From positions 15,054 to 79,053 of the forward strand of contig JAZSCB010000002.1 in assembly GCA_045602705.1 (NCBI GenBank): DNA of 64,000 nucleotides. Reading direction: 5' to 3'. The notes beneath the pieces were generated by a model. That model saw only the letters and a list, made by a program, of their open reading frames with translations. It was not told the origin of the DNA and made no database searches. Within the stretch, counting starts at the first letter, position 1. Each line of letters starts with the position of its first letter. Below, one piece after another: positions 1 to 64,000 of the stretch. A program made the translations under genes and the position numbers. Source of the stretch: Alistipes sp. GTDB taxonomy: Bacteria > Bacteroidota > Bacteroidia > Bacteroidales > Rikenellaceae.

Positions 1-848
1 GTGTGCATACCCTCCTGGGGCATATCCTCCTGCGTAAGAACGATGGTCAGCTCCTTGGCACGGTCGTTACGATAGTTGAAGAAGATCACCACATCGTTGG
101 GCTGAATACGGCCAATAGCCTTACCCTCTGCATCCACACGCACCACAGGCTTCACGAACTCATCAGTCACCTCGTTGTCGTACGAACGCTGCATTGCGGC
201 AGCCATATCGGTCGAAGCCTCACCCACACCGCTTACCAGCAGGTCATAGGCCACCTTCACGCGCTCCCAACGCTTATCACGGTCCATTGCATAGTAGCGA
301 CCGATGATCGAGGCCACCCGACCGGTCGAGCTCTCGTTCATATGCTTCTCCAAAGCCTCAATGAAACCCTTGCCGCTGCGGGGGTCGGTGTCACGACCAT
401 CCATAAAGCAGTGAACAAAGGTATTCTCCAGGCCATAGGCCTTGGCGATGTCGGTCAGTTTGAAGAGGTGGTCAAGCGACGAGTGCACACCACCATCCGA
501 AACCAAACCCATCAGGTGGAGGTTTACCCCCTGCTCCTTGGCATAAGCGTAGGCAGCCTTCACCTCGGGATTCTCCATAATGGAGTTGTCGGCACAGGCA
601 CGATTGATCTTCACCAGATCCTGATAGACCACGCGTCCTGCACCAATATTGAGATGACCCACCTCCGAGTTACCCATCTGGCCCTCGGGCAGACCCACAT
701 TCTCACCATCGGTACGCAACTCGGCGTGCGGATACTTCTCGCTCATCGCCGTGATATAGGCAGGCTTCATCTGGTAGATCACGTCACCCTTACCGCGGTT
801 GCCGTTGCCCCAGCCATCCAAAATCATCAACAAAACCTTGTTTGCCAT
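1..848 (-). CDS. gpmI: 2,3-bisphosphoglycerate-independent phosphoglycerate mutase, N-terminal ~282 codons (gene runs off the left edge)
   Basis: My own reverse-strand translation from the ATG at 848-846 gives [26 protein letters not shown]...[26 protein letters not shown]...[10 protein letters not shown], the iPGM N-terminal signature. It is open at the window edge, so it is absent from the ORF track. The listed + ORF 3..866 is its antisense shadow. Confidence 0.9.
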
Positions 849-895
849 CTTTTTCTATCTTTTTAATCCTAATTAATCCCAACTCTTTTCCTAAA

Positions 896-3517
896 TTACT
901 TCAGCTGCTCGCGTACCAGCTCCACCGCCTTGTCGATTGCAGCCTGCAATGCATTGGCATCCTTGCCACCGGCCGTTGCCAGGAAGGGCTGGCCTCCACC
1001 GCCGCCCTGCATCACCTTGGCAGCCTCACGGACAATCTGACCGGCATTCAGACCCTGCTTCACCATCTGGTCACCCAGGGCAACGGTCAACATCGGCTTC
1101 TCACCATTCTGCGAACCCAGGATCAGCACCAGCTTCTCGCAACGAGCACGCAAAACAAAGGCCAAATCCTTCACAAACTCGGGCAGACGCTCCACCTGGT
1201 GGGCGATCAGCACCATACCCTCCTGCTCGGGAGTCTGGGTCAGCAGTTTGTCGGCCATCGCAGCCACCTGCTCACGGCGCAGCGACTCCACCTCCTTCAA
1301 AAGGGAGTCGTTGCTCTCCATCAGCTTCTTCAGTGCCGGAAGCACCTGCGGATTGTGGAGATACTCCGAGACGTTGCGTACCATATCCTCGGCGGCATAG
1401 AGCATCTTCTCGGCACCCTCGGCCGTTACGGCCTCGATACGGCGCACACCGGCCGAGATAGCACTCTCGGTCACGATCTTGAAGACACCGATCGTACCCG
1501 TTGCCGAAGTGTGGGTACCACCACATAACTCCACCGAGGTACCAAACTTCACCATACGCACCTTATCACCATACTTCTCACCGAAGAGCATCATTGCACC
1601 GGCCGCCTCGGCCTCCTCCTTGGTCGCCTCACGATTCTCAATCAGAGGGTGGTTCGAACGCACGGCCTTGTTCACCAGACGCTCCACCTCACGCAGCTCC
1701 TCGGGGGTCACCTTCTGGAAGTGCGAGAAGTCAAAACGCAGGTAGTCGGGCGTTACAAGCGAGCCCTTCTGCTCGACGTGCGAGCCGAGCACCTTACGCA
1801 GGGCCTCGTGCATCAGGTGGGTAGCGGTGTGGTTGTTGGCAGCAGCCTGACGCTTCTCGCCATTCACCACAGCCATAAACTCGGCAGTGGGATTCTCGGG
1901 CAGCTGATTTACCACGTGGATAATCAAGCCATTCTCCTTCTCGGTAGCCACAACCTCCACCTTCTCGTTGGCCGAGGCGATGTAACCCGTATCACCGATC
2001 TGACCACCCGAGTTTCCGTAGAAGGGGGTCTGATCAAAGACGAGCTGATAGGAGCTCTTGTTCTTCGAGGTTACCTTGCGATAGCGGGCAATCTTGACGG
2101 GGGCCTCCAGCTGGTCATAACCCACAAACTCCGACTGCTTGAGGGGGAAGAGCTCCACCCAGTCATCGGTGTCGATCTGTGCGGCATTGCGCGAACGCTC
2201 CTTCTGGGCCTGCAACTCCTTCTCGAAGCCCTCCAGGTCGATCTCCAGCCCCTGCTCACGCGCAATAAGCTCCGTCAAGTCGATAGGGAAACCGAAGGTA
2301 TCGTAGAGCACGAAGGCCTCCTTGCCGGCAATCTGCTTCTTGCCCGCCTCGCGGGTCTGGGCCATCACGCCATCCAGCAGGTTGATACCCGTGGCCAACG
2401 TACGCAGGAAAGCTGCCTCCTCCTCCTCAATCACACGCTCGATGAGTCCCTGCTGGGCCTTCAGTTCGGGGAACTGGCCACCCATCTGCTCCACCAGGCC
2501 GGCCACCAGGCGGCAGATAAAGGGCTCATTGAAGCCCAGGTAGGTGTAGCCGTAGCGCACGGCACGACGCAGAATACGACGAATCACATAACCCGCCTTC
2601 ACGTTCGAGGGGAGCTGACCATCAGCAATCGAGAAGGAGATGGCACGCAGGTGGTCGGCGATCACACGCATCGCCACGTCGCACTTCTCATCCACGCCAT
2701 AAGTCTTGCCCGACATCTGGGCAATGCGGCCGATGGTAGGCTGGAATACGTCGGTATCGTAGTTCGACTTCTTGTTCTGCAGAATCATACAGAGACGCTC
2801 GAAGCCCATACCCGTATCGATATTCTTGGCAGCCAGAGGCTCCAGCGAGCCGTTAGCCTTACGGTTGAACTGCATAAACACCAGGTTCCAGATCTCGATC
2901 ACCAGGGGCGAGGACTGATTCACCATCTCGCGACCGGGGATCTTGGCAACCTCCTCCTCGTCACGCAGATCGTAGTGGATCTCCGAGCAGGGACCGCAGG
3001 GACCCGTCTCACCCATCTCCCAGAAGTTGTCGTGCTTGTTGCCGCGGATGATGTGATCCTCGGGCAGGTACTGCTTCCAGTAGTCGTAAGCCTCCTGGTC
3101 GAAGGGGACACCATCCTCCTCCGAGCCCTCAAACACGGTGGCATACATTCGGCTCTTATCGAGTTTGTAAACCTCGGTGAGCAACTCCCAGGCCCAGGCG
3201 ATGGCCTCCTTCTTGAAGTAGTCGCCATAGGACCAGTTACCCAGCATCTCGAACATCGTGTGGTGATAGGTATCGTGACCTACCTCCTCCAGGTCGTTGT
3301 GCTTACCCGACACACGGAGACACTTCTGCGTATCGGCCGCGCGAGGATACTTGCGGGGGGCATTGCCCAGGAAGATATCCTTAAACTGGTTCATACCGGC
3401 ATTGGTAAACATCAGGGTAGGATCGTTCTTTACGACCATCGGGGCCGAAGGAACAATGGCGTGGCCCTTCTCTTCAAAGAAGTCCAAAAAGGCCTGGCGG
3501 ATTTTATTCGATTCCAT
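896..3517 (-). CDS. alaS: alanine--tRNA ligase
   Basis: The 905-aa ORF reads as a typical AlaRS from the internal Met at 3517: [28 protein letters not shown]..., [11 protein letters not shown], and the editing-domain motif [12 protein letters not shown]. The 32 codons upstream look non-coding. A TAATTTTG -7 box lies at 3560-3567. Confidence 0.97.
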
Positions 3518-3559
3518 ATATACGATTTTTACTATTACTTCGTTTTTCAATTCGGGTTG

Positions 3560-3567
3560 CAAAATTA
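3560..3567 (-). promoter_or_regulatory. -7 promoter box TAATTTTG (alaS)
   Basis: CAAAATTA on the + strand lies 43 nt upstream of the alaS ATG (3517). Confidence 0.5.
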
Positions 3568-3579
3568 CACAATTTACGC

Positions 3580-3587
3580 TAAATTTG
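3580..3587 (+). promoter_or_regulatory. -7 promoter box TAAATTTG (M23 peptidase pair)
   Basis: An exact match lies 28 nt upstream of the ATG at 3615. It is divergent from the alaS promoter. Confidence 0.5.
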
Positions 3588-3614
3588 CACCATAATAAGG
3601 TATATTTTTCCAAA

Positions 3615-4622
3615 ATGGAGCAAAAAGAGGTCCGTCAAGAGAGCATTGAACAACAAAGCGAGGCAGCCAAGGCCCCGTTGCGGGTTCGTGTCGGACGCAT
3701 TGTTCGCAAACTTCTGCTCGGCTTCATCTTCATTTCACTCATCAACGGGCTCTTCTCCTACTTCTTCTACACCCCCAAGATGTACCGCATCAACCGCGAA
3801 AACCGCGACCTGGTGATCCGTTATCACATCCTGCAGGACAAGATGCGGGGTCTGGAGCGAGACTTGCGAGAGATCAACCACCGCGACAACTACGTCTATC
3901 GCGCCCTCTTCTCGACCGATACGCTCCACATCGAGGGGATCAAGAGTCCCTACCCCGACTCGAAATATGCCCCGCTGGAGGCGGATATCCACGCCTCGCT
4001 GTTGATCAGCACTTGGAAACAGATGGATGCCCTGGCCCGCGAGCTCTATGCCCAGTCGGTTTCGCTCGACGAGCTGCAGCTCCTCTCCAAGAACAAGGAG
4101 GGGCTCTCGATGGCCGTGCCGGCCCTCTGGCCCATCGACCGCACCCTGCTCCGCAAGGGTATCGACCCCTTCGGTTGGCGCATCCACCCCATCTACCACC
4201 GCCGTATCTTCCACAAGGGAGTCGATCTGCCGGGCACCATCGGTGACCCCATCTACGCCACGGGCGATGCCACGGTGGAGAGCATCGACGAGCGCAACTC
4301 GCGACGCGGCTATGGCCGTCAGATTCTGCTGGATCACGAATTTGGCTACAAAACCCGCTACGCCCATCTCAACAAGGTCTATGTCAAACCGGGCGAAAAG
4401 GTGGTACGCGGCCAGCTGATCGGCGAGCTGGGGCGCACGGGTGGTGTGACAGGCCCCCACCTTCACTACGAGGTGATTCACCAGGGCGAGGTGGTCAATC
4501 CGATCAACTATTTCAACAAGAATATGACACCCGAGGAGTACGAGCGCATTATGGCCGAGGTGCGTGAGCAGAACCTCGAAAAATTCGACGAACAGAATGG
4601 CACGACGCAATACCAACCCTAA
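3615..4622 (+). CDS. M23 (LytM-type) family metallopeptidase with N-terminal membrane anchor
   Basis: The ATG at 3615 (MEQKEVRQ...) follows a -7 box. There is a TM segment ([20 protein letters not shown]) and C-terminal M23 motifs HKGVDL and GPHLHYEV. The longer track ORF from 3297 is antisense to alaS. Confidence 0.85.
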
Positions 4623-5541
4623 ACCCCGACGCACTCTCCGCCAGAAGTTGATTCGCGGCGTGGTCTCGGCCTTTGGTTGGCTCGGGGCCATCACCCTCTA
4701 CTATGTGGTCTATTCGCTCTTCTTCGACACCCCGACCGAGTATCTGATGAAACACTCGACCGACCGCCTGCGTAGCGAATACGAGCTGCTGGAACAGCGG
4801 TACGACAGTCTGAAGATGGTGGCCGACAACATTGCCGAACGCGACAAGAACATCTTCCGCATCCTCTTTGAATCAGACCCCTATGACCTGGATGCCGAGC
4901 GACTCAGTGAGCAGCACTCGCGTTACGAGGAGCTGCAGGCCCAATCCTCCTACCGCCTGCGCCGCGAATTGCGCGACCGTACCCGGGAGATGGAGGAGGA
5001 GTTGCGTCTGCTCGACGACTCTTACCTCGCCCTGGAGCAGCAGATCGAACTCCTGGGCGATGCCAGCAACCGCATCCCGGCCATTCAGCCCGTCATCAAC
5101 GAGCAGTTGAGCCTGCTGACCGCCTCCTATGGTATGCGTATTCACCCCTTCTACAAGACCCTGAAGTCGCACCAAGGGGTGGATTACACCATTCCGGAAG
5201 GGTCGCGCGTCTTTGCCACGGCCGACGGCGTGGTAAAGAGCATTACCACCCGCAGCTCCACCTCGGGTCAGACGGTGGTAATCGACCACCAAAACGGTTT
5301 TGAAACCTCTTACAGCCACCTCGGCAAGATCAACGTCAAGCGCGGCGAGAAGGTGCAGCGTGGCGACATCATCGCCCTCTCGGGCAACACCGGGCTCTCG
5401 CTGGCCCCCCACCTCCACTACGAGGTGCGCCACAACGGAATGCGGGTCGACCCCATCCACTACTTCTTTATGGAGCTCTCGCCCGCCGAGTATCAACGCA
5501 TCATCCGCATTGCCCAATCGGGTATGCAATCCTTCGACTGA
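4597..5541 (+). CDS. M23 (LytM-type) family metallopeptidase, tandem paralog
   Basis: The ATG at 4597 ([10 protein letters not shown]) overlaps the upstream stop by 26 nt; an alternative GTG lies at 4564. A TM segment and a coiled-coil-like middle region are followed by HQGVDY and APHLHYEV motifs. Confidence 0.85.
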   Translation: MARRNTNPKPRRTLRQKLIRGVVSAFGWLGAITLYYVVYSLFFDTPTEYLMKHSTDRLRSEYELLEQRYDSLKMVADNIAERDKNIFRILFESDPYDLDAERLSEQHSRYEELQAQSSYRLRRELRDRTREMEEELRLLDDSYLALEQQIELLGDASNRIPAIQPVINEQLSLLTASYGMRIHPFYKTLKSHQGVDYTIPEGSRVFATADGVVKSITTRSSTSGQTVVIDHQNGFETSYSHLGKINVKRGEKVQRGDIIALSGNTGLSLAPHLHYEVRHNGMRVDPIHYFFMELSPAEYQRIIRIAQSGMQSFD

Positions 5542-5542
5542 T

Positions 5543-6109
5543 ATGCAACTGCGTCTTATTTTGGTCGATTTCGACGGTACGCTGGCCGACACCCGTCGTG
5601 CCAATGCGCGTGCCTATGTGGCGGCCCTGCGCGAGGAGGGCTTTGCGATGAGTGAGGAAGAGTATCTCTCCCGCCACTTCGGGGTGCGCTGCCCCGATTT
5701 CCTCCACTCACTGGGCTTCACCGATTCCGCCACCATCGACCGCATCCGCCGCCGCAAAATCGCCCTCTACCCCACCTTTTTTGACTCCGTGAAGCTCAAC
5801 AAACCGCTTTGGGAGTTCTGCCAGCACTTCCGCCGCCAGGGCGGTCGTGTATGGATTGTATCAACAGGGCAACCCGACAATTTGAAGAATGCAATGCGCT
5901 ACCTGGGGCTGGAACAGGGGGTGGACGGTATCCTCTCATCCGACGATGTAGAGCAGCACAAACCCCATCCCGACGCCTTTTTGAAGGCGATGGAGATCGA
6001 GGGTTGCAGCCCCGCAGAGACGCTCATTTTTGAGGATTCGGCCGTAGGATTGGAGGCGGCCCGCCGATCGGGTGCCGCCTGGATGAAGGTCAATTGGGAT
6101 CGAGAATAG
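5543..6109 (+). CDS. HAD-superfamily hydrolase (phosphatase-like, subfamily IA type)
   Basis: The ATG at 5543 lies 1 nt after the upstream stop. The product starts MQLRLILVDFDGTLADT (DxDGT nucleophile motif) and has a later EDSAVGLEAA motif typical of HAD-IA. Confidence 0.85.
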   Translation: MQLRLILVDFDGTLADTRRANARAYVAALREEGFAMSEEEYLSRHFGVRCPDFLHSLGFTDSATIDRIRRRKIALYPTFFDSVKLNKPLWEFCQHFRRQGGRVWIVSTGQPDNLKNAMRYLGLEQGVDGILSSDDVEQHKPHPDAFLKAMEIEGCSPAETLIFEDSAVGLEAARRSGAAWMKVNWDRE

Positions 6110-6128
6110 AGATTCCTCTACCCGAGAA

Positions 6129-7514
6129 TTAATCGTTGAGTATCAAGATTTCGCTTGCTGCAGGATGGAAATCCGGCGAGAGCGACAGCACCATTGCGCG
6201 GTTGCGCGACTCTTCGCCCGTGCCGAAGTCGAAGTCGTCAGCCGTATGGAATGCCACGGGATAGTCTCCCGCAAAGCCAAAGCGAGCATAAAACTCGCGC
6301 AAACCCTCTCCGGCCGGAATAAGCACCAAGGCCTCAAAACCCTCCGTTCGAGCCTGCGCAATCGCCTCCCGCACCAAACGGGAGGCTAATCCCCGACCTC
6401 GTGCCTCGGGGGCAGTCGCCACCCCATAGAGGTAGGCCACGCGTTGTTCACCCACACGAAACGGGATCAGATGGAGCATCGCCACCAAGCGGCCCGACGC
6501 CTCCACACGAAGTATCTGTCGGGGGTGGTAGTGACGCATCAGGAAGGTATCGATAAAGGACTCCTCATCCCCAAACACCTCCTGCCAAAGCTCCTTACAG
6601 GCCCGCTCTTCAGGGGTCAGGAGGATGGCCGAGGTCTTGGGCCAAAGAATCACGGGATAGTAGGAGAGTTTCGAGCGACGCAACCCCTCCAACCCCATAT
6701 CCTCTTCACGATTGACATAGGTAAATTGAGCCGGCAGACTCTCGACAAAGAGTTTGTTAATAGCCGCGAAGACCCCCTCAAACCGAGTATCGGCCTTCTC
6801 GATATGGCAGTCGAAAGTGTCATAGTTGATCGCCGATCCATAGGTAAAGGCGACCAGCTGTTCCTCTACATAGAGCACCCCACCCCGCAGATCGAGCTCC
6901 GCCCAATGGTCAAAAGCCTCCCGCAAGGCCCGCTCCTCGTGGCGCATCGCCTCGCTGTCGCCACTGCTCGTACGGGTTGCCCGCCACGCTGCCTCCAAGC
7001 GCAGGCACTCGGCGAAATGTTTGGGTGCAAGAGGCTCATAACGATAGTTATAGCGGGAGGTGAAGCGGTTGAGGTGGTTCCGTTTGGGCTGATATTTGCG
7101 GCCCGCCAGCGAGCGCAGATCCTCGGCCAGGTAGATGTAGTCGGAGAGCGAGCGATCGTCATCGAAGGCGAAATCGCCTGTACCCCGATCAGTGATGGTG
7201 CGGCGGCCCTCCCGGCAGAGGCCGTAGAGGCGAAGTCGCTGTCCGAAGTTGCGATGGGCATCCTCGGCCAAGAGGGGAAGAATCGGGAAGAAATCCCCCT
7301 CCCCGATGGGCTGCATATAGCCCACCCGCTCCCGACCATCGATCAAAAAGCGAATCACCAGAAAACCCTCCACTACAGCCCAGGCACTTTGATGAAAGTG
7401 TCGCCACGAGAAGATGTTGGCAAACGACATATCGCAGTTGCGACACTCGCTCTTCAGGGTATAGGCCTCAATGGCAGCCTTGTCGGCCAGCTCTACGGGT
7501 TTGAAGGGGATCAT
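6129..7514 (-). CDS. DUF2156 (MprF C-terminal-like) domain fused to a GNAT acetyltransferase domain
   Basis: The N-terminal ~300 aa (CDMSFANIFSWRHFHQSAWAVVEGFLVIRF...) resemble the DUF2156 / aminoacyl-phosphatidylglycerol-synthase-like family. The C-terminal ~150 aa form a GNAT with an acetyl-CoA loop (ARGRGLASRLV). The start overlaps the upstream stop as ATGA. Confidence 0.75.
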   Translation of the reverse strand: MIPFKPVELADKAAIEAYTLKSECRNCDMSFANIFSWRHFHQSAWAVVEGFLVIRFLIDGRERVGYMQPIGEGDFFPILPLLAEDAHRNFGQRLRLYGLCREGRRTITDRGTGDFAFDDDRSLSDYIYLAEDLRSLAGRKYQPKRNHLNRFTSRYNYRYEPLAPKHFAECLRLEAAWRATRTSSGDSEAMRHEERALREAFDHWAELDLRGGVLYVEEQLVAFTYGSAINYDTFDCHIEKADTRFEGVFAAINKLFVESLPAQFTYVNREEDMGLEGLRRSKLSYYPVILWPKTSAILLTPEERACKELWQEVFGDEESFIDTFLMRHYHPRQILRVEASGRLVAMLHLIPFRVGEQRVAYLYGVATAPEARGRGLASRLVREAIAQARTEGFEALVLIPAGEGLREFYARFGFAGDYPVAFHTADDFDFGTGEESRNRAMVLSLSPDFHPAASEILILND

Positions 7515-9406
7515 TCGACCAGATAACGTTGTTCCGAGATGTGTTGATAATATTGTTGCTCAAGGGCCTTGAGCCAGCGGCCCTCCTCCTCGTCGGGCAG
7601 GGCTCCTTCGGCAAAGTGACGGGCCCCTTCGGGGGTCACCAGTTGAAACCCATTCTCATAGCTCACGGCATAGGCCGGACGCTCCGGCTCACCGAAAATG
7701 TCCCGACCAAAGGCAAAATAGGGCTCCTGATTTCCCAAAAGGCCCAACAGCGTGGGCATCAGATCAATCTGCTGCACAGGCTCCTCACTGGATCCCTGCA
7801 GGCGGCTTCCCGGGGCATAGAGGAATCCGATGATGTGGTGATCTCCCGGCCAGCGGCGCGCCTCGGGGCTGTATCGCTCCGAAGAGACGTGGTCGGCCAC
7901 GAAGAGAAAGATCGTACGCTCCATCCACTCCGCATCGCGGTAGCGTTCAAAGAAGCGACGGAAGGCCCAATCATCATAGGCCGCCGGACGATGGATCGGA
8001 ATATGCCCGACCGGCAAGAGTTCCTCCAGCTCTTCGGGAACCACAAAGGGGTGGTGAGCCGTCAACGTGAACAAGGTTGCAAAAAAAGGCTCCTTGAAGT
8101 TAGAGATCTCCTCCCCCATAAAGGCGAGGAACTTCTCATCCCAGATTCCCCAATAGCCGTCGAAGTCGTTGGTACCATAACGAGCCTCATACTCCTCCCG
8201 GGCATAGAGCTCCTCGATACCGGCCGAACGGGCATAGGCACCGAAGCCCATCGATCCCGACTCCGAACCACAGAAGAAGGCGGTATGATACCCCTTGTCG
8301 CGCAGGATGCGGGGCAGCTGACGGCTCTTGCCCAGCGACTGAGGCATCAACACAAAGGGTGTTTTGAAGGAGGGGATGCTCCCCAGCACGGAGGGCATAC
8401 CCTGAATCGAACGCATTCCGTTGGCATACATTCGTTTGAAGCAGTAGCCAGCACGCATCAGCGAGTCGAGGAAGGGGGTGAAACCGGTCTCTCCCTGCTC
8501 AGCGTAGAGGTCGGGGCGCAGATGGGCCGAGTGTTCGGCCGACATACTCTCGCAGATGAAAATCACCACGTTACGGCCCTGCAATCCCAGGGTGTCAGGA
8601 CGCTCCTCCGGGTAGTGATCCGGGGTAAAATAACACTCCACCTCCTCCTTCGGGAAGTGATTGGGAACCAACACCTTGCTATTGCTTGATGCGGTACGCA
8701 GAATGCAGAAGGGGTTACTCAGGATCAAATTGGCCTGGATCGGCGAAGGGGTATAGAGGGTGGCATTGGAGAGGGTGATCGGGCGCGTCATACGGGTAAA
8801 ACCACCACGAATACCTCCGATCGAGAGCCCCACGGCAAGCAGCAAAACTACCAAGGCTGTCGGATAGTAGGCCCAGGGGCGACGCAACGGAGAGCGAGGC
8901 ATCTGCTTCGGAGCCGCCGCCCACACCAAAAGGGCGATCAGCGCCACTCCGCCCACCACCAGCCACCAATTTTCGGCAGCGAACTTGACGATCAGTTGCA
9001 GCGAATTGCTGTTGTCGGCAAAGAAGAGTTCATCGGCCGTCAATCGCTTCTGCGTATAGTTGAAATAGACGACATCCGAGAGATTGAGGATCACCATCAC
9101 ACCCCCCACCAGGGCATAAAGTCCGAAGAGGAGGTGCTGCCAAAGGCGACTTTCACGCAACGCGAGGGGGAGGGGCAGGAGCGAAAGCACCAGCCAGAGC
9201 CCCTCGGCATAGAGGATCGAGACGGTGTCAAACTGCAGGGCTCCCCGTAACAGGGGCCACCACGCCTCCACCTCGCCCAGCAGCTCTCGGTTGCCGATCC
9301 AGAAGATCAGACGACAAAGCATCAGCACGACGTAGAGCAGAGCCATACGTCGTACTGCAAGGCCGAAATGGCTGTTCCAGAGACTCTTCATCGAGAAAAT
9401 CAGCAC
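7511..9406 (-). CDS. LtaS/OpgB-like sulfatase-superfamily phosphoglycerol transferase (membrane protein)
   Basis: Several N-terminal TM segments are followed by an alkaline-phosphatase/sulfatase-fold domain (VVIFICESMSAEHS, FLFVADHVSSE). An alternative Met at 9391 would remove the 7-nt overlap with nadC. Confidence 0.8.
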   Translation of the reverse strand: MLIFSMKSLWNSHFGLAVRRMALLYVVLMLCRLIFWIGNRELLGEVEAWWPLLRGALQFDTVSILYAEGLWLVLSLLPLPLALRESRLWQHLLFGLYALVGGVMVILNLSDVVYFNYTQKRLTADELFFADNSNSLQLIVKFAAENWWLVVGGVALIALLVWAAAPKQMPRSPLRRPWAYYPTALVVLLLAVGLSIGGIRGGFTRMTRPITLSNATLYTPSPIQANLILSNPFCILRTASSNSKVLVPNHFPKEEVECYFTPDHYPEERPDTLGLQGRNVVIFICESMSAEHSAHLRPDLYAEQGETGFTPFLDSLMRAGYCFKRMYANGMRSIQGMPSVLGSIPSFKTPFVLMPQSLGKSRQLPRILRDKGYHTAFFCGSESGSMGFGAYARSAGIEELYAREEYEARYGTNDFDGYWGIWDEKFLAFMGEEISNFKEPFFATLFTLTAHHPFVVPEELEELLPVGHIPIHRPAAYDDWAFRRFFERYRDAEWMERTIFLFVADHVSSERYSPEARRWPGDHHIIGFLYAPGSRLQGSSEEPVQQIDLMPTLLGLLGNQEPYFAFGRDIFGEPERPAYAVSYENGFQLVTPEGARHFAEGALPDEEEGRWLKALEQQYYQHISEQRYLVE

Positions 9407-10251
9407 GCCTTAAGCGACATATCGAGCGAACGGATCTGGTGGGTCAGAGCACCCACCGAGATGAAATCAACACCGCAGGCGGCATAGTCGGTCAGGGTCT
9501 CCAGCGTGATGCCGCCACTCGACTCCGTCTCACAGCGACCGGCCACCTTCTCCACCGCCAGACGCGTCATCTCGGGGCTGAAATTATCGAACATAATGCG
9601 ATCCACACCACCGGCGGCAAAGACCTTGTCGATATCCTCCAACGAGCGCACCTCGCACTCAATGGGAATCTGCTTGCCCTTCGCCTTAAGGTACTCCTTG
9701 GCACCCAGCACCGCCTTCTCCACACCACCGGCAAAGTCGATGTGGTTATCCTTCAGCAGGATCATATCGAAGAGACCGATGCGGTGATTCTCGCCACCAC
9801 CGATCTTCACAGCCATCTTATCCAGCACACGCATACCGGGCGTGGTCTTACGCGTATCAAGCACCTTGGTCTTGTAGCCCTTCAGGCGATCGGCATAGAC
9901 GGCCGTCTGGGTGGCAACACCGCTCATACGCTGCATAATGTTGAGCAGGATGCGCTCGGCGCGCAACAGCGACTGCAAACGGCCCTCCACATAGAAGGCC
10001 ACATCGCCCGGCTTCACACGCGTACCATCGGCCAGCACCGGCTCAAAGCGCATCTCAGGATCGAGGCGGCGTAGCACCAACTCGGCCACCTCCACGCCGG
10101 CCAAAATACCCTCCTGCTTGCACAGAAGACGCATACGGCCCTGCTCCTCCGAGGGAATACAGCACAATGAGGTGTGATCGCCATCACCGATATCCTCCTT
10201 GATGGCCAACTCAATCAGTTCATCCACAAAAGGTTTGTACTCTACTTTCAT
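9400..10251 (-). CDS. nadC: nicotinate-nucleotide diphosphorylase (carboxylating)
   Basis: The 283-aa ORF has the typical QAPRTase layout: DIGDGDHTS, LDTRKTTPG, LLKDNHIDFAGG, and a C-terminal SGGITLET...ISVGALTHQ. Confidence 0.95.
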   Translation of the reverse strand: MKVEYKPFVDELIELAIKEDIGDGDHTSLCCIPSEEQGRMRLLCKQEGILAGVEVAELVLRRLDPEMRFEPVLADGTRVKPGDVAFYVEGRLQSLLRAERILLNIMQRMSGVATQTAVYADRLKGYKTKVLDTRKTTPGMRVLDKMAVKIGGGENHRIGLFDMILLKDNHIDFAGGVEKAVLGAKEYLKAKGKQIPIECEVRSLEDIDKVFAAGGVDRIMFDNFSPEMTRLAVEKVAGRCETESSGGITLETLTDYAACGVDFISVGALTHQIRSLDMSLKAC

Positions 10252-10282
10252 TTTATCCTCTTTTTTTGATTTGACAACGAAA

Positions 10283-10843
10283 TTAATCGATCAACTCCTC
10301 CATCGGGGTCGAGTTCGTCACCCACTTACCCACATAGTTCACGTGCATCGAGTAGCAGTCGAAATCGACCACCAGCTCTTTAGCAGCATACTTGTAATCA
10401 CCCACCAGGTTAGAGATGGTGTACTTGCCATCACCCATTGGATCGTAGGGCTGGCCCATATAATAGGGGATCATCTCATCCACACCAAAGGTAAAGTCCC
10501 ACTCCTGGTCGAGCAGTTGCAGTTCGGCCAGACCGGGCAACTCCAGCGCAATCCAGACAGGCATCTCCTTCACAAACTTGATCTGGGGCATCGACAGGTT
10601 GACATAGTTCAGATCCGAGTTCTGCTCCGAAGCGACATCCTCGGTAAGGATAAACTCGATCTCATCGGCATCAAAGGCCTCGAAACGGCTCCCCTCGTTG
10701 GGAGTCACGGTGAGTTTGCCCACAAAATTGACAGCCCCCGGCACACCGGGCGTCGGATCATCATTCGGCACATCATCATTGTTGCAGGCCACGAAAAAGA
10801 GCCCCAGGGCCATCATCAAAAACAACTTTTTCATATTTTTCAA
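10283..10843 (-). CDS. small lipoprotein, calycin/lipocalin-like (uncharacterised)
   Basis: It has a lipoprotein signal (LGLFFVAC-NNDD) with acidic residues after the Cys. It lies 19 nt downstream of a TonB-dependent receptor. The beta-rich sequence has no enzymatic motifs that I recognise. Confidence 0.65.
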   Translation of the reverse strand: MKNMKKLFLMMALGLFFVACNNDDVPNDDPTPGVPGAVNFVGKLTVTPNEGSRFEAFDADEIEFILTEDVASEQNSDLNYVNLSMPQIKFVKEMPVWIALELPGLAELQLLDQEWDFTFGVDEMIPYYMGQPYDPMGDGKYTISNLVGDYKYAAKELVVDFDCYSMHVNYVGKWVTNSTPMEELID

Positions 10844-10862
10844 CGAGTTTCAAATAAATAAA

Positions 10863-13130
10863 CTAAAATTTCAACATCAAAGCGATGCCCAGAGTCCGAG
10901 GATCTCCCATTTGGGCAAATTCGCGCCCCACCGACTTGAAGTAAAAGACGTCGTAGCGCGTATTGAGCAGGTTGTTTCCCCACAAATCGAGGGCATAGTG
11001 TGCCGTCTCAAAGCGGATCGTTGCCCCCAGGAGCGAGTAGAAGGGCTGGCAACGGCTGTTCTCCTCGTTCCACCAAATCTTGCCCGCCCCCTTGAGATTC
11101 ACCATCGGCACGATCTGCTCCAACCAGCGATACCCCACCTTCACCTCATAACTCAAGCGGGCCGAGAGGGTGTGGGCCGGTGCATAGGGGACCCGCTTAC
11201 CCCGGTAATCGTTGTTGCCACTCTGAAACTCACGGAAAGCGGCGTGGGTATAACCGTAGGCGAGGTTCAGCAGCAGATCGCGCGTGGGACGGATGGCAGC
11301 CGAGAGTTCGGCCCCATAACTGTGAGTACGCCCCGCATTGGTCATCATACGCCCCGTGGTGCGACCCGGAGGGAAGACCGTGAGCTGCTGGTTGCGGCAA
11401 TCGATGAAGAAGAGCGACCAATCGAGTTTTACATCCCCCTGCAAAAGATGGAGGTGGCCACCCAGCTCATAGTTCCAACTGATCTCGGGGTCATACTGCA
11501 CCACCTTTTCGATGTCGTAGTGGCGATCAAACGAGACCCCCATCTGCTGCATCAAAGCTGCCTGCAATACATCGGAGAACATCTGCGTATTGAAGCCTCC
11601 CGCCTTGAAACCCTTCGAGAGAGCCACATAGAGGGTCGAGAGACGGTGTCGACCCATTCGCATCAGAGCCGAAAATTTGGGCAGCAGCTCGGTGGAGGAG
11701 TGTTTCAGTCGCCCCTTCAGTTCAAAGGGGGCAATCACCGTTTCACGCATCGTTCCCACCATCCGACATCCATAGCGGGTATTACTCCGATAATCCATCC
11801 GCGCCTGCTCGTGGTCAAGACGCAAACCGAGGGTCAGAGACCAACGGCCCAGCGTAAAGTAGGATTCATGGTAGAGGGCTGCCCCCCAGGTTTGAATATC
11901 GAAATCGCTATCAAGCGGGAAAGGAATCTGATCAAAGAGGAGATCCTGTCCCGTATAGTGCTTCACATTGTCGATGATCAGCTCCTGCAACCCCTGCTCT
12001 TTGAAGTTTACCGGAGCCTCCATATCGCACCACTTGCCAAAGGCAAAGAGTCCGGTTGTCCAGCCATACCACTCGACAGCAGAGCGAACAGGTGTCAGCA
12101 CCAACTCCTCGGTCAGGGCGTGTTCCCGACGATCTTGCTCCAGGGTAAAGTAGCTCTCGGGGCGGAAATCCTGATCCAGGTTCATACAGTCGTCGAGCAA
12201 CTGGTAGGAGGTCATACTCTCCAACCGCAGACGTTCCCACTTGCGACTTACACGCAACCCCTCCAAGAGGCTCGCTCGCTCGTAGGAACAAGGGTCATTA
12301 TAGGCAATATTCCCCTCATCGAGCGAACGATAGGGGTATCCGCCCTGTGTCACGATGGAGCCCGTAAGGGTATTTTCAATCTGCCAGCCCCGCCAATTTC
12401 GGTAACCCAGCTTGATGGCCAGACCACCCGAATTCTCCCAATCGCACCTCTCGTCCGTAAAGTCGTTGGTAAATAGACCGTCACTCATTCCGTAGCGCAC
12501 CGAAAGGCCCATAGCCCACTCACCCTTTTCGTTGGTGTGCAGTCGAAAGTAACTCGAAAGTCGCCCGTCAAAACTGTTTCCGCTGCCATAACTCCAGCGA
12601 GCCCGGTAGCCATAATCGAAAGGCGAACGGGTCGAAATATTCATCACTCCGCCAATCGTATTGCGGCCATAGAGGGTGCTCTGCGGGCCGCGCAACACCT
12701 CCATCCGATCGATATCCATCAGGTCGAGGTCATAAGCATCCTTGTTCAGTACGGGGATGTTATCCACCGTAAGACCCATTGCCGGCTGATCGATACGGGC
12801 TCCCAGACCACGCACATAGATCGACGAGGTCATCCGCGAACCATACTCCGGCATCAGCAGATTGGGAACCAGCAACGAGAGATCCTTGGGGGCCTCAAGG
12901 CGCAGAAGTTCGCTCTGTTTGTTGTCAAAGATCGAGGCCGAAAGAGGGCTGATGGCCAAAGGTAACCGACCGGGTTTGAGTGAGCGACCGAGAATGGCTA
13001 CCTCATCAACCCAAATGGTGGTATCGGCCTTGACCGGTGGGTCATTGGGGGTTACACCTCCCCGCGGGTGAGCCTGCAGCCCACCCCAAAGAAGCAACAT
13101 CCAAAGGGTCGATACCAAACAACGCGCCAT
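10863..13130 (-). CDS. TonB-dependent receptor
   Basis: It has a signal peptide, plug motifs (DRMEVLRGPQSTLYGRNTIGGVMNI) and a long beta-barrel ending in the aromatic terminal residue (...GIALMLKF). Confidence 0.9.
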   Translation of the reverse strand: MARCLVSTLWMLLLWGGLQAHPRGGVTPNDPPVKADTTIWVDEVAILGRSLKPGRLPLAISPLSASIFDNKQSELLRLEAPKDLSLLVPNLLMPEYGSRMTSSIYVRGLGARIDQPAMGLTVDNIPVLNKDAYDLDLMDIDRMEVLRGPQSTLYGRNTIGGVMNISTRSPFDYGYRARWSYGSGNSFDGRLSSYFRLHTNEKGEWAMGLSVRYGMSDGLFTNDFTDERCDWENSGGLAIKLGYRNWRGWQIENTLTGSIVTQGGYPYRSLDEGNIAYNDPCSYERASLLEGLRVSRKWERLRLESMTSYQLLDDCMNLDQDFRPESYFTLEQDRREHALTEELVLTPVRSAVEWYGWTTGLFAFGKWCDMEAPVNFKEQGLQELIIDNVKHYTGQDLLFDQIPFPLDSDFDIQTWGAALYHESYFTLGRWSLTLGLRLDHEQARMDYRSNTRYGCRMVGTMRETVIAPFELKGRLKHSSTELLPKFSALMRMGRHRLSTLYVALSKGFKAGGFNTQMFSDVLQAALMQQMGVSFDRHYDIEKVVQYDPEISWNYELGGHLHLLQGDVKLDWSLFFIDCRNQQLTVFPPGRTTGRMMTNAGRTHSYGAELSAAIRPTRDLLLNLAYGYTHAAFREFQSGNNDYRGKRVPYAPAHTLSARLSYEVKVGYRWLEQIVPMVNLKGAGKIWWNEENSRCQPFYSLLGATIRFETAHYALDLWGNNLLNTRYDVFYFKSVGREFAQMGDPRTLGIALMLKF

Positions 13131-13154
13131 CGCTCTTCGCCGCTCGATTTCGGA

Positions 13155-14609
13155 TTAGTTCTGAGGAATCGAAGCCGCCTTGACGCGGAAGTAGTTGTTG
13201 GTCCCATCCTCCAGGATGCGGTACTCGGCGTGGTTACCCCACCCGGCAGGCACATCGCGGATCTCCATATCCTCTCCCGTATCATTCAGGACATACTCTC
13301 CGATCATCTGGTGCCAACTGCGGATACGCGCCATACTGCTCTGCGGCTCCATCAGGTCGGCCGAGGTGCAGATCTCGCGCAGGGCGTTGAGATAGATGGC
13401 TCGCCAGTCGTCAAACTCCAGGATCTTCGAGATCAACTTACGGCTGCCGTCGCCCCAGTGCAGGGGGTTCTGTCGGCCCGCATCGATGATGCTCGAGGTT
13501 CCGAGCGTATTGTCGTAGTCGTAGGGGATGAAGAAGAATCGATAGTCGTACTTGTCCTGCGAATTGAAGTAGATGTAGTAATTGTTCTGGTTGCACCAAT
13601 AGTCGTCCCACATTCCCACCGCCACATTCACGGCATAGGTCTTCAGCAGAAGTTCCACATCGGTCACCGTCGAGATCCAGCTTCTAAAACTCTCACCCGT
13701 CTTCCCTTCGAGCTTCAAAATGAAATCCTTGAGTTGCTCACGAGCGGCGTCAAACTGCTCGATCTCGGTCTTGAGGCAGTAAGCACGATTGATCGTGCCG
13801 GCATTGTCATCGTGCCAGAAGAGGCCGTCATCGGTAGAGTTCAGACCGGCCGGATAAGCGCACTTCCAGAGGAAGCCCTTATCATTGCCAAACTGCTCGA
13901 CACGACGCTCCACATATTTGTCGTCAATCGCCTCCAACATAATGTAAACGCCATAATAGGCCTCTTTTGACTCCCCGACTGTGAGCCAGAGACGGCAATA
14001 GGAGGTATTAATGGAGGTCCAGATGCCGTAGCGACGGAAGAGGTCATAGCAAAAGATCTCACGGGCATAGCAGGCATCATCCTTGTGCCACTTGAGGTGG
14101 ATTTTACGCACGCCGCCCAATTCGTGCTCATCATCCTTCTGGAATTTGCGAAGGTTGAGCATAAAGTGGACGTGCCGGTAGTCGGGATTCTGTGTGTCGT
14201 GCATCTGACCTGCGTGCCCCTCGGGACGACGACGCGAGGTGTTGCCCCTCAAGCGCAATCCGGCATCCGTAAAGCGGTGAAGAGTACCCTCTTTGGAGAA
14301 GGTGGCATCGCAGTGAATATACTCGTCGGTATTCTGATCCTGATCGTAGAGGCCGAGCAGTTCGTTCCACTGCTCCTCCGAAACCCGAATGCGAATCTCG
14401 GGCAGAGCCTCCATATCGAAGATGTAGGCCATTCCGTCCATCACCTCCGAAGAGCCATTTTCATCCTTATCCTCGTCCTTCCCCTCCTCGGCATCCTTTT
14501 CGGGTTGTTTCTCCTCCTCTTTGGAATCGGAGACCGGATAAAAATCGCCCTGCATATCACAGGCTGTCCAACAGAGCAACAGCCCCAAAAGCATACAAAT
14601 TTTTCTCAT
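13155..14609 (-). CDS. CotH-family (atypical kinase fold) lipoprotein
   Basis: The start at Met 14609 gives the lipoprotein signal MRKICMLLGLLLCWTAC. An acidic linker follows (SDSKEEEKQPEKDAEEGKDEDKDENG). The body resembles the CotH family (HLKWHKDDACYAREIFCYDLFRRYGIW..., WDDYWCNQNNYYIYF). A -7 box lies at 14635-14642. Confidence 0.75.
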   Translation of the reverse strand: MRKICMLLGLLLCWTACDMQGDFYPVSDSKEEEKQPEKDAEEGKDEDKDENGSSEVMDGMAYIFDMEALPEIRIRVSEEQWNELLGLYDQDQNTDEYIHCDATFSKEGTLHRFTDAGLRLRGNTSRRRPEGHAGQMHDTQNPDYRHVHFMLNLRKFQKDDEHELGGVRKIHLKWHKDDACYAREIFCYDLFRRYGIWTSINTSYCRLWLTVGESKEAYYGVYIMLEAIDDKYVERRVEQFGNDKGFLWKCAYPAGLNSTDDGLFWHDDNAGTINRAYCLKTEIEQFDAAREQLKDFILKLEGKTGESFRSWISTVTDVELLLKTYAVNVAVGMWDDYWCNQNNYYIYFNSQDKYDYRFFFIPYDYDNTLGTSSIIDAGRQNPLHWGDGSRKLISKILEFDDWRAIYLNALREICTSADLMEPQSSMARIRSWHQMIGEYVLNDTGEDMEIRDVPAGWGNHAEYRILEDGTNNYFRVKAASIPQN

Positions 14610-14634
14610 CTTGATGCGGTTTCTATATTTCGCG

Positions 14635-14642
14635 CAAAGATA
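14635..14642 (-). promoter_or_regulatory. -7 promoter box TATCTTTG (CotH-headed minus-strand unit)
   Basis: CAAAGATA on the + strand lies 26 nt upstream of the ATG at 14609. Confidence 0.55.
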
Positions 14643-14789
14643 GGAAAAAGTGGTGAGCAATCCAAAAAAAGGGGGAGAACTCTGCACCCGAAACCTCTTT
14701 TATCCCTCCCTTCGGGAGAAAAGGAGTGCCATAGGGGTTGAAGCGAGGCAAAAAACGCAAAAGAGTCCCTTGGTTTCAAAATCTTTTAC

Positions 14790-14797
14790 TATCTTTG
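14790..14797 (+). promoter_or_regulatory. -7 promoter box TATCTTTG (manC-murF unit)
   Basis: An exact match lies 23 nt upstream of the ATG at 14820. Confidence 0.55.
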
Positions 14798-14819
14798 TTC
14801 AAAGAAAAAAAATTCATCT

Positions 14820-15929
14820 ATGAAGCAAAATCACACCCCCGACTCCCCGCGCCATACGGGCGAGCGTGTCTGGTGCGTCATTATGGCCGGTGGCGTAGGG
14901 ACTCGTTTTTGGCCCCGCAGCCGCCAAGCGTGCCCCAAGCAGTTTCTCGACATTTTGGGGACCGGAAAATCCTTCATTCGCCACACCTTTGAGCGATTCC
15001 TGGCTTTGATTCCCGCCGAACGTTTTTTGGTGGTGACCCAGGAGCGTTATCGCGAACAGGTGTTGGCCCATCTGCCCGAGCTACAACCCGATCAGGTGCT
15101 CTGCGAGCCCATCGGCCGCAACACGGCTCCCTGCATTGCCTACGCCGCCTACAGCCTCCTGAAACGCGACCCCGAGGCTCGAATGGTGGTGACACCCTCC
15201 GACCATCTGATTCTCAACGAGGAGCCCTTCAGGGCCATCATCCGCGAGTCGCTCGACTTCATCGACCGCCACAACGCCCTGATGACGGTGGGCATCCGCC
15301 CCACCCGACCCGAGACGGGCTACGGCTATATCCAGATCTCCGACTCGAAGCCCATTTCAAAGGTTAAGAGCTTCACCGAAAAGCCCAACCTCGAGTTGGC
15401 ACAGACCTTCGTACAGTGCGGCGAGTTTTTCTGGAATTCGGGCATTTTCATCTGGAAGGCCTGCGACATCGTCTCGGCCCTGGAGCGTCACCAGCCCGAG
15501 ATTGCGGAGCTCTTCCACTCGATCCATAATGCCTACGGTACCCCCGAGGAGGCTGCGGCCATCGAGCGGGTCTATGGCGAATGCCGCGGCATCTCGATCG
15601 ACTACGGAGTGATGGAGAAGGCAGACAACGCCTATGTGCGTTGCGGCGACTTCGGCTGGAGCGACATCGGCACCTGGGGCTCCCTCTACCAGCACGCCCG
15701 TAAGGATCGTTACGCCAACGCCAAACCCGAAGAGGGGTGCTACACCTACAACACCCGCTCCTCGATCATCTCGCTACCAAAGGGCAAGGTGGCCGTCATC
15801 GACGGACTGAAGGAGTATATCGTGGTCGATACCGACGACGTACTGCTCATCTGCCCCCGCTCTGACGAACAAAACATCAAGAAGTATATCGACGAAGTGA
15901 AGTATCACTCGGGCGACAAACACATCTAA
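14820..15929 (+). CDS. manC: mannose-1-phosphate guanylyltransferase
   Basis: It has the nucleotidyltransferase G-loop (VIMAGGVGTRFWPRSR) and matches bacterial GDP-mannose pyrophosphorylases lacking the isomerase domain (GYGYI, EKP, FWNSGIFIW). A -7 box lies at 14790-14797. Confidence 0.88.
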   Translation: MKQNHTPDSPRHTGERVWCVIMAGGVGTRFWPRSRQACPKQFLDILGTGKSFIRHTFERFLALIPAERFLVVTQERYREQVLAHLPELQPDQVLCEPIGRNTAPCIAYAAYSLLKRDPEARMVVTPSDHLILNEEPFRAIIRESLDFIDRHNALMTVGIRPTRPETGYGYIQISDSKPISKVKSFTEKPNLELAQTFVQCGEFFWNSGIFIWKACDIVSALERHQPEIAELFHSIHNAYGTPEEAAAIERVYGECRGISIDYGVMEKADNAYVRCGDFGWSDIGTWGSLYQHARKDRYANAKPEEGCYTYNTRSSIISLPKGKVAVIDGLKEYIVVDTDDVLLICPRSDEQNIKKYIDEVKYHSGDKHI

Positions 15930-15967
15930 CTTTCCCGGGCGAAGAGCGATTCACCCACCACAAAAAT

Positions 15968-17233
15968 ATGCCACAGAATTTGACCGACACAGCCACGTTG
16001 TACCACCATTTCGAGAGCCATCGACGCATCTCGACCGACTCACGTCACATCGAACCCGACTCCCTCTTTTTTGCTCTGAAGGGGGCCTCGTTTGACGGCA
16101 ACCGCTTTGCTGCCGACGCCCTCAAAAAGGGGGCTGCCCTGGCGGTGGTGGACAATCCGCAACTCGTTGAAGAGCACCCCACGCTCCACGATCGCCTGGT
16201 GGTCGTACCGGATGTCCTTGAGGCCCTGCAACTCCTGGCCCGCGAACATCGTCGCCGCCTCGGATTGCCGATTCTGGCCATCGCAGGATCCAACGGAAAA
16301 ACAACAACCAAGGAGCTGACCGCCAGCGTCTTGAGTGAAAAATTCCACCTCTACGCCACACACGGCAACCTCAATAACCACATCGGCGTACCCCTCACCC
16401 TGCTGGCGATGGAGGCCACAACAGAGTTGGGCGTGGTGGAGATGGGTGCCAGCGGTTGTGGCGAGATTCGCCTTCTGTGCGAAATTGCCGAGCCCGACTT
16501 CGGAATTCTGACCAACATCGGCCGCTCCCATCTCGAGGGCTTCGGAGGCCCCGAAGGGATCCGCCGCGGCAAAGGCGAACTCTTCGACTTCCTGGCCGAG
16601 CGAGGCGGAAAAGCCTTTGTTCCCCGGGAGGATGCCGTATTGCAGGCGATGGCAGCCGAGCGACCCAACCTCGCCGTGGAGCACTACTCCACGACCATTG
16701 CCGAAGGGGTGGTGCATCAATTGGAGGGCGACTACAACCGACTGAACATCGCTGCTGCAATGGCCATCGGCCGTCACTTTGAGGTGAAGGAGGAGCAAAT
16801 CCGCCACGCCATCGCCTCCTATGTACCACAAAACCACCGCTCGCAACGTGTGGTGCGAGGCAGCAACTGTCTGATTCTTGACTGCTACAACGCCAACCCT
16901 TCGAGTATGGCGGCCTCAATCGACCACTTCGCACGCGAGGGGGCCAAAGGACGACGCAAAATGATGATTCTGGGCGATATGCTTGAATTGGGCTGTTGGT
17001 CGGAGGAGGAGCACCGCCGAATTTTGGAGCGAGCCTGTGCCGTGACAGATGCCAAGGTGTGGCTCGTAGGGCCCCGTTTTACGGCTGCGGCCGAAGGGAT
17101 CGAAGGAGTACGCTGCTTCGCCTCGCAGGAGGAGCTGGCCGAGGAGCTCAAGGAGCACCCCGTAAAGGAGTCGCTGGTGCTCATCAAGGGCTCTCACAGC
17201 ATCGGCCTGGAGCGGTGTGAAGAACTCTTTTAG
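15968..17233 (+). CDS. murF: UDP-N-acetylmuramoyl-tripeptide--D-alanyl-D-alanine ligase
   Basis: It has the Mur ligase P-loop (GSNGKTTTKE), the N-terminal motif FFALKGASFDGNRFA, and the C-terminal motif DCYNANPSSM. Confidence 0.92.
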   Translation: MPQNLTDTATLYHHFESHRRISTDSRHIEPDSLFFALKGASFDGNRFAADALKKGAALAVVDNPQLVEEHPTLHDRLVVVPDVLEALQLLAREHRRRLGLPILAIAGSNGKTTTKELTASVLSEKFHLYATHGNLNNHIGVPLTLLAMEATTELGVVEMGASGCGEIRLLCEIAEPDFGILTNIGRSHLEGFGGPEGIRRGKGELFDFLAERGGKAFVPREDAVLQAMAAERPNLAVEHYSTTIAEGVVHQLEGDYNRLNIAAAMAIGRHFEVKEEQIRHAIASYVPQNHRSQRVVRGSNCLILDCYNANPSSMAASIDHFAREGAKGRRKMMILGDMLELGCWSEEEHRRILERACAVTDAKVWLVGPRFTAAAEGIEGVRCFASQEELAEELKEHPVKESLVLIKGSHSIGLERCEELF

Positions 17234-17244
17234 TACACGCCTTT

Positions 17245-18213
17245 ATGAGAAAGATATTTCTGATTTTCTGGATATTGCTCCTTGCGAACAAGGGGTTTTC
17301 GGCCAATACGGAAGAGGTTGCCTTGGAGGCCTCGTGGGGCACGTTGCGCGGCACTCTCTGGCTTCCCGATACCCCTACGAAAACCGCCCTTCTGCTGATT
17401 GCCGGCTCGGGCCCCACCGACCGCTATGGCAACTCGACAGCTGGAATCCGGACCCAGGCCTACGCCCTCATCGCCGAGGGGTTGCAGGAGGCCGGCTATG
17501 CCGTCTTGAGCTACGACAAGCGGGGCATCGCCGCCAGTTACTACCACAACCCCGAAGAGTTAATGACCGACTGTCGCTTCAGCTACTTTGTGGAGGATGC
17601 GGCTCGCTGGGTCGAAGAGTTGCGTCGTCGCGGCTTTGAGCAGGTGATCCTTGCGGGCCACAGCGAGGGGTCGCTCATCGCCCTTCAGGTAGCAGAGCAG
17701 GATCCCGAAGTGGCCGGAGTGGTCTCTCTCTGCGGAGCTGCCTGGTCGCTGGATCAGGTGTTGAAAATGCAGCTCGGAGCCCAGCTGCTGATCCAAAATT
17801 ACAGTCTCTACACCTCGGCCTGCCGCATCATCGACACGCTGAAACGGGGTGAGGAGCCGAGCGACATACCTGCAGCTCTGACCTCCCTCTTTCCCGCCTA
17901 CCTCAACCCCTTCTATCAGGAGGTTTTTCAGCTCAATCCGCAACAAATCATCCGCCACCTCCGCTCTCCGATTCTGCTGATCGGTGGTGGCCACGACGGC
18001 CAGGTAACCCCCGATAATGCCCGCACACTCAAAGCCGCGGTTCCTTCTGCCAAATTGCTGATTATCGAGAAGATGTGTCACGTCCTGAAGGATTCCGACA
18101 AGCGGACTGCCACCGAGCAATTGGATGTCTACACCAACCCTTCGCTCCCCCTCTCCGAGGAGTTACTTCCCGCCCTGATTGATTTCGTCAGATCGCTTCG
18201 ACAGACGGAATAA
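17245..18213 (+). CDS. secreted alpha/beta hydrolase
   Basis: It has a signal peptide (ILLLANKGFSA-N) and the nucleophile elbow GHSEGS. A late HVLKD likely carries the catalytic His. Confidence 0.78.
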   Translation: MRKIFLIFWILLLANKGFSANTEEVALEASWGTLRGTLWLPDTPTKTALLLIAGSGPTDRYGNSTAGIRTQAYALIAEGLQEAGYAVLSYDKRGIAASYYHNPEELMTDCRFSYFVEDAARWVEELRRRGFEQVILAGHSEGSLIALQVAEQDPEVAGVVSLCGAAWSLDQVLKMQLGAQLLIQNYSLYTSACRIIDTLKRGEEPSDIPAALTSLFPAYLNPFYQEVFQLNPQQIIRHLRSPILLIGGGHDGQVTPDNARTLKAAVPSAKLLIIEKMCHVLKDSDKRTATEQLDVYTNPSLPLSEELLPALIDFVRSLRQTE

Positions 18214-18230
18214 CCAAGACTGAAACCAAA

Positions 18231-18262
18231 GAGGAAGGGGTGGATATTTCCACCCCTTCCTC
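18231..18262 (+). terminator. perfect 13-bp stem-loop downstream of the hydrolase gene
   Basis: GAGGAAGGGGTGG - ATATTT - CCACCCCTTCCTC lies 18 nt after the stop. It is followed by a C/T-rich tract rather than a clean T-run. Confidence 0.45.
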
Positions 18263-18311
18263 TCCTCTTCTCCAATGTGTCCGATCTCAAGCAACTTCCG
18301 CAGACGAGCAC

Positions 18312-18343
18312 AAAAAAAAGACGACCTTTTCAAGTCGTCTTTT
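18312..18343 (-). terminator. rho-independent terminator after tRNA-Asp
   Basis: The stem AAGACGAC / GTCGTCTT has an 8-nt loop. On the minus strand it is followed by an 8-nt T-run (A-run 18312-18319 on +). Confidence 0.7.
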
Positions 18344-18345
18344 CG

Positions 18346-18419
18346 CGGTGCGTAGGGGACTCGAACCCCTGACCCCGTGCGTGACAGGCACGTATTCTAA
18401 CCAGCTGAACTAACGCACC
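18346..18419 (-). tRNA. tRNA-Asp (anticodon GTC)
   Basis: The reverse complement folds by hand into a 74-nt cloverleaf: GGTGCGT-TA-GTTC-AGCTGGTTA-GAAT-A-CGTGC-CTGTCAC-GCACG-GGGTC-AGGGG-TTCGAGT-CCCCT-ACGCACC-G. The T-loop is TTCGAGT, the anticodon loop is CT-GTC-AC, and CCA is not encoded. Confidence 0.92.
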
Positions 18420-18437
18420 GTTTGCTGATTGCGACTG

Positions 18438-18445
18438 CAAAGATA
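18438..18445 (-). promoter_or_regulatory. Bacteroidota -7 promoter box TATCTTTG for tRNA-Asp
   Basis: CAAAGATA on the + strand lies 19 nt upstream of the tRNA 5' end. It matches the established Bacteroides sigma-A consensus TAnnTTTG. Confidence 0.6.
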
Positions 18446-18476
18446 GTACATTTCTTTCAGTTCGCAAATTTTTTTT

Positions 18477-19010
18477 CTATTTTTTGAAGAAAGAAAATTG
18501 CACACTCCCGTAACTTCTTTGTTGCCAGAAGTTTGGATGTTCAGAAAAATCAACCCCCTTGGAGTGTTCAAAGACCAAAAAACCCTCTTCGCGCAACAAA
18601 TCGCCCTGTAACACCAGGTCAATGACCTGCTCGGAGCCCTCCAGATCGTAAGGAGCATCGGAGAAGATCAGATCAAACTGTTTGGGGCATGACTTGAGAT
18701 AGAGAAAGACATTGGCCTTGACCGCATAGAGGTTTCGGATGCCAAGCTGCGTGGCCGTCTGGCGGATGAAGTTGTGGTGCACAGAGTTGATCTCCACCGA
18801 GGTTACACTCTTCACGCCACGCGAGGCAAACTCATAGCTGATGGAACCAGTACCGGCAAAGAGGTCGAGAACCTCGCACTCCTCAAAATCGACCAGATTT
18901 CCCAAGACATTGAAGAGATTCTCCTTGGCAAAGTCGGTCGTGGGACGTGCTCGGAGGTTCTTGGGAGGATTGATGGCTCGTCCCTTATATTGTCCGCTGA
19001 TGATACGCAT
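18477..19010 (-). CDS. rsmD: 16S rRNA (guanine966-N2)-methyltransferase
   Basis: The product begins MRIISGQYKGRAINPP..RPTTD, has the SAM motif LDLFAGTGS, and carries DAPY (a DPPY variant). The 177-aa length is typical. Confidence 0.9.
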   Translation of the reverse strand: MRIISGQYKGRAINPPKNLRARPTTDFAKENLFNVLGNLVDFEECEVLDLFAGTGSISYEFASRGVKSVTSVEINSVHHNFIRQTATQLGIRNLYAVKANVFLYLKSCPKQFDLIFSDAPYDLEGSEQVIDLVLQGDLLREEGFLVFEHSKGVDFSEHPNFWQQRSYGSVQFSFFKK

Positions 19011-19014
19011 AGGG

Positions 19015-19545
19015 CTATTTAAATTGAGATTTCAACAGACGCTTCAAGACGGCTGGATCCTCTCCGGCTGTCTGAAGGCGATATTTGCGCGTGGGGATCA
19101 TCTCGCCCAGCGTCGCCACATAGTAGAGGATATCCTCTTCACTCTCAAGATGCAACACCTCGGCCAGACGCAGGGTCGGGTCATATACTTTTGTATATAA
19201 GAGGTTACCATACCCCGCCAACCAGACCGTAGGCTCGGTGGGAGCCACCGGGCCCTCAAGCAGTGGGGTTCGGTATGGAGTCCCTTTGGGGTATTGCTCC
19301 ACCACAGAGCGGTCGGCAGCCATCACGGCCACCACCCCCTCCCGAGGCTCGCTCCAAACCACACACTCCGAAGCTTCGCAGCGCAGACCACAAAGTTCAA
19401 GGCAGAGAGTCGCCTCCTCCGGTCGGAAGATTTCGGCCGGCACAAGGGTCGTTTTATGCGTCAGAATCATCGTTAAAGAGGATAAAAAAGTTCTGCCGCC
19501 ATAGGCCATCGGCAGGCGGCAGAACCAATTCACAAGTGAAACCAA
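19015..19545 (-). CDS. hypothetical protein (possibly DUF3822-like)
   Basis: It has a GC3-rich codon pattern and is tightly packed (4 nt) upstream of rsmD, a position I recall DUF3822 proteins occupying in Bacteroidota. The start is uncertain; Met 19470 is an alternative. Confidence 0.5.
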   Translation of the reverse strand: MVSLVNWFCRLPMAYGGRTFLSSLTMILTHKTTLVPAEIFRPEEATLCLELCGLRCEASECVVWSEPREGVVAVMAADRSVVEQYPKGTPYRTPLLEGPVAPTEPTVWLAGYGNLLYTKVYDPTLRLAEVLHLESEEDILYYVATLGEMIPTRKYRLQTAGEDPAVLKRLLKSQFK

Positions 19546-19563
19546 TGCACCGTTTCGGGGGGA

Positions 19564-20205
19564 TTAGTCCTCCCAGTTACCGGCCTCGTTGTTGGCAGCG
19601 TAGATATCTCCGAACTTCACACCGGCATAACGGTTGAAGTTGTTCACCTCGTTGTCAATGAAGTTGATCACCTCCTGACGATACTTCACGGTGTCGAGGA
19701 AGAGTTTGTAGGGAGCACGGCACTCTACAACGGGAACCACCACGCCCGAACCGGTCGTGATCTGGGCTGCCTCGAGAATGAACTCACACTGATTGTCGGT
19801 ACCGGGGATATAACGCAACTCCTGCACCTGCTCGGGGGTGAGCTTCTTGGCACCGAATACGGTATCGATCACGCGCATCGTAAACTTCTCCACATTCTTC
19901 AGACCCTGCTTCTTGAGCTGTGCCATAGCTACCGAGTCATCCTCATCCACGCGCTTACGCTCATACTCCAACTCCTCAGTAAGAACAAAGTTGATCAGGG
20001 TGTCGAAATCGCCGGTAAAACGCTGATACTTGAGTTTATAGGCGCGCTCGGCAGCACGTACGTCCTTGATACGGTCGATCACCTCGGCCTTCTTCTCGAC
20101 AACCTCCTTATCAAAGTTGATCGGGGTCGAGATCTGATCATAAATTTTGTACACGAGGGCCACGATCACCAATGCGAGGACCACCTGAATAAGTTTTTTA
20201 ACCAT
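19564..20205 (-). CDS. conserved hypothetical membrane-anchored protein
   Basis: The internal Met at 20205 gives MVKKLIQVVLALVIVALVYKIY (an N-terminal TM anchor) followed by a charged soluble domain. The upstream 48 codons of the track ORF look non-coding. Confidence 0.7.
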   Translation of the reverse strand: MVKKLIQVVLALVIVALVYKIYDQISTPINFDKEVVEKKAEVIDRIKDVRAAERAYKLKYQRFTGDFDTLINFVLTEELEYERKRVDEDDSVAMAQLKKQGLKNVEKFTMRVIDTVFGAKKLTPEQVQELRYIPGTDNQCEFILEAAQITTGSGVVVPVVECRAPYKLFLDTVKYRQEVINFIDNEVNNFNRYAGVKFGDIYAANNEAGNWED

Positions 20206-20235
20206 TGTTTTATTGTTTTTAAGTTTTTGTATTTC

Positions 20236-20243
20236 TATCTTTG
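20236..20243 (+). promoter_or_regulatory. -7 promoter box TATCTTTG (helicase gene)
   Basis: An exact TAnnTTTG match lies 110 nt upstream of the ATG at 20353. Confidence 0.45.
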
Positions 20244-20352
20244 TCTTCGAAAGCCGGCCAACCGGGAGTTTCGGATTTTTCATCCATATCAAAAATCCCT
20301 GCCTCTCGAATTGCAGGCCCGAACGATTCACAACCCTTTCAGGCCACAAAAT

Positions 20353-21771
20353 ATGCTTAACTCACATATTGCGACCCAAATTTACGCTAAAATTTGTTTT
20401 AAACCAACTCTTAGCCAAAAAAAAATTGTAGAAAAAGTCGCAAATTACCTTGCCGACGACGATTTTTCGAAAATTTTCATCCTCAACGGCTACGCAGGAA
20501 CGGGTAAAACAACCCTTATTTCAGCCCTCGTTGCTGCACTTAAAGAGTTGAATATCAAAACAATTCTACTCGCACCCACAGGCCGTGCCGCCAAAGTACT
20601 GGGTCGCTATGCCCACGAAAAGGCCTTCACGATCCACAAACGCATCTATCGTGAGCGCACCAACGCCAACTATGAATCCAAATTTTCACTCGACCTGAAT
20701 CGCGAGCACGATGCCCTCTTCATCGTTGATGAGGCCTCGATGCTCTCAAACGGTGGCAACGAGGGACAACTCTTCGGCTCGGGAGAGCTGTTGGAGGATC
20801 TGGTAAGTTACGTTCGCTCAGGCAAGCGGTGCCGTCTGATGCTGGTGGGCGACGATGCCCAGCTACCCCCCGTAGGACAGGAGCGCAGCCCCGCCCTCGA
20901 CCCCGACTATATGCGTCGCTATGGCGAGGTGGAGTATGGCATGATGGATGAGGTGGTACGCCAGGAGGCCGAATCCGGCATCCTTTTCAATGCTACGCTG
21001 GTCCGCTGTATGCTGGAGCAGGGAATCTACGAGTTCCCCCGCTTCCGCACCTCTTTTGACGACATCGAATCGCTCTCGGGTGGAGAGTTTCTGGAGCGAT
21101 TGCAGGATTGTTACGACCGCTACGGACGCGACGAGGTGATCGTCATCACCCGCTCAAACAAGCGGGCCAACCGCTACAACGAGGGAATCCGCCGCAACGT
21201 CCTGGGGGCCGAGGAGGAGATCGAGAGCGGAGATATGCTGATGGTGGTGAAGAACAACTACCACTACACCGAACGCATCGAGGAGTGCCCCATCCACTTT
21301 ATGGCCAACGGCGACATCGTACGACTGCGCCGATTGCGCCGCTCCGAGGAGCTCTACGGCTTCCGCTTTGCCAATGCACAACTCGCCTTTCCGGACTACG
21401 ACGATACGGAGATCGAGTGCAAAATTCTGCTCGACACCCTCCGTTCGGAGTCCCCGTCACTCACCGGCGAGGAGTCGAAACGTCTCTTCTCGGAGGTAGA
21501 GCAGGACTACCTCGATATCAAGAGTAAGATCAAGCGTTTCAAGGAGATCCGCGAAAATCCCCACTTCAATGCCGTACAGGTAAAATTTGCCTATGCCGTC
21601 ACCTGCCACAAGGCACAGGGCGGTCAGTGGCGAGCGGTCTTCATCGATCGTTTCCTCTTTGGCGATGAGGGGATGACACGTGACTGGATGCGCTGGCTCT
21701 ACACGGCCCTCACACGTGCCACCGACCGCCTCTATCTGGTCAACTTTGAGGATAAATTTTTCGAAGAGTAG
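20353..21771 (+). CDS. RecD-like SF1 DNA helicase / AAA ATPase
   Basis: It has Walker A (GYAGTGKTT), Walker B (FIVDEASML) and the C-terminal UvrD_C_2-like motif AYAVTCHKAQGGQW. The start is at MLNSHIATQ. Confidence 0.85.
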   Translation: MLNSHIATQIYAKICFKPTLSQKKIVEKVANYLADDDFSKIFILNGYAGTGKTTLISALVAALKELNIKTILLAPTGRAAKVLGRYAHEKAFTIHKRIYRERTNANYESKFSLDLNREHDALFIVDEASMLSNGGNEGQLFGSGELLEDLVSYVRSGKRCRLMLVGDDAQLPPVGQERSPALDPDYMRRYGEVEYGMMDEVVRQEAESGILFNATLVRCMLEQGIYEFPRFRTSFDDIESLSGGEFLERLQDCYDRYGRDEVIVITRSNKRANRYNEGIRRNVLGAEEEIESGDMLMVVKNNYHYTERIEECPIHFMANGDIVRLRRLRRSEELYGFRFANAQLAFPDYDDTEIECKILLDTLRSESPSLTGEESKRLFSEVEQDYLDIKSKIKRFKEIRENPHFNAVQVKFAYAVTCHKAQGGQWRAVFIDRFLFGDEGMTRDWMRWLYTALTRATDRLYLVNFEDKFFEE

Positions 21772-21844
21772 CCCAAAAAGAGTGGGCCCGTCGCCTCAAA
21801 AGCGAATATTGAGGCCTTATTATTGGGATTTTTGAATTTATTGC

Positions 21845-21852
21845 TACCTTTG
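21845..21852 (+). promoter_or_regulatory. -7 promoter box TACCTTTG (panCD)
   Basis: An exact TAnnTTTG match lies 32 nt upstream of the panC ATG. Confidence 0.6.
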
Positions 21853-21883
21853 CACCCGATAACCCAACCTTATTTCAAAAGGA

Positions 21884-22720
21884 ATGAAAACACTGAATAC
21901 GGTCAGCGAGCTTCGCGCCGAGTTGGCCAAAGTTGATGCCCGGGGCATTGGCTTTGTACCCACGATGGGAGCTCTGCACGCCGGACACCGCTCGCTCGTG
22001 GAGCGTGCCCGCAAAGAGAATCAGACGGTGGTGGTCAGCGTCTTTGTCAACCCCACCCAGTTCAATGATAAGAACGACCTGCGAAACTACCCTCGCACGC
22101 CCGAAGCCGACGAGGCAATGCTGCGCGAGGCCGGCGTCGATTTCGTTCTGATGCCCTCGGTCGAGGAGATCTACCCCGAGCCCGACACGCGAGCGTTCGA
22201 TTTCGGAATGATCGACAAGGTCATGGAGGGTGCTACGCGTCCGGGACACTTCAACGGTGTTGCCCAGGTGGTAAGCCGCCTGTTCGAAATCGTAAAGCCC
22301 GCCCGCGCCTACTTCGGAGAGAAGGATTTCCAGCAGATTGCCGTCATCCGCGCTATGGTCAAGCAGTTGGAGATTCCCGTGGAGTTGATCCCCTGCCCGA
22401 TTGTTCGTGGCGAAGATGGTCTGGCCCTTTCGTCGCGCAACCAGCTGCTGACGCCCGACCACCGCGCTGCAGCTCCCCACATCTACGCCTCGCTCCGCAA
22501 GGGTGTAGAGCGTTCGCACGAGCTGTCGCCCGCCGAGCTGACGCGCTGGGTAACCGAAGAGGTGGAGCGCAATCCCCTCTTGAAGGTGATCTACTTCCAG
22601 GCTGTGGATGCCGAGACGATGCAGGAGGTGTCGTCGTGGGAGGAGAGTTCCTGGATTCAGGGTTGCATCGCCGTACAGGCCGGTGAGATTCGTCTAATTG
22701 ATAACATTCGCATCCGATAA
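21884..22720 (+). CDS. panC: pantoate--beta-alanine ligase
   Basis: Motifs are [15 protein letters not shown] (HIGH-type), [10 protein letters not shown] and ALSSRN. The 278-aa length is typical. Confidence 0.95.
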
Positions 22721-23079
22721 TGAAATTCCAGATTGAAGTTGTAAAGTCGAAACTTCACCGCGTGACCGTCACGCAGGCGAATTTGAACTATGTGGGCAGC
22801 ATCACCATCGACGAGGCGTTGATGGAGGCCGCCAATCTGATCGAGGGCGAGAAGGTACAGATCCTCGACATCAACAACGGCGAGCGTTTCGAAACCTATA
22901 TCATCAAGGGGGAGCGTGACAGCGGTTGCATCTGCCTCAACGGGGCTGCAGCCCGCAAGGTACAGGTGGGTGACATCGTCATCATCTGCTCCTATGCTCT
23001 GATGGATTTCGAGGATGCCAAGACGTTCAAGCCTTGGATTGTCTTCCCTGACACCGCTACCAACAAGCTGGTGAAATAG
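22720..23079 (+). CDS. panD: aspartate 1-decarboxylase
   Basis: The product has [23 protein letters not shown], with the self-processing Gly-Ser site. The ATG overlaps the panC TAA by 1 nt. Confidence 0.95.
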
Positions 23080-23099
23080 GCACCCTGTTCAATAAAAAA

Positions 23100-23140
23100 C
23101 GAGCGAAGCGAGTCTTTTCGGACTCGCTTCGCTCGTTTTG
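23100..23140. terminator. bidirectional rho-independent terminator (panD / convergent PUL-like operon)
   Basis: A perfect 15-bp stem, CGAGCGAAGCGAGTC - TTTTCG - GACTCGCTTCGCTCG, is flanked by an A-run (5') and a T-run (3'). Confidence 0.85.
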
Positions 23141-23156
23141 ATCCCCTCCGTAGCGG

Positions 23157-23627
23157 TTACTCCTCAGGGAAGGCAGACAAGATCTCCTCGGGGATCTCGC
23201 TGACCTTGCGATAGACGCTCACCTCCGAAGGATCATCCACCGCAACCCAAATCATTCGGTTTGCGGTGAGTTCCCGAACGATATAGCGGTGGTTCCACTC
23301 GCCATTCTCGTAGTCGTAGTTACCACGAATCACCGATCCCAACTCGGGGTCGGTCAGAATGTTGTAACGACCCGTGATGCAACGAGCCGAGAAGCTGTCG
23401 GTGTTCTGGTAAAGAACGTAGGTACGATCCTTACGCTCGAAATCGATATAGACATAGCTCCCCTCGGCCAACTGCAGGCCATCCTGAAAACTCTCCAGCT
23501 CCCAGCTGCCGGCAATGTTGTTGGGGGTCACCTCCAACAAGGAAGGCTCCGGAGTCGACTTCTCCTCGCATCCCCAAAAGGCCATTGCCACCAACGACAA
23601 AGCCATCATTTTCAACCAATTTTTCAT
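23157..23627 (-). CDS. lipocalin-like lipoprotein (uncharacterised)
   Basis: It has a lipobox (MAFWGC-EEKS) with acidic residues after the Cys. The 156-aa sequence is beta-rich. It is the last gene of the SusC/D-headed unit. Confidence 0.65.
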   Translation of the reverse strand: MKNWLKMMALSLVAMAFWGCEEKSTPEPSLLEVTPNNIAGSWELESFQDGLQLAEGSYVYIDFERKDRTYVLYQNTDSFSARCITGRYNILTDPELGSVIRGNYDYENGEWNHRYIVRELTANRMIWVAVDDPSEVSVYRKVSEIPEEILSAFPEE

Positions 23628-23649
23628 ATTGCTCTTTGTTTGTTATTTT

Positions 23650-24477
23650 TCATTGTTTGCGGAGGCTCATCGGCTCCGGCAGGAAGAGCGACTGCGTCGG
23701 CTCCTCCTCGGTTTCGGGCCTGGGACCGATGCCCAGCACCACCATTCGACGACGGGGCGGCACCTCCAAACCCTCGAGGCAGAGGGGCAGACGACTGCCT
23801 GTGGCAAACTCCCCCTCAATGCGAATCACCAGATCCCCCTCCCTCCCCGGAGGCAGGATGGCGGGCTCGGTAGCTATCTTCACCCCACGGGGCGAGAGCA
23901 TTGCATCGGCTCCGATCTCCAGCGGAGAAGTTCCGCCATTGAGGCAGGCAATCCGCACCTCACGGGCACCATCACTCCAACAGGTCGTCTGGCGCAGAAG
24001 AAGCGTACCCAGGGCGTGCGGATAACGGCCCCGTTTATCGGCTGCGGGGGTTACGTGTCCCGTCAGACGGATGATGGCCGTCGGCACCGAGGCCGAGAGG
24101 TTCGTATAGAGGAAGAGTCGCTGATCCACCGCCCCGGGGCGTCCCTGGGGGTTATAGGAGATTGTCAGCCACCCCTCACCTCCCTGCTTCACCGGTTGCG
24201 GATCAAACTCCGCCTTCAGACAGCCACAGGAGCTTTGTATGCCTGTAATTACCACGGGGCTCTTCTCCCCATTTTGCCAGGTGATGCGATAGCTCCATAC
24301 CCCACCCTCCTCGGGGATTCTCCCCATCTCCAGGAGGCGGGGAAGGCGGATGGCAGCCTGCTCCACGGTAGCGGGATTGGCCACGCTGTCACGAAATTCG
24401 TGAGGAATGATGCGAATCTGGGCCTCCGCCGAAACAAAGCACCCAAGCATCAACCAGCCGATCCACCACCTCTTCAT
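23650..24477 (-). CDS. DUF1573 domain protein (secreted)
   Basis: It has an SPase I signal (VSAEA-QI) and the characteristic SSCGCLKAEF ... GEGWLTISYNP pattern of DUF1573. Confidence 0.72.
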   Translation of the reverse strand: MKRWWIGWLMLGCFVSAEAQIRIIPHEFRDSVANPATVEQAAIRLPRLLEMGRIPEEGGVWSYRITWQNGEKSPVVITGIQSSCGCLKAEFDPQPVKQGGEGWLTISYNPQGRPGAVDQRLFLYTNLSASVPTAIIRLTGHVTPAADKRGRYPHALGTLLLRQTTCWSDGAREVRIACLNGGTSPLEIGADAMLSPRGVKIATEPAILPPGREGDLVIRIEGEFATGSRLPLCLEGLEVPPRRRMVVLGIGPRPETEEEPTQSLFLPEPMSLRKQ

Positions 24478-24495
24478 CCCGTCAGAGTTTCGTTT

Positions 24496-26535
24496 TTACA
24501 ACCAGCCGTTGTCGGCCGACTGCTTGCGAACCGTAATATTGAAGGTGTGCTCCTCGCCATTCGAGGCCTTGATGCGGGCCTGGGTGGCACCGCTCTTCAG
24601 ACCCGTAAAAAGAATCTTGGCCCCCTCCGTCTTCGACGAGGCGATCTCCGCGTTCTCGATCGTCACGCTGAAGGTGAGCTCCTCACCGCCGACAAAGTAG
24701 CGGGCAGGAGCCACCGAGAGGTTCTGACCCTCGGCCAGCGAGAGGTTGGGGAAGCGCATCTCCACACCGCTGTCGGCAATGGCTGCCAGGAAGGCGGCAG
24801 CATTCACCTGACCGGCGCCCATCATCCCGACATAATCACCCAAGACGATCTGCATCGGCTGAATGGGGCCTACATCGGCCACATAGCGACAATACTTCTT
24901 CGTTCCTACCATATAGGCGTCGATATCGACTGCCGTGGCATAGAGCAGGTCGCGCAGTTCATCGGCACGGAAGTGACGACGCAACTCCGCCGCATAGGAG
25001 ATACCGAGAGCCAGCACACCCGAGACGTGGGGGCAAGCCATCGAGGTACCCTCCATATAGCCATAGCCACTCTCTGCCACGTGATAGGGAAGGAGCGAAA
25101 GGATACAACCCAACTCCCCATAGTTGTGCTCATCGTCCACATAGTCATAGTAGTAATCCTGATCGCCACCCGGTGCCGAGATCTTGGTGCCGGGACCGTA
25201 GTTGGTATAGACGGCCGGCGTAAAGTCGGCAGCCGTAGCCGCTACCGAAACATAAGGCTCGGCAGCTCCCGGATAGCCTGCCATCGGAGCATCCTCGTTA
25301 CCGGCCGCATAGACCGCAATACCGCCCTCGATGGGGCCGTTGGGCGATCCGGCATTGTGACGGAAGTACTCCAGAGCCTCCTGCTCCAGGGGCGAACCGG
25401 CCTTCCACTCCTCCTCGGAGGCAAACCCCGGAGCTCCCCAATCGTAGGAGTTGGCTGCACCCGAGACATAGCCCCAGCTACACTGCAGCACCACGGCACC
25501 GTTATCGGCAGCATACTTCATTGCCCGCAGCACCTCAATCAGACCCGTCGAGATGTTGCCCGAGAAGATCTGGCACGACATCACACGGACACCCGATCCC
25601 TCGGAACCATCACCGCCTGCAATCGAGGCGATACCCTGGCCATTGTTATTTACGGCGGCAATCACACCCGCCACGTGGGAACCGTGCCCCGAGTCGGCAA
25701 CATCGTTCCAGGTGATACGGCCCGTCTGGTGTACAAAATTGTAGCCGTTCACATCTCCCGTATAACCATTCCCGTCGTTATCCTCGGTCGAGCCGGCCAC
25801 CTCATCCTCATTGACCCACATATTGGCCTTCAGGTCGGGGTGCTCAACATAGATACCCTCATCGAGCACAGCCACAATGATCGAGTTATCACCCGTAGAA
25901 CGCTCCCAGGCCTTCTCGGCCTGGATATCGGCATCCTTAACCGACTTCACCACCTCGCCCGAGGTAAACATATCGCCTCGGTTGATGAGGTTCCACTGCT
26001 GATTGAGCAACGGATCCCCCATCGAGCGGGTTGCCTGGGGCATCTTATCCAGCGAAAGCGGAGTTGCCTTACCCGTATAAGCACGTTTGATGGTGCGGTT
26101 GTAGTCCACCTGCTGCACCTCGCCCAACGAGGTGAGCGAAGCGGCCACCTCGGCCACCGTGAATCGCTCGTCAAAACGCACCACATACCACTGGTGCATT
26201 CCCGCCTCACGAGTACGCTCCTCCACGCGGCGATCCACCGGATAGAGTCGTTCGATGCGGTAGTTCCCCAAAATCGAAAGCACCTCATCGAGGGTCGGAA
26301 CACCGCTCAGGCTCTCGCCACTACGAGTCTCGGGCTGCGAGGCGATCAGGTCGGCCACCTCGGCCGAGAACTTCACCAGCAGCACTCCGTCGGCATAGGG
26401 CTTCTCAGGCGTTTCGATCTCATCCGTTCCGAGATCGGGCTGCGCCACGGGGTCGTTCACGCAGCTACCCATCGTCGCCATCAGGGCCATCATCAGGGCC
26501 CAAATCGAGATATGCGAAATAATCTTTTTCATCAT
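24496..26535 (-). CDS. S8 family (subtilisin-like) serine peptidase lipoprotein
   Basis: It has a lipobox (TMGSC-VND). The catalytic triad contexts are VAVLDEGI (Asp), GHGSHVAGVIAA (His) and GTSMACPHVSGV (Ser). A C-terminal Ig-like domain is present. Confidence 0.9.
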   Translation of the reverse strand: MMKKIISHISIWALMMALMATMGSCVNDPVAQPDLGTDEIETPEKPYADGVLLVKFSAEVADLIASQPETRSGESLSGVPTLDEVLSILGNYRIERLYPVDRRVEERTREAGMHQWYVVRFDERFTVAEVAASLTSLGEVQQVDYNRTIKRAYTGKATPLSLDKMPQATRSMGDPLLNQQWNLINRGDMFTSGEVVKSVKDADIQAEKAWERSTGDNSIIVAVLDEGIYVEHPDLKANMWVNEDEVAGSTEDNDGNGYTGDVNGYNFVHQTGRITWNDVADSGHGSHVAGVIAAVNNNGQGIASIAGGDGSEGSGVRVMSCQIFSGNISTGLIEVLRAMKYAADNGAVVLQCSWGYVSGAANSYDWGAPGFASEEEWKAGSPLEQEALEYFRHNAGSPNGPIEGGIAVYAAGNEDAPMAGYPGAAEPYVSVAATAADFTPAVYTNYGPGTKISAPGGDQDYYYDYVDDEHNYGELGCILSLLPYHVAESGYGYMEGTSMACPHVSGVLALGISYAAELRRHFRADELRDLLYATAVDIDAYMVGTKKYCRYVADVGPIQPMQIVLGDYVGMMGAGQVNAAAFLAAIADSGVEMRFPNLSLAEGQNLSVAPARYFVGGEELTFSVTIENAEIASSKTEGAKILFTGLKSGATQARIKASNGEEHTFNITVRKQSADNGWL

Positions 26536-26550
26536 CTTGCAGTCGTTAGG

Positions 26551-28188
26551 CTACTCCTCCTCGAGGCCCGAGGGCTTCTCTTTGGTGGTGTAGAGATCGT
26601 AGTAGTAGTTCATATTGGCAGGCTCGTTGCTGAAACCGGCCTGGATGCCGTTCTGGGCACGTCCCTCCTGCGGGAAGACCAGAATATCGGGATACCAGAG
26701 GTTGAGCCCGGGGTGGAAGAGCAACCACTCGGGAATCTCGCCCGAAAGGCGGTTGTGGTTGATCGAGAAACGCTTGGTGGTGGGCATCACCTTCTTCACG
26801 CGACCCACCAGGAACTGGGGCAGCGTATCGCGTGAGTTGTCCACATCCTCTTGGGTGTAGAAGGGCACCTCCTCATCGTCGAGGAAATCGGGCAGCGGGC
26901 CCTGGAGATAGTTCACCGAGAGGACCAGCGTATCGAGGTTCCACTTCAAGAGGTGGGCCGGGAACTCGGGCTCCTCGATGAAGCCACCCAGATCGGTGCG
27001 CGTGGTGTTACTTAAATCGTAGACCACACTGCGCTCGTTGGCGTTCAGAATCAGAGTACGCAGATTGGGCAGATTCTCCTTGGTCAGCACATCGGGGAGT
27101 CGCTGGAAGTTGTTCGACCCCAGATTGAGGTACTCCAGACTCTCCAGGCGCTTGAAGTCGGCCGGCAGCGAGGTCAAACCATAAGCACCCACCGTCAGAC
27201 GCTTCAGCTGCTTGAGTTCAAGGATATCCTCGCCCAGATCGAGGCTGCGCATAAAGGTATTGGTATTACCGAAAAAGTAGAGTTCATCGGCCGCCGTCAA
27301 GAACTTTACGGCATAGGGCAGCGACTCCTCGATATTGAAGAGCATAAACTCGGCACGACGCACTCGACCCTTCTTGTCGGGGGTGTAGCCCGGCATTCCC
27401 TCATCCCAGAGCTGGACATTGTCCCAGGTGTGCATCGGGGCAGAGGTGTCGATCGGAGTGTACTGATTCAGGGCTCGTGAAATGGTCAAAACAGCCACCG
27501 AGTCACCCTCACGCGTATTCTCCACGATAGCCTCGGCGGGATTCTGGCGCACCAGAAGGGCATCCTGACGAGCCAGCGAAACCTCCTCCTTGGGACGGAA
27601 GGTGATCTCGGCCAGACGCTCCTCCGAGATGGTATTGATATCCCAATTGAAACGAACGGTCACCTCACGGGGACGGATACCTCGGTTGAACGAGACATCG
27701 TAGTCTTCGTTGTCGATCCAGCGGATCCCCTCGGGAATCTCCACCTCAAAATCAACATTGGTCTTCACCTTCACATCAAACCAGCGCTCGCCATAGGGGC
27801 CATAGTTCTCCACCTCAACCTCCGGCTCGGGGAGCTCGATGGAGTAGGGATAGCCCGCCTGGGTGATCGAGATCTCCTTCTCGGTGCGGGTCACCAGGTT
27901 TTGGATACGCACCACACCCGTACGGGGCTGGGCCGTGAGGGCCGAGTCGATCAAGAACTCACAGGTCACCGAACCCTTGCCGTTGGCGGGCGAGATGGTA
28001 ATCCAGGGGTTATCGGTAGAGGCGATCCAGCTCTCGGAGGAGGAGATCTTCACCAGCTCGCGGGCTCCGGTGTATCCCACCTCCAGCGACGAGCGATCGA
28101 GGCCGAAGTCGAGCGTCGGCTCATCCTCCTTGCAGGCAACCAGGGCCATCAAGGCCGTTGCCATCAAAATATATCGCTTGATATTCAT
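26551..28188 (-). CDS. BACON-domain plus leucine-rich-repeat surface lipoprotein
   Basis: It has a lipobox (LVAC-KEDE). A BACON-like N-terminus follows (KISSSESWIASTDNPWITISPANGKGSVTCEF...TGVVRIQ). LRR units occur downstream (LKRLTVGAYGLTSLP, LESLEYLNLGSNNFQRLP, LPNLRTLILNAN). Confidence 0.8.
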   Translation of the reverse strand: MNIKRYILMATALMALVACKEDEPTLDFGLDRSSLEVGYTGARELVKISSSESWIASTDNPWITISPANGKGSVTCEFLIDSALTAQPRTGVVRIQNLVTRTEKEISITQAGYPYSIELPEPEVEVENYGPYGERWFDVKVKTNVDFEVEIPEGIRWIDNEDYDVSFNRGIRPREVTVRFNWDINTISEERLAEITFRPKEEVSLARQDALLVRQNPAEAIVENTREGDSVAVLTISRALNQYTPIDTSAPMHTWDNVQLWDEGMPGYTPDKKGRVRRAEFMLFNIEESLPYAVKFLTAADELYFFGNTNTFMRSLDLGEDILELKQLKRLTVGAYGLTSLPADFKRLESLEYLNLGSNNFQRLPDVLTKENLPNLRTLILNANERSVVYDLSNTTRTDLGGFIEEPEFPAHLLKWNLDTLVLSVNYLQGPLPDFLDDEEVPFYTQEDVDNSRDTLPQFLVGRVKKVMPTTKRFSINHNRLSGEIPEWLLFHPGLNLWYPDILVFPQEGRAQNGIQAGFSNEPANMNYYYDLYTTKEKPSGLEEE

Positions 28189-28208
28189 ATTCTTCTCTCC
28201 TTAAAGGG

Positions 28209-30869
28209 TTACTCCAACATATAGTCGCAATTCAGAATCGTCTGCGTCTTGTCGTAGATCAGGATATAGGCACCTACACGCCAGGCATAGCAGATATCCG
28301 AGGCATCGAAGATGATGTTGGGATTATCGCTGATGTCGAGGTAGTAGATCAGGGTCGAGATCGTATCCTCAATCTCACGCAGGTCGTTCGAACCGAGGTA
28401 GAGGCCACGCAGACCGCGGTGCTGATAGACACCCGTGGGCCACTCGCGCATAATACGCTTGCCATTCTCATCGCGCTGCGAGCGGAGAGCAAAGACCGTC
28501 AGGCCCTGGCAATCGAAGGGCTCGTAAGGGAACTCCGAGAAGCGGTTGAACGAGAGGTCGATACCATAGAAATAGGGCATATTGCCGGCGTGGAACTCCC
28601 AGGGCAGGTCGCTCAAGTAATTCCACGAGAGGTCGAGCGAGGTGAGGTTCACTGCACGCTCGTAGTCAAACGAACCGGTGGGCACCTCCTCGATCTGACA
28701 AGCACGCAGCACCAGATAGGCCACCTGCGAGTTACTTTTGGCCAATGCCACGGGATAACGCTTCAGCGGGTTCTGCGAGAGGGTGAAAGTCTCGACATTG
28801 ATACCCTTGTAGGTACCATCCTCCTCGCCCTCAAAGCCCGTAATCTCGTTGCCGGCAAAACTTACCGAGGTCATTCGGAAGTCATTCTGGGCCGAGAAGA
28901 TGTTGGGCACCTTCTTCAGTTTATTGTAGTTTACCGAGAAGGTCTCCACATCGTCATAACCACAGAAGTAGCCCTTCTCGTCAACCGGCAGCGACTCCAA
29001 CTTGTTGTAGTCGAGGTAGAGCTGTACGGGGGCCACCTCCTTGGTCAGAGGATAGATCTTCTCAATTTGGTTGTAGGCCAAATCCAAAAGACCGATCTTC
29101 TTGAGGTTGTGGAAGCTCTCGGGCAACTCCTTGAGGCTGTTCTGTCGCGCATAGAAGATTTGCAACTTCTCCTTCGAAGGGCCGTTGGCCAGGGCATCCA
29201 GCCCCTTGTAAATCTCCTCGGAGGGCCACTGACTGTTGTTGGAGATGTTGAGCGACACCAGCTCCGGCATCTCGGCCAGCACCATCGGGAAGGTGGTCAT
29301 CTTGGAGCAGTTATAGAGCTCGAAGTCGGTCAGCGAGGTGAGCTCCTTGAGCGACGAGGGGAGCCCCTCCAACTCTCCGTTGGCGATGTAGAGATACTCC
29401 AGATTCTTCAGCCGGCCAATCTCCTCGGGCAGCGACTTCAGGCCGTTGCAGATCGTACCGTGGTTGGTATCCATCGGGCGCAGCGTGCGCTGCTTGCCCG
29501 AGTGCATATCGAAGATCTCCTGCTCGGTGTACTCCTCATAGAGGGCCGTCGAGGGGGTCGAGATGCCGTGCTCGGCCAGGGCGCGGGCACAGGGCTCCGA
29601 GAGTTGCTCGGCGGGGTGAATCATCTGCAGGAAGGCCTTGTGGTTCTCCATTCGGTTACGCGTACGCTCCGAGAGGCTCTGGTCAAAGGCCAGCGAAGGA
29701 TCATAGGTAAAGAGATTCGCGTCGTTGTGAGTTCCGAGGTAGAGCTCCACCAGCTCGGTGAGCTGGCCAATGGCGGGCGAGAGGTGCCCACTGAAGGCGA
29801 ACTCGCTCAAATCGAGACGAGCCACACGGCCGTTGGCGTGAAGGGCCACACCGGGCTGATCACCCCACAGATCGACATCCTTGTTGAAGTCCCAATTGCT
29901 GCCTCGCGGGAAGTTCTCGCCACCATAGTACCACTCTTCACCATTGAGACTCTCCCAGATCGCCTTCAGGGCATAGTAATCCTGAATATACTCGTCAGCC
30001 TCATAGAGCGATACCTTGAGATCGGCCTCCGTGGTAGCGTTGTCGGCAATCGAGAAGTCCGACTCCACGGGATTGCTCTTGGTCTCGAGCAGCGTCTTGG
30101 TAGCGTCGTAGGCCTGATAGGAGACAACGCGATAGTCGCCCGCCTTGAGCGAGAGGAGCGTATCACAGGCAATCGAAGAGGTCTGGCGGAAATCCTCCAC
30201 ATCATCCTTCTCGTTGAAGTGGAGCGAGAAGGTGGCAGGCAGACGCTCGAAGCTCACCTGCTCGTTCGAACGCTTGTTCTGAACGGTGATGGAGATCGTC
30301 TTGATCTCATCAAAGGTGTATTGGCGCGACACGGCGCGCGTCTCCTCCTTGAAGGTCGAAAAATCCTTCTGCAGGGTGAAGCGCACCCAACCGCGAGGCT
30401 CCACATCGACCGTCAGGTCATATGAGGTGAGGCCGCCGGCCGTTACGGTGAGCGAAACATTTCCCGAAGGAACACCATTATAGACCGGCTCGTCGTTGGC
30501 GTCGTAAAGCATAAAGGCCACCACCTGGTAGTCACCCGCCAGGAGCTTGAGTTTGTCGCTTCGCAGGCCATACTCGGCCATCGCTTCATCGGCTGCCGCA
30601 AGAGTCAGGGTCTGGGCAATGGTCGTCTCACCATAGCTGAGGGTCACCTTCACCTTGGCTGCCTCGGAGAGGTAGTCGAGCTGGCTCTTCAGGGCACGGG
30701 TAGCATCTGCCGCCTCGTACGAAGCCTCCTTATAGAGTTTGAACTGCACATAGCCGTAGTCCAACTCTCGATGATCCACCGCCTCATCGTTGTCGGCGCA
30801 CCCCACAAAACCCAGTGTCGTCAGGGCGGCCCACATCATCAGGACGGCATATTTAAAACCTTTCTTCAT
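28209..30869 (-). CDS. large leucine-rich-repeat surface lipoprotein with repeated N-terminal beta domains (DUF4458-like)
   Basis: It has a lipobox (FVGC-ADNDE). Three similar ~100-aa N-terminal modules occur (YGYVQFKLYK.., RGWVRFTLQK.., ..DLKVSLYE). An extended LRR region follows (LTELVELYLG, LKNLEYLYIANGELEGLP, LKKIGLLDLAYNQIEKI, LTSLDLSWNYLSDLP). Confidence 0.8.
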   Translation of the reverse strand: MKKGFKYAVLMMWAALTTLGFVGCADNDEAVDHRELDYGYVQFKLYKEASYEAADATRALKSQLDYLSEAAKVKVTLSYGETTIAQTLTLAAADEAMAEYGLRSDKLKLLAGDYQVVAFMLYDANDEPVYNGVPSGNVSLTVTAGGLTSYDLTVDVEPRGWVRFTLQKDFSTFKEETRAVSRQYTFDEIKTISITVQNKRSNEQVSFERLPATFSLHFNEKDDVEDFRQTSSIACDTLLSLKAGDYRVVSYQAYDATKTLLETKSNPVESDFSIADNATTEADLKVSLYEADEYIQDYYALKAIWESLNGEEWYYGGENFPRGSNWDFNKDVDLWGDQPGVALHANGRVARLDLSEFAFSGHLSPAIGQLTELVELYLGTHNDANLFTYDPSLAFDQSLSERTRNRMENHKAFLQMIHPAEQLSEPCARALAEHGISTPSTALYEEYTEQEIFDMHSGKQRTLRPMDTNHGTICNGLKSLPEEIGRLKNLEYLYIANGELEGLPSSLKELTSLTDFELYNCSKMTTFPMVLAEMPELVSLNISNNSQWPSEEIYKGLDALANGPSKEKLQIFYARQNSLKELPESFHNLKKIGLLDLAYNQIEKIYPLTKEVAPVQLYLDYNKLESLPVDEKGYFCGYDDVETFSVNYNKLKKVPNIFSAQNDFRMTSVSFAGNEITGFEGEEDGTYKGINVETFTLSQNPLKRYPVALAKSNSQVAYLVLRACQIEEVPTGSFDYERAVNLTSLDLSWNYLSDLPWEFHAGNMPYFYGIDLSFNRFSEFPYEPFDCQGLTVFALRSQRDENGKRIMREWPTGVYQHRGLRGLYLGSNDLREIEDTISTLIYYLDISDNPNIIFDASDICYAWRVGAYILIYDKTQTILNCDYMLE

Positions 30870-30949
30870 AGTTGCAAAGTTGCTGTTTTGAGGTTGGTAT
30901 CGGATGGTGCCCCTCCACCTCTTCGGCGGAGGGGATCACCCACTCCGAT

Positions 30950-32551
30950 TTACTCGGCCTTATAGGTACAAGCCATAATAAAGAGATAGCGGTCGGTCGT
31001 ATCCTCGGGATAGAAGAAGATCGCACCCGTTGTCGGCACCGAAGGCATCTTGCTCACATTCATCACCACGGTCGCATAGTCGCTACGGTCGAACGAGAGC
31101 CAGGCCTTGTCCTCCTCGGAGATCGTATAGTTGTAGTTGACACCCTGGATGATGGCCATATTGCGGGTACGCTCGCCGATGAAGGTAAGTTCGTAAACCG
31201 GCACGCCATACTCCTTGTACTTCTCGTAGGTGGCACCCGAGGTCACCTGCTCCAGGTAGGCATCCTGGGCATTGGCCTCCTCCACGCTGAAGAAGCGAGG
31301 ATTGATCGTCGTCTGCGACTCGCCACCCGTAATCTGCTGGGTCAGCTCGCAAACCACATAACTCTGATAGGCCTCCTTCACCGAGAGGAAGTCGTTGGCC
31401 ACAAGCTGGGCTGCCGAACGCACACCCGAAGCCACCGAGGCGGGCAGGGCCAGAATCAGCGCCTTGCGATCGGCCTCCGTATCGTTAGGGGTACAGAGCA
31501 GCTCGACACGACGACTGCGGAGACCCTCCAGACCCAGGCTCTCATCCCAGGCCTCCACGCTCAACTGCACCCACGAAGTCTGGGCCTCATCGCCCGAGAG
31601 GTAGGTGATGCCGTTGCGCTCAAAATAGGAGAGCACGAAGAGTTCGGCACCATAGGTGGAGGTCATCGTACCGTGAGCACCCAGCTCATTGGCCGTACCA
31701 TCGTTCAGGTAGTTGCCGTCGATATCGAAGGTGAGCATCGAGGCGAGCTCCATCACCAGATAATCTTTCGATCCGGGGATCGTCACCTCCAACTCGGCCA
31801 CCGTAACCGACTCCTCACCGCTCTGATCCTGGAAGAGAAGTTTGCAGGTGGTATCCTCGGCAGGATAGTAGGCACTGTTGCTATCGAAGCGGAAACTTAC
31901 CGTCTCACCGGCCTCACCCGAAGTGACGGGAATCGACAACCAGGCGGGAATCTCGCCGCCAATGGTCCACTCGAAGTTGGCCTGTACCTGAATCCACTGC
32001 ATATAACCAATGGTATTGGCGGGCCAGATCAGCTCAACGGCCGTGGCAGGGGTGGTGTCATAGACCACCGAGTAATCCTCCTCGTTCCGCACGAAGTCAT
32101 TGTTCTCACCATCCACCAGGGCGGTGTAAAAGCTGATCTCATAAGCCTTCTTCTGACGCGTGAGGCGGGCGATGATCTTCGTCTCCTCCCCCATCGTCAT
32201 CGAGACCTCACAGAGAGCCTCATTGTGGAAATCCTCGATGTTGGCACAGGCGATCACCACCTCGCAGCTGCCGGCCTTGCCCTCCAGCGAGTAGCGGGTA
32301 TGCTCACCATCCTGAATCCAGAAGAGGTTGGCCGTAGCGGTCGGAACCGACACTTTCCAATCCGTGTTGGGATTCAGCTTGAGAGTGTAGGTGCCACCCG
32401 GCTCAATATCGGCCTCCACCAGGTTGGGGAACTCGGGCACCACGGGCTTTACATCCGGAGTCTTATCCTCGGGGTCCGAACAAGCCACCACGCCGGCAAG
32501 AGCCACCAGGCTCATCCACATACCGGCCATTTTCAAAAAACTCTTTTTCAT
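30950..32551 (-). CDS. surface lipoprotein of unknown function (possibly DUF5003-type)
   Basis: It has a lipobox (GVVAC-SDPED). The 533-aa sequence is beta-rich with BACON/Ig-like segments (NTDWKVSVPTATANLFWI, ANFEWTIGGEIPAWLSIPVTSGEAGETVSF). I recognise no catalytic motifs. Confidence 0.7.
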   Translation of the reverse strand: MKKSFLKMAGMWMSLVALAGVVACSDPEDKTPDVKPVVPEFPNLVEADIEPGGTYTLKLNPNTDWKVSVPTATANLFWIQDGEHTRYSLEGKAGSCEVVIACANIEDFHNEALCEVSMTMGEETKIIARLTRQKKAYEISFYTALVDGENNDFVRNEEDYSVVYDTTPATAVELIWPANTIGYMQWIQVQANFEWTIGGEIPAWLSIPVTSGEAGETVSFRFDSNSAYYPAEDTTCKLLFQDQSGEESVTVAELEVTIPGSKDYLVMELASMLTFDIDGNYLNDGTANELGAHGTMTSTYGAELFVLSYFERNGITYLSGDEAQTSWVQLSVEAWDESLGLEGLRSRRVELLCTPNDTEADRKALILALPASVASGVRSAAQLVANDFLSVKEAYQSYVVCELTQQITGGESQTTINPRFFSVEEANAQDAYLEQVTSGATYEKYKEYGVPVYELTFIGERTRNMAIIQGVNYNYTISEEDKAWLSFDRSDYATVVMNVSKMPSVPTTGAIFFYPEDTTDRYLFIMACTYKAE

Positions 32552-32591
32552 ATGCTTCTATTTTTTTCGTATTTTTCTTGTCGGTTTGTCT

Positions 32592-33518
32592 CTACATACT
32601 ATCCTTTTTCAGCTCGGCAGCCTCCTCGTCGGAGATCCACTCCATCACGTTGTAGAAGTGGCCCACCGTACCGACCATCTCACCCAGGTTCTCCACATAG
32701 ACCTGCAACCAGAGGACGGCAAATCGCTGGCAAGAGTTGAAATAGGAGAGGTTGGCCACACTCTCGCGGCCCAGGATGTGGTCATCGCCCAGCACCTGAC
32801 CGAAGACCGTCTGCTCGTCGGAGAGCACCTGATCCTTCTCCATCAGGAAGAGGGGGTTCCCCGGATCGGAGCTGTCGAAGCCGAAAGTGATGTCGTAACC
32901 GTCGTAGAATGCGTCACGCATAATGATCTTATCGGACTCCGTGGGGTGCGGCTCGGTATAGACCAGTCGCTGATAGCTCGTATTCATACCTGGATAGCTG
33001 TAGAGGTAGAGCGAGGTGAGGACACACCAACCCGTGAAGTTGCTGCGGTCGAAGGGGCAACTCTTATACATCACCACCTTGGTCTCGTTGTTAGCGGCAT
33101 AAAGATCCCACTTCAAGGCCTCGGGCACCACCAGGCGCAGACGGAAACCGAGCGAGTCGGTGGCCTCAAAATTCTCATAGAGGCCCTTGACACGCACCTC
33201 ACCGGCCACCTCACCGGCCGGGATTGTTACGTGGTTCGAGAGCAGACGATAGTGTCGGCCCTCCACGGCATTACTCCCCTCATCGATCACCTCCACGGCG
33301 AAGGTGCGGTCGTAGTCTCGCTTCACGGTCGAGGAGAGGGGAACCGAAAAGTAGTCGGCATCGCTCAAGACCATATGGGTCGAGAGGGTGTCGGCAAAGA
33401 TCACATACTCGGCATCGGAGTAGGTGGTATAGTGCTCCTCGCAAGCCGTCAAACCAGCCAAAAGCAAGGTAGCCATCCAATATAGCGTTATTCGTCTCAT
33501 AAGCATCGGGGATTCCAT
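32592..33518 (-). CDS. Calx-beta-like surface lipoprotein (DUF4984/DUF4843-type)
   Basis: It has a lipobox (LAGLTAC-EEHY) and a Calx-beta-like segment (FAVEVIDEGSNAVEGRHYRLLSNHVTIPAGEVAGEVRVKG). The ATG at 33518 overlaps the susD stop as TAATG; Met 33500 is an alternative. Confidence 0.7.
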   Translation of the reverse strand: MESPMLMRRITLYWMATLLLAGLTACEEHYTTYSDAEYVIFADTLSTHMVLSDADYFSVPLSSTVKRDYDRTFAVEVIDEGSNAVEGRHYRLLSNHVTIPAGEVAGEVRVKGLYENFEATDSLGFRLRLVVPEALKWDLYAANNETKVVMYKSCPFDRSNFTGWCVLTSLYLYSYPGMNTSYQRLVYTEPHPTESDKIIMRDAFYDGYDITFGFDSSDPGNPLFLMEKDQVLSDEQTVFGQVLGDDHILGRESVANLSYFNSCQRFAVLWLQVYVENLGEMVGTVGHFYNVMEWISDEEAAELKKDSM

Positions 33519-35062
33519 TAGTTGTTACTCTCGTTGGGTTGTACCATCGAGCCGGGCGACTCCAGCTCGTGTTGCGGAATGGGCCATACAAAGAGGGGGT
33601 TGTCCGCCTTCACCGAGAGCGACGAGCCCTCATCAAGCGAATTGGACTGGGGGGTACGGGTAAAGCCCTCGCCACCCTTGTAGAGGTTGCCCCAACGCTT
33701 GTAGTCCTGCAGACGGAAGCCCTCCATAAAGAGTTCGCGCACACGCTCGTCGGCCAGCTGGTCGATCCAATTCTCGGCCGTGAGGGTGATGCCGCCACCC
33801 GACTGGAAGCGGGCCGTACGCAGCGTCTCCAGATCCTTCGAGGCGGCCGAATAGTTGGGCGTAGCCTGACGGCAGTAGGCCTCGGCACGAATCAGATACT
33901 GCTCTGCCAGACGGAACAACTTGGGCATCGAGACGTGGTAGAGAAGGCTCGACTCGATGAAGCTCACATTGCCGTAATACTTCACCAGCAAGGGCCAGGC
34001 CAGTGCGTGATCATAACCCGTCTGACCGGTATAGAAGTAACCACCGTAACGCAGGTCGGTATCGGCATAGAGGTTCAGGGCCCACTGTGCCGGCACATAG
34101 TCGGGATAGAAGTAGGTGTAATCGACGTTGTAGCCCAGGAAGACCTGACCCAGGGCCCCTCCATAGGAAGTGGTCGTAAAGCCGATGCGGAAGATCAGCT
34201 CGGGACCGGCATCGTAGAGCCACATATAGTCGAAGTCGCTGTACTGACTCAGCGATGCGTGGTTAACGCTCTGCAAGCTGAAAACCTTGTTGGGGTGGTC
34301 GATCAGACGGCTTGAGTAGTCAATGGCTGCCTCCCAATCCTCCATATAGAGGGCCACGCGGGCTCGCAGGGCGCAAACCGCAGCATTGGTGAAGAAGACC
34401 GGCGAGGCGTAGTCATCCTCCACATCCAGCCGCTCCTCGGCCTCGGCCAGATCGGCCAGCACAAACTGATAGCTGTCGTAGAGCGAGCTACGTGTCAGAG
34501 GCTCCGCCGTAGAGAACTTCGAACGAATCACCACACCCAACTCCTCCTTGGCCGTCTCGGGGTGGTAGGCCTTACAGAAGCACTTCAACAGCTCCGAGTA
34601 GCAGAGGGCACGGATGGCGTGGATCTCTCCCGTATAGGTATCGAGCGTAGCGATGGCATCGTCATCGATCAGAGAGTTTCGTACCTGCTGCACTCGCTCC
34701 AGGTAGAAGTTACAGTTCGAGATGATGGAGTAGAGGGCGGCATAGACCGACTCGATTTCGGAGTTGGTCGAGCGAATATCCCACTGCCAGATCGAACCGT
34801 AGGTGTTGGAGTAGCCGTCGATGGCATAGACCAGGTCACTTTGGATATCGGGCAACAACGTCAGGTAGCCGCTCCAGAGGGCACTGCTCTTCATCTGGGC
34901 ATAGATACCCACCAGCGTCTGCTCTGCATCGCTGAAGGTGAGCATCGCCTCCTCTTGGGGAATGGCCGATCCGGGCTCCTTGTCCAGGCAGGAGGTGGTA
35001 AGGGTTACGACTGCCAGCAGGGTCGCAACCGGTTTCATATAGCGATTAAAAAACTTCTTCAT
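33518..35062 (-). CDS. susD: RagB/SusD family nutrient-binding outer-membrane lipoprotein
   Basis: It has a lipobox (LTTSC-LDKE). The sequence is TPR-like and helical with the typical SusD ending (RELFMEGFRLQDYKRWG...WPIPQHELE). It sits 6 nt after susC. Confidence 0.9.
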   Translation of the reverse strand: MKKFFNRYMKPVATLLAVVTLTTSCLDKEPGSAIPQEEAMLTFSDAEQTLVGIYAQMKSSALWSGYLTLLPDIQSDLVYAIDGYSNTYGSIWQWDIRSTNSEIESVYAALYSIISNCNFYLERVQQVRNSLIDDDAIATLDTYTGEIHAIRALCYSELLKCFCKAYHPETAKEELGVVIRSKFSTAEPLTRSSLYDSYQFVLADLAEAEERLDVEDDYASPVFFTNAAVCALRARVALYMEDWEAAIDYSSRLIDHPNKVFSLQSVNHASLSQYSDFDYMWLYDAGPELIFRIGFTTTSYGGALGQVFLGYNVDYTYFYPDYVPAQWALNLYADTDLRYGGYFYTGQTGYDHALAWPLLVKYYGNVSFIESSLLYHVSMPKLFRLAEQYLIRAEAYCRQATPNYSAASKDLETLRTARFQSGGGITLTAENWIDQLADERVRELFMEGFRLQDYKRWGNLYKGGEGFTRTPQSNSLDEGSSLSVKADNPLFVWPIPQHELESPGSMVQPNESNN

Positions 35063-35068
35063 AGGGCG

Positions 35069-38020
35069 TTAGAAAGTTAAGTCAAGACCAAAGGTGTACT
35101 GACGCGACATCGGGTACTGGGCCGCATAGATGTTGGCCGAACCCTCCGGATCAAGACCCGAGAAATTGGTGAAGGTCAGCAGATTCTGGGCCTGGACATA
35201 GATTCGCAGACCACTGAATACACGACTGCGCTTGATCCACTCCTGTGGTACCGAGTAGCTCAACATCACATTCTTCAGTCGTAGGAACGAAGCATCCTCC
35301 AGCAGGCGGTCGTCAAACTCGGTGTAGACGCCGTGACGCGGGATATCGGTCACATCACCCGGCTTCTTCCAACGCTCCAACAGACGGCGCGACTGGTTGT
35401 AGGAGGCAAAACGACCGTTCGACTCGTCGAAGTAGCGGTCGTTGTTCAGCATCCAACGATCGGCCACCCAGCTGAACTGGGCACTCAACGAGAGGCCGTG
35501 CCAGCTCAACGCCGTACCGAAACCGCCCGTCCAGGGGGCAATGTAGCTCTTGCCCACCAGCACCTTGTCCTCATCGCGGAGCTCGGTGGTCAGATTACCC
35601 TCCTTGTCATACCACAGGGCATCACCATTGGCAGGGTTCACACCGGCATAACGGTTGATGTAGAACTCACCCAGCGGGTGACCCACCACCAGCTTGGTAT
35701 TCGTGCCCGAACGCTCGTACTCCTGCACCCCGTTGTAGAGCTCCGTGATGCGGTTATGGTTATAACCCACGTTGGCATTTACCGTCCAGAGGAACTTCTC
35801 GGTGGCGATGAGCGTGCCATTCAGGTTGAGTTCGATACCCTTATTGACCATCGTACCCACATTGTCCCAATAGTAGCCGTAGCCCTTGTCGGAGTAGGCC
35901 TGGGGCACCTGCATCAACATATCGGAAGTCTGCTTGTAGTAGAACTCCAGATCGACATTCAGTCGGTGCCAGAAACCGACGTGGAAGGCAAGATTCGAGG
36001 TCCAGGGCTTCTCCCAACCCAGCTCCTCATTACCGGGCTGCATCAAGCCCACACCGGCGTTGCCCACATAGTCGAGGCCACCGCCTACCAGAGCCAGGTG
36101 CTCGTAGTTGGGGATCGAGGAGTTACCCGAGGTACCGGTCGAGAGCGAAACCTGGGCATTGGTAAGCCAGCGGGCTGCCGACTCGGCAAAACGCTCATTA
36201 CGCAGATTCCACATAAAGCCCAGCGACCAGAAACCGGCCCAACGGCGCGACGAGCCGAAGCGCGACGAACCATCGGCACGGGCTGCCACCTCGGCGAAGT
36301 AGCGGCCGTCATAGTTATACTCGGCACGCGAGAAGAAGGAGAGGAAACCATAATCCGAATCGGTGGTATCGTTCCACGAGGTGGCACGCGTACCGGTCGT
36401 GATGTTGGTCAGGCGGTCATTGGTCTGCCCCTTGGTCGTTATGGAGAAGGCCTCATAGTGGTACTCTACCCCCTCGTGACCGAGCAGGAAATTGAAGCTG
36501 TGCTTCTGGTCGTCGGTCGTAAAGGCGTAGTTGGCCGTATTGGTGCTCGTCAAGGTGTAGCTGTCGGTCGTACTGCGCGAAGCGGTACCCTGTCCCTGGT
36601 TGGGATAGTAGCTCGGATAGGAGAGGCCGTAACCGGTGGTGTGGGCGTAGTCGATACCCAGCTGGGCACGCAGCGTAAGGCCCTCCACGGGGGTTGCCTC
36701 GGCAAAGAGGGTCGAGAGCAACTTATACTTCTTGTAGGTCACAGGGTTATTCTCCAGCCACTCCAGGGGGTTCTGACCCGTACCCTGCCACGAGCCGTCG
36801 GCGAGCGAAGCGAGCGAGCCATCGGCCTTGTAGGGGCTCCAGTAGGGCATCATAAAGCGGGCTGCCGAGATGGGGGTTACCAACGTATAGGCACCCTCAT
36901 CGGCCTGCTCGATATTCTGGAAGTTGAGCATCGTACTGGTACCCACCTTGAGCCACTTGGCCGCCTTTTGTTCCACGTTGGCACGCAGCGAATATCGCTC
37001 GAACATCGAGCCCACGGCCGTACCATCCTGGCTGTAAAAGCCACCCGAAAGGTAGTAGTTGGTATTCTCGTCGGCACCCGACACCGAGAGTTCATAGTTC
37101 TGCAGCAGAGCGGCCGAATTGAAGACCTCCTCCGACCAGTTGACATCGGTTTTGCTCAAGAGGTTGTAATCCTGACCCTCCGTGAGGCCGATCTCCTTCT
37201 CATACTGGATACGCTCGGCCGTATTCATCAGATCCCACTTATCGCTGTTGGCCATCTGCGAGAATCCGAGCTGCATACGATACTCGATGCGGGGACGCTC
37301 GGCCTTGCGACCGCGCTTGGTCTGGATCACGATCACACCGTTGGCAGCACGGGCTCCATAGATCGAGGTCGAGGCGGCATCCTTCAAGACCGTCAGCGAC
37401 TCAATGTCGGCGGGATTGATGGTATTGAAGTCACCAGCCGAAATGGGCACACCATCCAGGATGTAGAGGGGAGCCGTACCCGAGTTGATGGAGTTGGTAC
37501 CACGAATGGTCATCGTAGCCGAGGCACTGGGCTCTCCCGAGTTGGAGAGAACCGTAAGACCGGCCACCTGACCCTGCAGAGCCTGATCAAAGGCCGCCGT
37601 GGGGGTGGTCTCCAGTTTCTCGGACTTCACCGAAGCCACCGAACCGGCCACCGTGTTCTTCTTACGGACACCATAGGCGATGACCACCACATCCTCCACC
37701 AGCTCGGCCTCGGGATGCATCTCGAGGTCGTACTGCACCGACTTCTGACCCGAAGGGATCACCCACTCCACGGTCTGGAAGCCGAGATACTGGAACGACA
37801 GGGTGGATCCTGCCGGTGCCTGGATGGTGTAGGTACCGTCCCAGAGGGTACTCACACCGTTCATCGGATCGGCGATGACGGCCACACCGATAAGGGGCTC
37901 CTTATCCTCGGCCGAGATCACCGTACCACTCACGGTCACGCGCTCCTGTGCCTCCGCGAAGAGCGGGGCGAGGAGAAGCATCAAAACCGCAAGGAATCGA
38001 AAGGTTAGTGTTTTATGCAT
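35069..38020 (-). CDS. susC: SusC/RagA family TonB-linked outer-membrane transporter
   Basis: It has a CarboxypepD_reg N-domain (VSGTVISAEDKEPLIGVAVI), a plug (TMTIRGTNSINSGTAPLYILDGVP, IESLTVLKDAASTSIYGARAANGVIVI) and a 22-strand-size barrel ending ...YTFGLDLTF. There is no STN/anti-sigma signalling extension. Confidence 0.95.
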   Translation of the reverse strand: MHKTLTFRFLAVLMLLLAPLFAEAQERVTVSGTVISAEDKEPLIGVAVIADPMNGVSTLWDGTYTIQAPAGSTLSFQYLGFQTVEWVIPSGQKSVQYDLEMHPEAELVEDVVVIAYGVRKKNTVAGSVASVKSEKLETTPTAAFDQALQGQVAGLTVLSNSGEPSASATMTIRGTNSINSGTAPLYILDGVPISAGDFNTINPADIESLTVLKDAASTSIYGARAANGVIVIQTKRGRKAERPRIEYRMQLGFSQMANSDKWDLMNTAERIQYEKEIGLTEGQDYNLLSKTDVNWSEEVFNSAALLQNYELSVSGADENTNYYLSGGFYSQDGTAVGSMFERYSLRANVEQKAAKWLKVGTSTMLNFQNIEQADEGAYTLVTPISAARFMMPYWSPYKADGSLASLADGSWQGTGQNPLEWLENNPVTYKKYKLLSTLFAEATPVEGLTLRAQLGIDYAHTTGYGLSYPSYYPNQGQGTASRSTTDSYTLTSTNTANYAFTTDDQKHSFNFLLGHEGVEYHYEAFSITTKGQTNDRLTNITTGTRATSWNDTTDSDYGFLSFFSRAEYNYDGRYFAEVAARADGSSRFGSSRRWAGFWSLGFMWNLRNERFAESAARWLTNAQVSLSTGTSGNSSIPNYEHLALVGGGLDYVGNAGVGLMQPGNEELGWEKPWTSNLAFHVGFWHRLNVDLEFYYKQTSDMLMQVPQAYSDKGYGYYWDNVGTMVNKGIELNLNGTLIATEKFLWTVNANVGYNHNRITELYNGVQEYERSGTNTKLVVGHPLGEFYINRYAGVNPANGDALWYDKEGNLTTELRDEDKVLVGKSYIAPWTGGFGTALSWHGLSLSAQFSWVADRWMLNNDRYFDESNGRFASYNQSRRLLERWKKPGDVTDIPRHGVYTEFDDRLLEDASFLRLKNVMLSYSVPQEWIKRSRVFSGLRIYVQAQNLLTFTNFSGLDPEGSANIYAAQYPMSRQYTFGLDLTF

Positions 38021-38073
38021 ACTTTTTTAGACAAATATATTTTTTCTGTTCTTTAAGTCAGATACTTAGCACG

Positions 38074-38081
38074 CAAAGATA
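38074..38081 (-). promoter_or_regulatory. -7 promoter box TATCTTTG for the susC-headed unit
   Basis: CAAAGATA on the + strand lies 54 nt upstream of the susC ATG (38020). Confidence 0.55.
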
Positions 38082-38198
38082 AGAAAAAATGGCCATTTTT
38101 CACCCTTTCGAGCAGAAAAAATCATCTTGCTTTTCGAGTTTTCGACAAAGTCGCTCTTTTAGCCGTTCGATTGATAAGAAAAAGTTATCTCGGCAAAG

Positions 38199-38241
38199 AA
38201 AAAAGAGAGAGGGGAGACGCTCAGTATGAGCATCTCCCCTC
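38199..38241 (-). terminator. rho-independent terminator after the HMA gene
   Basis: The stem is GAGGGGAGACGCTC - AGTAT - GAGCATCTCCCCTC: 14 bp with one position that is a G-U wobble in the minus-strand transcript. An A-rich run on + gives a T-run on the minus strand. It lies 23 nt after the stop. Confidence 0.7.
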
Positions 38242-38263
38242 CCCCTTCGGATCCCTTTCGGGA

Positions 38264-38584
38264 CTACTTCTCGGCGGGCTTGGGCTCAGCCTTGACCTTG
38301 ATCTTTGAGAAACCCTTAACAAGGGTCTCCACGCTGGTCTTTTGGGGGTTATAAACCACGGTCACCTCCTTCGTCGGGAGATCAACGGTCACATCCTCCA
38401 CACCGCGACCCAGCACGGGCACGTTGTTCATAATCTTGTCGGCGCAGTGCTGGCAGTCAATATCGGTCACAAAGACTACCTGCTCCAGGGGCTCGCCCTT
38501 CTTGCCCTTCAGGGGCTGCTGCTCGGCGGCATTGACCGCCAGAGCCACCACTGCCATCAGGCAGCAAAGAATCAGCTTTTTCAT
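38264..38584 (-). CDS. secreted heavy-metal-associated (HMA) domain protein
   Basis: It has a signal peptide (MAVVALAVNA-AE). The ferredoxin-like HMA domain has a CxxC metal site (DIDCQHCADKI) and a Lys-rich tail. Confidence 0.85.
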   Translation of the reverse strand: MKKLILCCLMAVVALAVNAAEQQPLKGKKGEPLEQVVFVTDIDCQHCADKIMNNVPVLGRGVEDVTVDLPTKEVTVVYNPQKTSVETLVKGFSKIKVKAEPKPAEK

Positions 38585-38735
38585 TTTTCTGTTTTCTATT
38601 TTTTTGGTTGTAATATATTCTGTTTCAGTTGCTGTTATACAACGTTATTCGATCGGAATTTATTGTCAAAAAAGAGCCTTTTTACTCTCGTTTCACGATC
38701 TCCACTTTTTGCCGCAAGCAAACTGTGCCGCGAAA

Positions 38736-41159
38736 TTAATAGAGATTGAAGCGCATTCCGATATAGATCTTCCGACCCATCAACGGCCCCCAAACCACCG
38801 AAGAGTTGAAGGTGGGATCGTAGGGGTTGTCACCGGGTTGGAATTTGTGGCCATTGACGGTAATGGGATCGTCCTGCGTGTAGTCGAGGATATTCTCACA
38901 GCCGAGATAGATGTCAAACTTACCAATCTTGCGGCTCACCTGGGCAAAGAGCATCGGATAGGAGGGCGAGAGGTACGTATCAATCATATTGAAACTCGAC
39001 GCCGGAGTGCGGGTAGCAGCCGAAACCGCATCGAAATCAGGCAGACGCGAGGGACCGTTGTACTGGAAGGTGGCATCGAAGGTCCAACGACGGAACTTGG
39101 TGGCATACTGCACGTTCAAGAGAGTCTTGTAGCGGCTGATCAGGGGACGCTCCACGCGCTGACGCGTACCATCGGGACGATCAAGCGTGATGGCGCTGTC
39201 GGTGTAGCGGAAGGTAGCAAAGATATCGAGACGCTCCACGGGCGTCCAGGTAAAGTCGAGCTGATAGGAGTCGGTGTAGGAGCGGCCATCGGTGTTGTAG
39301 ATATAGACAATACCGGGCATATACTCCTGGTCGGCCACCACCTGGTTATAGAACTGCGAACGGAAATAGTCAAGGCTCAACGTGGCATCCTTCTCACGCA
39401 CCAGGGTAAAGGTCTGCGTCAGCGAACCTCCGAGGGTGAGGGCCTGCTCCATTCGATTCATCTCCCGGAAGGGATCATCCACTCCGTGAGGATTGGCCAG
39501 CACCAGACGACGCCCCGTGGCAAGGATACCGATGTTGTCGGTGATGAGATTCGTCGAGCGGTAGCCCATACCGGCCGAGGCTCGGAAGACGGTGGTGGGG
39601 GTGATGTTCCACTTGACGTGGCCTCGCGGCGTGAAGTAGATCTTGTCGTAGAAGGTGTTGTAATCACCACGGGCACCAATCACCAGCGAGAACTTATCGC
39701 GAATCGAGTAGGTATACTCGGCATAGAGACCCACCTCGTGCTCGGCACGGTTGAAGATGTGCTTCTCAAGAGCATACGAAGGGCCGCCACTCAAATCCGG
39801 AGTGAGACCTACATCCAGATCCTCGTCATAGAAGCGAAGCTGGCCCGAAAGTCCGACAATCAGGGTGGACTTCGGCGTAAAGTAGTGATTATACATCACG
39901 TTGGCCGTCACGGCATCCTCCTGACCCCGATAATCGGTCAGACCGAAGTAGGCACGCTCATCAAAGAAGTCGTAGTCGATAATGGTGGCAATGTTGGAGC
40001 GCAACTCCTCCTCCACCTCCTCGTCATAGACCGAAGCCCCGACGGGAGCACCCAGCTTGAAGTAAGCATTGGCGTTGCGGTTATGAATGTGGGAGCCGTA
40101 GATTCGATCGTTCAAACGGGCCTCTCTCCAAATATGGCTGTCGGCTTTGCGTGCCTCGTGCATCTCGCGCGTGTAGGCATTCATACCACCCAGGCGGCTC
40201 TCATCGACATACTTGGCACCCCAACGCACCTGCAGACCATTGTCGGCCTGGTAGAGCCAGCGGTTGGCCACATTGATCTGGCTTCCCTTGGGCATATCGC
40301 GGAAGGTGTCGTGGTTGTGATCCATACCATCCTTGTCGGTATCCATTGAACCGTGGGCCAGGATGACGGTCGTCAGTTTGCCATCCTTCGAGACGGGGAG
40401 GGCCGAGGAGATATTGATCTCGGGCTTAAGTTCGTCGTCGAGGTAGGCATTGACGAAGAGTCGCTCGCTGTCGGTGGGCTTACGGTGCTCAAGATTGATC
40501 TGGCCCGTGATGGCCTCGTGACCCGCCGTAACGGAGGCCACGCCCTTCGAAACCTGGATCGAATTGAGCCACATACCGGGGGTATAACTCAAGCCGTAGG
40601 GGGCACTCAAGCCGCGCATAATGGGGCGGTTTTCATCGAGAATCTGGGTATAGGTGCCGGCCAGGCCGAGCATCTTGATCTGACGGGCTCCCGAGATGGC
40701 ATCGCTATAGCCCACCGTGACCGAGGCAGAGTTCTCGAACGACTCAGCCAGGTTGCAGCAGGCCATCTTGCAGAGACCGGCAAAGGAGATCATCTCCCCC
40801 TTCAGAAGGCCGTCGCTCTTGACGAAGTTGCCACCGATGGTACTCTCCACCACCACCGACTCGATACCGATGCCCTCCTCGTGGAGAACAAACTCCACAT
40901 TTTGGGTTTCGACATCAATTTGAATGCGCTCGATATTATAGCCCACATAGCTGGCAGCCAAGCTGTTATGACCCTTGACACGATGAAGGCGGAAGGAGCC
41001 GTCCGCATCGGTCATCGTACCGATCGTAGTCCCCTCCCAGAGGACGGTGGCACCAATCAGGGGCTGGTTGTTCTCATCGACCACCTTGCCACGCAGATCC
41101 TGCGCCGAGAGGGTGAACGAAGAGAGAAGAATCGCTAAAAAGAGGATAAGTTTTTTCAT
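38736..41159 (-). CDS. TonB-dependent receptor with CarboxypepD_reg N-domain
   Basis: It has a signal peptide (FTLSA-QD) and a CarboxypepD_reg domain (LRGKVVDENNQPLIGATVLW). The plug region carries GLCKMACCNLAESFE. The barrel ends ...GMRFNLY. Confidence 0.9.
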   Translation of the reverse strand: MKKLILFLAILLSSFTLSAQDLRGKVVDENNQPLIGATVLWEGTTIGTMTDADGSFRLHRVKGHNSLAASYVGYNIERIQIDVETQNVEFVLHEEGIGIESVVVESTIGGNFVKSDGLLKGEMISFAGLCKMACCNLAESFENSASVTVGYSDAISGARQIKMLGLAGTYTQILDENRPIMRGLSAPYGLSYTPGMWLNSIQVSKGVASVTAGHEAITGQINLEHRKPTDSERLFVNAYLDDELKPEINISSALPVSKDGKLTTVILAHGSMDTDKDGMDHNHDTFRDMPKGSQINVANRWLYQADNGLQVRWGAKYVDESRLGGMNAYTREMHEARKADSHIWREARLNDRIYGSHIHNRNANAYFKLGAPVGASVYDEEVEEELRSNIATIIDYDFFDERAYFGLTDYRGQEDAVTANVMYNHYFTPKSTLIVGLSGQLRFYDEDLDVGLTPDLSGGPSYALEKHIFNRAEHEVGLYAEYTYSIRDKFSLVIGARGDYNTFYDKIYFTPRGHVKWNITPTTVFRASAGMGYRSTNLITDNIGILATGRRLVLANPHGVDDPFREMNRMEQALTLGGSLTQTFTLVREKDATLSLDYFRSQFYNQVVADQEYMPGIVYIYNTDGRSYTDSYQLDFTWTPVERLDIFATFRYTDSAITLDRPDGTRQRVERPLISRYKTLLNVQYATKFRRWTFDATFQYNGPSRLPDFDAVSAATRTPASSFNMIDTYLSPSYPMLFAQVSRKIGKFDIYLGCENILDYTQDDPITVNGHKFQPGDNPYDPTFNSSVVWGPLMGRKIYIGMRFNLY

Positions 41160-41229
41160 TGTTTTCGTATGTTGTAAGGGTTAAAATGGGGAATTTCACA
41201 ATACACGCAAAGCATTGTGATTCGTCAAA

Positions 41230-41658
41230 TTAAGCCAATACAGGAGGAGCTCGGAGCGATTGATTCTGCGGGCTGCCTTCCCGGCAGCCCTCCGCCACAC
41301 GAAGGCGGATCCGTTCAAACGAAACAAGAGGTTGATCGAGGGGGATATCCTCGCCAATGAGTGCCTCGGGAAGCTCGATGACCACAACTCGCTGAGTGGG
41401 TCGCTCCTCGTCGCCCGAGGGGATGGTATAGAGCTCGACATCGGTCGAGTGGTTGTGACCACAGGTACAGAGGGCCTTGAAGTGAAGATCGTGCTCCGCG
41501 CAGGGGGCTACGCGGTGGCAACAAGAGCAACTCTTTTCGCTCGATTGATGAAGGCGGTTCAGGCAGGGACAGGTAATGGAAGAGAGGGCCGGTGCGGCGC
41601 AGAGCACCACATAGACCGTCAAAAGCCACATCGCCAGAAATCCTCTTCTACGCTGCAT
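41230..41658 (-). CDS. secreted Cys/His-rich protein (uncharacterised)
   Basis: The 142-aa ORF has genome-typical GC3-rich codons and a signal peptide (VVLCAAPALSS-I). A cluster follows: TCPC..H..SCSCCH..PCAEHDLH..LCTCGHNH. The ATG overlaps the upstream stop as TAATG. Confidence 0.65.
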   Translation of the reverse strand: MQRRRGFLAMWLLTVYVVLCAAPALSSITCPCLNRLHQSSEKSCSCCHRVAPCAEHDLHFKALCTCGHNHSTDVELYTIPSGDEERPTQRVVVIELPEALIGEDIPLDQPLVSFERIRLRVAEGCREGSPQNQSLRAPPVLA

Positions 41659-41924
41659 TACTCAATCAATTCACACGTTTTCAACTTCTCCACCCAATGG
41701 ACTGCATCGCGCAGGGCCGTGGAGGCATCCACCTCGTAGCGGTCGGTCAGAAGCCGTGACACATCTTCCACCTCAAACTCACGCCCCTCAAGCGACTCCC
41801 AAAGATAGAGCGAAGTGGCATTCAACGAGATAACACGGGTCATATCAACTCCGTGGCGACCCTGCATAATCACCACGTGCTCTCCGGCCATCTCTCGAAC
41901 CTTGCACTCTCTCTTTAGTCTCAT
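41658..41924 (-). CDS. PqqD-family (RRE-like) small protein
   Basis: These are the last 88 codons of the 347-aa track ORF: MRLKRECKVREMAGEHVVIMQG....ISLNATSLYLWESLEGREFEVEDVSRLLTDRYEVDASTALRDAVHWVEKLKTCELIE. This matches the PqqD pattern (LNxtaxxiWexl.G..t.eeiv..L...Y.vd...a..Dv..fl..L...gli). The rest of the ORF is antisense to recQ. Confidence 0.7.
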   Translation of the reverse strand: MRLKRECKVREMAGEHVVIMQGRHGVDMTRVISLNATSLYLWESLEGREFEVEDVSRLLTDRYEVDASTALRDAVHWVEKLKTCELIE

Positions 41925-41942
41925 TGTGCGCACAATTTGGGG

Positions 41943-41950
41943 CAAAGGTA
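41943..41950 (-). promoter_or_regulatory. -7 promoter box TACCTTTG for the PqqD-like/Cys-rich/TBDR unit
   Basis: CAAAGGTA on the + strand lies 19 nt upstream of the ATG at 41924. Confidence 0.55.
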
Positions 41951-42017
41951 CGATATCTTTCCCGAATTTCCTATACCAAAAGCTCCGGAAAAGAAAATAT
42001 TTTTCGGAAATTATCAC

Positions 42018-42025
42018 TATCTTTG
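42018..42025 (+). promoter_or_regulatory. -7 promoter box TATCTTTG for recQ (predicts leaderless or near-leaderless mRNA)
   Basis: An exact TAnnTTTG match ends 4 nt before the recQ ATG (42030). Confidence 0.5.
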
Positions 42026-42029
42026 TCCT

Positions 42030-43943
42030 ATGCAAGAGCTCTTCACATCGGACAAACTGCACGCCATTTTGAAACGTCATTGGGGATACGACCACTTCCG
42101 CCCGTTGCAGGAGGAGGTAATCGGAGAGGTCCTCGAGGGGCGTGATGCGTTGGTGCTGATGCCCACGGGAGGCGGCAAATCGCTTCTCTACCAGATTCCC
42201 ACCCTCGCTCGTGAGGGGCTCACGCTGGTCATCACCCCCCTGATCGCCTTGATGAAGGATCAGGTGGATCGCCTGCGACAGCGCGGCATCGGAGCTGTCG
42301 CTCTCCACGCAGGGCTCACCCCTCGCCAGATCGACATCGCCCTGGACAACTGCGCCTACGACGACCACGTCAAATTCCTCTACATCGCTCCCGAACGCAT
42401 TGATTCCGAGAGCCTTCGACTGCGCCTTCCGAAGATGGACGTACGGCTCATTGCGGTCGATGAGGCCCACTGTATCTCGCAGTGGGGCTACGACTTCCGC
42501 CCCGCCTATCGACGCATTGCAGCGTTGCGAGAGCGGTGTCCCGATACCTCGGTATTGGCCCTCACGGCCTCCGCAACCGACCTGGTGGCCAAGGATATTA
42601 TGCAGAATCTCGGATTTCGGGAGGAGCGTATTCATCGTGGCGATTTTGCGCGCCCCAATTTGAGTTATGCCGTGCGCCACATAGAGGATAAGGCGGGGCA
42701 ACTGCTACGCCTCTGTCGCAATGTGGAGGGGTCGGGGATCGTCTATGTACGACGACGTGAAGAGACCGACGAGGTGGCCGAACTGCTGAATCAGGAGGGG
42801 ATCTCGGCAGCCTCCTACCACGGAGGATTGAGCCACACCGAGCGTTCGATCCGTCAGGAGGAGTGGATGGAGGGCAAAGTGCGGGTGATGGTGGCGACCA
42901 ACGCCTTCGGAATGGGTATCGACAAGGCCGACGTGCGCTTTGTGGTGCACTACACCCTCTGCGACTCACTGGAGAGCTACTACCAGGAGGCGGGGCGTGC
43001 CGGACGTGACGGCCGACGCAGTTATGCCCTGTTGTTGGTGGGACCCGACGACCCCGAACGGGTCCGCAAGCGTTTTATGGCCGACTTCCCACCACTGGAG
43101 CAGGTAAAGGAGGTTTATGAAAAGATCGGTTCCTACCTCCAGGTGGCCATCGGCGAGGGGGCATTGAGCTCTTTCAGCTTCAACCTGCACGAATTTTGCG
43201 CCCGCGAGCGGCTCTACCACGGCCTGGTGAAGAGTGCCGTAGAGTTGCTGGAGCAGAACGGTTATATGACCCTGACCGACGAGATGGAGAATCCGGCCCG
43301 CATTCTCTTCTGCGTGAGCCGCGACGACCTCTACCGCATCCGCTGCGAGCGGGATGACCTGGACCCCTTCATTCGCACCATCCTGCGACTCTACAACGGA
43401 GTATTCACCGATTTCCGCAAGATCGACGAGATGGAGATTGCCCACTGCAGCGGCTACACCGTAGAGCGGGTTAAGGAGCTACTGAAACGGCTTTGGCAGC
43501 TGCGTATCATCCGCTACATCCCCTCCAACCGTTCGTCGCTGATCTTCTACCCTACCGAGCGCCTTCCGAAGGGGGATCTCTACATCGCTCCCCAGACCTA
43601 CAAGATACGACGCGAGCTGACCCTGGAACGATTCGAGCATATGTTACGCTATGCCGAGAATAAGGCCCGCTGTCGATCGGCCCTGCTGGAGGAGTACTTC
43701 GGTACCACGGAGCCGAAGGAGTGCGGTTATTGCGACCTCTGCCTGGAGCGCAAACGCCTGAAAAAGAACCAGAGAGGGATCGAAGAACAGCTCCTTGACC
43801 TCCTGACACGTGAGCCACTGGCCGCCCACGAAGCCCTGAAGCAACTCGGCTGCAGTGGCGAGGTATTGGCCCAAGTCATCGATCATTTGGCCGAAAAGGG
43901 GCAAATCGAGGTGGCAGAAAGTGGCAAAATCACAAAAAAATAA
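42030..43943 (+). CDS. recQ: ATP-dependent DNA helicase RecQ
   Basis: The product starts MQELFTSDKLHAILKRHWGYDHFRPLQEEVI. It has Walker A (MPTGGGKSL), a DEAH box (AVDEAHCISQWGYDFRP), a zinc-binding/RQC region and a C-terminal HRDC-like tail. Confidence 0.95.
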   Translation: MQELFTSDKLHAILKRHWGYDHFRPLQEEVIGEVLEGRDALVLMPTGGGKSLLYQIPTLAREGLTLVITPLIALMKDQVDRLRQRGIGAVALHAGLTPRQIDIALDNCAYDDHVKFLYIAPERIDSESLRLRLPKMDVRLIAVDEAHCISQWGYDFRPAYRRIAALRERCPDTSVLALTASATDLVAKDIMQNLGFREERIHRGDFARPNLSYAVRHIEDKAGQLLRLCRNVEGSGIVYVRRREETDEVAELLNQEGISAASYHGGLSHTERSIRQEEWMEGKVRVMVATNAFGMGIDKADVRFVVHYTLCDSLESYYQEAGRAGRDGRRSYALLLVGPDDPERVRKRFMADFPPLEQVKEVYEKIGSYLQVAIGEGALSSFSFNLHEFCARERLYHGLVKSAVELLEQNGYMTLTDEMENPARILFCVSRDDLYRIRCERDDLDPFIRTILRLYNGVFTDFRKIDEMEIAHCSGYTVERVKELLKRLWQLRIIRYIPSNRSSLIFYPTERLPKGDLYIAPQTYKIRRELTLERFEHMLRYAENKARCRSALLEEYFGTTEPKECGYCDLCLERKRLKKNQRGIEEQLLDLLTREPLAAHEALKQLGCSGEVLAQVIDHLAEKGQIEVAESGKITKK

Positions 43944-43944
43944 G

Positions 43945-43952
43945 TACCTTTG
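43945..43952 (+). promoter_or_regulatory. -7 promoter box TACCTTTG (exonuclease-rlmI-ybaK unit)
   Basis: An exact match ends 9 nt before the ATG at 43962. Confidence 0.5.
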
Positions 43953-43961
43953 TCCCCCGAT

Positions 43962-44582
43962 ATGGAGATACAAGCACCTTTTCAACCCACCATCTCGAAC
44001 GATGACACCTCCCGATTGCCGGCTGCGCAGTTCGGGGGCGAGATCATCGTGATAGATCGTCCGGAGCAGGTGGCTGCCGCCTGCAAGGAGCTCTCCAAAG
44101 AGTCGGTGTTGGGCTTTGATACCGAGACCCGCCCCTCCTTCAAGGCGGGAGTTCACTACCGGGTCTCGTTGCTGCAACTCTCCACCGCCCGCCGCTGTTA
44201 CCTCTTCCGCCTCTGCCGCATTCCGCTCGATCGGGCCATTCTGCGGCTGCTGGAGAGCCCCAAGATCCTCAAAATCGGAGCTGCCGTTCCGGGTGACATC
44301 GCCGCCTTGAACGAATTGCGCCACTTCCGTGCTGACGGTTTTGTCGATCTGCAGTCGATCATCGGAGAGTGGGGCGTGGAGGAGAAGAGCCTCCGCAAAA
44401 TGTCGGCCCTGGTGCTGGGCGAACGGGTCTCAAAGGCTCAACGCCTCAGCAACTGGGAGGCCTCAACCCTCACCCCGCAACAGCAGATGTATGCTGCCAC
44501 CGATGCCTGGGTATGCCACAAGATCTTCAAACGGTTGCTCCGCACCCCCAAGGCTTTGCAATTTGCCAATACACCCTTATAA
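43962..44582 (+). CDS. 3'-5' exonuclease (DEDDy / RNase D-like domain)
   Basis: ExoI motif LGFDTETRP. Later motifs are KIGAAVPGDI and YAATDAW (ExoIII YxxxD). The start is at MEIQAPF. Confidence 0.85.
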   Translation: MEIQAPFQPTISNDDTSRLPAAQFGGEIIVIDRPEQVAAACKELSKESVLGFDTETRPSFKAGVHYRVSLLQLSTARRCYLFRLCRIPLDRAILRLLESPKILKIGAAVPGDIAALNELRHFRADGFVDLQSIIGEWGVEEKSLRKMSALVLGERVSKAQRLSNWEASTLTPQQQMYAATDAWVCHKIFKRLLRTPKALQFANTPL

Positions 44583-44585
44583 TAT

Positions 44586-45779
44586 ATGAGAGCCCAAGTC
44601 TATCTGAAACGCGGCAAAGAGGAGTCGCTGCTTCGTCGTCACCCCTGGATCTTCTCGGGGGCCGTGGAGTATATCAAAGCCGAGGAGGAGCCCGAAGAGG
44701 GCGCTCTGGTCGATGTCTTCACCAAACAGGGGGAGTTCATCGCCCGTGGCCACTACCAAATCGGCTCCATCGCCGTTCGCGTACTCACCTTCGAGGAGGA
44801 GGAGATCAATGCCGCCTGGTGGCAGCAGCGCATCGCCTCGGCCTATGACGTGCGTCGCACCCTGCAGCTCACCGAGAGCGAAGAGACCACCTGTTACCGC
44901 CTGATTCACGGCGAGGGCGACTCGTTGCCCGGTCTGGTGGTCGACATCTACGGTACGACGGCCGTGGTGCAGTGCCACTCGGTGGGTATGTACCGGGCCC
45001 GTCTGGAGATTGCCGAGGCGATCCGTGCGGTCTATGGGGATCGTATCACCGCCATCTACGACAAGAGTTCGCAGACCGTCCCCTACAAGGCGGGGCTCAA
45101 TGCGGTGGACGGCTACCTCTACGGCCGTGCCGCACACCCCACGCAGGAGGTGTTGGAGAATGGTCACCGCTTCCGTGTCAATTGGGAGGAGGGACAGAAG
45201 ACGGGCTTCTTCATCGACCAGCGACGCAACCGCGAGCTGGTAGGCCACTATGCCAAGGGGCGTACCGTGCTCAACACCTTCTGTTATACGGGCGGTTTCT
45301 CGGTCTATGCAATGGCCGGTGGAGCCAAGGAGGTGGTCTCGGTCGACGCTTCGGAACGAGCCGTGAAGCTCGCTGACGAAAATATGGTGCTGAACTTCGG
45401 TCCCGAGGTGAACCACTCCTCACTGGCGGTCGATGCGGTAGAGTACCTCAAGAATATCGGTCCCAAGTACGACCTGATCATCCTCGATCCTCCCGCCTTT
45501 GCCAAGCACCACAAAGTCCTGGGTAATGCAATGCAGGGCTACAAGCGTCTTAACGCCCGCGCCTTGAGTCAGATCAAGCCGGGAGGCATTCTCTTCACCT
45601 TCTCCTGCTCGCAGGCCGTCTCAAAGGAACTCTTCCGCACCACGGTCTTCTCGGCAGCAGCCATTGCAGGCCGCAAGGTGCGAATCCTCCACCAGCTGAC
45701 CCAGCCCGCCGACCACCCCATCAACATCTATCACCCCGAGGGAGAGTATCTGAAAGGATTGGTATTGTATGTCGAGTAG
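44586..45779 (+). CDS. rlmI: class I SAM-dependent 23S rRNA (cytosine-C5) methyltransferase, RlmI-like
   Basis: It has a PUA-like N-terminus (RRHPWIFSGAV), FFIDQRRNR, the SAM-binding motif VLNTFCYTGGFS, and DLIILDPPAFAK. Confidence 0.85.
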   Translation: MRAQVYLKRGKEESLLRRHPWIFSGAVEYIKAEEEPEEGALVDVFTKQGEFIARGHYQIGSIAVRVLTFEEEEINAAWWQQRIASAYDVRRTLQLTESEETTCYRLIHGEGDSLPGLVVDIYGTTAVVQCHSVGMYRARLEIAEAIRAVYGDRITAIYDKSSQTVPYKAGLNAVDGYLYGRAAHPTQEVLENGHRFRVNWEEGQKTGFFIDQRRNRELVGHYAKGRTVLNTFCYTGGFSVYAMAGGAKEVVSVDASERAVKLADENMVLNFGPEVNHSSLAVDAVEYLKNIGPKYDLIILDPPAFAKHHKVLGNAMQGYKRLNARALSQIKPGGILFTFSCSQAVSKELFRTTVFSAAAIAGRKVRILHQLTQPADHPINIYHPEGEYLKGLVLYVE

Positions 45780-46296
45780 TTTTACCGATTTAAGAAACGA
45801 GTCTATGGAGCGTATTGAACGTGTATTGCATTGGCTTGATGAGCAAGGACTTGCCTACGAGTGGTATGAGCACCCCGCCTCCCCCACCATCGAGGAGGCA
45901 AAGCAGCATTGGCGACAGGATGGGTCGAAGCACTGCAAGAACCTCTTCTTCCGCACCCACAAGGGCAACCGCCACTACCTGGTCTGCTTCGACTGCGACC
46001 AAGCATTGGCCATTCACGACCTGGAGCACCGACTCCGTCAGGGAAAACTCTCCTTCGCCTCGGAGCAGCGAATGGAACGCTACCTGGGATTGCAACCCGG
46101 CTCGGTATCACCCTTCGGCCTGATCAACGATGCGGAGCACCACGTTCATCTCTTTCTGGATGAAAACCTCCGCAAGGAGCACCACTTGAGTTTCCACCCC
46201 AACGACTGCCGCGCCACGGTGGTCATTGCCCGCGAGGAGTTCGAGCGTTACCTCTCTCTGGTAGGCAACAGCTACGAATACATCGAGCTCTACTAA
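45769..46296 (+). CDS. YbaK/ProX-type aminoacyl-tRNA deacylase domain protein
   Basis: Motifs are KNLFFRTHKGNRHYLV and GSVSPFGLIND, typical of prolyl-tRNA-synthetase-associated editing domains. The start is either 45769 (11-nt overlap) or Met 45805. Confidence 0.8.
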   Translation: MSSSFTDLRNESMERIERVLHWLDEQGLAYEWYEHPASPTIEEAKQHWRQDGSKHCKNLFFRTHKGNRHYLVCFDCDQALAIHDLEHRLRQGKLSFASEQRMERYLGLQPGSVSPFGLINDAEHHVHLFLDENLRKEHHLSFHPNDCRATVVIAREEFERYLSLVGNSYEYIELY

Positions 46297-46317
46297 CGAC
46301 AAGAAAGCGACAAAAAA

Positions 46318-46355
46318 ACAGGAAAGCGACCTCAAAAAGGTCGCTTTCCTGTTTT
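46318..46355. terminator. bidirectional rho-independent terminator (ybaK-like / buk convergent)
   Basis: A perfect 14-bp stem, ACAGGAAAGCGACC - TCAAAAA - GGTCGCTTTCCTGT, is flanked by an A-run and a T-run. Confidence 0.85.
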
Positions 46356-46373
46356 ACTTGTGGGCTGAATCCG

Positions 46374-47447
46374 TTAGATGTAGGTCTTGGGATCAATCTC
46401 ACCCTTCAGCACCATCAGAGCATTCATCGAGAGAGCCGAGAGCTCATTCTCACCCGGATAGATGTGTACGGGAGCGATGAACTCACAAGCCTCCTTCACA
46501 CGCACATTCACATAGTCGTTGTAGGCTACACCACCCGTAAGGATGATGGCATCCACCTTACCACAGAGGATGGTAGCCATACCACCGATATTCTTGGCAA
46601 TGGCGAAGCACATCGCCTCCATCACCTGGCGGGCGTGATCGTCGTTGTCGCGCTCGATGCGTACCTCACACACCTCCTGTACGGAGCTGGTACCCAGGTG
46701 GGCCACCAGACCGCCCTTACCGGCAAACATACGCAACAGCTCGGCCTTGGTGTACTTGCCCGAGAAGCAGAGCTCCAATAGCTCATCGGCGGGCAGCGAT
46801 CCGGCACGCTCCGGCGAGAAGGGGCCGTCACCCGTCAGAGCATTGTTGGTATCGATGACACGACCCTTACGGTGGGCACTCACCGAGATACCGCCACCCA
46901 TATGGGCCACAATCAGGTTCAGATCCTCATAACGCTTGCCCACCTCCTTGGCGTAGATGCGGGCCGTAGCCTTCTGATTCAGGGCGTGGAAGATCGAAAC
47001 GCGAGGGCACTCGGGCAGACCCGTGAAGCGGGCCTCGGGGATCAGTTCATCTACCACAACAGGGTCAGCAATATAGGCCTTGACACCAGCAACGCGGGCG
47101 ATCTCGTCAGCAATCAGACCTCCCAGATTGGAGGCGTGCTGACGCTTGGCGTGGGTCAGGTCGTGACGCAACACGTCATTCACCTCATAGACACCACCCT
47201 CGATGGGCTTCACCAGACCACCACGACCGATCACGGCCGAGAGCTCCTCTACCTTGTAGCCCTTCTCCTTCAGAGCGTCGAGAATCAGATCACGTCGCCA
47301 CTCCAGCTGCTCGATAATGCACGAGAAGCGGCCAATCTCCTCCACCGAATGGCGCAGGGTGAGCTCCAGCACGGCCTGGTCGTCCTCGTAGAGGGCCGCC
47401 TTGGTCGAGGTCGAGCCCGGATTGATTGCTAAAATCTTGTATGCCAT
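46374..47447 (-). CDS. buk: butyrate kinase
   Basis: From Met 47447 the product reads MAYKILAINPGSTSTKAALYED... (ASKHA fold) with HMGGGISV. The ~357-aa length is typical. The upstream 28 codons of the track ORF are rejected. Confidence 0.92.
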   Translation of the reverse strand: MAYKILAINPGSTSTKAALYEDDQAVLELTLRHSVEEIGRFSCIIEQLEWRRDLILDALKEKGYKVEELSAVIGRGGLVKPIEGGVYEVNDVLRHDLTHAKRQHASNLGGLIADEIARVAGVKAYIADPVVVDELIPEARFTGLPECPRVSIFHALNQKATARIYAKEVGKRYEDLNLIVAHMGGGISVSAHRKGRVIDTNNALTGDGPFSPERAGSLPADELLELCFSGKYTKAELLRMFAGKGGLVAHLGTSSVQEVCEVRIERDNDDHARQVMEAMCFAIAKNIGGMATILCGKVDAIILTGGVAYNDYVNVRVKEACEFIAPVHIYPGENELSALSMNALMVLKGEIDPKTYI

Positions 47448-47566
47448 AAAAAATTTGTTGTAGGTTGGTTGTTCGGTTGGTAAAAAAGCACCCGAGCGGA
47501 GCCTCTTTCGGGCTCCGACTCCAGTGCACATATCAGTTTTGAAGGTTCATCAGACGGCATACAGGA

Positions 47567-48469
47567 CTACTTGGCCGACAGACAGGCCAGGGCAATCGAG
47601 TAGAGCTTCGTCTTGGTCGAGTCACCACGCGAAGTGAGGACGCAGGGAGCCGTAGGACCGGCCACCATAGCGGCCAGCTCGGCACCGCCGAACTTCGAGC
47701 AAGCCTTGAAGAATACGTTACCCGACTCGAGGTTGGGGAAGAGCAGACAGTCGGCATCACCGGCAACGGGACCCGTCAGCTTCTTGATCTTCACGCTCTC
47801 CTCGTCGATGGCTACGTCAAGAGCCAGAGGACCCTGGAAGAGGGCGTTACCCAGCTCGCCATTCTGACCCATCTCCGAGAGCTGGGCAGCCTCAACCGAG
47901 CTCACCACCTTGGGCAACAGCTGCTCACTGGGAGCCAGCAGAGCCACCTTCGGGCACTCGATACCGAGGTTGTTGGCCACCTCAATTAGGTACTTGGCAA
48001 TCTGCTTTTTCTGATCCAGGGTAGGCAGGGGCAGCACAGCCACGTCGCTCACAACGAGCAGCTTGTGGTAGGCGGGAACCTCCAGTACCGTCACGTGGCT
48101 CAGCGTGGTACCTGCGGGCAGCAGACCCCACTCCTTGTTCAGGATGCCGCGCATATACTTGTCGGTGGGAACCACACCCTTCATCAGCACGTCATACTCA
48201 CCGTTGTGAACAGCCTTCACGGCGATCTCCACAGCCTTTACATCCTCGGCCTCGGGGATGATGGTGTACTGGCTCATATCTACGCCCTCAGCCTCGCACG
48301 ACTTGCGAATCTCCTCGGGGTCACCCACCAGCGTCACCTCTGCCAGACCGGCCTTGATAGCCATATCGGTTGCACCGATCGAGTGGGTATCCTGACCATA
48401 GGCCACAATCATCTTCTTCTTGCCACGAGCTACCGCCGCAGCAACAATCTCATCCAAATGCTTGATCAT
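47567..48469 (-). CDS. ptb: phosphate butyryltransferase (PTA_PTB family)
   Basis: The 300-aa short-form phosphotransacylase has VLMKG...T and SRGDS motifs. It sits immediately upstream of buk. Confidence 0.88.
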   Translation of the reverse strand: MIKHLDEIVAAAVARGKKKMIVAYGQDTHSIGATDMAIKAGLAEVTLVGDPEEIRKSCEAEGVDMSQYTIIPEAEDVKAVEIAVKAVHNGEYDVLMKGVVPTDKYMRGILNKEWGLLPAGTTLSHVTVLEVPAYHKLLVVSDVAVLPLPTLDQKKQIAKYLIEVANNLGIECPKVALLAPSEQLLPKVVSSVEAAQLSEMGQNGELGNALFQGPLALDVAIDEESVKIKKLTGPVAGDADCLLFPNLESGNVFFKACSKFGGAELAAMVAGPTAPCVLTSRGDSTKTKLYSIALACLSAK

Positions 48470-48579
48470 TTCTATTCTTTTTTAGGTTGTAATTTTTTCA
48501 GTTTTTGGTTGTGGGGCACATACGCTCCCTGCAATCCGCACAATCGCGCAATCCGCCCCTGCCGATCTCTATGCGCTCC

Positions 48580-49779
48580 TTACTTCACCAGATTGTAGGT
48601 GTCGGTAGCGATGACCAGCTCCTCGTTCGTGGCGATGATGGCTACCTTGACCTTCGACGAAGGCTTCGAGAGAATGGTATCCACACCACGCACGTTGTTG
48701 GCGTCGGGATTGAACTCCAGACCCATAAACTCCAGACCCTGGCATACCTCCTCACGCAGCTCCTTCGAGTTCTCGCCTACACCGCCCGTGAAGACGATCA
48801 GATCCACACCACCCATCTCGGCGGCATAGGAGCCCACGAACTTCTTGATGCGGTTGTAGTAGAGGTCACGAGCCAGGATGGCGCGCTCGTTGCCGGCTTC
48901 GTAGGCATCATCGATATCACGCATATCACTCGAAAGACCCGTGATACCCAGCACACCCGACTTCTTGTTCATCATCGTATCGAGCTCCTTGAGGCTCATA
49001 CCCTCCTTCTCACCAATGTAGGTAATCGCACTGGCATCGACATTACCGCAACGGGTACCCATTGCCAGACCATCCAGGGGCGAGAAGCCCATCGAGGTAT
49101 CGTACGATTTACCGTTCAGCACGGCCGTGATCGAACCACCGTTGCCGACGTGGCAGGTGATGATCTTCGAGGTATTGAAATCGAGGCCTGCAAACTCGGC
49201 ACCGCGACGAGCAACGAACTTATGGCTCGTACCGTGGAAGCCGTACTTGCGGATACGATACTTCTCGTAGTACTCGTAAGGCAGGGCATACATATAGTTG
49301 ATGGCGGGAATCGTCTGGTGGAACGAAGTGTCGAACACGGCCACCTGCTTCACGCCGGGCAGCACCGTCTCAATGGCCTCAATACCCTGCAGGCTGGCGG
49401 GGTTATGGAGAGGAGCGATCACGCAGAGCTCCTGAATCTTGGCCTTCACATCGTCGTTGATCAACACGCTCTCGGGGAAGTACTCGCCACCGTGGGCTAC
49501 ACGGTGACCTACGGCCTTCACCTCATCAAGCGAAGCGATCACACCGTGCTCGGGATGGGTCAGAGCCTCCATCACCAGGCTGATACCGGTGGTGTGGTTC
49601 TCAATGGGACGGTGAAGCTCAAACTTCTCCTTACCCACCGGCTTGTGGGTCAGATCGCCTTCGGGCAGACCAATACGATCTACCAGACCTTTGGCAAGCA
49701 GCTCGCTCTTGCCCTGCTCCATATCAATCACCTGATACTTGATCGAGGAGCTGCCGCAGTTCAAAACTAAAATTACCAT
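48580..49779 (-). CDS. ackA: acetate kinase
   Basis: The product starts MVILVLNCGSSSIKYQVIDM and has HRVAHGG, FHGTSH and GGVGENS motifs. Length is 399 aa. Confidence 0.95.
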   Translation of the reverse strand: MVILVLNCGSSSIKYQVIDMEQGKSELLAKGLVDRIGLPEGDLTHKPVGKEKFELHRPIENHTTGISLVMEALTHPEHGVIASLDEVKAVGHRVAHGGEYFPESVLINDDVKAKIQELCVIAPLHNPASLQGIEAIETVLPGVKQVAVFDTSFHQTIPAINYMYALPYEYYEKYRIRKYGFHGTSHKFVARRGAEFAGLDFNTSKIITCHVGNGGSITAVLNGKSYDTSMGFSPLDGLAMGTRCGNVDASAITYIGEKEGMSLKELDTMMNKKSGVLGITGLSSDMRDIDDAYEAGNERAILARDLYYNRIKKFVGSYAAEMGGVDLIVFTGGVGENSKELREEVCQGLEFMGLEFNPDANNVRGVDTILSKPSSKVKVAIIATNEELVIATDTYNLVK

Positions 49780-49847
49780 AACGGATTGACTTTTATTGTA
49801 TTATTGTTATTTAAGAATTTTATTTTCCAAAACATCTTCCAATCACG

Positions 49848-49855
49848 CAAATATA
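49848..49855 (-). promoter_or_regulatory. -7 promoter box TATATTTG (ackA)
   Basis: CAAATATA on the + strand lies 69 nt upstream of the ackA ATG, in an AT-rich spacer. Confidence 0.5.
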
Positions 49856-49969
49856 ATAAAAAATCCGCAATCTGCGACACATAAATCAAATTATTTCAAC
49901 CCTGCCATCGGTTTTTATAAAAAAGCGAGATTTTCCCCCTCCCCGTTTGCAAAAAATAATCCCTTTTTC

Positions 49970-49977
49970 TACCTTTG
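49970..49977 (+). promoter_or_regulatory. -7 promoter box TACCTTTG (small lipoprotein gene)
   Basis: An exact match lies 65 nt upstream of the ATG at 50042. Confidence 0.5.
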
Positions 49978-50041
49978 TCCAAGAGCCCGATTGCCATCGG
50001 GAAACCTCCCTGTTACAGAAAACACGAAACAAGGAATACCG

Positions 50042-50563
50042 ATGAAAAAATTACTGCTGATTTTGCTGACTCTCCCAGTGTTATGGGGCTGCGAAAGAGA
50101 GCCTTTGGCCGACTGGGCCTTAATGAATAAAGAGCTTACCTCTCACCTGCATTACGACGTGGACAGGGCAACGGAACTTTTGTGCAAAAAACGCTGGAAG
50201 GAGGAGCTTGTCGCCCAATATTCGGAGGGATGGAAGATGCTGAAATGGATCTCCTCACCGGAGGAGTTAAATGGCCGGACTTCGCCCGTCTACCTCTTCT
50301 ACTCCGACGGCACGATGGAGGTTTGGGGAATCCCCGACGGAATAGACAAAAACTCCTCCGAAAACATCTCGGCAGCGTGGAGCTTCAAGCCGGAGAGGCA
50401 ATTCCTAACCATCACATTTTCATACGATCACAGAGAAACAGGAGAGGAAAAGACCCTCATCAGTCGATACCGACTAAAGGCTTTAAGCGAAGATTCAATG
50501 ATATTGGACTCATACCACAATCCGGGAGAAGGTTGCTACCGAACATTGTGGAGGGCTGAATAG
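50042..50563 (+). CDS. small lipoprotein, lipocalin-like (uncharacterised)
   Basis: The internal Met gives MKKLLLILLTLPVLWGC-ERE (lipobox). The upstream part of the track ORF is AT-rich non-coding sequence. Confidence 0.65.
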   Translation: MKKLLLILLTLPVLWGCEREPLADWALMNKELTSHLHYDVDRATELLCKKRWKEELVAQYSEGWKMLKWISSPEELNGRTSPVYLFYSDGTMEVWGIPDGIDKNSSENISAAWSFKPERQFLTITFSYDHRETGEEKTLISRYRLKALSEDSMILDSYHNPGEGCYRTLWRAE

Positions 50564-50596
50564 CCATCAGCTAAATACAACCTTGAACCATACAAA

Positions 50597-50631
50597 TAAG
50601 CGGCGACCGTTTAGGCCGCCGCTTACTTTTT
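50597..50631. terminator. terminator between convergent lipoprotein and response-regulator genes
   Basis: The stem TAAGCGGCG / CGCCGCTTA has an 11-nt loop and is followed by TTTTT. Confidence 0.65.
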
Positions 50632-51289
50632 ACTGCTCGTTAAACTTATAACCAAGCCCCTTGACCGTTTGGATTCGGTCGTCACCAATCTTCTGGCGAA
50701 GCTTGCGGATATGGACATCGATAGTACGATCACCCACCACCACCTCATCGCCCCAAACGGTGCGGTAGATCTCCTCACGAGTGAAAAGCCGCCCGGGCTC
50801 CGAGGCGAGCAAACGAAGGAGCGCAAACTCCTTGCGGGGCAGGGCAAGCGGCCGCCCCTCCAGGTAGGCTTCACACTGCTGAAGATCGATCTGCAAGGCA
50901 CTCTTCTCGTGAGGAGTTATTCGTTTGAGAATCGCCGCAATACGACTCATCAACACCGCCATACGCACCGGCTTGGCGATATAATCGTCAGCTCCGGCCG
51001 CAAAGCCTTCGAGGTGCTGCTCATCCTCACCCAAAGCCGAGAGAAAGACCACCATCACATCGCGCAACGAGACCTCTTCGCGAATACGGCGACAGGTCTC
51101 CACCCCATCCATTACCGGCATCATTCGATCCAGAAGGATGAGATGAGGGCGCACTTCAAGGGCTTTGGCAAGCCCCTCTGCGCCATTGCGGGCGGTATGA
51201 ACCTCATACCCCGCCTTTTGAAGATTGTAGCCCATAAACTCGAGGATATCATCCTCATCATCGACCAGGAGAATACGATGCGTTGCCAT
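50630..51289 (-). CDS. OmpR/PhoB-type response regulator
   Basis: From Met 51289 the product reads MATHRILLVDDEDDILEF...ILLDRMMPVMDG (receiver Asp) ...KP. A winged-helix output domain follows (LPRKEFALLRLL...RTIDVHIRKLRQKI...GLGYKF). The 161 upstream codons of the track ORF are low-complexity and rejected. Confidence 0.9.
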   Translation of the reverse strand: MATHRILLVDDEDDILEFMGYNLQKAGYEVHTARNGAEGLAKALEVRPHLILLDRMMPVMDGVETCRRIREEVSLRDVMVVFLSALGEDEQHLEGFAAGADDYIAKPVRMAVLMSRIAAILKRITPHEKSALQIDLQQCEAYLEGRPLALPRKEFALLRLLASEPGRLFTREEIYRTVWGDEVVVGDRTIDVHIRKLRQKIGDDRIQTVKGLGYKFNEQ

Positions 51290-51379
51290 AGAAGGTGTTT
51301 CTGTTCGCTCTTTTCGGGTTATTTTCTGCGAAGGTACAAAAAAAGGGGCGAAAAGATTCCCAAAGAGGGAAAAATATCT

Positions 51380-51387
51380 TATCTTTG
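51380..51387 (+). promoter_or_regulatory. -7 promoter box TATCTTTG (DUF349 gene)
   Basis: An exact match lies 45 nt upstream of the ATG at 51432. Confidence 0.55.
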
Positions 51388-51431
51388 CAAGAATTCTATA
51401 CTTTAGTATAGAGCAAACCCTAAAAAACAAG

Positions 51432-53375
51432 ATGATGGCTACCAAAATTTCGAACCTTCCTGCTCCCGAGGAGCAGTTCGACCCCGCGGTCGAGGATGTG
51501 CAGTTAACTTCCGTAACCTCCCCCGAGGAGGCAACCCCTCTTACCCCCGCTGCCCAGCAGCCCGACTTCGCCGACGAGGAGGCCGCCCTGGCCGCCCATA
51601 GCGAGGAGCTCGATCTGGGCGAAGAGAGCCCCGAAGAGGAGGCCGCAGCAACCCCGCAGCAACGCGACGATGCGTTGGAGGGAAAGAGTCGGGAGGAGTT
51701 GATTGCCTGGTTCGAAAAGCTCCTGGAGGAGCGTCCTGTGCAGAGCCTGCGTCGTGAAGCCGAGGCTCTCAAGATTGCTTTCTACAAACAACACCGCGCC
51801 GATGTCGAGGCCGAGAAGCGCGCCTTCGTGGAGGCGGGCGGCAACGAGGAGGAGTTTACCCCCTCGGTTGATTCGTGCGAGAGCCGTCTCAAGGAGCTCT
51901 TCAAAGAGTATCGCACGCGTCGCGATGCCTTTATCGCAAACCTTGAGGAGGAGAAGCTGGCCAACCTGGCCACCAAGCTCCACATCATTGAGGAGCTCAA
52001 GGAGCTGGTCGGCTCGGAGGAGACCCTCAACAACACCTTCACCAAGTTCCGTGAACTGCAGCAGCGATGGAAGGAGACGGGCATCGTCCCCCAGCAGCAT
52101 ATGAAGGATGTCTGGGAGAACTACAACCTCCAGGTGGAGAACTTCTACAGCTTCATCAAGATCAACAAGGAGCTGCGCGATCTCGACCTGAAGAAGAATT
52201 ACGAGCAGAAGATGGCCCTCTGTGAGGCTGCCGAGGCCCTGGTGGAGGAGCCTTCGGTGGTGGAGGCCTTTCATAAATTGCAGAAGTTGCACGACGAGTG
52301 GCGCGAGACGGGCCCCGTAGCGATGGAGTACAAGGAGTCGCTGTGGGAGCGTTTCAAGGAGGCTTCGAGCCGCATCAACAAGGCTCACCAGGAGCACTTC
52401 GAGACCTTGAAGCGTGAGCAGTTGAAGAACCTGGAGCTTAAGACGGGGCTCTGCGAGCAGACCGAGGCCCTGGTAAACCAGCCCCTCACCTCGCGCAAGG
52501 AGTGGACCCGTGCCAACGAGCGTCTGCTGGAGCTGCAGAAGGTATGGAAGAGCATCGGGTTCGCCCCCAAGAAGGAGAACACGCGCATCTATGAGCGTTT
52601 CCGTAACGCCTGCGACAAGTTCTTTGAGTCGAAGCGCAATTTCTATGCCTCGGTGAAGGATGAGATGGAGCACAACCTCCAGCTCAAGCAGGAGCTCTGC
52701 GAGGCGGCCGAGGCCCTGCAGCAGAGCGAGGATTGGAAGCAGGCTACCGACGAGTTGATCGCCCTGCAGGCCAAATGGAAGGAGGTCGGTGCCGTATCGC
52801 GCCGCCACTCCGATGCCGTCTGGAAGCGTTTCCGCAAGGCGTGCGACACCTTCTTTGAGCGCAAAGCAAAGCACTTCTCGGAGGTGGATGGTGCCTATGA
52901 GCAGAATCTGGAGAAGAAGCTGGCCCTGCTGGAGGAGATGGCCCAGGCCGATGTGAAGGCGGGTGGCTATGAGGTGATTCGTGAATTCCAGCGTCGCTGG
53001 AGCGAAATCGGCTTTGTCCCCATCAAGCGCAAGGAGGAGATCCAAAAGCGTTACAAGCAGTTGGCAGACCAGCTCTTTGCTGACCTGCGCTCGGGGGAGC
53101 GCGATCGCTCGATGGGTCGCTTCCGCGAGAAGGTCTCCTCGCTCAAGGAGGGTGGCCAAAAGCGTCTGCAGTCGGAGCGCGAGAAGCTCTACAACAAGGT
53201 GCGCCAGCTCGAGCAGGAGATTCAGCTTCTGGAGAACAACATCGGTTTCTTCGCTAACTCAAAGGGCGCCGAGTCACTGGTGGCCGGGGTTCGCGAAAAG
53301 ATCGAGCGGGCCAAAGAGGAGATGACGGCAGCCATCGAGAAGGTGCGTCTGATTGACGCCGAGGCGGAGAAGTAA
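51432..53375 (+). CDS. DUF349 repeat protein
   Basis: An acidic N-terminus is followed by at least five ~75-aa repeats with the pattern L..W+E.G.V......W.RF+.A.D.FF, for example ELQQRWKETGIVP, KLHDEWRETGPVA, ELQKVWKSIGFAP, ALQAKWKEVGAVS and EFQRRWSEIGFVP. Confidence 0.8.
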   Translation: MMATKISNLPAPEEQFDPAVEDVQLTSVTSPEEATPLTPAAQQPDFADEEAALAAHSEELDLGEESPEEEAAATPQQRDDALEGKSREELIAWFEKLLEERPVQSLRREAEALKIAFYKQHRADVEAEKRAFVEAGGNEEEFTPSVDSCESRLKELFKEYRTRRDAFIANLEEEKLANLATKLHIIEELKELVGSEETLNNTFTKFRELQQRWKETGIVPQQHMKDVWENYNLQVENFYSFIKINKELRDLDLKKNYEQKMALCEAAEALVEEPSVVEAFHKLQKLHDEWRETGPVAMEYKESLWERFKEASSRINKAHQEHFETLKREQLKNLELKTGLCEQTEALVNQPLTSRKEWTRANERLLELQKVWKSIGFAPKKENTRIYERFRNACDKFFESKRNFYASVKDEMEHNLQLKQELCEAAEALQQSEDWKQATDELIALQAKWKEVGAVSRRHSDAVWKRFRKACDTFFERKAKHFSEVDGAYEQNLEKKLALLEEMAQADVKAGGYEVIREFQRRWSEIGFVPIKRKEEIQKRYKQLADQLFADLRSGERDRSMGRFREKVSSLKEGGQKRLQSEREKLYNKVRQLEQEIQLLENNIGFFANSKGAESLVAGVREKIERAKEEMTAAIEKVRLIDAEAEK

Positions 53376-53431
53376 CCCGACACACAACCCACGAAAACAA
53401 GAAACAAAAAAATAAAAAAAACGACTACAGT

Positions 53432-55048
53432 ATGAAACTGACGAAACCCAAGTACATCTTTGTAACGGGCGGTGTAGCCTCGTCGCTTGGCAAAGGTATT
53501 ATTTCGGCCTCGATTGCCCGCCTGTTGCAGGGCCGCGGCTATTCGGTCACGATCCAGAAGCTTGACCCCTACATCAATGTCGATCCGGGCACGCTGAACC
53601 CCTATGAGCACGGTGAGTGTTACGTAACAGAGGATGGTACGGAGACCGACCTCGACCTGGGACACTACGAGCGTTTCACCTCGATCCACACCTCGAAGAA
53701 CAACAATGTAACGACGGGTAAGATCTACAAGACGGTGATCGAGAAGGAGCGCAAGGGCGAGTTCCTGGGCAAGACGGTGCAGGTAATTCCCCACATTACC
53801 GACGAGATCAAGCGTCGGATCCAGCTCTTGAGCCAGGAGAAGTGCTACGACATCATCATCACCGAGATCGGTGGTACGGTGGGCGATATCGAATCGCTCC
53901 CCTTCATCGAGTCGGTACGCCAGCTTCGCTACTCGCTCGGCTATAAGAACACGGCCCTGGTACACCTCACGCTGGTTCCCTATATGGCCGCTTCGGGTGA
54001 GATGAAGACCAAGCCCACGCAGCACTCGGTCAAGGCCCTCCTGGAGAATGGTCTGCAGCCCGACATTCTGGTGCTGCGTGCCGAGCACCCGCTGGAGCCC
54101 AACCTGAAGCGTAAGGTAGCCCTCTTCTGCAACGTGGATCCCGCCGCCGTGATGGAGTCGATTGACGTGCCCACGATCTATGAGGTACCTTTGAAGATGC
54201 ACGAGCAGCACCTCGACGAGGTGGTTCTCGACAAGCTGGGTCTGCCCGTGGAGGGTGAGGAGCCCAACCTTGACACGCTGCGCGACTTCGTACAAAAGAT
54301 CAAGAGCCCCTCGCACCGCATAGACATCGCCCTGGTGGGTAAGTACACCGAGCTGCCCGACGCCTACAAGTCGATCAGCGAGTCCTTCATCCACGCCGGT
54401 GCGGTGAACGACTGCAAAGTGAAACTCCACTATGTGAACTCGGAGAAGCTCGACGCCTCGACGGTTGCCGACAAGCTGGGCAAGATGGCCGGTATCCTGG
54501 TCGCTCCGGGCTTCGGCAATCGTGGCATCGAGGGTAAGATCGAGGCCGTGAAGTTCGCCCGCGAGCAGAAGATCCCCTTCCTGGGTATCTGTCTCGGTAT
54601 GCAGTGCGCCGTCATTGAGTTCGCCCGCAACGTACTGGGCTTCAAGGATGCCAACTCGAGCGAGATGGAGCAGACCAAGCACCCTGTTATCGATTTGATG
54701 GAGGAGCAGAAGGGCATTACGGCCAAGGGTGGCACAATGCGTCTGGGAGCCTACCCCTGCCAGCTGAAGTCGGGCTCGAAGGTGGCCGAGGCTTACGGTG
54801 CAACCCAGATTATGGAGCGTCACCGCCACCGCTACGAGTTCAACAACTACTTCCTGAAGGCCTATGAGGAGGGCGGTATGGAGGCCGTAGGTACCAACCC
54901 CGAGACGGGTCTGGTGGAGGTTGTCGAGGTGAAGGATCACCCCTGGTTTGTCGGCACGCAGTACCACCCCGAGTACAAGAGTACGGTGGAGCACCCCCAC
55001 CCCTTGTTCGTAGCTTTCGTGAAGGCAGCCCTTGCCAACAGCAAGTAG
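53432..55048 (+). CDS. pyrG: CTP synthase
   Basis: The product starts KYIFVTGGVASSLGKGI and has a glutamine amidotransferase domain with GICLGMQ and HRHRYE. Confidence 0.97.
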   Translation: MKLTKPKYIFVTGGVASSLGKGIISASIARLLQGRGYSVTIQKLDPYINVDPGTLNPYEHGECYVTEDGTETDLDLGHYERFTSIHTSKNNNVTTGKIYKTVIEKERKGEFLGKTVQVIPHITDEIKRRIQLLSQEKCYDIIITEIGGTVGDIESLPFIESVRQLRYSLGYKNTALVHLTLVPYMAASGEMKTKPTQHSVKALLENGLQPDILVLRAEHPLEPNLKRKVALFCNVDPAAVMESIDVPTIYEVPLKMHEQHLDEVVLDKLGLPVEGEEPNLDTLRDFVQKIKSPSHRIDIALVGKYTELPDAYKSISESFIHAGAVNDCKVKLHYVNSEKLDASTVADKLGKMAGILVAPGFGNRGIEGKIEAVKFAREQKIPFLGICLGMQCAVIEFARNVLGFKDANSSEMEQTKHPVIDLMEEQKGITAKGGTMRLGAYPCQLKSGSKVAEAYGATQIMERHRHRYEFNNYFLKAYEEGGMEAVGTNPETGLVEVVEVKDHPWFVGTQYHPEYKSTVEHPHPLFVAFVKAALANSK

Positions 55049-55097
55049 CCTGAAACAACCCGTTTATAACCTTTGTCTTGTGGGACGCAGGGCGAGC

Positions 55098-55305
55098 AGT
55101 CCCTGCGTGCCCCGAGAGAGGGGCCGAATGCAAAAGGACAGGAACCAAAATCTTCGGAGGCGGAGTGAGGAGTCCTTATGAGCCTCGAGAGAGGAACCGA
55201 ATGCAAAAAGGAGAGGAACCGAAATCTTCGGAGGCATAGCAAGGAATCCTTGCGTGCCCCGAGAGACAGAAACTAAATGTAATAAGGATAGGAACTAGAA
55301 AATGG
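55098..55305. repeat. three degenerate tandem copies of a ~73-bp unit in the pyrG-yidC spacer
   Basis: Units start near 55098, 55171 and 55245. The shared core is AGTCC(C/T)T..G.GCC.CGAGAGAGG..CCGAATGCAAAAGGA.AGGAACC.AAATCTTCGGAGGC. Units 1 and 2 match at roughly 55 of 65 positions by hand count. Unit 3 is more diverged and runs into the yidC ATG. Confidence 0.7.
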
Positions 55306-57263
55306 ATAAGAAATCTATTATTGGAATTGTACTGATTGGCTTGATTTTCTTTGGCTTTACGATGTACAATTCGAAACAGCAGGAGAAGTGGCTGGCCGAG
55401 CAGGCCCTCTATGAGGCCGAGCAGGCGCGCCAGGACTCGATCTATCGTGCCGAGCACCCCGAGATGGCGGCGGCCGAGGAGCAGCTGGCTGCGGCTGCCG
55501 AGGTGAAGGAGGAGGCTCCGGAACTGGTAGACTCGCTGGGTCTGAGTGCTGCCGAGGTTACCTTCTATGGTGTGGAGTTGGCCAAGGCTCTGCACGCCGA
55601 GACCTCGACCTTAAGTCTGGAGAATGAGGTGTTGCGTGTCGATTTCTCCACGCTGGGAGCCCAGGTGGAGGAGGTGATACTCAAGGAGTATATGAAGTAT
55701 GCCCCCGAGGAGCGCACCGAACAGGTACGAATGTTTGATCCCGAAATGTCGAACTTCAACCTTGAGCTCTACATCAAGAATGGGTATAAGAACGTGCCGA
55801 TCAACACCTCGGAGTTTGTCTTTGAGGCAGAACCCGTGGTGAAGGATGGCGAGAAGCAGCAGGCCGGTTTCCGCCTCTACGTGGCCCCCGATGCCGCCCT
55901 GCGCTTTGTCTACACCCTCTACTCGACCACCAACCCCGAGCGTGACTACCTGCTGGACTTCAATGTGGAGTTTATGAATATGCGTCCGCTGATGGCCAAC
56001 CAGACGGCCGTGGTGGTAGATTGGACAAGCCGCACCTTCCAGAACGAGAAGGGCTTCAAAAACGAGAATATGTACACCACGCTCGCCTACCGCTTCCCGG
56101 GCGAGAGCTCGATTGAGGAGCTGGGAATGAGCGAGGAGAGCAAGGATGAGCAGGAATCCACCGAGATCAACTGGGTAGCCTTCAAGCAGCAGTTCTTCTC
56201 TTCGGTGCTGATTGCCTACAATAACTTCTCGACCAGTGATATGGGCTTTGAGACCGCCGAGGCGGGTTCGGGCTACGTCAAGGATTTCCACTTGGAGGCT
56301 TCGGTACCCTACACGCCCCAGACCGAGGTGCTGAACTTCGGTCTCTATTTCGGCCCCAACAAGTACGCCATCCTGAAGAAGGTGGTGGACAACCAGGGCG
56401 AGGAGTTGCAGTTGGAGCGTATGATCCCCCTGGGTTGGGGCATCTTCGGCTGGGTAAACCGTTGGTTTGTAATTCCGGTCTTTGACCTGCTGCGTCAGTT
56501 CGACCTCAACTTCGGTCTGATCATCATCATTCTGGCAATTCTGGTGAAGCTCATCATCCTGCCGATGACCTACAAGAGCTACGTTTCGATGGCCAAGATG
56601 CGTATCATCAAGCCCGAGATGGATATCATCGCCCAGAAGTACCCCAAGCAGGAGGATGCAATGAAGCGTCAGCAGGCGACGATGGATCTCTACAAGAAGG
56701 CGGGCATCAACCCGATGGGTGGCTGTATCCCGATGCTGATCCAGATGCCGATTCTGATTGCAATGTTCCGCTTCTTCCCCGCTTCGATCGAGTTGCGTGG
56801 CGAGCACTTCTTGTGGGCCGACGACCTCTCGTCGTACGACAGCATCCTGGATCTCCCCTTCAAGATCCCCTTCTACGGTGACCACGTGAGCCTCTTCGCT
56901 CTGCTGATGACCGCCGCCCTCTTCATCTTCTCGTGGCTGAACTACCAGCAGAGTGCCTCGTCGCAGCCCCAGCAGATGCCGGGTATGAAGTTTATGATGG
57001 TCTATATGATGCCGTTGATGATGCTCTTCTGGTTCAACGACTACGCCAGCGGTTTGTGCTTCTACTACTTCTTTGCCAACCTGCTGACCATTGCCCAGAC
57101 CTACCTGATTCGCTACTTCGTGGATGACACGAAGATTCAGGCCATTATGGCCTCGAATGCCGCCAAGCGCAAGAATCAGAAGAAGTCGAAGTTCCAGCAG
57201 CGTTACGAGGAGCTGATGCGCCAGCAGGAGCTGCTCCAGCAGCAACAGCAGAAGCGCAGATAA
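55302..57263 (+). CDS. yidC: membrane protein insertase YidC
   Basis: It has an N-terminal TM segment, a large periplasmic domain and the conserved C-terminal core (KPEMDIIAQKYP...QQATMDLYKKAGINPMGGCIPMLIQMPILIAMF). The tail is basic. Confidence 0.93.
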   Translation: MDKKSIIGIVLIGLIFFGFTMYNSKQQEKWLAEQALYEAEQARQDSIYRAEHPEMAAAEEQLAAAAEVKEEAPELVDSLGLSAAEVTFYGVELAKALHAETSTLSLENEVLRVDFSTLGAQVEEVILKEYMKYAPEERTEQVRMFDPEMSNFNLELYIKNGYKNVPINTSEFVFEAEPVVKDGEKQQAGFRLYVAPDAALRFVYTLYSTTNPERDYLLDFNVEFMNMRPLMANQTAVVVDWTSRTFQNEKGFKNENMYTTLAYRFPGESSIEELGMSEESKDEQESTEINWVAFKQQFFSSVLIAYNNFSTSDMGFETAEAGSGYVKDFHLEASVPYTPQTEVLNFGLYFGPNKYAILKKVVDNQGEELQLERMIPLGWGIFGWVNRWFVIPVFDLLRQFDLNFGLIIIILAILVKLIILPMTYKSYVSMAKMRIIKPEMDIIAQKYPKQEDAMKRQQATMDLYKKAGINPMGGCIPMLIQMPILIAMFRFFPASIELRGEHFLWADDLSSYDSILDLPFKIPFYGDHVSLFALLMTAALFIFSWLNYQQSASSQPQQMPGMKFMMVYMMPLMMLFWFNDYASGLCFYYFFANLLTIAQTYLIRYFVDDTKIQAIMASNAAKRKNQKKSKFQQRYEELMRQQELLQQQQQKRR

Positions 57264-57275
57264 AGATCTCCGGAC

Positions 57276-57308
57276 TACAAAAAAAGCGACCTCTTCGGGT
57301 CGCTTTTT
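57276..57308. terminator. bidirectional rho-independent terminator (yidC / radC convergent)
   Basis: AAAAGCGACC - TCTTCG - GGTCGCTTTT has A/T runs on both sides. Confidence 0.8.
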
Positions 57309-57328
57309 TATTTATCAAAAGAGTTGGC

Positions 57329-57991
57329 TTATCGGATCAGCCCCTCGGCTCGGAAGCTGAAAGAGCCCGTATCGCTCAAGATCAGATGATCCACCACCCG
57401 AATATCGAAGAGAGCTGCAGCCTCGGCAATTCGGCGGGTCAGCAATTTGTCGGCCTCACTCGGTTGGGCCGTACCGGAGGGGTGGTTGTGTACCAGAATC
57501 AGTTGGGGAGCCAAGAGTTCCAGGGCCCGTTTCACCACCAAACGATGATCAACCACCGTTCCCTGCACTCCACCCTGGCTGACGCGCGTACGCTCAATAA
57601 GGCGATTGGAGTTGGTGAGATAGGCCACCCAGCACTCCTCGTGTTTCAACTCCTGCAGCAGGGGGCGAAAGAGACGTACCACCTCCTCGCTCGACGAGAG
57701 TGTAGGGATTGAGTCCTCCCCCTCACGGGCCATCACTCTTCGTCCCAGCTCGGCAGCCGCCGCTAGGCGGGCTGCACGCTTCAACCCCACTCCGGCGGTC
57801 ATCCGCAAACGGGCCAATTCGGTGCGTCCCACCATTGCCAACGAACCACCGCAAGCCTCCAGAAGGGCCTCGGCCCGCTCGATGCTCCCCTCGGCTCCAT
57901 CCTCCATCAGAAGAGCCAGCAGTTCGGCATCACGCAACGCCGAGGCTCCCTTCAGTTGTAAGATATCGTAGATCGAAGCCATTCCTTGCAA
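57329..57991 (-). CDS. radC: RadC-family JAB/MPN domain protein
   Basis: The N-terminal HhH-like region has DAELLALL. The JAMM motif is LVHNHPSGTAQPSEADKLLT. Confidence 0.85.
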   Translation of the reverse strand: MQGMASIYDILQLKGASALRDAELLALLMEDGAEGSIERAEALLEACGGSLAMVGRTELARLRMTAGVGLKRAARLAAAAELGRRVMAREGEDSIPTLSSSEEVVRLFRPLLQELKHEECWVAYLTNSNRLIERTRVSQGGVQGTVVDHRLVVKRALELLAPQLILVHNHPSGTAQPSEADKLLTRRIAEAAALFDIRVVDHLILSDTGSFSFRAEGLIR

Positions 57992-57994
57992 GAT

Positions 57995-58756
57995 TTAGGC
58001 ACCCAATTTATCGGCCTTATCCAAGACACGCAGGCAGGCCTCATCGTCGGCCGTCTGTGCCATCGTATAGGCAGCGTGCTGCTCGGCCTCCTTCTTGGAG
58101 GAGCCGTGACCGTGGCTCACCTCCATATCGTCGATATAGATTGTCGAGAGGAAGGTACCGTTCGTCGATCCGTGACGCGTAACAAACTTCACGGCGTGGT
58201 GATTCTTCTGACACCATTCAATCAAGCGGCTCTTGAAATCGGTCTCCTCCTCGGTGAGGGACTCCATATTGAGGTGGGCCGGATAGATGCGGTTGATCAG
58301 CAGGCGATTTACAAAGTTATAACCCTGATCGAGGTAGATGGCACCCATCATAGCCTCAAAGGCGTCGCCATAGAGGTGCTTCTGGGAACTTACCGCCCCC
58401 TGGTGGGCCACAATCAGCCGGTCGAGTCCCAACTCCACCGCCAACCGGTTGAGCGACTGGCGCGAAACGATCTTTGAGCGCAGCTGCGTGAGCTTGCCCT
58501 CGGGAGCATCGGGGTACTCGATGTAGAGGAAGTCGGAGGTTACCGCCTCGATGACGGCATCTCCCAGGTACTCCAGACGCTCGTTGTTGATGGCCGTACC
58601 ATCAGCCATCGTATAGGAGGCCGACTTGTGAATCAAAGCCAGCTTGTAGAGTTCAATGTTGTTGGGTATGACTCCGAAGATATCATCCATCAGACGATAA
58701 TACTCCTTGTCGGGGCCAAAATTGCGCCGTATGGGGCGCAGCAGGAAATCAATCAT
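57995..58756 (-). CDS. rnc: ribonuclease III
   Basis: It has the RNase III signature NERLEYLGDAV and a C-terminal dsRBD (GHGSSKKEAEQHAA). Confidence 0.92.
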   Translation of the reverse strand: MIDFLLRPIRRNFGPDKEYYRLMDDIFGVIPNNIELYKLALIHKSASYTMADGTAINNERLEYLGDAVIEAVTSDFLYIEYPDAPEGKLTQLRSKIVSRQSLNRLAVELGLDRLIVAHQGAVSSQKHLYGDAFEAMMGAIYLDQGYNFVNRLLINRIYPAHLNMESLTEEETDFKSRLIEWCQKNHHAVKFVTRHGSTNGTFLSTIYIDDMEVSHGHGSSKKEAEQHAAYTMAQTADDEACLRVLDKADKLGA

Positions 58757-58768
58757 AAGTAGATTCTT

Positions 58769-58805
58769 AAAAAAGCAAAGTTTCGTGAATGTGCTTCACG
58801 AAACT
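58769..58805 (-). terminator. rho-independent terminator between fabF and rnc
   Basis: The 11-bp stem is AGTTTCGTGAA - TGTGC - TTCACGAAACT. On the minus strand it is followed by TTGCTTTTTT. Confidence 0.7.
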
Positions 58806-58843
58806 TAAGCCCTTAAAACTCTTTAATAAGTGTTCAACCGATC

Positions 58844-60094
58844 CTACTCAACCTTCTTGAGGATGACCGTCGAGTTGTGACCACCAAAGCCGAAGGTGTT
58901 GCTCAAAGCCACCTTTACCTCGCGCTTCTGAGCCTCACCGAGGGTGAGGTTGAGCTTGGTGTCAATCTGGGGATCGAGCTCCTCGCAGTTGATGGTGGGG
59001 GGCACAACGCCACGCGTGATGGCCATAATGCAGGCCAAGGCCTCGATGGCACCCGTAGCACCCAGCAGGTGACCGTGCATCGACTTGGTCGAGGAGATGT
59101 TCATTGCGTAAGCGTGGTCGCCGAATACGCCCTGTACGGCCTTCAACTCGGCCACATCACCCAGCGGGGTCGAGGTACCGTGTACGTTCACATAGTCCAC
59201 GGCCTCGGGCTGGAGACCTGCGTCACGCAACGCCTCACGCATCGCCAGAATGGCACCCTTGCCCTCGGGATGAGGGGCGGTGAAGTGGTGTGCATCAGCC
59301 GAGCAGCCGCCACCGGCAAACTCGCAATAGATCTTGGCACCACGCGCCTTGGCGTGCTCATACTCCTCGAGGATCAGGGCACCGGCACCCTCACCGATCA
59401 CAAAACCGTCGCGCTTGACATCGAAAGGACGCGAAGCGTGCTGGGGGTCGTCATTGCGGGTCGAGATGGCCTGCATCGAACCGAAACCACCCACCGAAGG
59501 CTCATTCACGGCAGCCTCCGAACCACCGGCAATCATAATGTCGGCCTTACCATAGCGAATCTGGTTGAAGGCCTCCACCATACCGTGGTTGGACGAAGCA
59601 CAGGCCGACACAGTACAGTAGTTGGGGCCCATAAAACCATACTTGATGGAGATATAGCCCGCAGCGATGTCGGCGATCATTCGGGGAATAAAGAAGGGGC
59701 TAAACCGAGGGGTGTTACCACCCTCGGCATAGCCCAGACACTCGTCAAAGAAGGACTTAAGTCCTCCGATACCCGAACACCAGATCACTCCGGCACGCTC
59801 CTTGTTTACCTGCTCCATATCGAAGCCGGCATCCACCACAGCCTGCTCGGCGGCGATCAATGCATACTGCGTATAGAGGTCGTATTTACGAACCTCTTTA
59901 CGATCGAAATGCTGGCTCGGGTCGTAATTTTTAACCTCACAAGCGAACTTGGTCTTGAATTTTTCGGTATCAAAATGGGTAATCGGCGCTGCACCGCTAA
60001 CACCCTTCTCGAGATTGGAGAAGTACTCTTCAATATTGTTACCGAGCGGGTTGATGGTACCGATGCCCGTCACGACTACTCTTCTTTCTGCCAT
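58844..60094 (-). CDS. fabF: beta-ketoacyl-ACP synthase II
   Basis: The active-site contexts are TVSACASS (Cys), VNVHGTSTP (His) and KSMHGHLLGATG (His). Length is 416 aa. Confidence 0.95.
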   Translation of the reverse strand: MAERRVVVTGIGTINPLGNNIEEYFSNLEKGVSGAAPITHFDTEKFKTKFACEVKNYDPSQHFDRKEVRKYDLYTQYALIAAEQAVVDAGFDMEQVNKERAGVIWCSGIGGLKSFFDECLGYAEGGNTPRFSPFFIPRMIADIAAGYISIKYGFMGPNYCTVSACASSNHGMVEAFNQIRYGKADIMIAGGSEAAVNEPSVGGFGSMQAISTRNDDPQHASRPFDVKRDGFVIGEGAGALILEEYEHAKARGAKIYCEFAGGGCSADAHHFTAPHPEGKGAILAMREALRDAGLQPEAVDYVNVHGTSTPLGDVAELKAVQGVFGDHAYAMNISSTKSMHGHLLGATGAIEALACIMAITRGVVPPTINCEELDPQIDTKLNLTLGEAQKREVKVALSNTFGFGGHNSTVILKKVE

Positions 60095-60153
60095 AAATTA
60101 AGATTTAGTTCCTAAACTAATGAGATTAAAGTGTTTTTGAGTTGAAAGTACTA

Positions 60154-60387
60154 CTACTTGTGCGACTCAATGTAGTTGATAGCATCGCCTACGGTAGCAA
60201 TCTTCTCAGCGTCCTCGTCGGGAATCTGAATATCGAAGGCCTTCTCGAACTCCATAATGAGCTCAACGGTATCCAACGAATCGGCACCCAGGTGGTTGGT
60301 GAAGCTGGCCTCAGCCACTACCTCCGACTCCTTAACACCCAACTTGTCGACGATGATCTCGACAACTTTCGACTGTACTTCTGACAT
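60154..60387 (-). CDS. acpP: acyl carrier protein
   Basis: The 77-aa product has the phosphopantetheine attachment motif [16 protein letters not shown]. Confidence 0.95.
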
Positions 60388-60529
60388 AACTGTAAAAATT
60401 TTAGTTAAACAAATGTTATTGTTAGTAAAAGTTTTCTACCTTTGTAAGAACCACGAAGAGCTCTCCGAAATTTTTTACCGTTTTTCGGATTTCTTCGTAA
60501 TTTTTGGGCAAAAATAACACTTTTTTTAT

Positions 60530-60537
60530 TACTTTTG
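60530..60537 (+). promoter_or_regulatory. -7 promoter box TACTTTTG (pepE)
   Basis: An exact TAnnTTTG match lies 82 nt upstream of the ATG at 60619. Confidence 0.45.
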
Positions 60538-60618
60538 GCATATCGAAGCAAAAAAATGACAACGATTTTTCGACAAGCCAAAGAAAAAAACTTATAAAAA
60601 CCTAACAACCAACCCGTT

Positions 60619-61320
60619 ATGAATTTACTTCTTATTTCCAACTCCACGAATGCCGGAGAGCCCTATCTCCAGTATCCGATGCCCGAAATCGCCAAAACCC
60701 TGCAGGGGGTCAAGGAGGTGGTTTTCGTCCCTTATGCCGCCGTCACCTTCTCCTATGCCGAGTATGAGCGTCGCGTGCAGGAGCGTTTTGCCGACCTGGG
60801 AATCAAGGTACGCTCGATTCACCGTTCGCCCAACCCCCGAATGATGATTCGCCACGCCGAGGCGATCTGCATCGGTGGCGGCAACACCTTCGCCTTGACC
60901 AAGAAGTTGCAGGAGCAGAAGTTGCTGAGTGCCATCCTGCGTCGCCTGCAGGCCGGTATTCCCTATGTGGGTTGGTCGGCCGGCAGCAATGTTTGCTGTC
61001 CTACCATCTGCACCACCAACGATATGCCCATCGTAGAGCCCCAGAGCTTCTCGGCCATCGGAGCCGTAAAGTTCCAGATCAATCCCCACTACCTGGATGC
61101 CAACCCCGAGGGTCACGCCGGAGAGACGCGCGAGCAGCGTATTCTGGAGTATATTCAGGCTAATCCGCGCCGCTATGTGGTAGGTCTGCGCGAGGGATGT
61201 ATGCTCCGCTATCAGGATGGCAAGCTGGAGTTGATCGGCAAGAAGCCCATTCGCCTCTTCAAGAAGGGGGAGCCGATTCGCGAGTTGCAGCCCGGCGAGG
61301 ATCTGCAGTTCCTGCTCTAA
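60619..61320 (+). CDS. pepE: dipeptidase E (peptidase S51)
   Basis: It is collinear with E. coli PepE as I recall it: LLLISNST, IGGGNTFAL, GWSAGSNVCCPTICTTNDMPIVEPQ and QINPHY. Confidence 0.85.
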   Translation: MNLLLISNSTNAGEPYLQYPMPEIAKTLQGVKEVVFVPYAAVTFSYAEYERRVQERFADLGIKVRSIHRSPNPRMMIRHAEAICIGGGNTFALTKKLQEQKLLSAILRRLQAGIPYVGWSAGSNVCCPTICTTNDMPIVEPQSFSAIGAVKFQINPHYLDANPEGHAGETREQRILEYIQANPRRYVVGLREGCMLRYQDGKLELIGKKPIRLFKKGEPIRELQPGEDLQFLL

Positions 61321-61347
61321 AGGCCCATATATAATTAAGGTGTGACA

Positions 61348-61713
61348 ATGATCGAGCGGAGCGAAATTGGGCGATTGGGCGAGCAGGCTGCCGTCGATTG
61401 GCTGCGCAAACAGGGTTTTATGATCCTGGAGCGCAACTGGCGACATGGCCGCTATGAGATCGACATCATTGCCCAACGCTGGGATGAAATCCACTTTGTG
61501 GAGGTCAAGACTCGCAGTGTCGGCGGGTGGACCACCCCCGAGTCGGCCCTCACGCCCGAGAAGTTCCGAGCTTTGAAGCGAGCGGCCAACTTCTATCTCG
61601 CCTTGAAAAAAGTGCGCGAAGAGCCACTCTTCGACCTCTGTGCCGTAGAACACTTCGAGGGCAAAGAGCTGAAGATTGAATTTGTGGAGCGAGCAATGGA
61701 GTCACACTGGTAA
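61348..61713 (+). CDS. yraN: YraN family (UPF0102) endonuclease-like protein
   Basis: Motif: GEQAAVDWLRKQGFMILERNWRHGRYEIDIIAQRWDEIHFVEVKTRS. The ATG is at 61348, with an in-frame GTG at 61342. Confidence 0.8.
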   Translation: MIERSEIGRLGEQAAVDWLRKQGFMILERNWRHGRYEIDIIAQRWDEIHFVEVKTRSVGGWTTPESALTPEKFRALKRAANFYLALKKVREEPLFDLCAVEHFEGKELKIEFVERAMESHW

Positions 61714-61726
61714 GAAATTCAACCTT

Positions 61727-61762
61727 AAAGGCCTCTTCCAACCCTTTGGGAGAGGCCTTTTT
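61727..61762 (+). terminator. rho-independent terminator after yraN
   Basis: AAAGGCCTCT - 14-nt loop - AGAGGCCTTT is followed by TT. Confidence 0.7.
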
Positions 61763-61795
61763 GTGCCAATTTTTGCTTTTTCTTCCAAAAGATCG

Positions 61796-61803
61796 TATAT
61801 TTG
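61796..61803 (+). promoter_or_regulatory. -7 promoter box TATATTTG (waaA)
   Basis: An exact match lies 20 nt upstream of the ATG at 61823. Confidence 0.55.
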
Positions 61804-61822
61804 CCACATAAAGCGAATCAAT

Positions 61823-63058
61823 ATGATGTCATTATACACCCTGGGGGTGATGCTCTATGGGGCTCTGATTGCCCTCATCGCACCGTGGCACAAGAAAGCC
61901 GCCCTCTGGTACAACGGACGAAAAGGGCTCTTGAAGCGGATGGCCGAGGCCGTCACGCCGGGGGAGCGTATCATCTGGATTCACGCCTCGTCGCTGGGTG
62001 AGTTCGAGCAGGGCCGCCCCCTGATCGAGGAGTTGAAGGCCTCCCACCCCGAATACAAGGTGTTGCTCACCTTCTTCTCCCCCTCGGGCTACGAGATCCG
62101 TAAGAACTATGCCGGTGCCGACTATATCTTCTATCTGCCGCTTGATACCCCGCGCAAGGCCCGTCGCTTCCTCGACATCTTCCAACCCGAGATCGCCATC
62201 TTTGTCAAATACGAGTATTGGCTCAACCTGTTGGCCGAGTTGCGCCGCCGCAAGACGCGCACCTTCATCGTCTCCTCCATCTTCCGCCGCAAGTCGATCT
62301 TCTTCAAGTGGTATGGTGCAGCGTGGCGTCAGGCACTGGAGAGTTTCGAAATCCTCTTTGTGCAGAATGAAGAGTCGAAGAAGTTGTTGGCCGAATTGGG
62401 TTTCGACAACGCCATCGTAGCCGGAGACACACGCTTCGACCGCGTAGCGGCCATCGCTGCCGCTGCCAAGCGAATCGACCTCATCGAGCGTTTCAAGGGC
62501 GAAAAACGCCTTCTGGTGGCGGGCTCAACCTGGGGTCCCGACGAGGAGATTCTTCTGCCGCTGATGAATGCCAACCCCGAGATTCGTTTCGTCGTAGCTC
62601 CTCACGAGATGGAGGAGGAGCGCATCAACCGCCTGTTGCAGGAGTGTCGCGGAGGAGGCATCCGCTACACCCAGTGCAAGGAGGAAGAATCTTTTGAGAA
62701 TCAGCAACTTTTAGTACTCGATACGGTAGGAATTCTCTCCTCGGTTTATGGCTATGCCGAGTGGGCCTACATCGGCGGCGGCTTTGGTGTCGGTATCCAC
62801 AACACCCTGGAGGCTGCCACCTTCGGACTTCCCATCGCCTTCGGTCCCAACTACCAAAAGTTCAAGGAGGCCCGCGATATGATCTCGCTCGGAGCCGCCA
62901 CCTCGGTTTGTTCGGCAGAAGAGCTTGCTGCCTGGTTTGCTCCCCTGCGCGACGAGGAGAGCAAGCGGGAACAGACGGCCTCCATCGCCCGCGACTATAC
63001 CGAGCGTAACCAGGGTGCCACCCGCCTGATTTTGAAATCGATCTTCCTGACAAGGTAG
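61823..63058 (+). CDS. waaA: 3-deoxy-D-manno-octulosonic acid (Kdo) transferase
   Basis: From the internal Met the product reads MMSLYTLGVMLYGALIALIAPW (membrane anchor). It has IWIHASSLGEFEQGRPLIEEL, GSTWGPDEE and PHE motifs of GT30. Confidence 0.9.
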   Translation: MMSLYTLGVMLYGALIALIAPWHKKAALWYNGRKGLLKRMAEAVTPGERIIWIHASSLGEFEQGRPLIEELKASHPEYKVLLTFFSPSGYEIRKNYAGADYIFYLPLDTPRKARRFLDIFQPEIAIFVKYEYWLNLLAELRRRKTRTFIVSSIFRRKSIFFKWYGAAWRQALESFEILFVQNEESKKLLAELGFDNAIVAGDTRFDRVAAIAAAAKRIDLIERFKGEKRLLVAGSTWGPDEEILLPLMNANPEIRFVVAPHEMEEERINRLLQECRGGGIRYTQCKEEESFENQQLLVLDTVGILSSVYGYAEWAYIGGGFGVGIHNTLEAATFGLPIAFGPNYQKFKEARDMISLGAATSVCSAEELAAWFAPLRDEESKREQTASIARDYTERNQGATRLILKSIFLTR

Positions 63059-63087
63059 CCTGCGAGTCGCTATTTTTCAGAATTTAT

Positions 63088-63119
63088 CCCACAACGTTTT
63101 GCGTTGTGGGTTCTTTTTC
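63088..63119 (+). terminator. rho-independent terminator after waaA
   Basis: CCCACAACG - TTTTG - CGTTGTGGG is followed by TTCTTTTT. Confidence 0.7.
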
Positions 63120-63120
63120 T

Positions 63121-63128
63121 TACCTTTG
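63121..63128 (+). promoter_or_regulatory. -7 promoter box TACCTTTG (DPP III-like gene)
   Basis: An exact match lies 25 nt upstream of the ATG at 63153. Confidence 0.55.
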
Positions 63129-63152
63129 GCAAGATATTTTAACCACTAACCT

Positions 63153-64000
63153 ATGAGAAAAATTACTGTTTTTACCGCTATGACACTTCTGTCGGGTCTC
63201 TTTATGGCCTGTAACAAGGAGGCCGCAACGGCCGAGCAGCCCTGGATCGTTGATCGTTTTGACGACATCAAGGTGATTCGCTATGAGGTTCCCGGTTTCG
63301 AGAATCTGCCTTTGGAGGAGAAGGAGCTGATCTACTACCTCACGGAGGCTGCCAAGTGTGGTCGTGACATCCTCTTCGACCAGAATTTCAAGTACAACCT
63401 GGCTGTGCGCCGCACGCTGGAGTGCGCCTACAACCACTATACGGGTGACCGCGAGGCTGCCGAGTGGAAGGCTCTGGAGAAGTACCTCAAGAAGGTATGG
63501 TTTGCCAATGGTATCCACCACCACTACTCCAACGACAAGTTCAAGCCCGAGTTCACGGAGGCCTACTTCCGCGAGGTGATCGCTTCGCTCACGGCCGAGC
63601 AGTTGGGTGAGCTGGCCGCCCTCCAGGAGGAGGTCGTACGTTCGATCTTTGATGCCGCCTTCGCCCCCTCGCGCCTCAACCAGGCAGCTGGTGTGGATGT
63701 GGTGGCCGCTTCGGCAAACAACTACTACGGTGAGGGTGTAACCCAGGCCGAGGCCGAGGCTTTCTATGCCGCCCAGGTGGACAAGAATGACCCCCAGCCC
63801 ATCTCCTATGGTCTGAACACCCGTCTGGTAAAGGACGAGAATGGCAACCTGAAGGAGTTGGTTTGGAAAGTGGGAGGTCTCTACTCGCCCGCCATTGAGC
63901 AGATCGTCTTTTGGCTGCGCAAGGCCGAGGCTGTGGCCAAGGAGCCCCAGAAGTCGACCATCGCCGCCTTGATCAACTACTACGAGACGGGTGACCTGCG
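63153..64000 (+). CDS. dipeptidyl-peptidase III-like (M49 family) lipoprotein, N-terminal part (runs off the right edge)
   Basis: My own translation gives MRKITVFTAMTLLSGLFMAC-NKE (lipobox) ...FENLPLEEKELIYYLTEAAKCGRDILFDQNFKYNLAVRRTLE...VWFANGIHHHYSNDKF. This resembles the N-terminal region of Bacteroides DPP III as I recall it. It is open-ended, so it is absent from the track. The HExxGH catalytic motif would lie outside the window. Confidence 0.7.
   Translation, partial: MRKITVFTAMTLLSGLFMACNKEAATAEQPWIVDRFDDIKVIRYEVPGFENLPLEEKELIYYLTEAAKCGRDILFDQNFKYNLAVRRTLECAYNHYTGDREAAEWKALEKYLKKVWFANGIHHHYSNDKFKPEFTEAYFREVIASLTAEQLGELAALQEEVVRSIFDAAFAPSRLNQAAGVDVVAASANNYYGEGVTQAEAEAFYAAQVDKNDPQPISYGLNTRLVKDENGNLKELVWKVGGLYSPAIEQIVFWLRKAEAVAKEPQKSTIAALINYYETGDL

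Follow-up and report, generated by a model that had tools for sequence, protein, structure and literature searches.

Organization of the locus

Within the window, a 64-kb stretch of Alistipes DNA, four genes on the minus strand encode, in order, a PqqD-type protein, a Cys/His-rich protein, a TonB-dependent receptor and an HMA protein (Table 1). The ATG of the Cys/His gene overlaps the PqqD-like TAA as TAATG, 70 nt separate the Cys/His gene from the receptor gene downstream, and the strong terminator hairpin, 11 of whose 20 pairs are G-C, is followed by TTTTTCTTTG. The ORFs themselves span 41661-41924 (PqqD-like), 41233-41658 (Cys/His), 38739-41159 (receptor) and 38267-38584 (HMA). These details had been set out in an initial annotation of the DNA, and all of them, namely the four reading frames and their sizes, the TAATG overlap, the 70-nt and 151-nt spacers, the -7 box and the terminator, were recovered at the same coordinates; the four genes look like one transcription unit.

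The protein assignments of that annotation also stood. The PqqD-like product matched Pfam PF05402 (E=2.8e-14, above the PqqD cut-off) and adopts an RRE fold in its structural model. The second product, called Cys/His-rich with a signal-peptide-type N-terminus, has a hydrophobic helix there and ~six Cys and two His conserved at 74–98%. The presumed CarboxypepD_reg-type TonB-dependent receptor matched PF13715 (4.3e-20) and PF00593 (1.7e-16), and the presumed signal-peptide HMA (CxxC) protein matched PF00403 (E=1e-10).

Table 1. Features of the four-gene cassette in the window.
Feature	Position	Strand	Basis or remark
Bacteroidota-type -7 promoter box TACCTTTG	41943-41950	-	18 nt 5' of PqqD-like ATG
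Gene 1, stand-alone PqqD-type peptide-binding (RRE) protein, 88 aa	41658-41924	-	PF05402
Gene 2, Cys/His-rich protein, 142 aa, exported or membrane-anchored	41230-41658	-	No Pfam/NCBIfam match
Gene 2 residues 1-29, basic stretch and hydrophobic helix at N-terminus	41572-41658	-	AlphaFold helix
Gene 2 residues 30-70, Cys/His cluster region	41449-41571	-	Family conservation
Gene 2 C-terminal tail LRAPPVLA	41233-41256	-	Family conservation
Gene 3, TonB-dependent receptor, 807 aa	38736-41159	-	PF13715 and PF00593
Receptor plug motif C130-K-M132-A-C134-C135	40755-40772	-	Invariant in orthologues
Receptor-HMA spacer, 151 nt	38585-38735	-	No recognisable promoter box
Gene 4, HMA protein with signal peptide (periplasmic), 106 aa	38264-38584	-	PF00403
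Gene 4 metal site C44-Q-H-C47	38444-38455	-	CxxC in HMA domain
Intrinsic terminator, hairpin and T run closing the unit	38203-38247	-	20 pairs

The TAnnTTTG box is enriched across the window (37 matches versus 14 expected), and a similar box lies just 5' of the PqqD-like start in nearly all 77 related upstream regions listed, as judged by eye and uncounted. No TAnnTTTG box was found in the receptor-HMA spacer; the distance between these two reading frames varies widely among genomes, so that no conserved element is to be expected there.

Conservation and genomic surroundings of the cassette

Among the 80 best-matching species genomes, which are all labelled Alistipes, Rikenellaceae or unclassified Bacteroidales, ~78 keep the quartet in one order and on one strand, an arrangement recurring far more often than chance would allow. 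Alistipes putredinis DSM 17216 (locus L021) is a cultured carrier. The quartet was retained in loci whose two flanks differ completely, which indicates that it moves as a unit, and such loci keep it even where the Cys/His proteins share 23–27% identity. The recQ gene adjoins the cassette in only ~50/80 loci, and no gene family 3' of the cassette is common to more than 23/80. Synteny in relatives, on which the initial annotation had staked its proposal, was thus borne out decisively, unrelated flanks included. Judged from these sequences, the quartet is one conserved operon, found so far only in genomes carrying those three labels. A literature search found no paper on this four-gene set.

We surveyed the window flanks through ten scanned genes and the ORF at 45769-46296, the latter assigned solely because it is syntenic with a PF04073 gene of another genome (L010). 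They hold a SusC/SusD locus, recQ, an exonuclease, a methyltransferase, a tRNA-editing-domain (PF04073) protein and acetate/butyrate-kinase genes. No ORF of at least 200 aa with the radical-SAM motif CxxxCxxC occurs across the whole window. Together, the flank survey and the lack of such an ORF indicate that the reported absence of a maturase, inner-membrane transporter or regulator is real; none was linked at the window locus or in the 80 related loci.

A leader-binding fold in the PqqD-like protein

The AlphaFold model of the PqqD-like protein (pLDDT 92.7; three strands and three helices) predicts a complete, confident leader-binding fold. The top Foldseek match was TbiB1 with bound leader peptide (TM 0.76–0.79), with the lasso B1 protein 6jx3 and PqqD 5sxy as further matches. 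Gene 1 matches lasso-peptide B1 proteins and PqqD (PDB 5V1U, 6JX3, 5SXY) in size and fold (TM 0.67–0.79); in contrast, their partners, be it the B2 protease, lasso cyclase, radical-SAM or other enzyme, are not nearby in the 80 genomes, and lasso-specific NCBIfam models scored far under their cut-offs (22.7 versus 80 bits). The protein lacks a signal peptide and is thus expected to be cytoplasmic. Its orthologues share a mean per-column identity of 61% with the window protein (85 sequences), the best-conserved stretches being KVREMAGE and the strand DMTRVISLN. In established RRE structures, the bound peptide pairs with the third strand. Across 78 genomes, the Cys/His start follows the PqqD stop at a median distance of 15 nt.

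The Cys/His-rich protein family

No Pfam, NCBIfam or PDB relatives were found for the 142-aa Cys/His protein, which appears from sequence comparison to found an unnamed, fast-evolving family of 171 representatives at 50% identity; all named members are annotated 'hypothetical protein [Alistipes]'. In the AlphaFold model, the helix spanning residues 3–28 (pLDDT 87–95) is the sole confident part, residues 30–70 are predicted to be non-globular (pLDDT ~50), and the protein beyond the helix looks disordered, which fits a motif-based metal binder. The N-terminus (residues 1–29) may act as a signal peptide, as a signal anchor or as the signal of a lipoprotein; Tyr16 is retained in 98% of members and, by eye, an AxA-like site precedes Cys30 in many of those displayed.

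Across 165 members, conservation was C30 97%, C32 74%, C44 83%, C46 91%, C47 81%, H48 76%, C64 89%, C66 98% and H70 98%, and family medians are 8 Cys and 11 His in ~141 aa. The RAPP tail is essentially fixed (R136, P138 and P139 100%; A137 99%), with PP exactly 3 residues from the C-terminus in 161/165 members.

The initial annotation had suggested kinship with HYC_CC_PP proteins, described there as neighbours of similar receptor and HMA pairs. Both groups consist of small Bacteroidota proteins (~130–140 aa) that have a hydrophobic segment near the N-terminus and carry Cys and PP motifs, and HYC_CC_PP proteins are also found near metal genes; they differ in that the PP of HYC_CC_PP proteins lies away from the C-terminus. 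The window protein is not HYC_CC_PP, and no homology was detectable: the HYC_CC_PP model NF047658 missed the window protein and matched 1/90 family members (E=0.003), and hhalign gave a probability of 2% when the family profile was aligned with that of a validated HYC_CC_PP proxy. Nor did that location agree with the single real HYC_CC_PP-like gene that could be placed, which lies on a Pontibacter plasmid beside RND efflux and P-type ATPase genes and not beside a receptor.

An atypical receptor plug and a periplasmic HMA domain

The receptor comprises a signal peptide, a CarboxypepD_reg-like N-terminal domain, a TonB-box-like ESVVVES, an atypical plug (22.7 bits versus a cut-off of 23.9) and a barrel. 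Membership of the SusC class was ruled out (TIGR04056, 66.9 versus 368 bits; no adjacent SusD), and the receptor matched none of the NCBIfam copper-receptor models. Residues C130, M132, C134 and C135 were each present in 83/83 orthologues, as were C754, H214 and H269, and the plug (~122–233) is nearly invariant versus a mean identity of 60% for the whole protein.

The closest solved relative by sequence is XusA (9gbc_A) of the Bacteroides xenosiderophore system XusABC (PDB 9GBC; bioRxiv 10.1101/2024.04.15.589501), which belongs to a non-SusC Bacteroidota metal-chelate importer operon and shares the carboxypeptidase-like N-terminal domain, plug, barrel and length of ~800 aa; the alignment is limited to the N-terminal domain and plug (E=2.6e-11). 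It places CxMxCC early in the plug, just ahead of a PGV-like strand, where XusA has NSTQNL and the receptor CKMACCNL. The barrel weakly matches enterobactin receptors. XusABC possesses an XusB-type surface lipoprotein and a PepSY inner-membrane gene, whereas a comparison of neighbouring gene families found neither linked to the cassette.

OprC and NosA, TonB-dependent copper importers of Proteobacteria, resemble the receptor in carrying conserved Cys and Met in the plug; in OprC, these residues are the direct, siderophore-free ligands of ionic Cu(I)/Cu(II) (bioRxiv 10.1101/2020.06.04.134395). The OprC motif is CxxxM-HxM, whereas CxMxCC lies much closer to the TonB box, and phylum, N-terminal domain and accessory genes all differ.

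The HMA protein has the architecture of MerP, a signal peptide and a single HMA domain with CxxC, and retains the CxxC in 79/79 orthologues. Its nearest NCBIfam models are CopP, CopZ and MerP, but it falls under every equivalog cut-off (e.g. MerP, 17.2 versus 92.55 bits). In contrast to MerP and CopZ, it has no linked mer or cop genes, and its partner is an outer-membrane importer.

Discussion

Conserved thiols in all four products support a thiophilic ligand, namely the receptor CxMxCC, the HMA CxxC, the Cys and His residues of the small protein and Cys84 of the PqqD-like protein. We tentatively favor, while stopping short of calling it probable, a system that takes up or handles a thiophilic metal and in which the PqqD-like protein would serve the Cys/His protein as its own chaperone in the cytoplasm; we infer the role of each protein and the identity of the metal. 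Several points count against this reading: i) the copper need of a strict anaerobe is small, ii) Cys-rich periplasmic proteins could have redox instead of metal roles, iii) there is no linked inner-membrane importer, metal sensor or recognisable metal-regulator operator, and iv) CxMxCC, as placed by the XusA alignment, lies away from the copper-binding position of OprC and could instead be structural, for example through disulfides with C754. The import of ionic copper by OprC itself provides a precedent (bioRxiv 10.1101/2020.06.04.134395).

An alternative that we consider unlikely casts all or part of the Cys/His protein as the precursor of a ribosomal metallophore. The PqqD-type protein would present it to a modifying or processing enzyme encoded elsewhere, the released product would capture metal outside the cell, the dedicated receptor would re-import the metal-laden product, and the HMA protein would be the periplasmic acceptor. 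Such a pathway would accommodate an RRE fold nearest to leader-bound lasso B1 proteins, a precursor-like gene coupled straight after the RRE gene, and an invariant C-terminal tail that might serve in recognition or as the core. A 57%-identical PqqD-like homologue from a further Bacteroidales genome (L078), moreover, is encoded first in an operon that also contains an ABC exporter and a SipW-like signal peptidase, which places this RRE lineage in peptide-export contexts. However, none of the 80 genomes has a maturase, protease or exporter within ~7 kb, and the window lacks the radical-SAM motif; the 142-aa protein, with its classical basic-plus-hydrophobic N-terminus, resembles a Sec substrate and not a leader peptide, and no type IX C-terminal domain or lipoprotein surface-export signal was recognised by eye.

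It is likewise improbable that the cassette serves metal buffering or detoxification, in which the Cys/His and HMA proteins would be periplasmic sponges against Cu, Cd, Hg or Zn and the receptor an accessory. Resistance loci typically contain HMA proteins with signal peptides, MerP among them, as well as small Cys-rich proteins of the envelope; the nearest HMA models point the same way, and the superficially similar Pontibacter gene sits amid efflux and ATPase genes. TonB-dependent receptors are importers, however; the 80 loci show no linked efflux pump, P-type ATPase, multicopper oxidase or metal sensor, and in most genomes sampled the cassette is surrounded by housekeeping genes and not located on mobile resistance islands.

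We also doubt that the receptor imports a non-metal substrate, be it a peptide, thiol compound or cofactor, with the cysteines forming structural or redox disulfides and the HMA domain re-purposed as a binding protein. CxMxCC lies early in the plug and away from the usual ligand-binding loops, invariant cysteines 130, 134, 135 and 754 could make two disulfides, and the cassette has neither a metal regulator nor a transporter linked to it. Against this stand the invariant HMA CxxC, in a domain known almost exclusively as a metal binder, and an enrichment of Cys and His, with Cys/Met in the receptor, that is typical of soft-metal chemistry.

That the PqqD-like protein itself fills the role of regulator, as a small winged-helix protein binding DNA or sensing metal through Cys84 to control its own operon, is very unlikely: its fold derives from the winged helix-turn-helix, its gene comes first, Cys84 is nearly invariant (83/85 sequences) and no other regulator is linked, but its significant structural matches were peptide-binding RREs only and never DNA-binding regulators, promoter regions are unconserved between species with no conserved or recognisable metal-regulator operator in 77 upstream regions, and we know of no DNA-binding RRE.

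Returning to thiophilic-metal handling, the TonB-dependent receptor would bring its ligand through the outer membrane; CxMxCC, invariant in the plug, and the conserved His residues suggest the class of that ligand. In the periplasm, to which its signal peptide directs it, the HMA protein would take the metal on its CxxC. The Cys/His protein, presumably exported via its N-terminal signal or anchor, may be a metallothionein-like, largely unstructured periplasmic binding or relay partner, its invariant RAPP tail perhaps docking another component. The PqqD-type protein, given its fold and gene coupling, could hold a conserved segment of the Cys/His pre-protein before export, here acting in the cytoplasm outside any RiPP pathway; to our knowledge, no RRE acts without a modifying enzyme, and this chaperone role would thus be without precedent. 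Most likely, the operon acquires or handles a thiophilic metal ion such as Cu(I) or Zn(II), or a complex in which thiolates bind it, in the cell envelope.

Organization and conservation of the cassette

The four minus-strand genes are arranged as a compact transcription unit closed by a terminator hairpin. The gene layout put forward in the initial annotation, with its TAATG overlap and its 70-nt and 151-nt spacings, was recovered as described, and the −7 box, the box-free spacer and the terminator were each located at their window coordinates. The sequence TAnnTTTG is enriched across the window, with 37 matches vs 14 expected, and none was found in the 151-nt spacer between the receptor and HMA genes. 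Pfam agreed with all three of the domain calls made from the sequence: PqqD for gene 1 (E=2.8e-14), CarbopepD_reg_2 and a TonB barrel for gene 3, and HMA for gene 4 (E=1e-10). In the suggested searches with PF05402, PF00403 and NCBIfam, PqqD and HMA scored above cut-off and the 142-aa gene 2 product returned no match.

Features of the cassette, in window coordinates
Feature	Position	Strand	Remarks
−7 box TACCTTTG	41943-41950	minus	18 nt ahead of the gene 1 ATG
Gene 1, PqqD-like ORF, 88 aa	41661-41924	minus	ORF and Pfam PqqD
Gene 2, Cys/His ORF, 142 aa	41233-41658	minus	ATG overlaps the gene 1 TAA as TAATG
Gene 3, receptor ORF, 807 aa	38739-41159	minus	70 nt beyond gene 2
Gene 4, HMA ORF, 106 aa	38267-38584	minus	151 nt beyond gene 3
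Terminator hairpin, 20 pairs and T run	38203-38247	minus	closes the transcription unit

A neighbor scan of the window found flanking genes that are unrelated to metals: recQ, exonuclease, methyltransferase and acetate/butyrate-kinase genes lie upstream, and a SusC/SusD locus with DUF4984 and leucine-rich-repeat (LRR) proteins lies downstream. This directly adjoining SusC/SusD-type locus (28209-38020, minus strand) encodes, among others, a DUF4984/DUF4843 protein, a 533-aa protein without a Pfam match and an 886-aa DUF4458 and leucine-rich-repeat protein. An Rfam search over the window returned one tRNA and no other RNA element.

A sequence search gave many relatives of the PqqD-like protein at 53-99% identity, and those with a named source bear the labels Alistipes or Rikenellaceae. 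Scanning one genome per species, we detected relatives in 233 genomes. The best 80 of the 233 were inspected; their labels are all Alistipes, Rikenellaceae or unclassified Bacteroidales, and they include A. putredinis DSM 17216 and A. montrealensis (cassettes at loci L021 and L090). In ~78 of these 80 loci the four genes share a strand and run in the order PqqD, Cys/His protein, receptor, HMA, the exceptions being L078, which holds a PqqD homologue only, and L037, which lacks a Cys/His match. The surroundings are far less constant: recQ adjoins the cassette in only ~50 of the 80 loci, and no downstream gene family is common to more than 23, the commonest neighbor families scanned being a PfkB kinase, a metallo-beta-lactamase-fold protein, YidC and two families without a Pfam match. 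At two highly divergent loci, where the Cys/His protein is 23-27% identical, the quartet is intact and the flanks are wholly different (LepA, ferredoxin, Na/H antiporter). Because the order survives such differences in the flanks, the four genes travel together, and the synteny on which the initial annotation had staked its proposal is borne out. No fifth partner gene is linked to the cassette at any locus examined.

That partnerless state extends to maturation enzymes, none of which had been recognized in the initial annotation. No RiPP-modifying enzyme (radical SAM, YcaO, lasso B2/C and the like) is linked to the cassette among the 80 loci with 7-kb flanks, and the CxxxCxxC motif is absent from every ORF of at least 200 aa in the 64-kb window. 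A literature search turned up no publication on these four genes as a set. The cassette is a real, conserved and uncharacterized unit, best read as a variant of TonB-dependent metal uptake.

Gene 1 encodes a RiPP recognition element without a linked enzyme

The gene 1 product covers the PF05402 profile fully (positions 1-67; 53.6 bits vs a cut-off of 23.4). Its AlphaFold model (pLDDT 92.7) places three strands (residues 8-12, 15-20 and 30-34) ahead of three helices (36-45, 52-62 and 67-83), the succession of a winged helix, and the best Foldseek matches are TbiB1 with bound leader peptide (TM 0.76-0.79), the lasso B1 protein 6jx3 and PqqD 5sxy. Assignment as a lasso peptide B1 chaperone was rejected, with NF033536 and NF033530 scoring 22.7 vs 80 bits and 18.6 vs 70 bits. 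Mean per-column identity to the window protein is 61%; Cys84 is retained in 83 of 85 orthologues, and conservation is strongest in KVREMAGE and in DMTRVISLN, the latter forming the third strand. In known RiPP recognition elements (RREs) the third strand pairs with the bound peptide. As modeled, the gene 1 product is a genuine recognition element without a linked enzyme, and its peptide binding is putative. Since the Cys/His gene follows the PqqD gene at a median gap of 15 nt, the only plausible client is the Cys/His protein.

A different setting is seen at L078 (7001-10304, uncultured Bacteroidales MAG CALUSC010000002.1), where a 57%-identical PqqD homologue leads another overlapping operon. 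This operon encodes an MsbA/NHLP-bacteriocin-type ABC exporter, a 301-aa P-loop protein without a family match and a SipW-like signal peptidase I; homologues of these three were absent from the window and from the other loci. The operon looks like a peptide-export cluster, and with its ABC exporter and signal peptidase it suggests that the gene 1 RRE lineage therefore also serves peptide-export settings. Just upstream lie genes for a CopA-type P-type ATPase with HMA domains and for a multi-pass membrane protein that looks MATE-like.

A rival explanation casts the RRE as a regulator. Upstream of gene 1, no operator common to all loci was found; subsets of the promoter regions share either AAAAATTAGG(C/T)nnTT(T/C) or the palindrome TATTAC-n3-GTAATA, which could be lineage-specific operator sites. 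The motif-sharing loci are L014, L018, L021, L030, L033, L034, L051-L053, L057, L065, L080 and L090, where the motif stands ~25-50 nt upstream of the −7 box, and further L028, L031, L046, L062 and L072. In the window, an imperfect inverted repeat, TCCGAAAAATATTTTCTTTTCCGGA, occupies 41985-42015 in the divergent recQ/PqqD intergenic region, and a different inverted repeat, TTTCCCC-TTTTA-GGGGGAAA, lies in the same place at L076.

The Cys/His protein defines a new family

A word-based search with the 142-aa protein returned only five close clusters. When 1.8 billion representatives were searched by profile, 171 members were gathered with E values up to 1e-3. Almost all are 125-160 aa long, and identity to the window protein across the family is ~20-50%. 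Named members are all annotated as hypothetical protein [Alistipes]. The family has no Pfam or NCBIfam relative, and a PDB sequence search with its profile gave no match at E up to 1. By these searches, the 142-aa protein founds a new protein family with no name, domain or structure.

The median composition among orthologues is 8 Cys and 11 His per 141 aa. Conservation, computed over 165 distinct members, is concentrated at Tyr16 (98%), Cys30 (97%), Cys32 (74%), Cys44, Cys46 and Cys47 (83%, 91% and 81%), His48 (76%), Cys64 and Cys66 (89% and 98%) and His70 (98%), and again in a C-terminal RAPP tail (R136, P138 and P139, 100%; A137, 99%) whose PP lies exactly 3 residues before the C-terminus in 161 of the 165. 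The window protein considered alone contains C44-S-C-C47-H48, which fits the c-type cytochrome haem motif CxxCH; this identity was rejected, as the family spacing is CxxCxxH, CxxCxH or absent.

In the AlphaFold model (mean pLDDT 60.7) helix 3-28 alone is confident (87-95). A pLDDT of ~50 over the remainder is normal for a region that is disordered, motif-based or metal-dependent. At the N-terminus a basic stretch precedes a hydrophobic one, and many of the displayed alignment members have an AxA-like site ahead of Cys30 when read by eye; this arrangement may fit a signal peptide that is cleaved, a signal anchor or a lipoprotein signal. The NCBI gene call (P0001, 133 aa) uses a start nine codons further into the gene than the TAATG-coupled ATG (41632-41658). 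Because homologues keep the basic N-region, this start is probably truncated and the 142-aa form is probably correct.

The kinship with the small Cys-rich HYC_CC_PP family (NF047658) that the initial annotation had raised did not survive comparison. The NF047658 model did not match the window protein, and among 90 members of the gene 2 family it matched one, at E=0.003. As a proxy for HYC_CC_PP we composed a sequence, which scored 142.7 bits over the full NF047658 model and therefore represents that family; aligned by hhalign with the gene 2 family profile, it gave a probability of 2%, over the hydrophobic N-terminus only. We thus rejected HYC_CC_PP as the identity of gene 2. One real HYC_CC_PP-like homologue was placed, a gene annotated 'hypothetical protein' on the Pontibacter actiniarum plasmid NZ_CP021236.1 (L093, 8998-9426; 36% identity to the proxy, E=5e-7). 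A transposase gene flanks it on one side and an RND efflux set (TolC with two adaptor subunits) on the other, and genes for a heavy-metal P-type ATPase and for an HMA protein are close by. This setting is one of efflux and not of a receptor, and it suggests that the HYC_CC_PP family belongs to metal-efflux islands. For our cassette, detoxification is a rival explanation.

The receptor and the HMA protein carry invariant thiols

The gene 3 product has the barrel, plug and TonB box of a TonB-dependent receptor. The PF00593 barrel scores 61.6 bits vs a cut-off of 27, a TonB-box-like ESVVVES occupies residues 100-106, and the plug, at 22.7 bits, falls just under the Pfam Plug threshold of 23.9 (the neighboring SusC scores 76.7). 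Across 83 orthologues this plug is nearly invariant over more than 100 residues (~residues 122-233; window 40460-40800, minus strand), against a mean per-column identity to the window protein of 60% for the whole receptor; the plug is strongly constrained but atypical. Membership of the SusC/RagA class was rejected, with TIGR04056 scoring 66.9 vs 368 bits over the N-terminal domain only. No SusD-like gene lies next to the receptor, the adjoining gene being that for the HMA protein.

Within the plug is the motif C130-K-M132-A-C134-C135, whose C130, M132, C134 and C135 are kept in 83/83 orthologues, as are C754, H214 and H269. The closest solved relative is XusA (PDB 9GBC), the receptor of the Bacteroides siderophore importer XusAB, and the match is limited to the N-terminal domain and plug; XusA has NSTQ where our receptor has CxMxCC, just before an NL-x-(D/E) helix and a PGV-like strand. 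Judged from general receptor structures, CxMxCC would sit in the early, periplasm-proximal plug. In the TonB-dependent copper importer OprC, plug Cys and Met bind ionic copper directly (bioRxiv 10.1101/2020.06.04.134395). The OprC/NosA copper site combines CxxxM in the plug with HxM in the barrel, whereas CxMxCC is another motif at another position, and no copper-receptor model was found among the NCBIfam matches of the receptor. Should CxMxCC bind metal, TonB-dependent receptors would have a second way of importing ionic metal directly, independent of that of OprC. A rival account supposes a non-metal substrate, with the conserved cysteines forming structural disulfides.

The gene 4 product matches PF00403 at 42.2 vs 24.8 bits, and C44 and C47 of its CxxC are kept in 79/79 orthologues, at a mean per-column identity to the window protein of 48%. 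It was rejected as MerP (TIGR02052, 17.2 vs 92.55 bits). A further cysteine, Cys8, lies inside the signal peptide (residues 7-8; 38264-38584, minus strand) and is kept in 63 of 79 orthologues; its position is too early for a lipobox cysteine.

A model for the cassette and its implications

The analysis shows the anatomy, folds, conservation and synteny of the cassette. With conserved thiols in all four products, two classic metal/transport modules and inheritance as a unit, the best-supported reading makes the cassette an envelope system that deals with a thiophilic metal. In such a system the receptor would be the outer-membrane importer, with ligand and direction of transfer proposed by us, and the HMA protein would be a periplasmic acceptor. 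The Cys/His protein could be a metallothionein-like binding or relay partner, its RAPP tail serving as a putative docking motif, and the RRE would be its dedicated cytoplasmic chaperone, both contacts and that between receptor and HMA protein being predicted.

A bolder scheme, which we consider unlikely, is a ribosomal metallophore, maturase-independent or trans-matured: the PqqD-type protein would escort the Cys/His-rich metal-binding protein or peptide, and the product would be exported, load a soft metal in the sulfide-rich gut, be recaptured by the receptor via the RAPP tail and be handed to the periplasmic HMA chaperone. In its trans-matured form the metallophore is also a rival to the envelope system.

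To our knowledge, PqqD-type domains have until now been seen solely as adaptors of RiPP enzymes. Were the RRE to act here as an escort or chaperone, the range of roles known for RREs would widen, and genome-mining tools that flag RiPP clusters by an RRE would need a caveat. In the gut of humans and animals Alistipes ranks among the commonest genera, and trace-metal acquisition by gut Bacteroidales is, as far as we know, almost uncharted outside the Bacteroides systems for iron and B12. The cassette is both conserved and tractable. If the metallophore reading is true, the cassette would hold the first RRE outside an enzyme-linked RiPP pathway, and gut anaerobes would have a protein-based way of acquiring metal that belongs to a new class.
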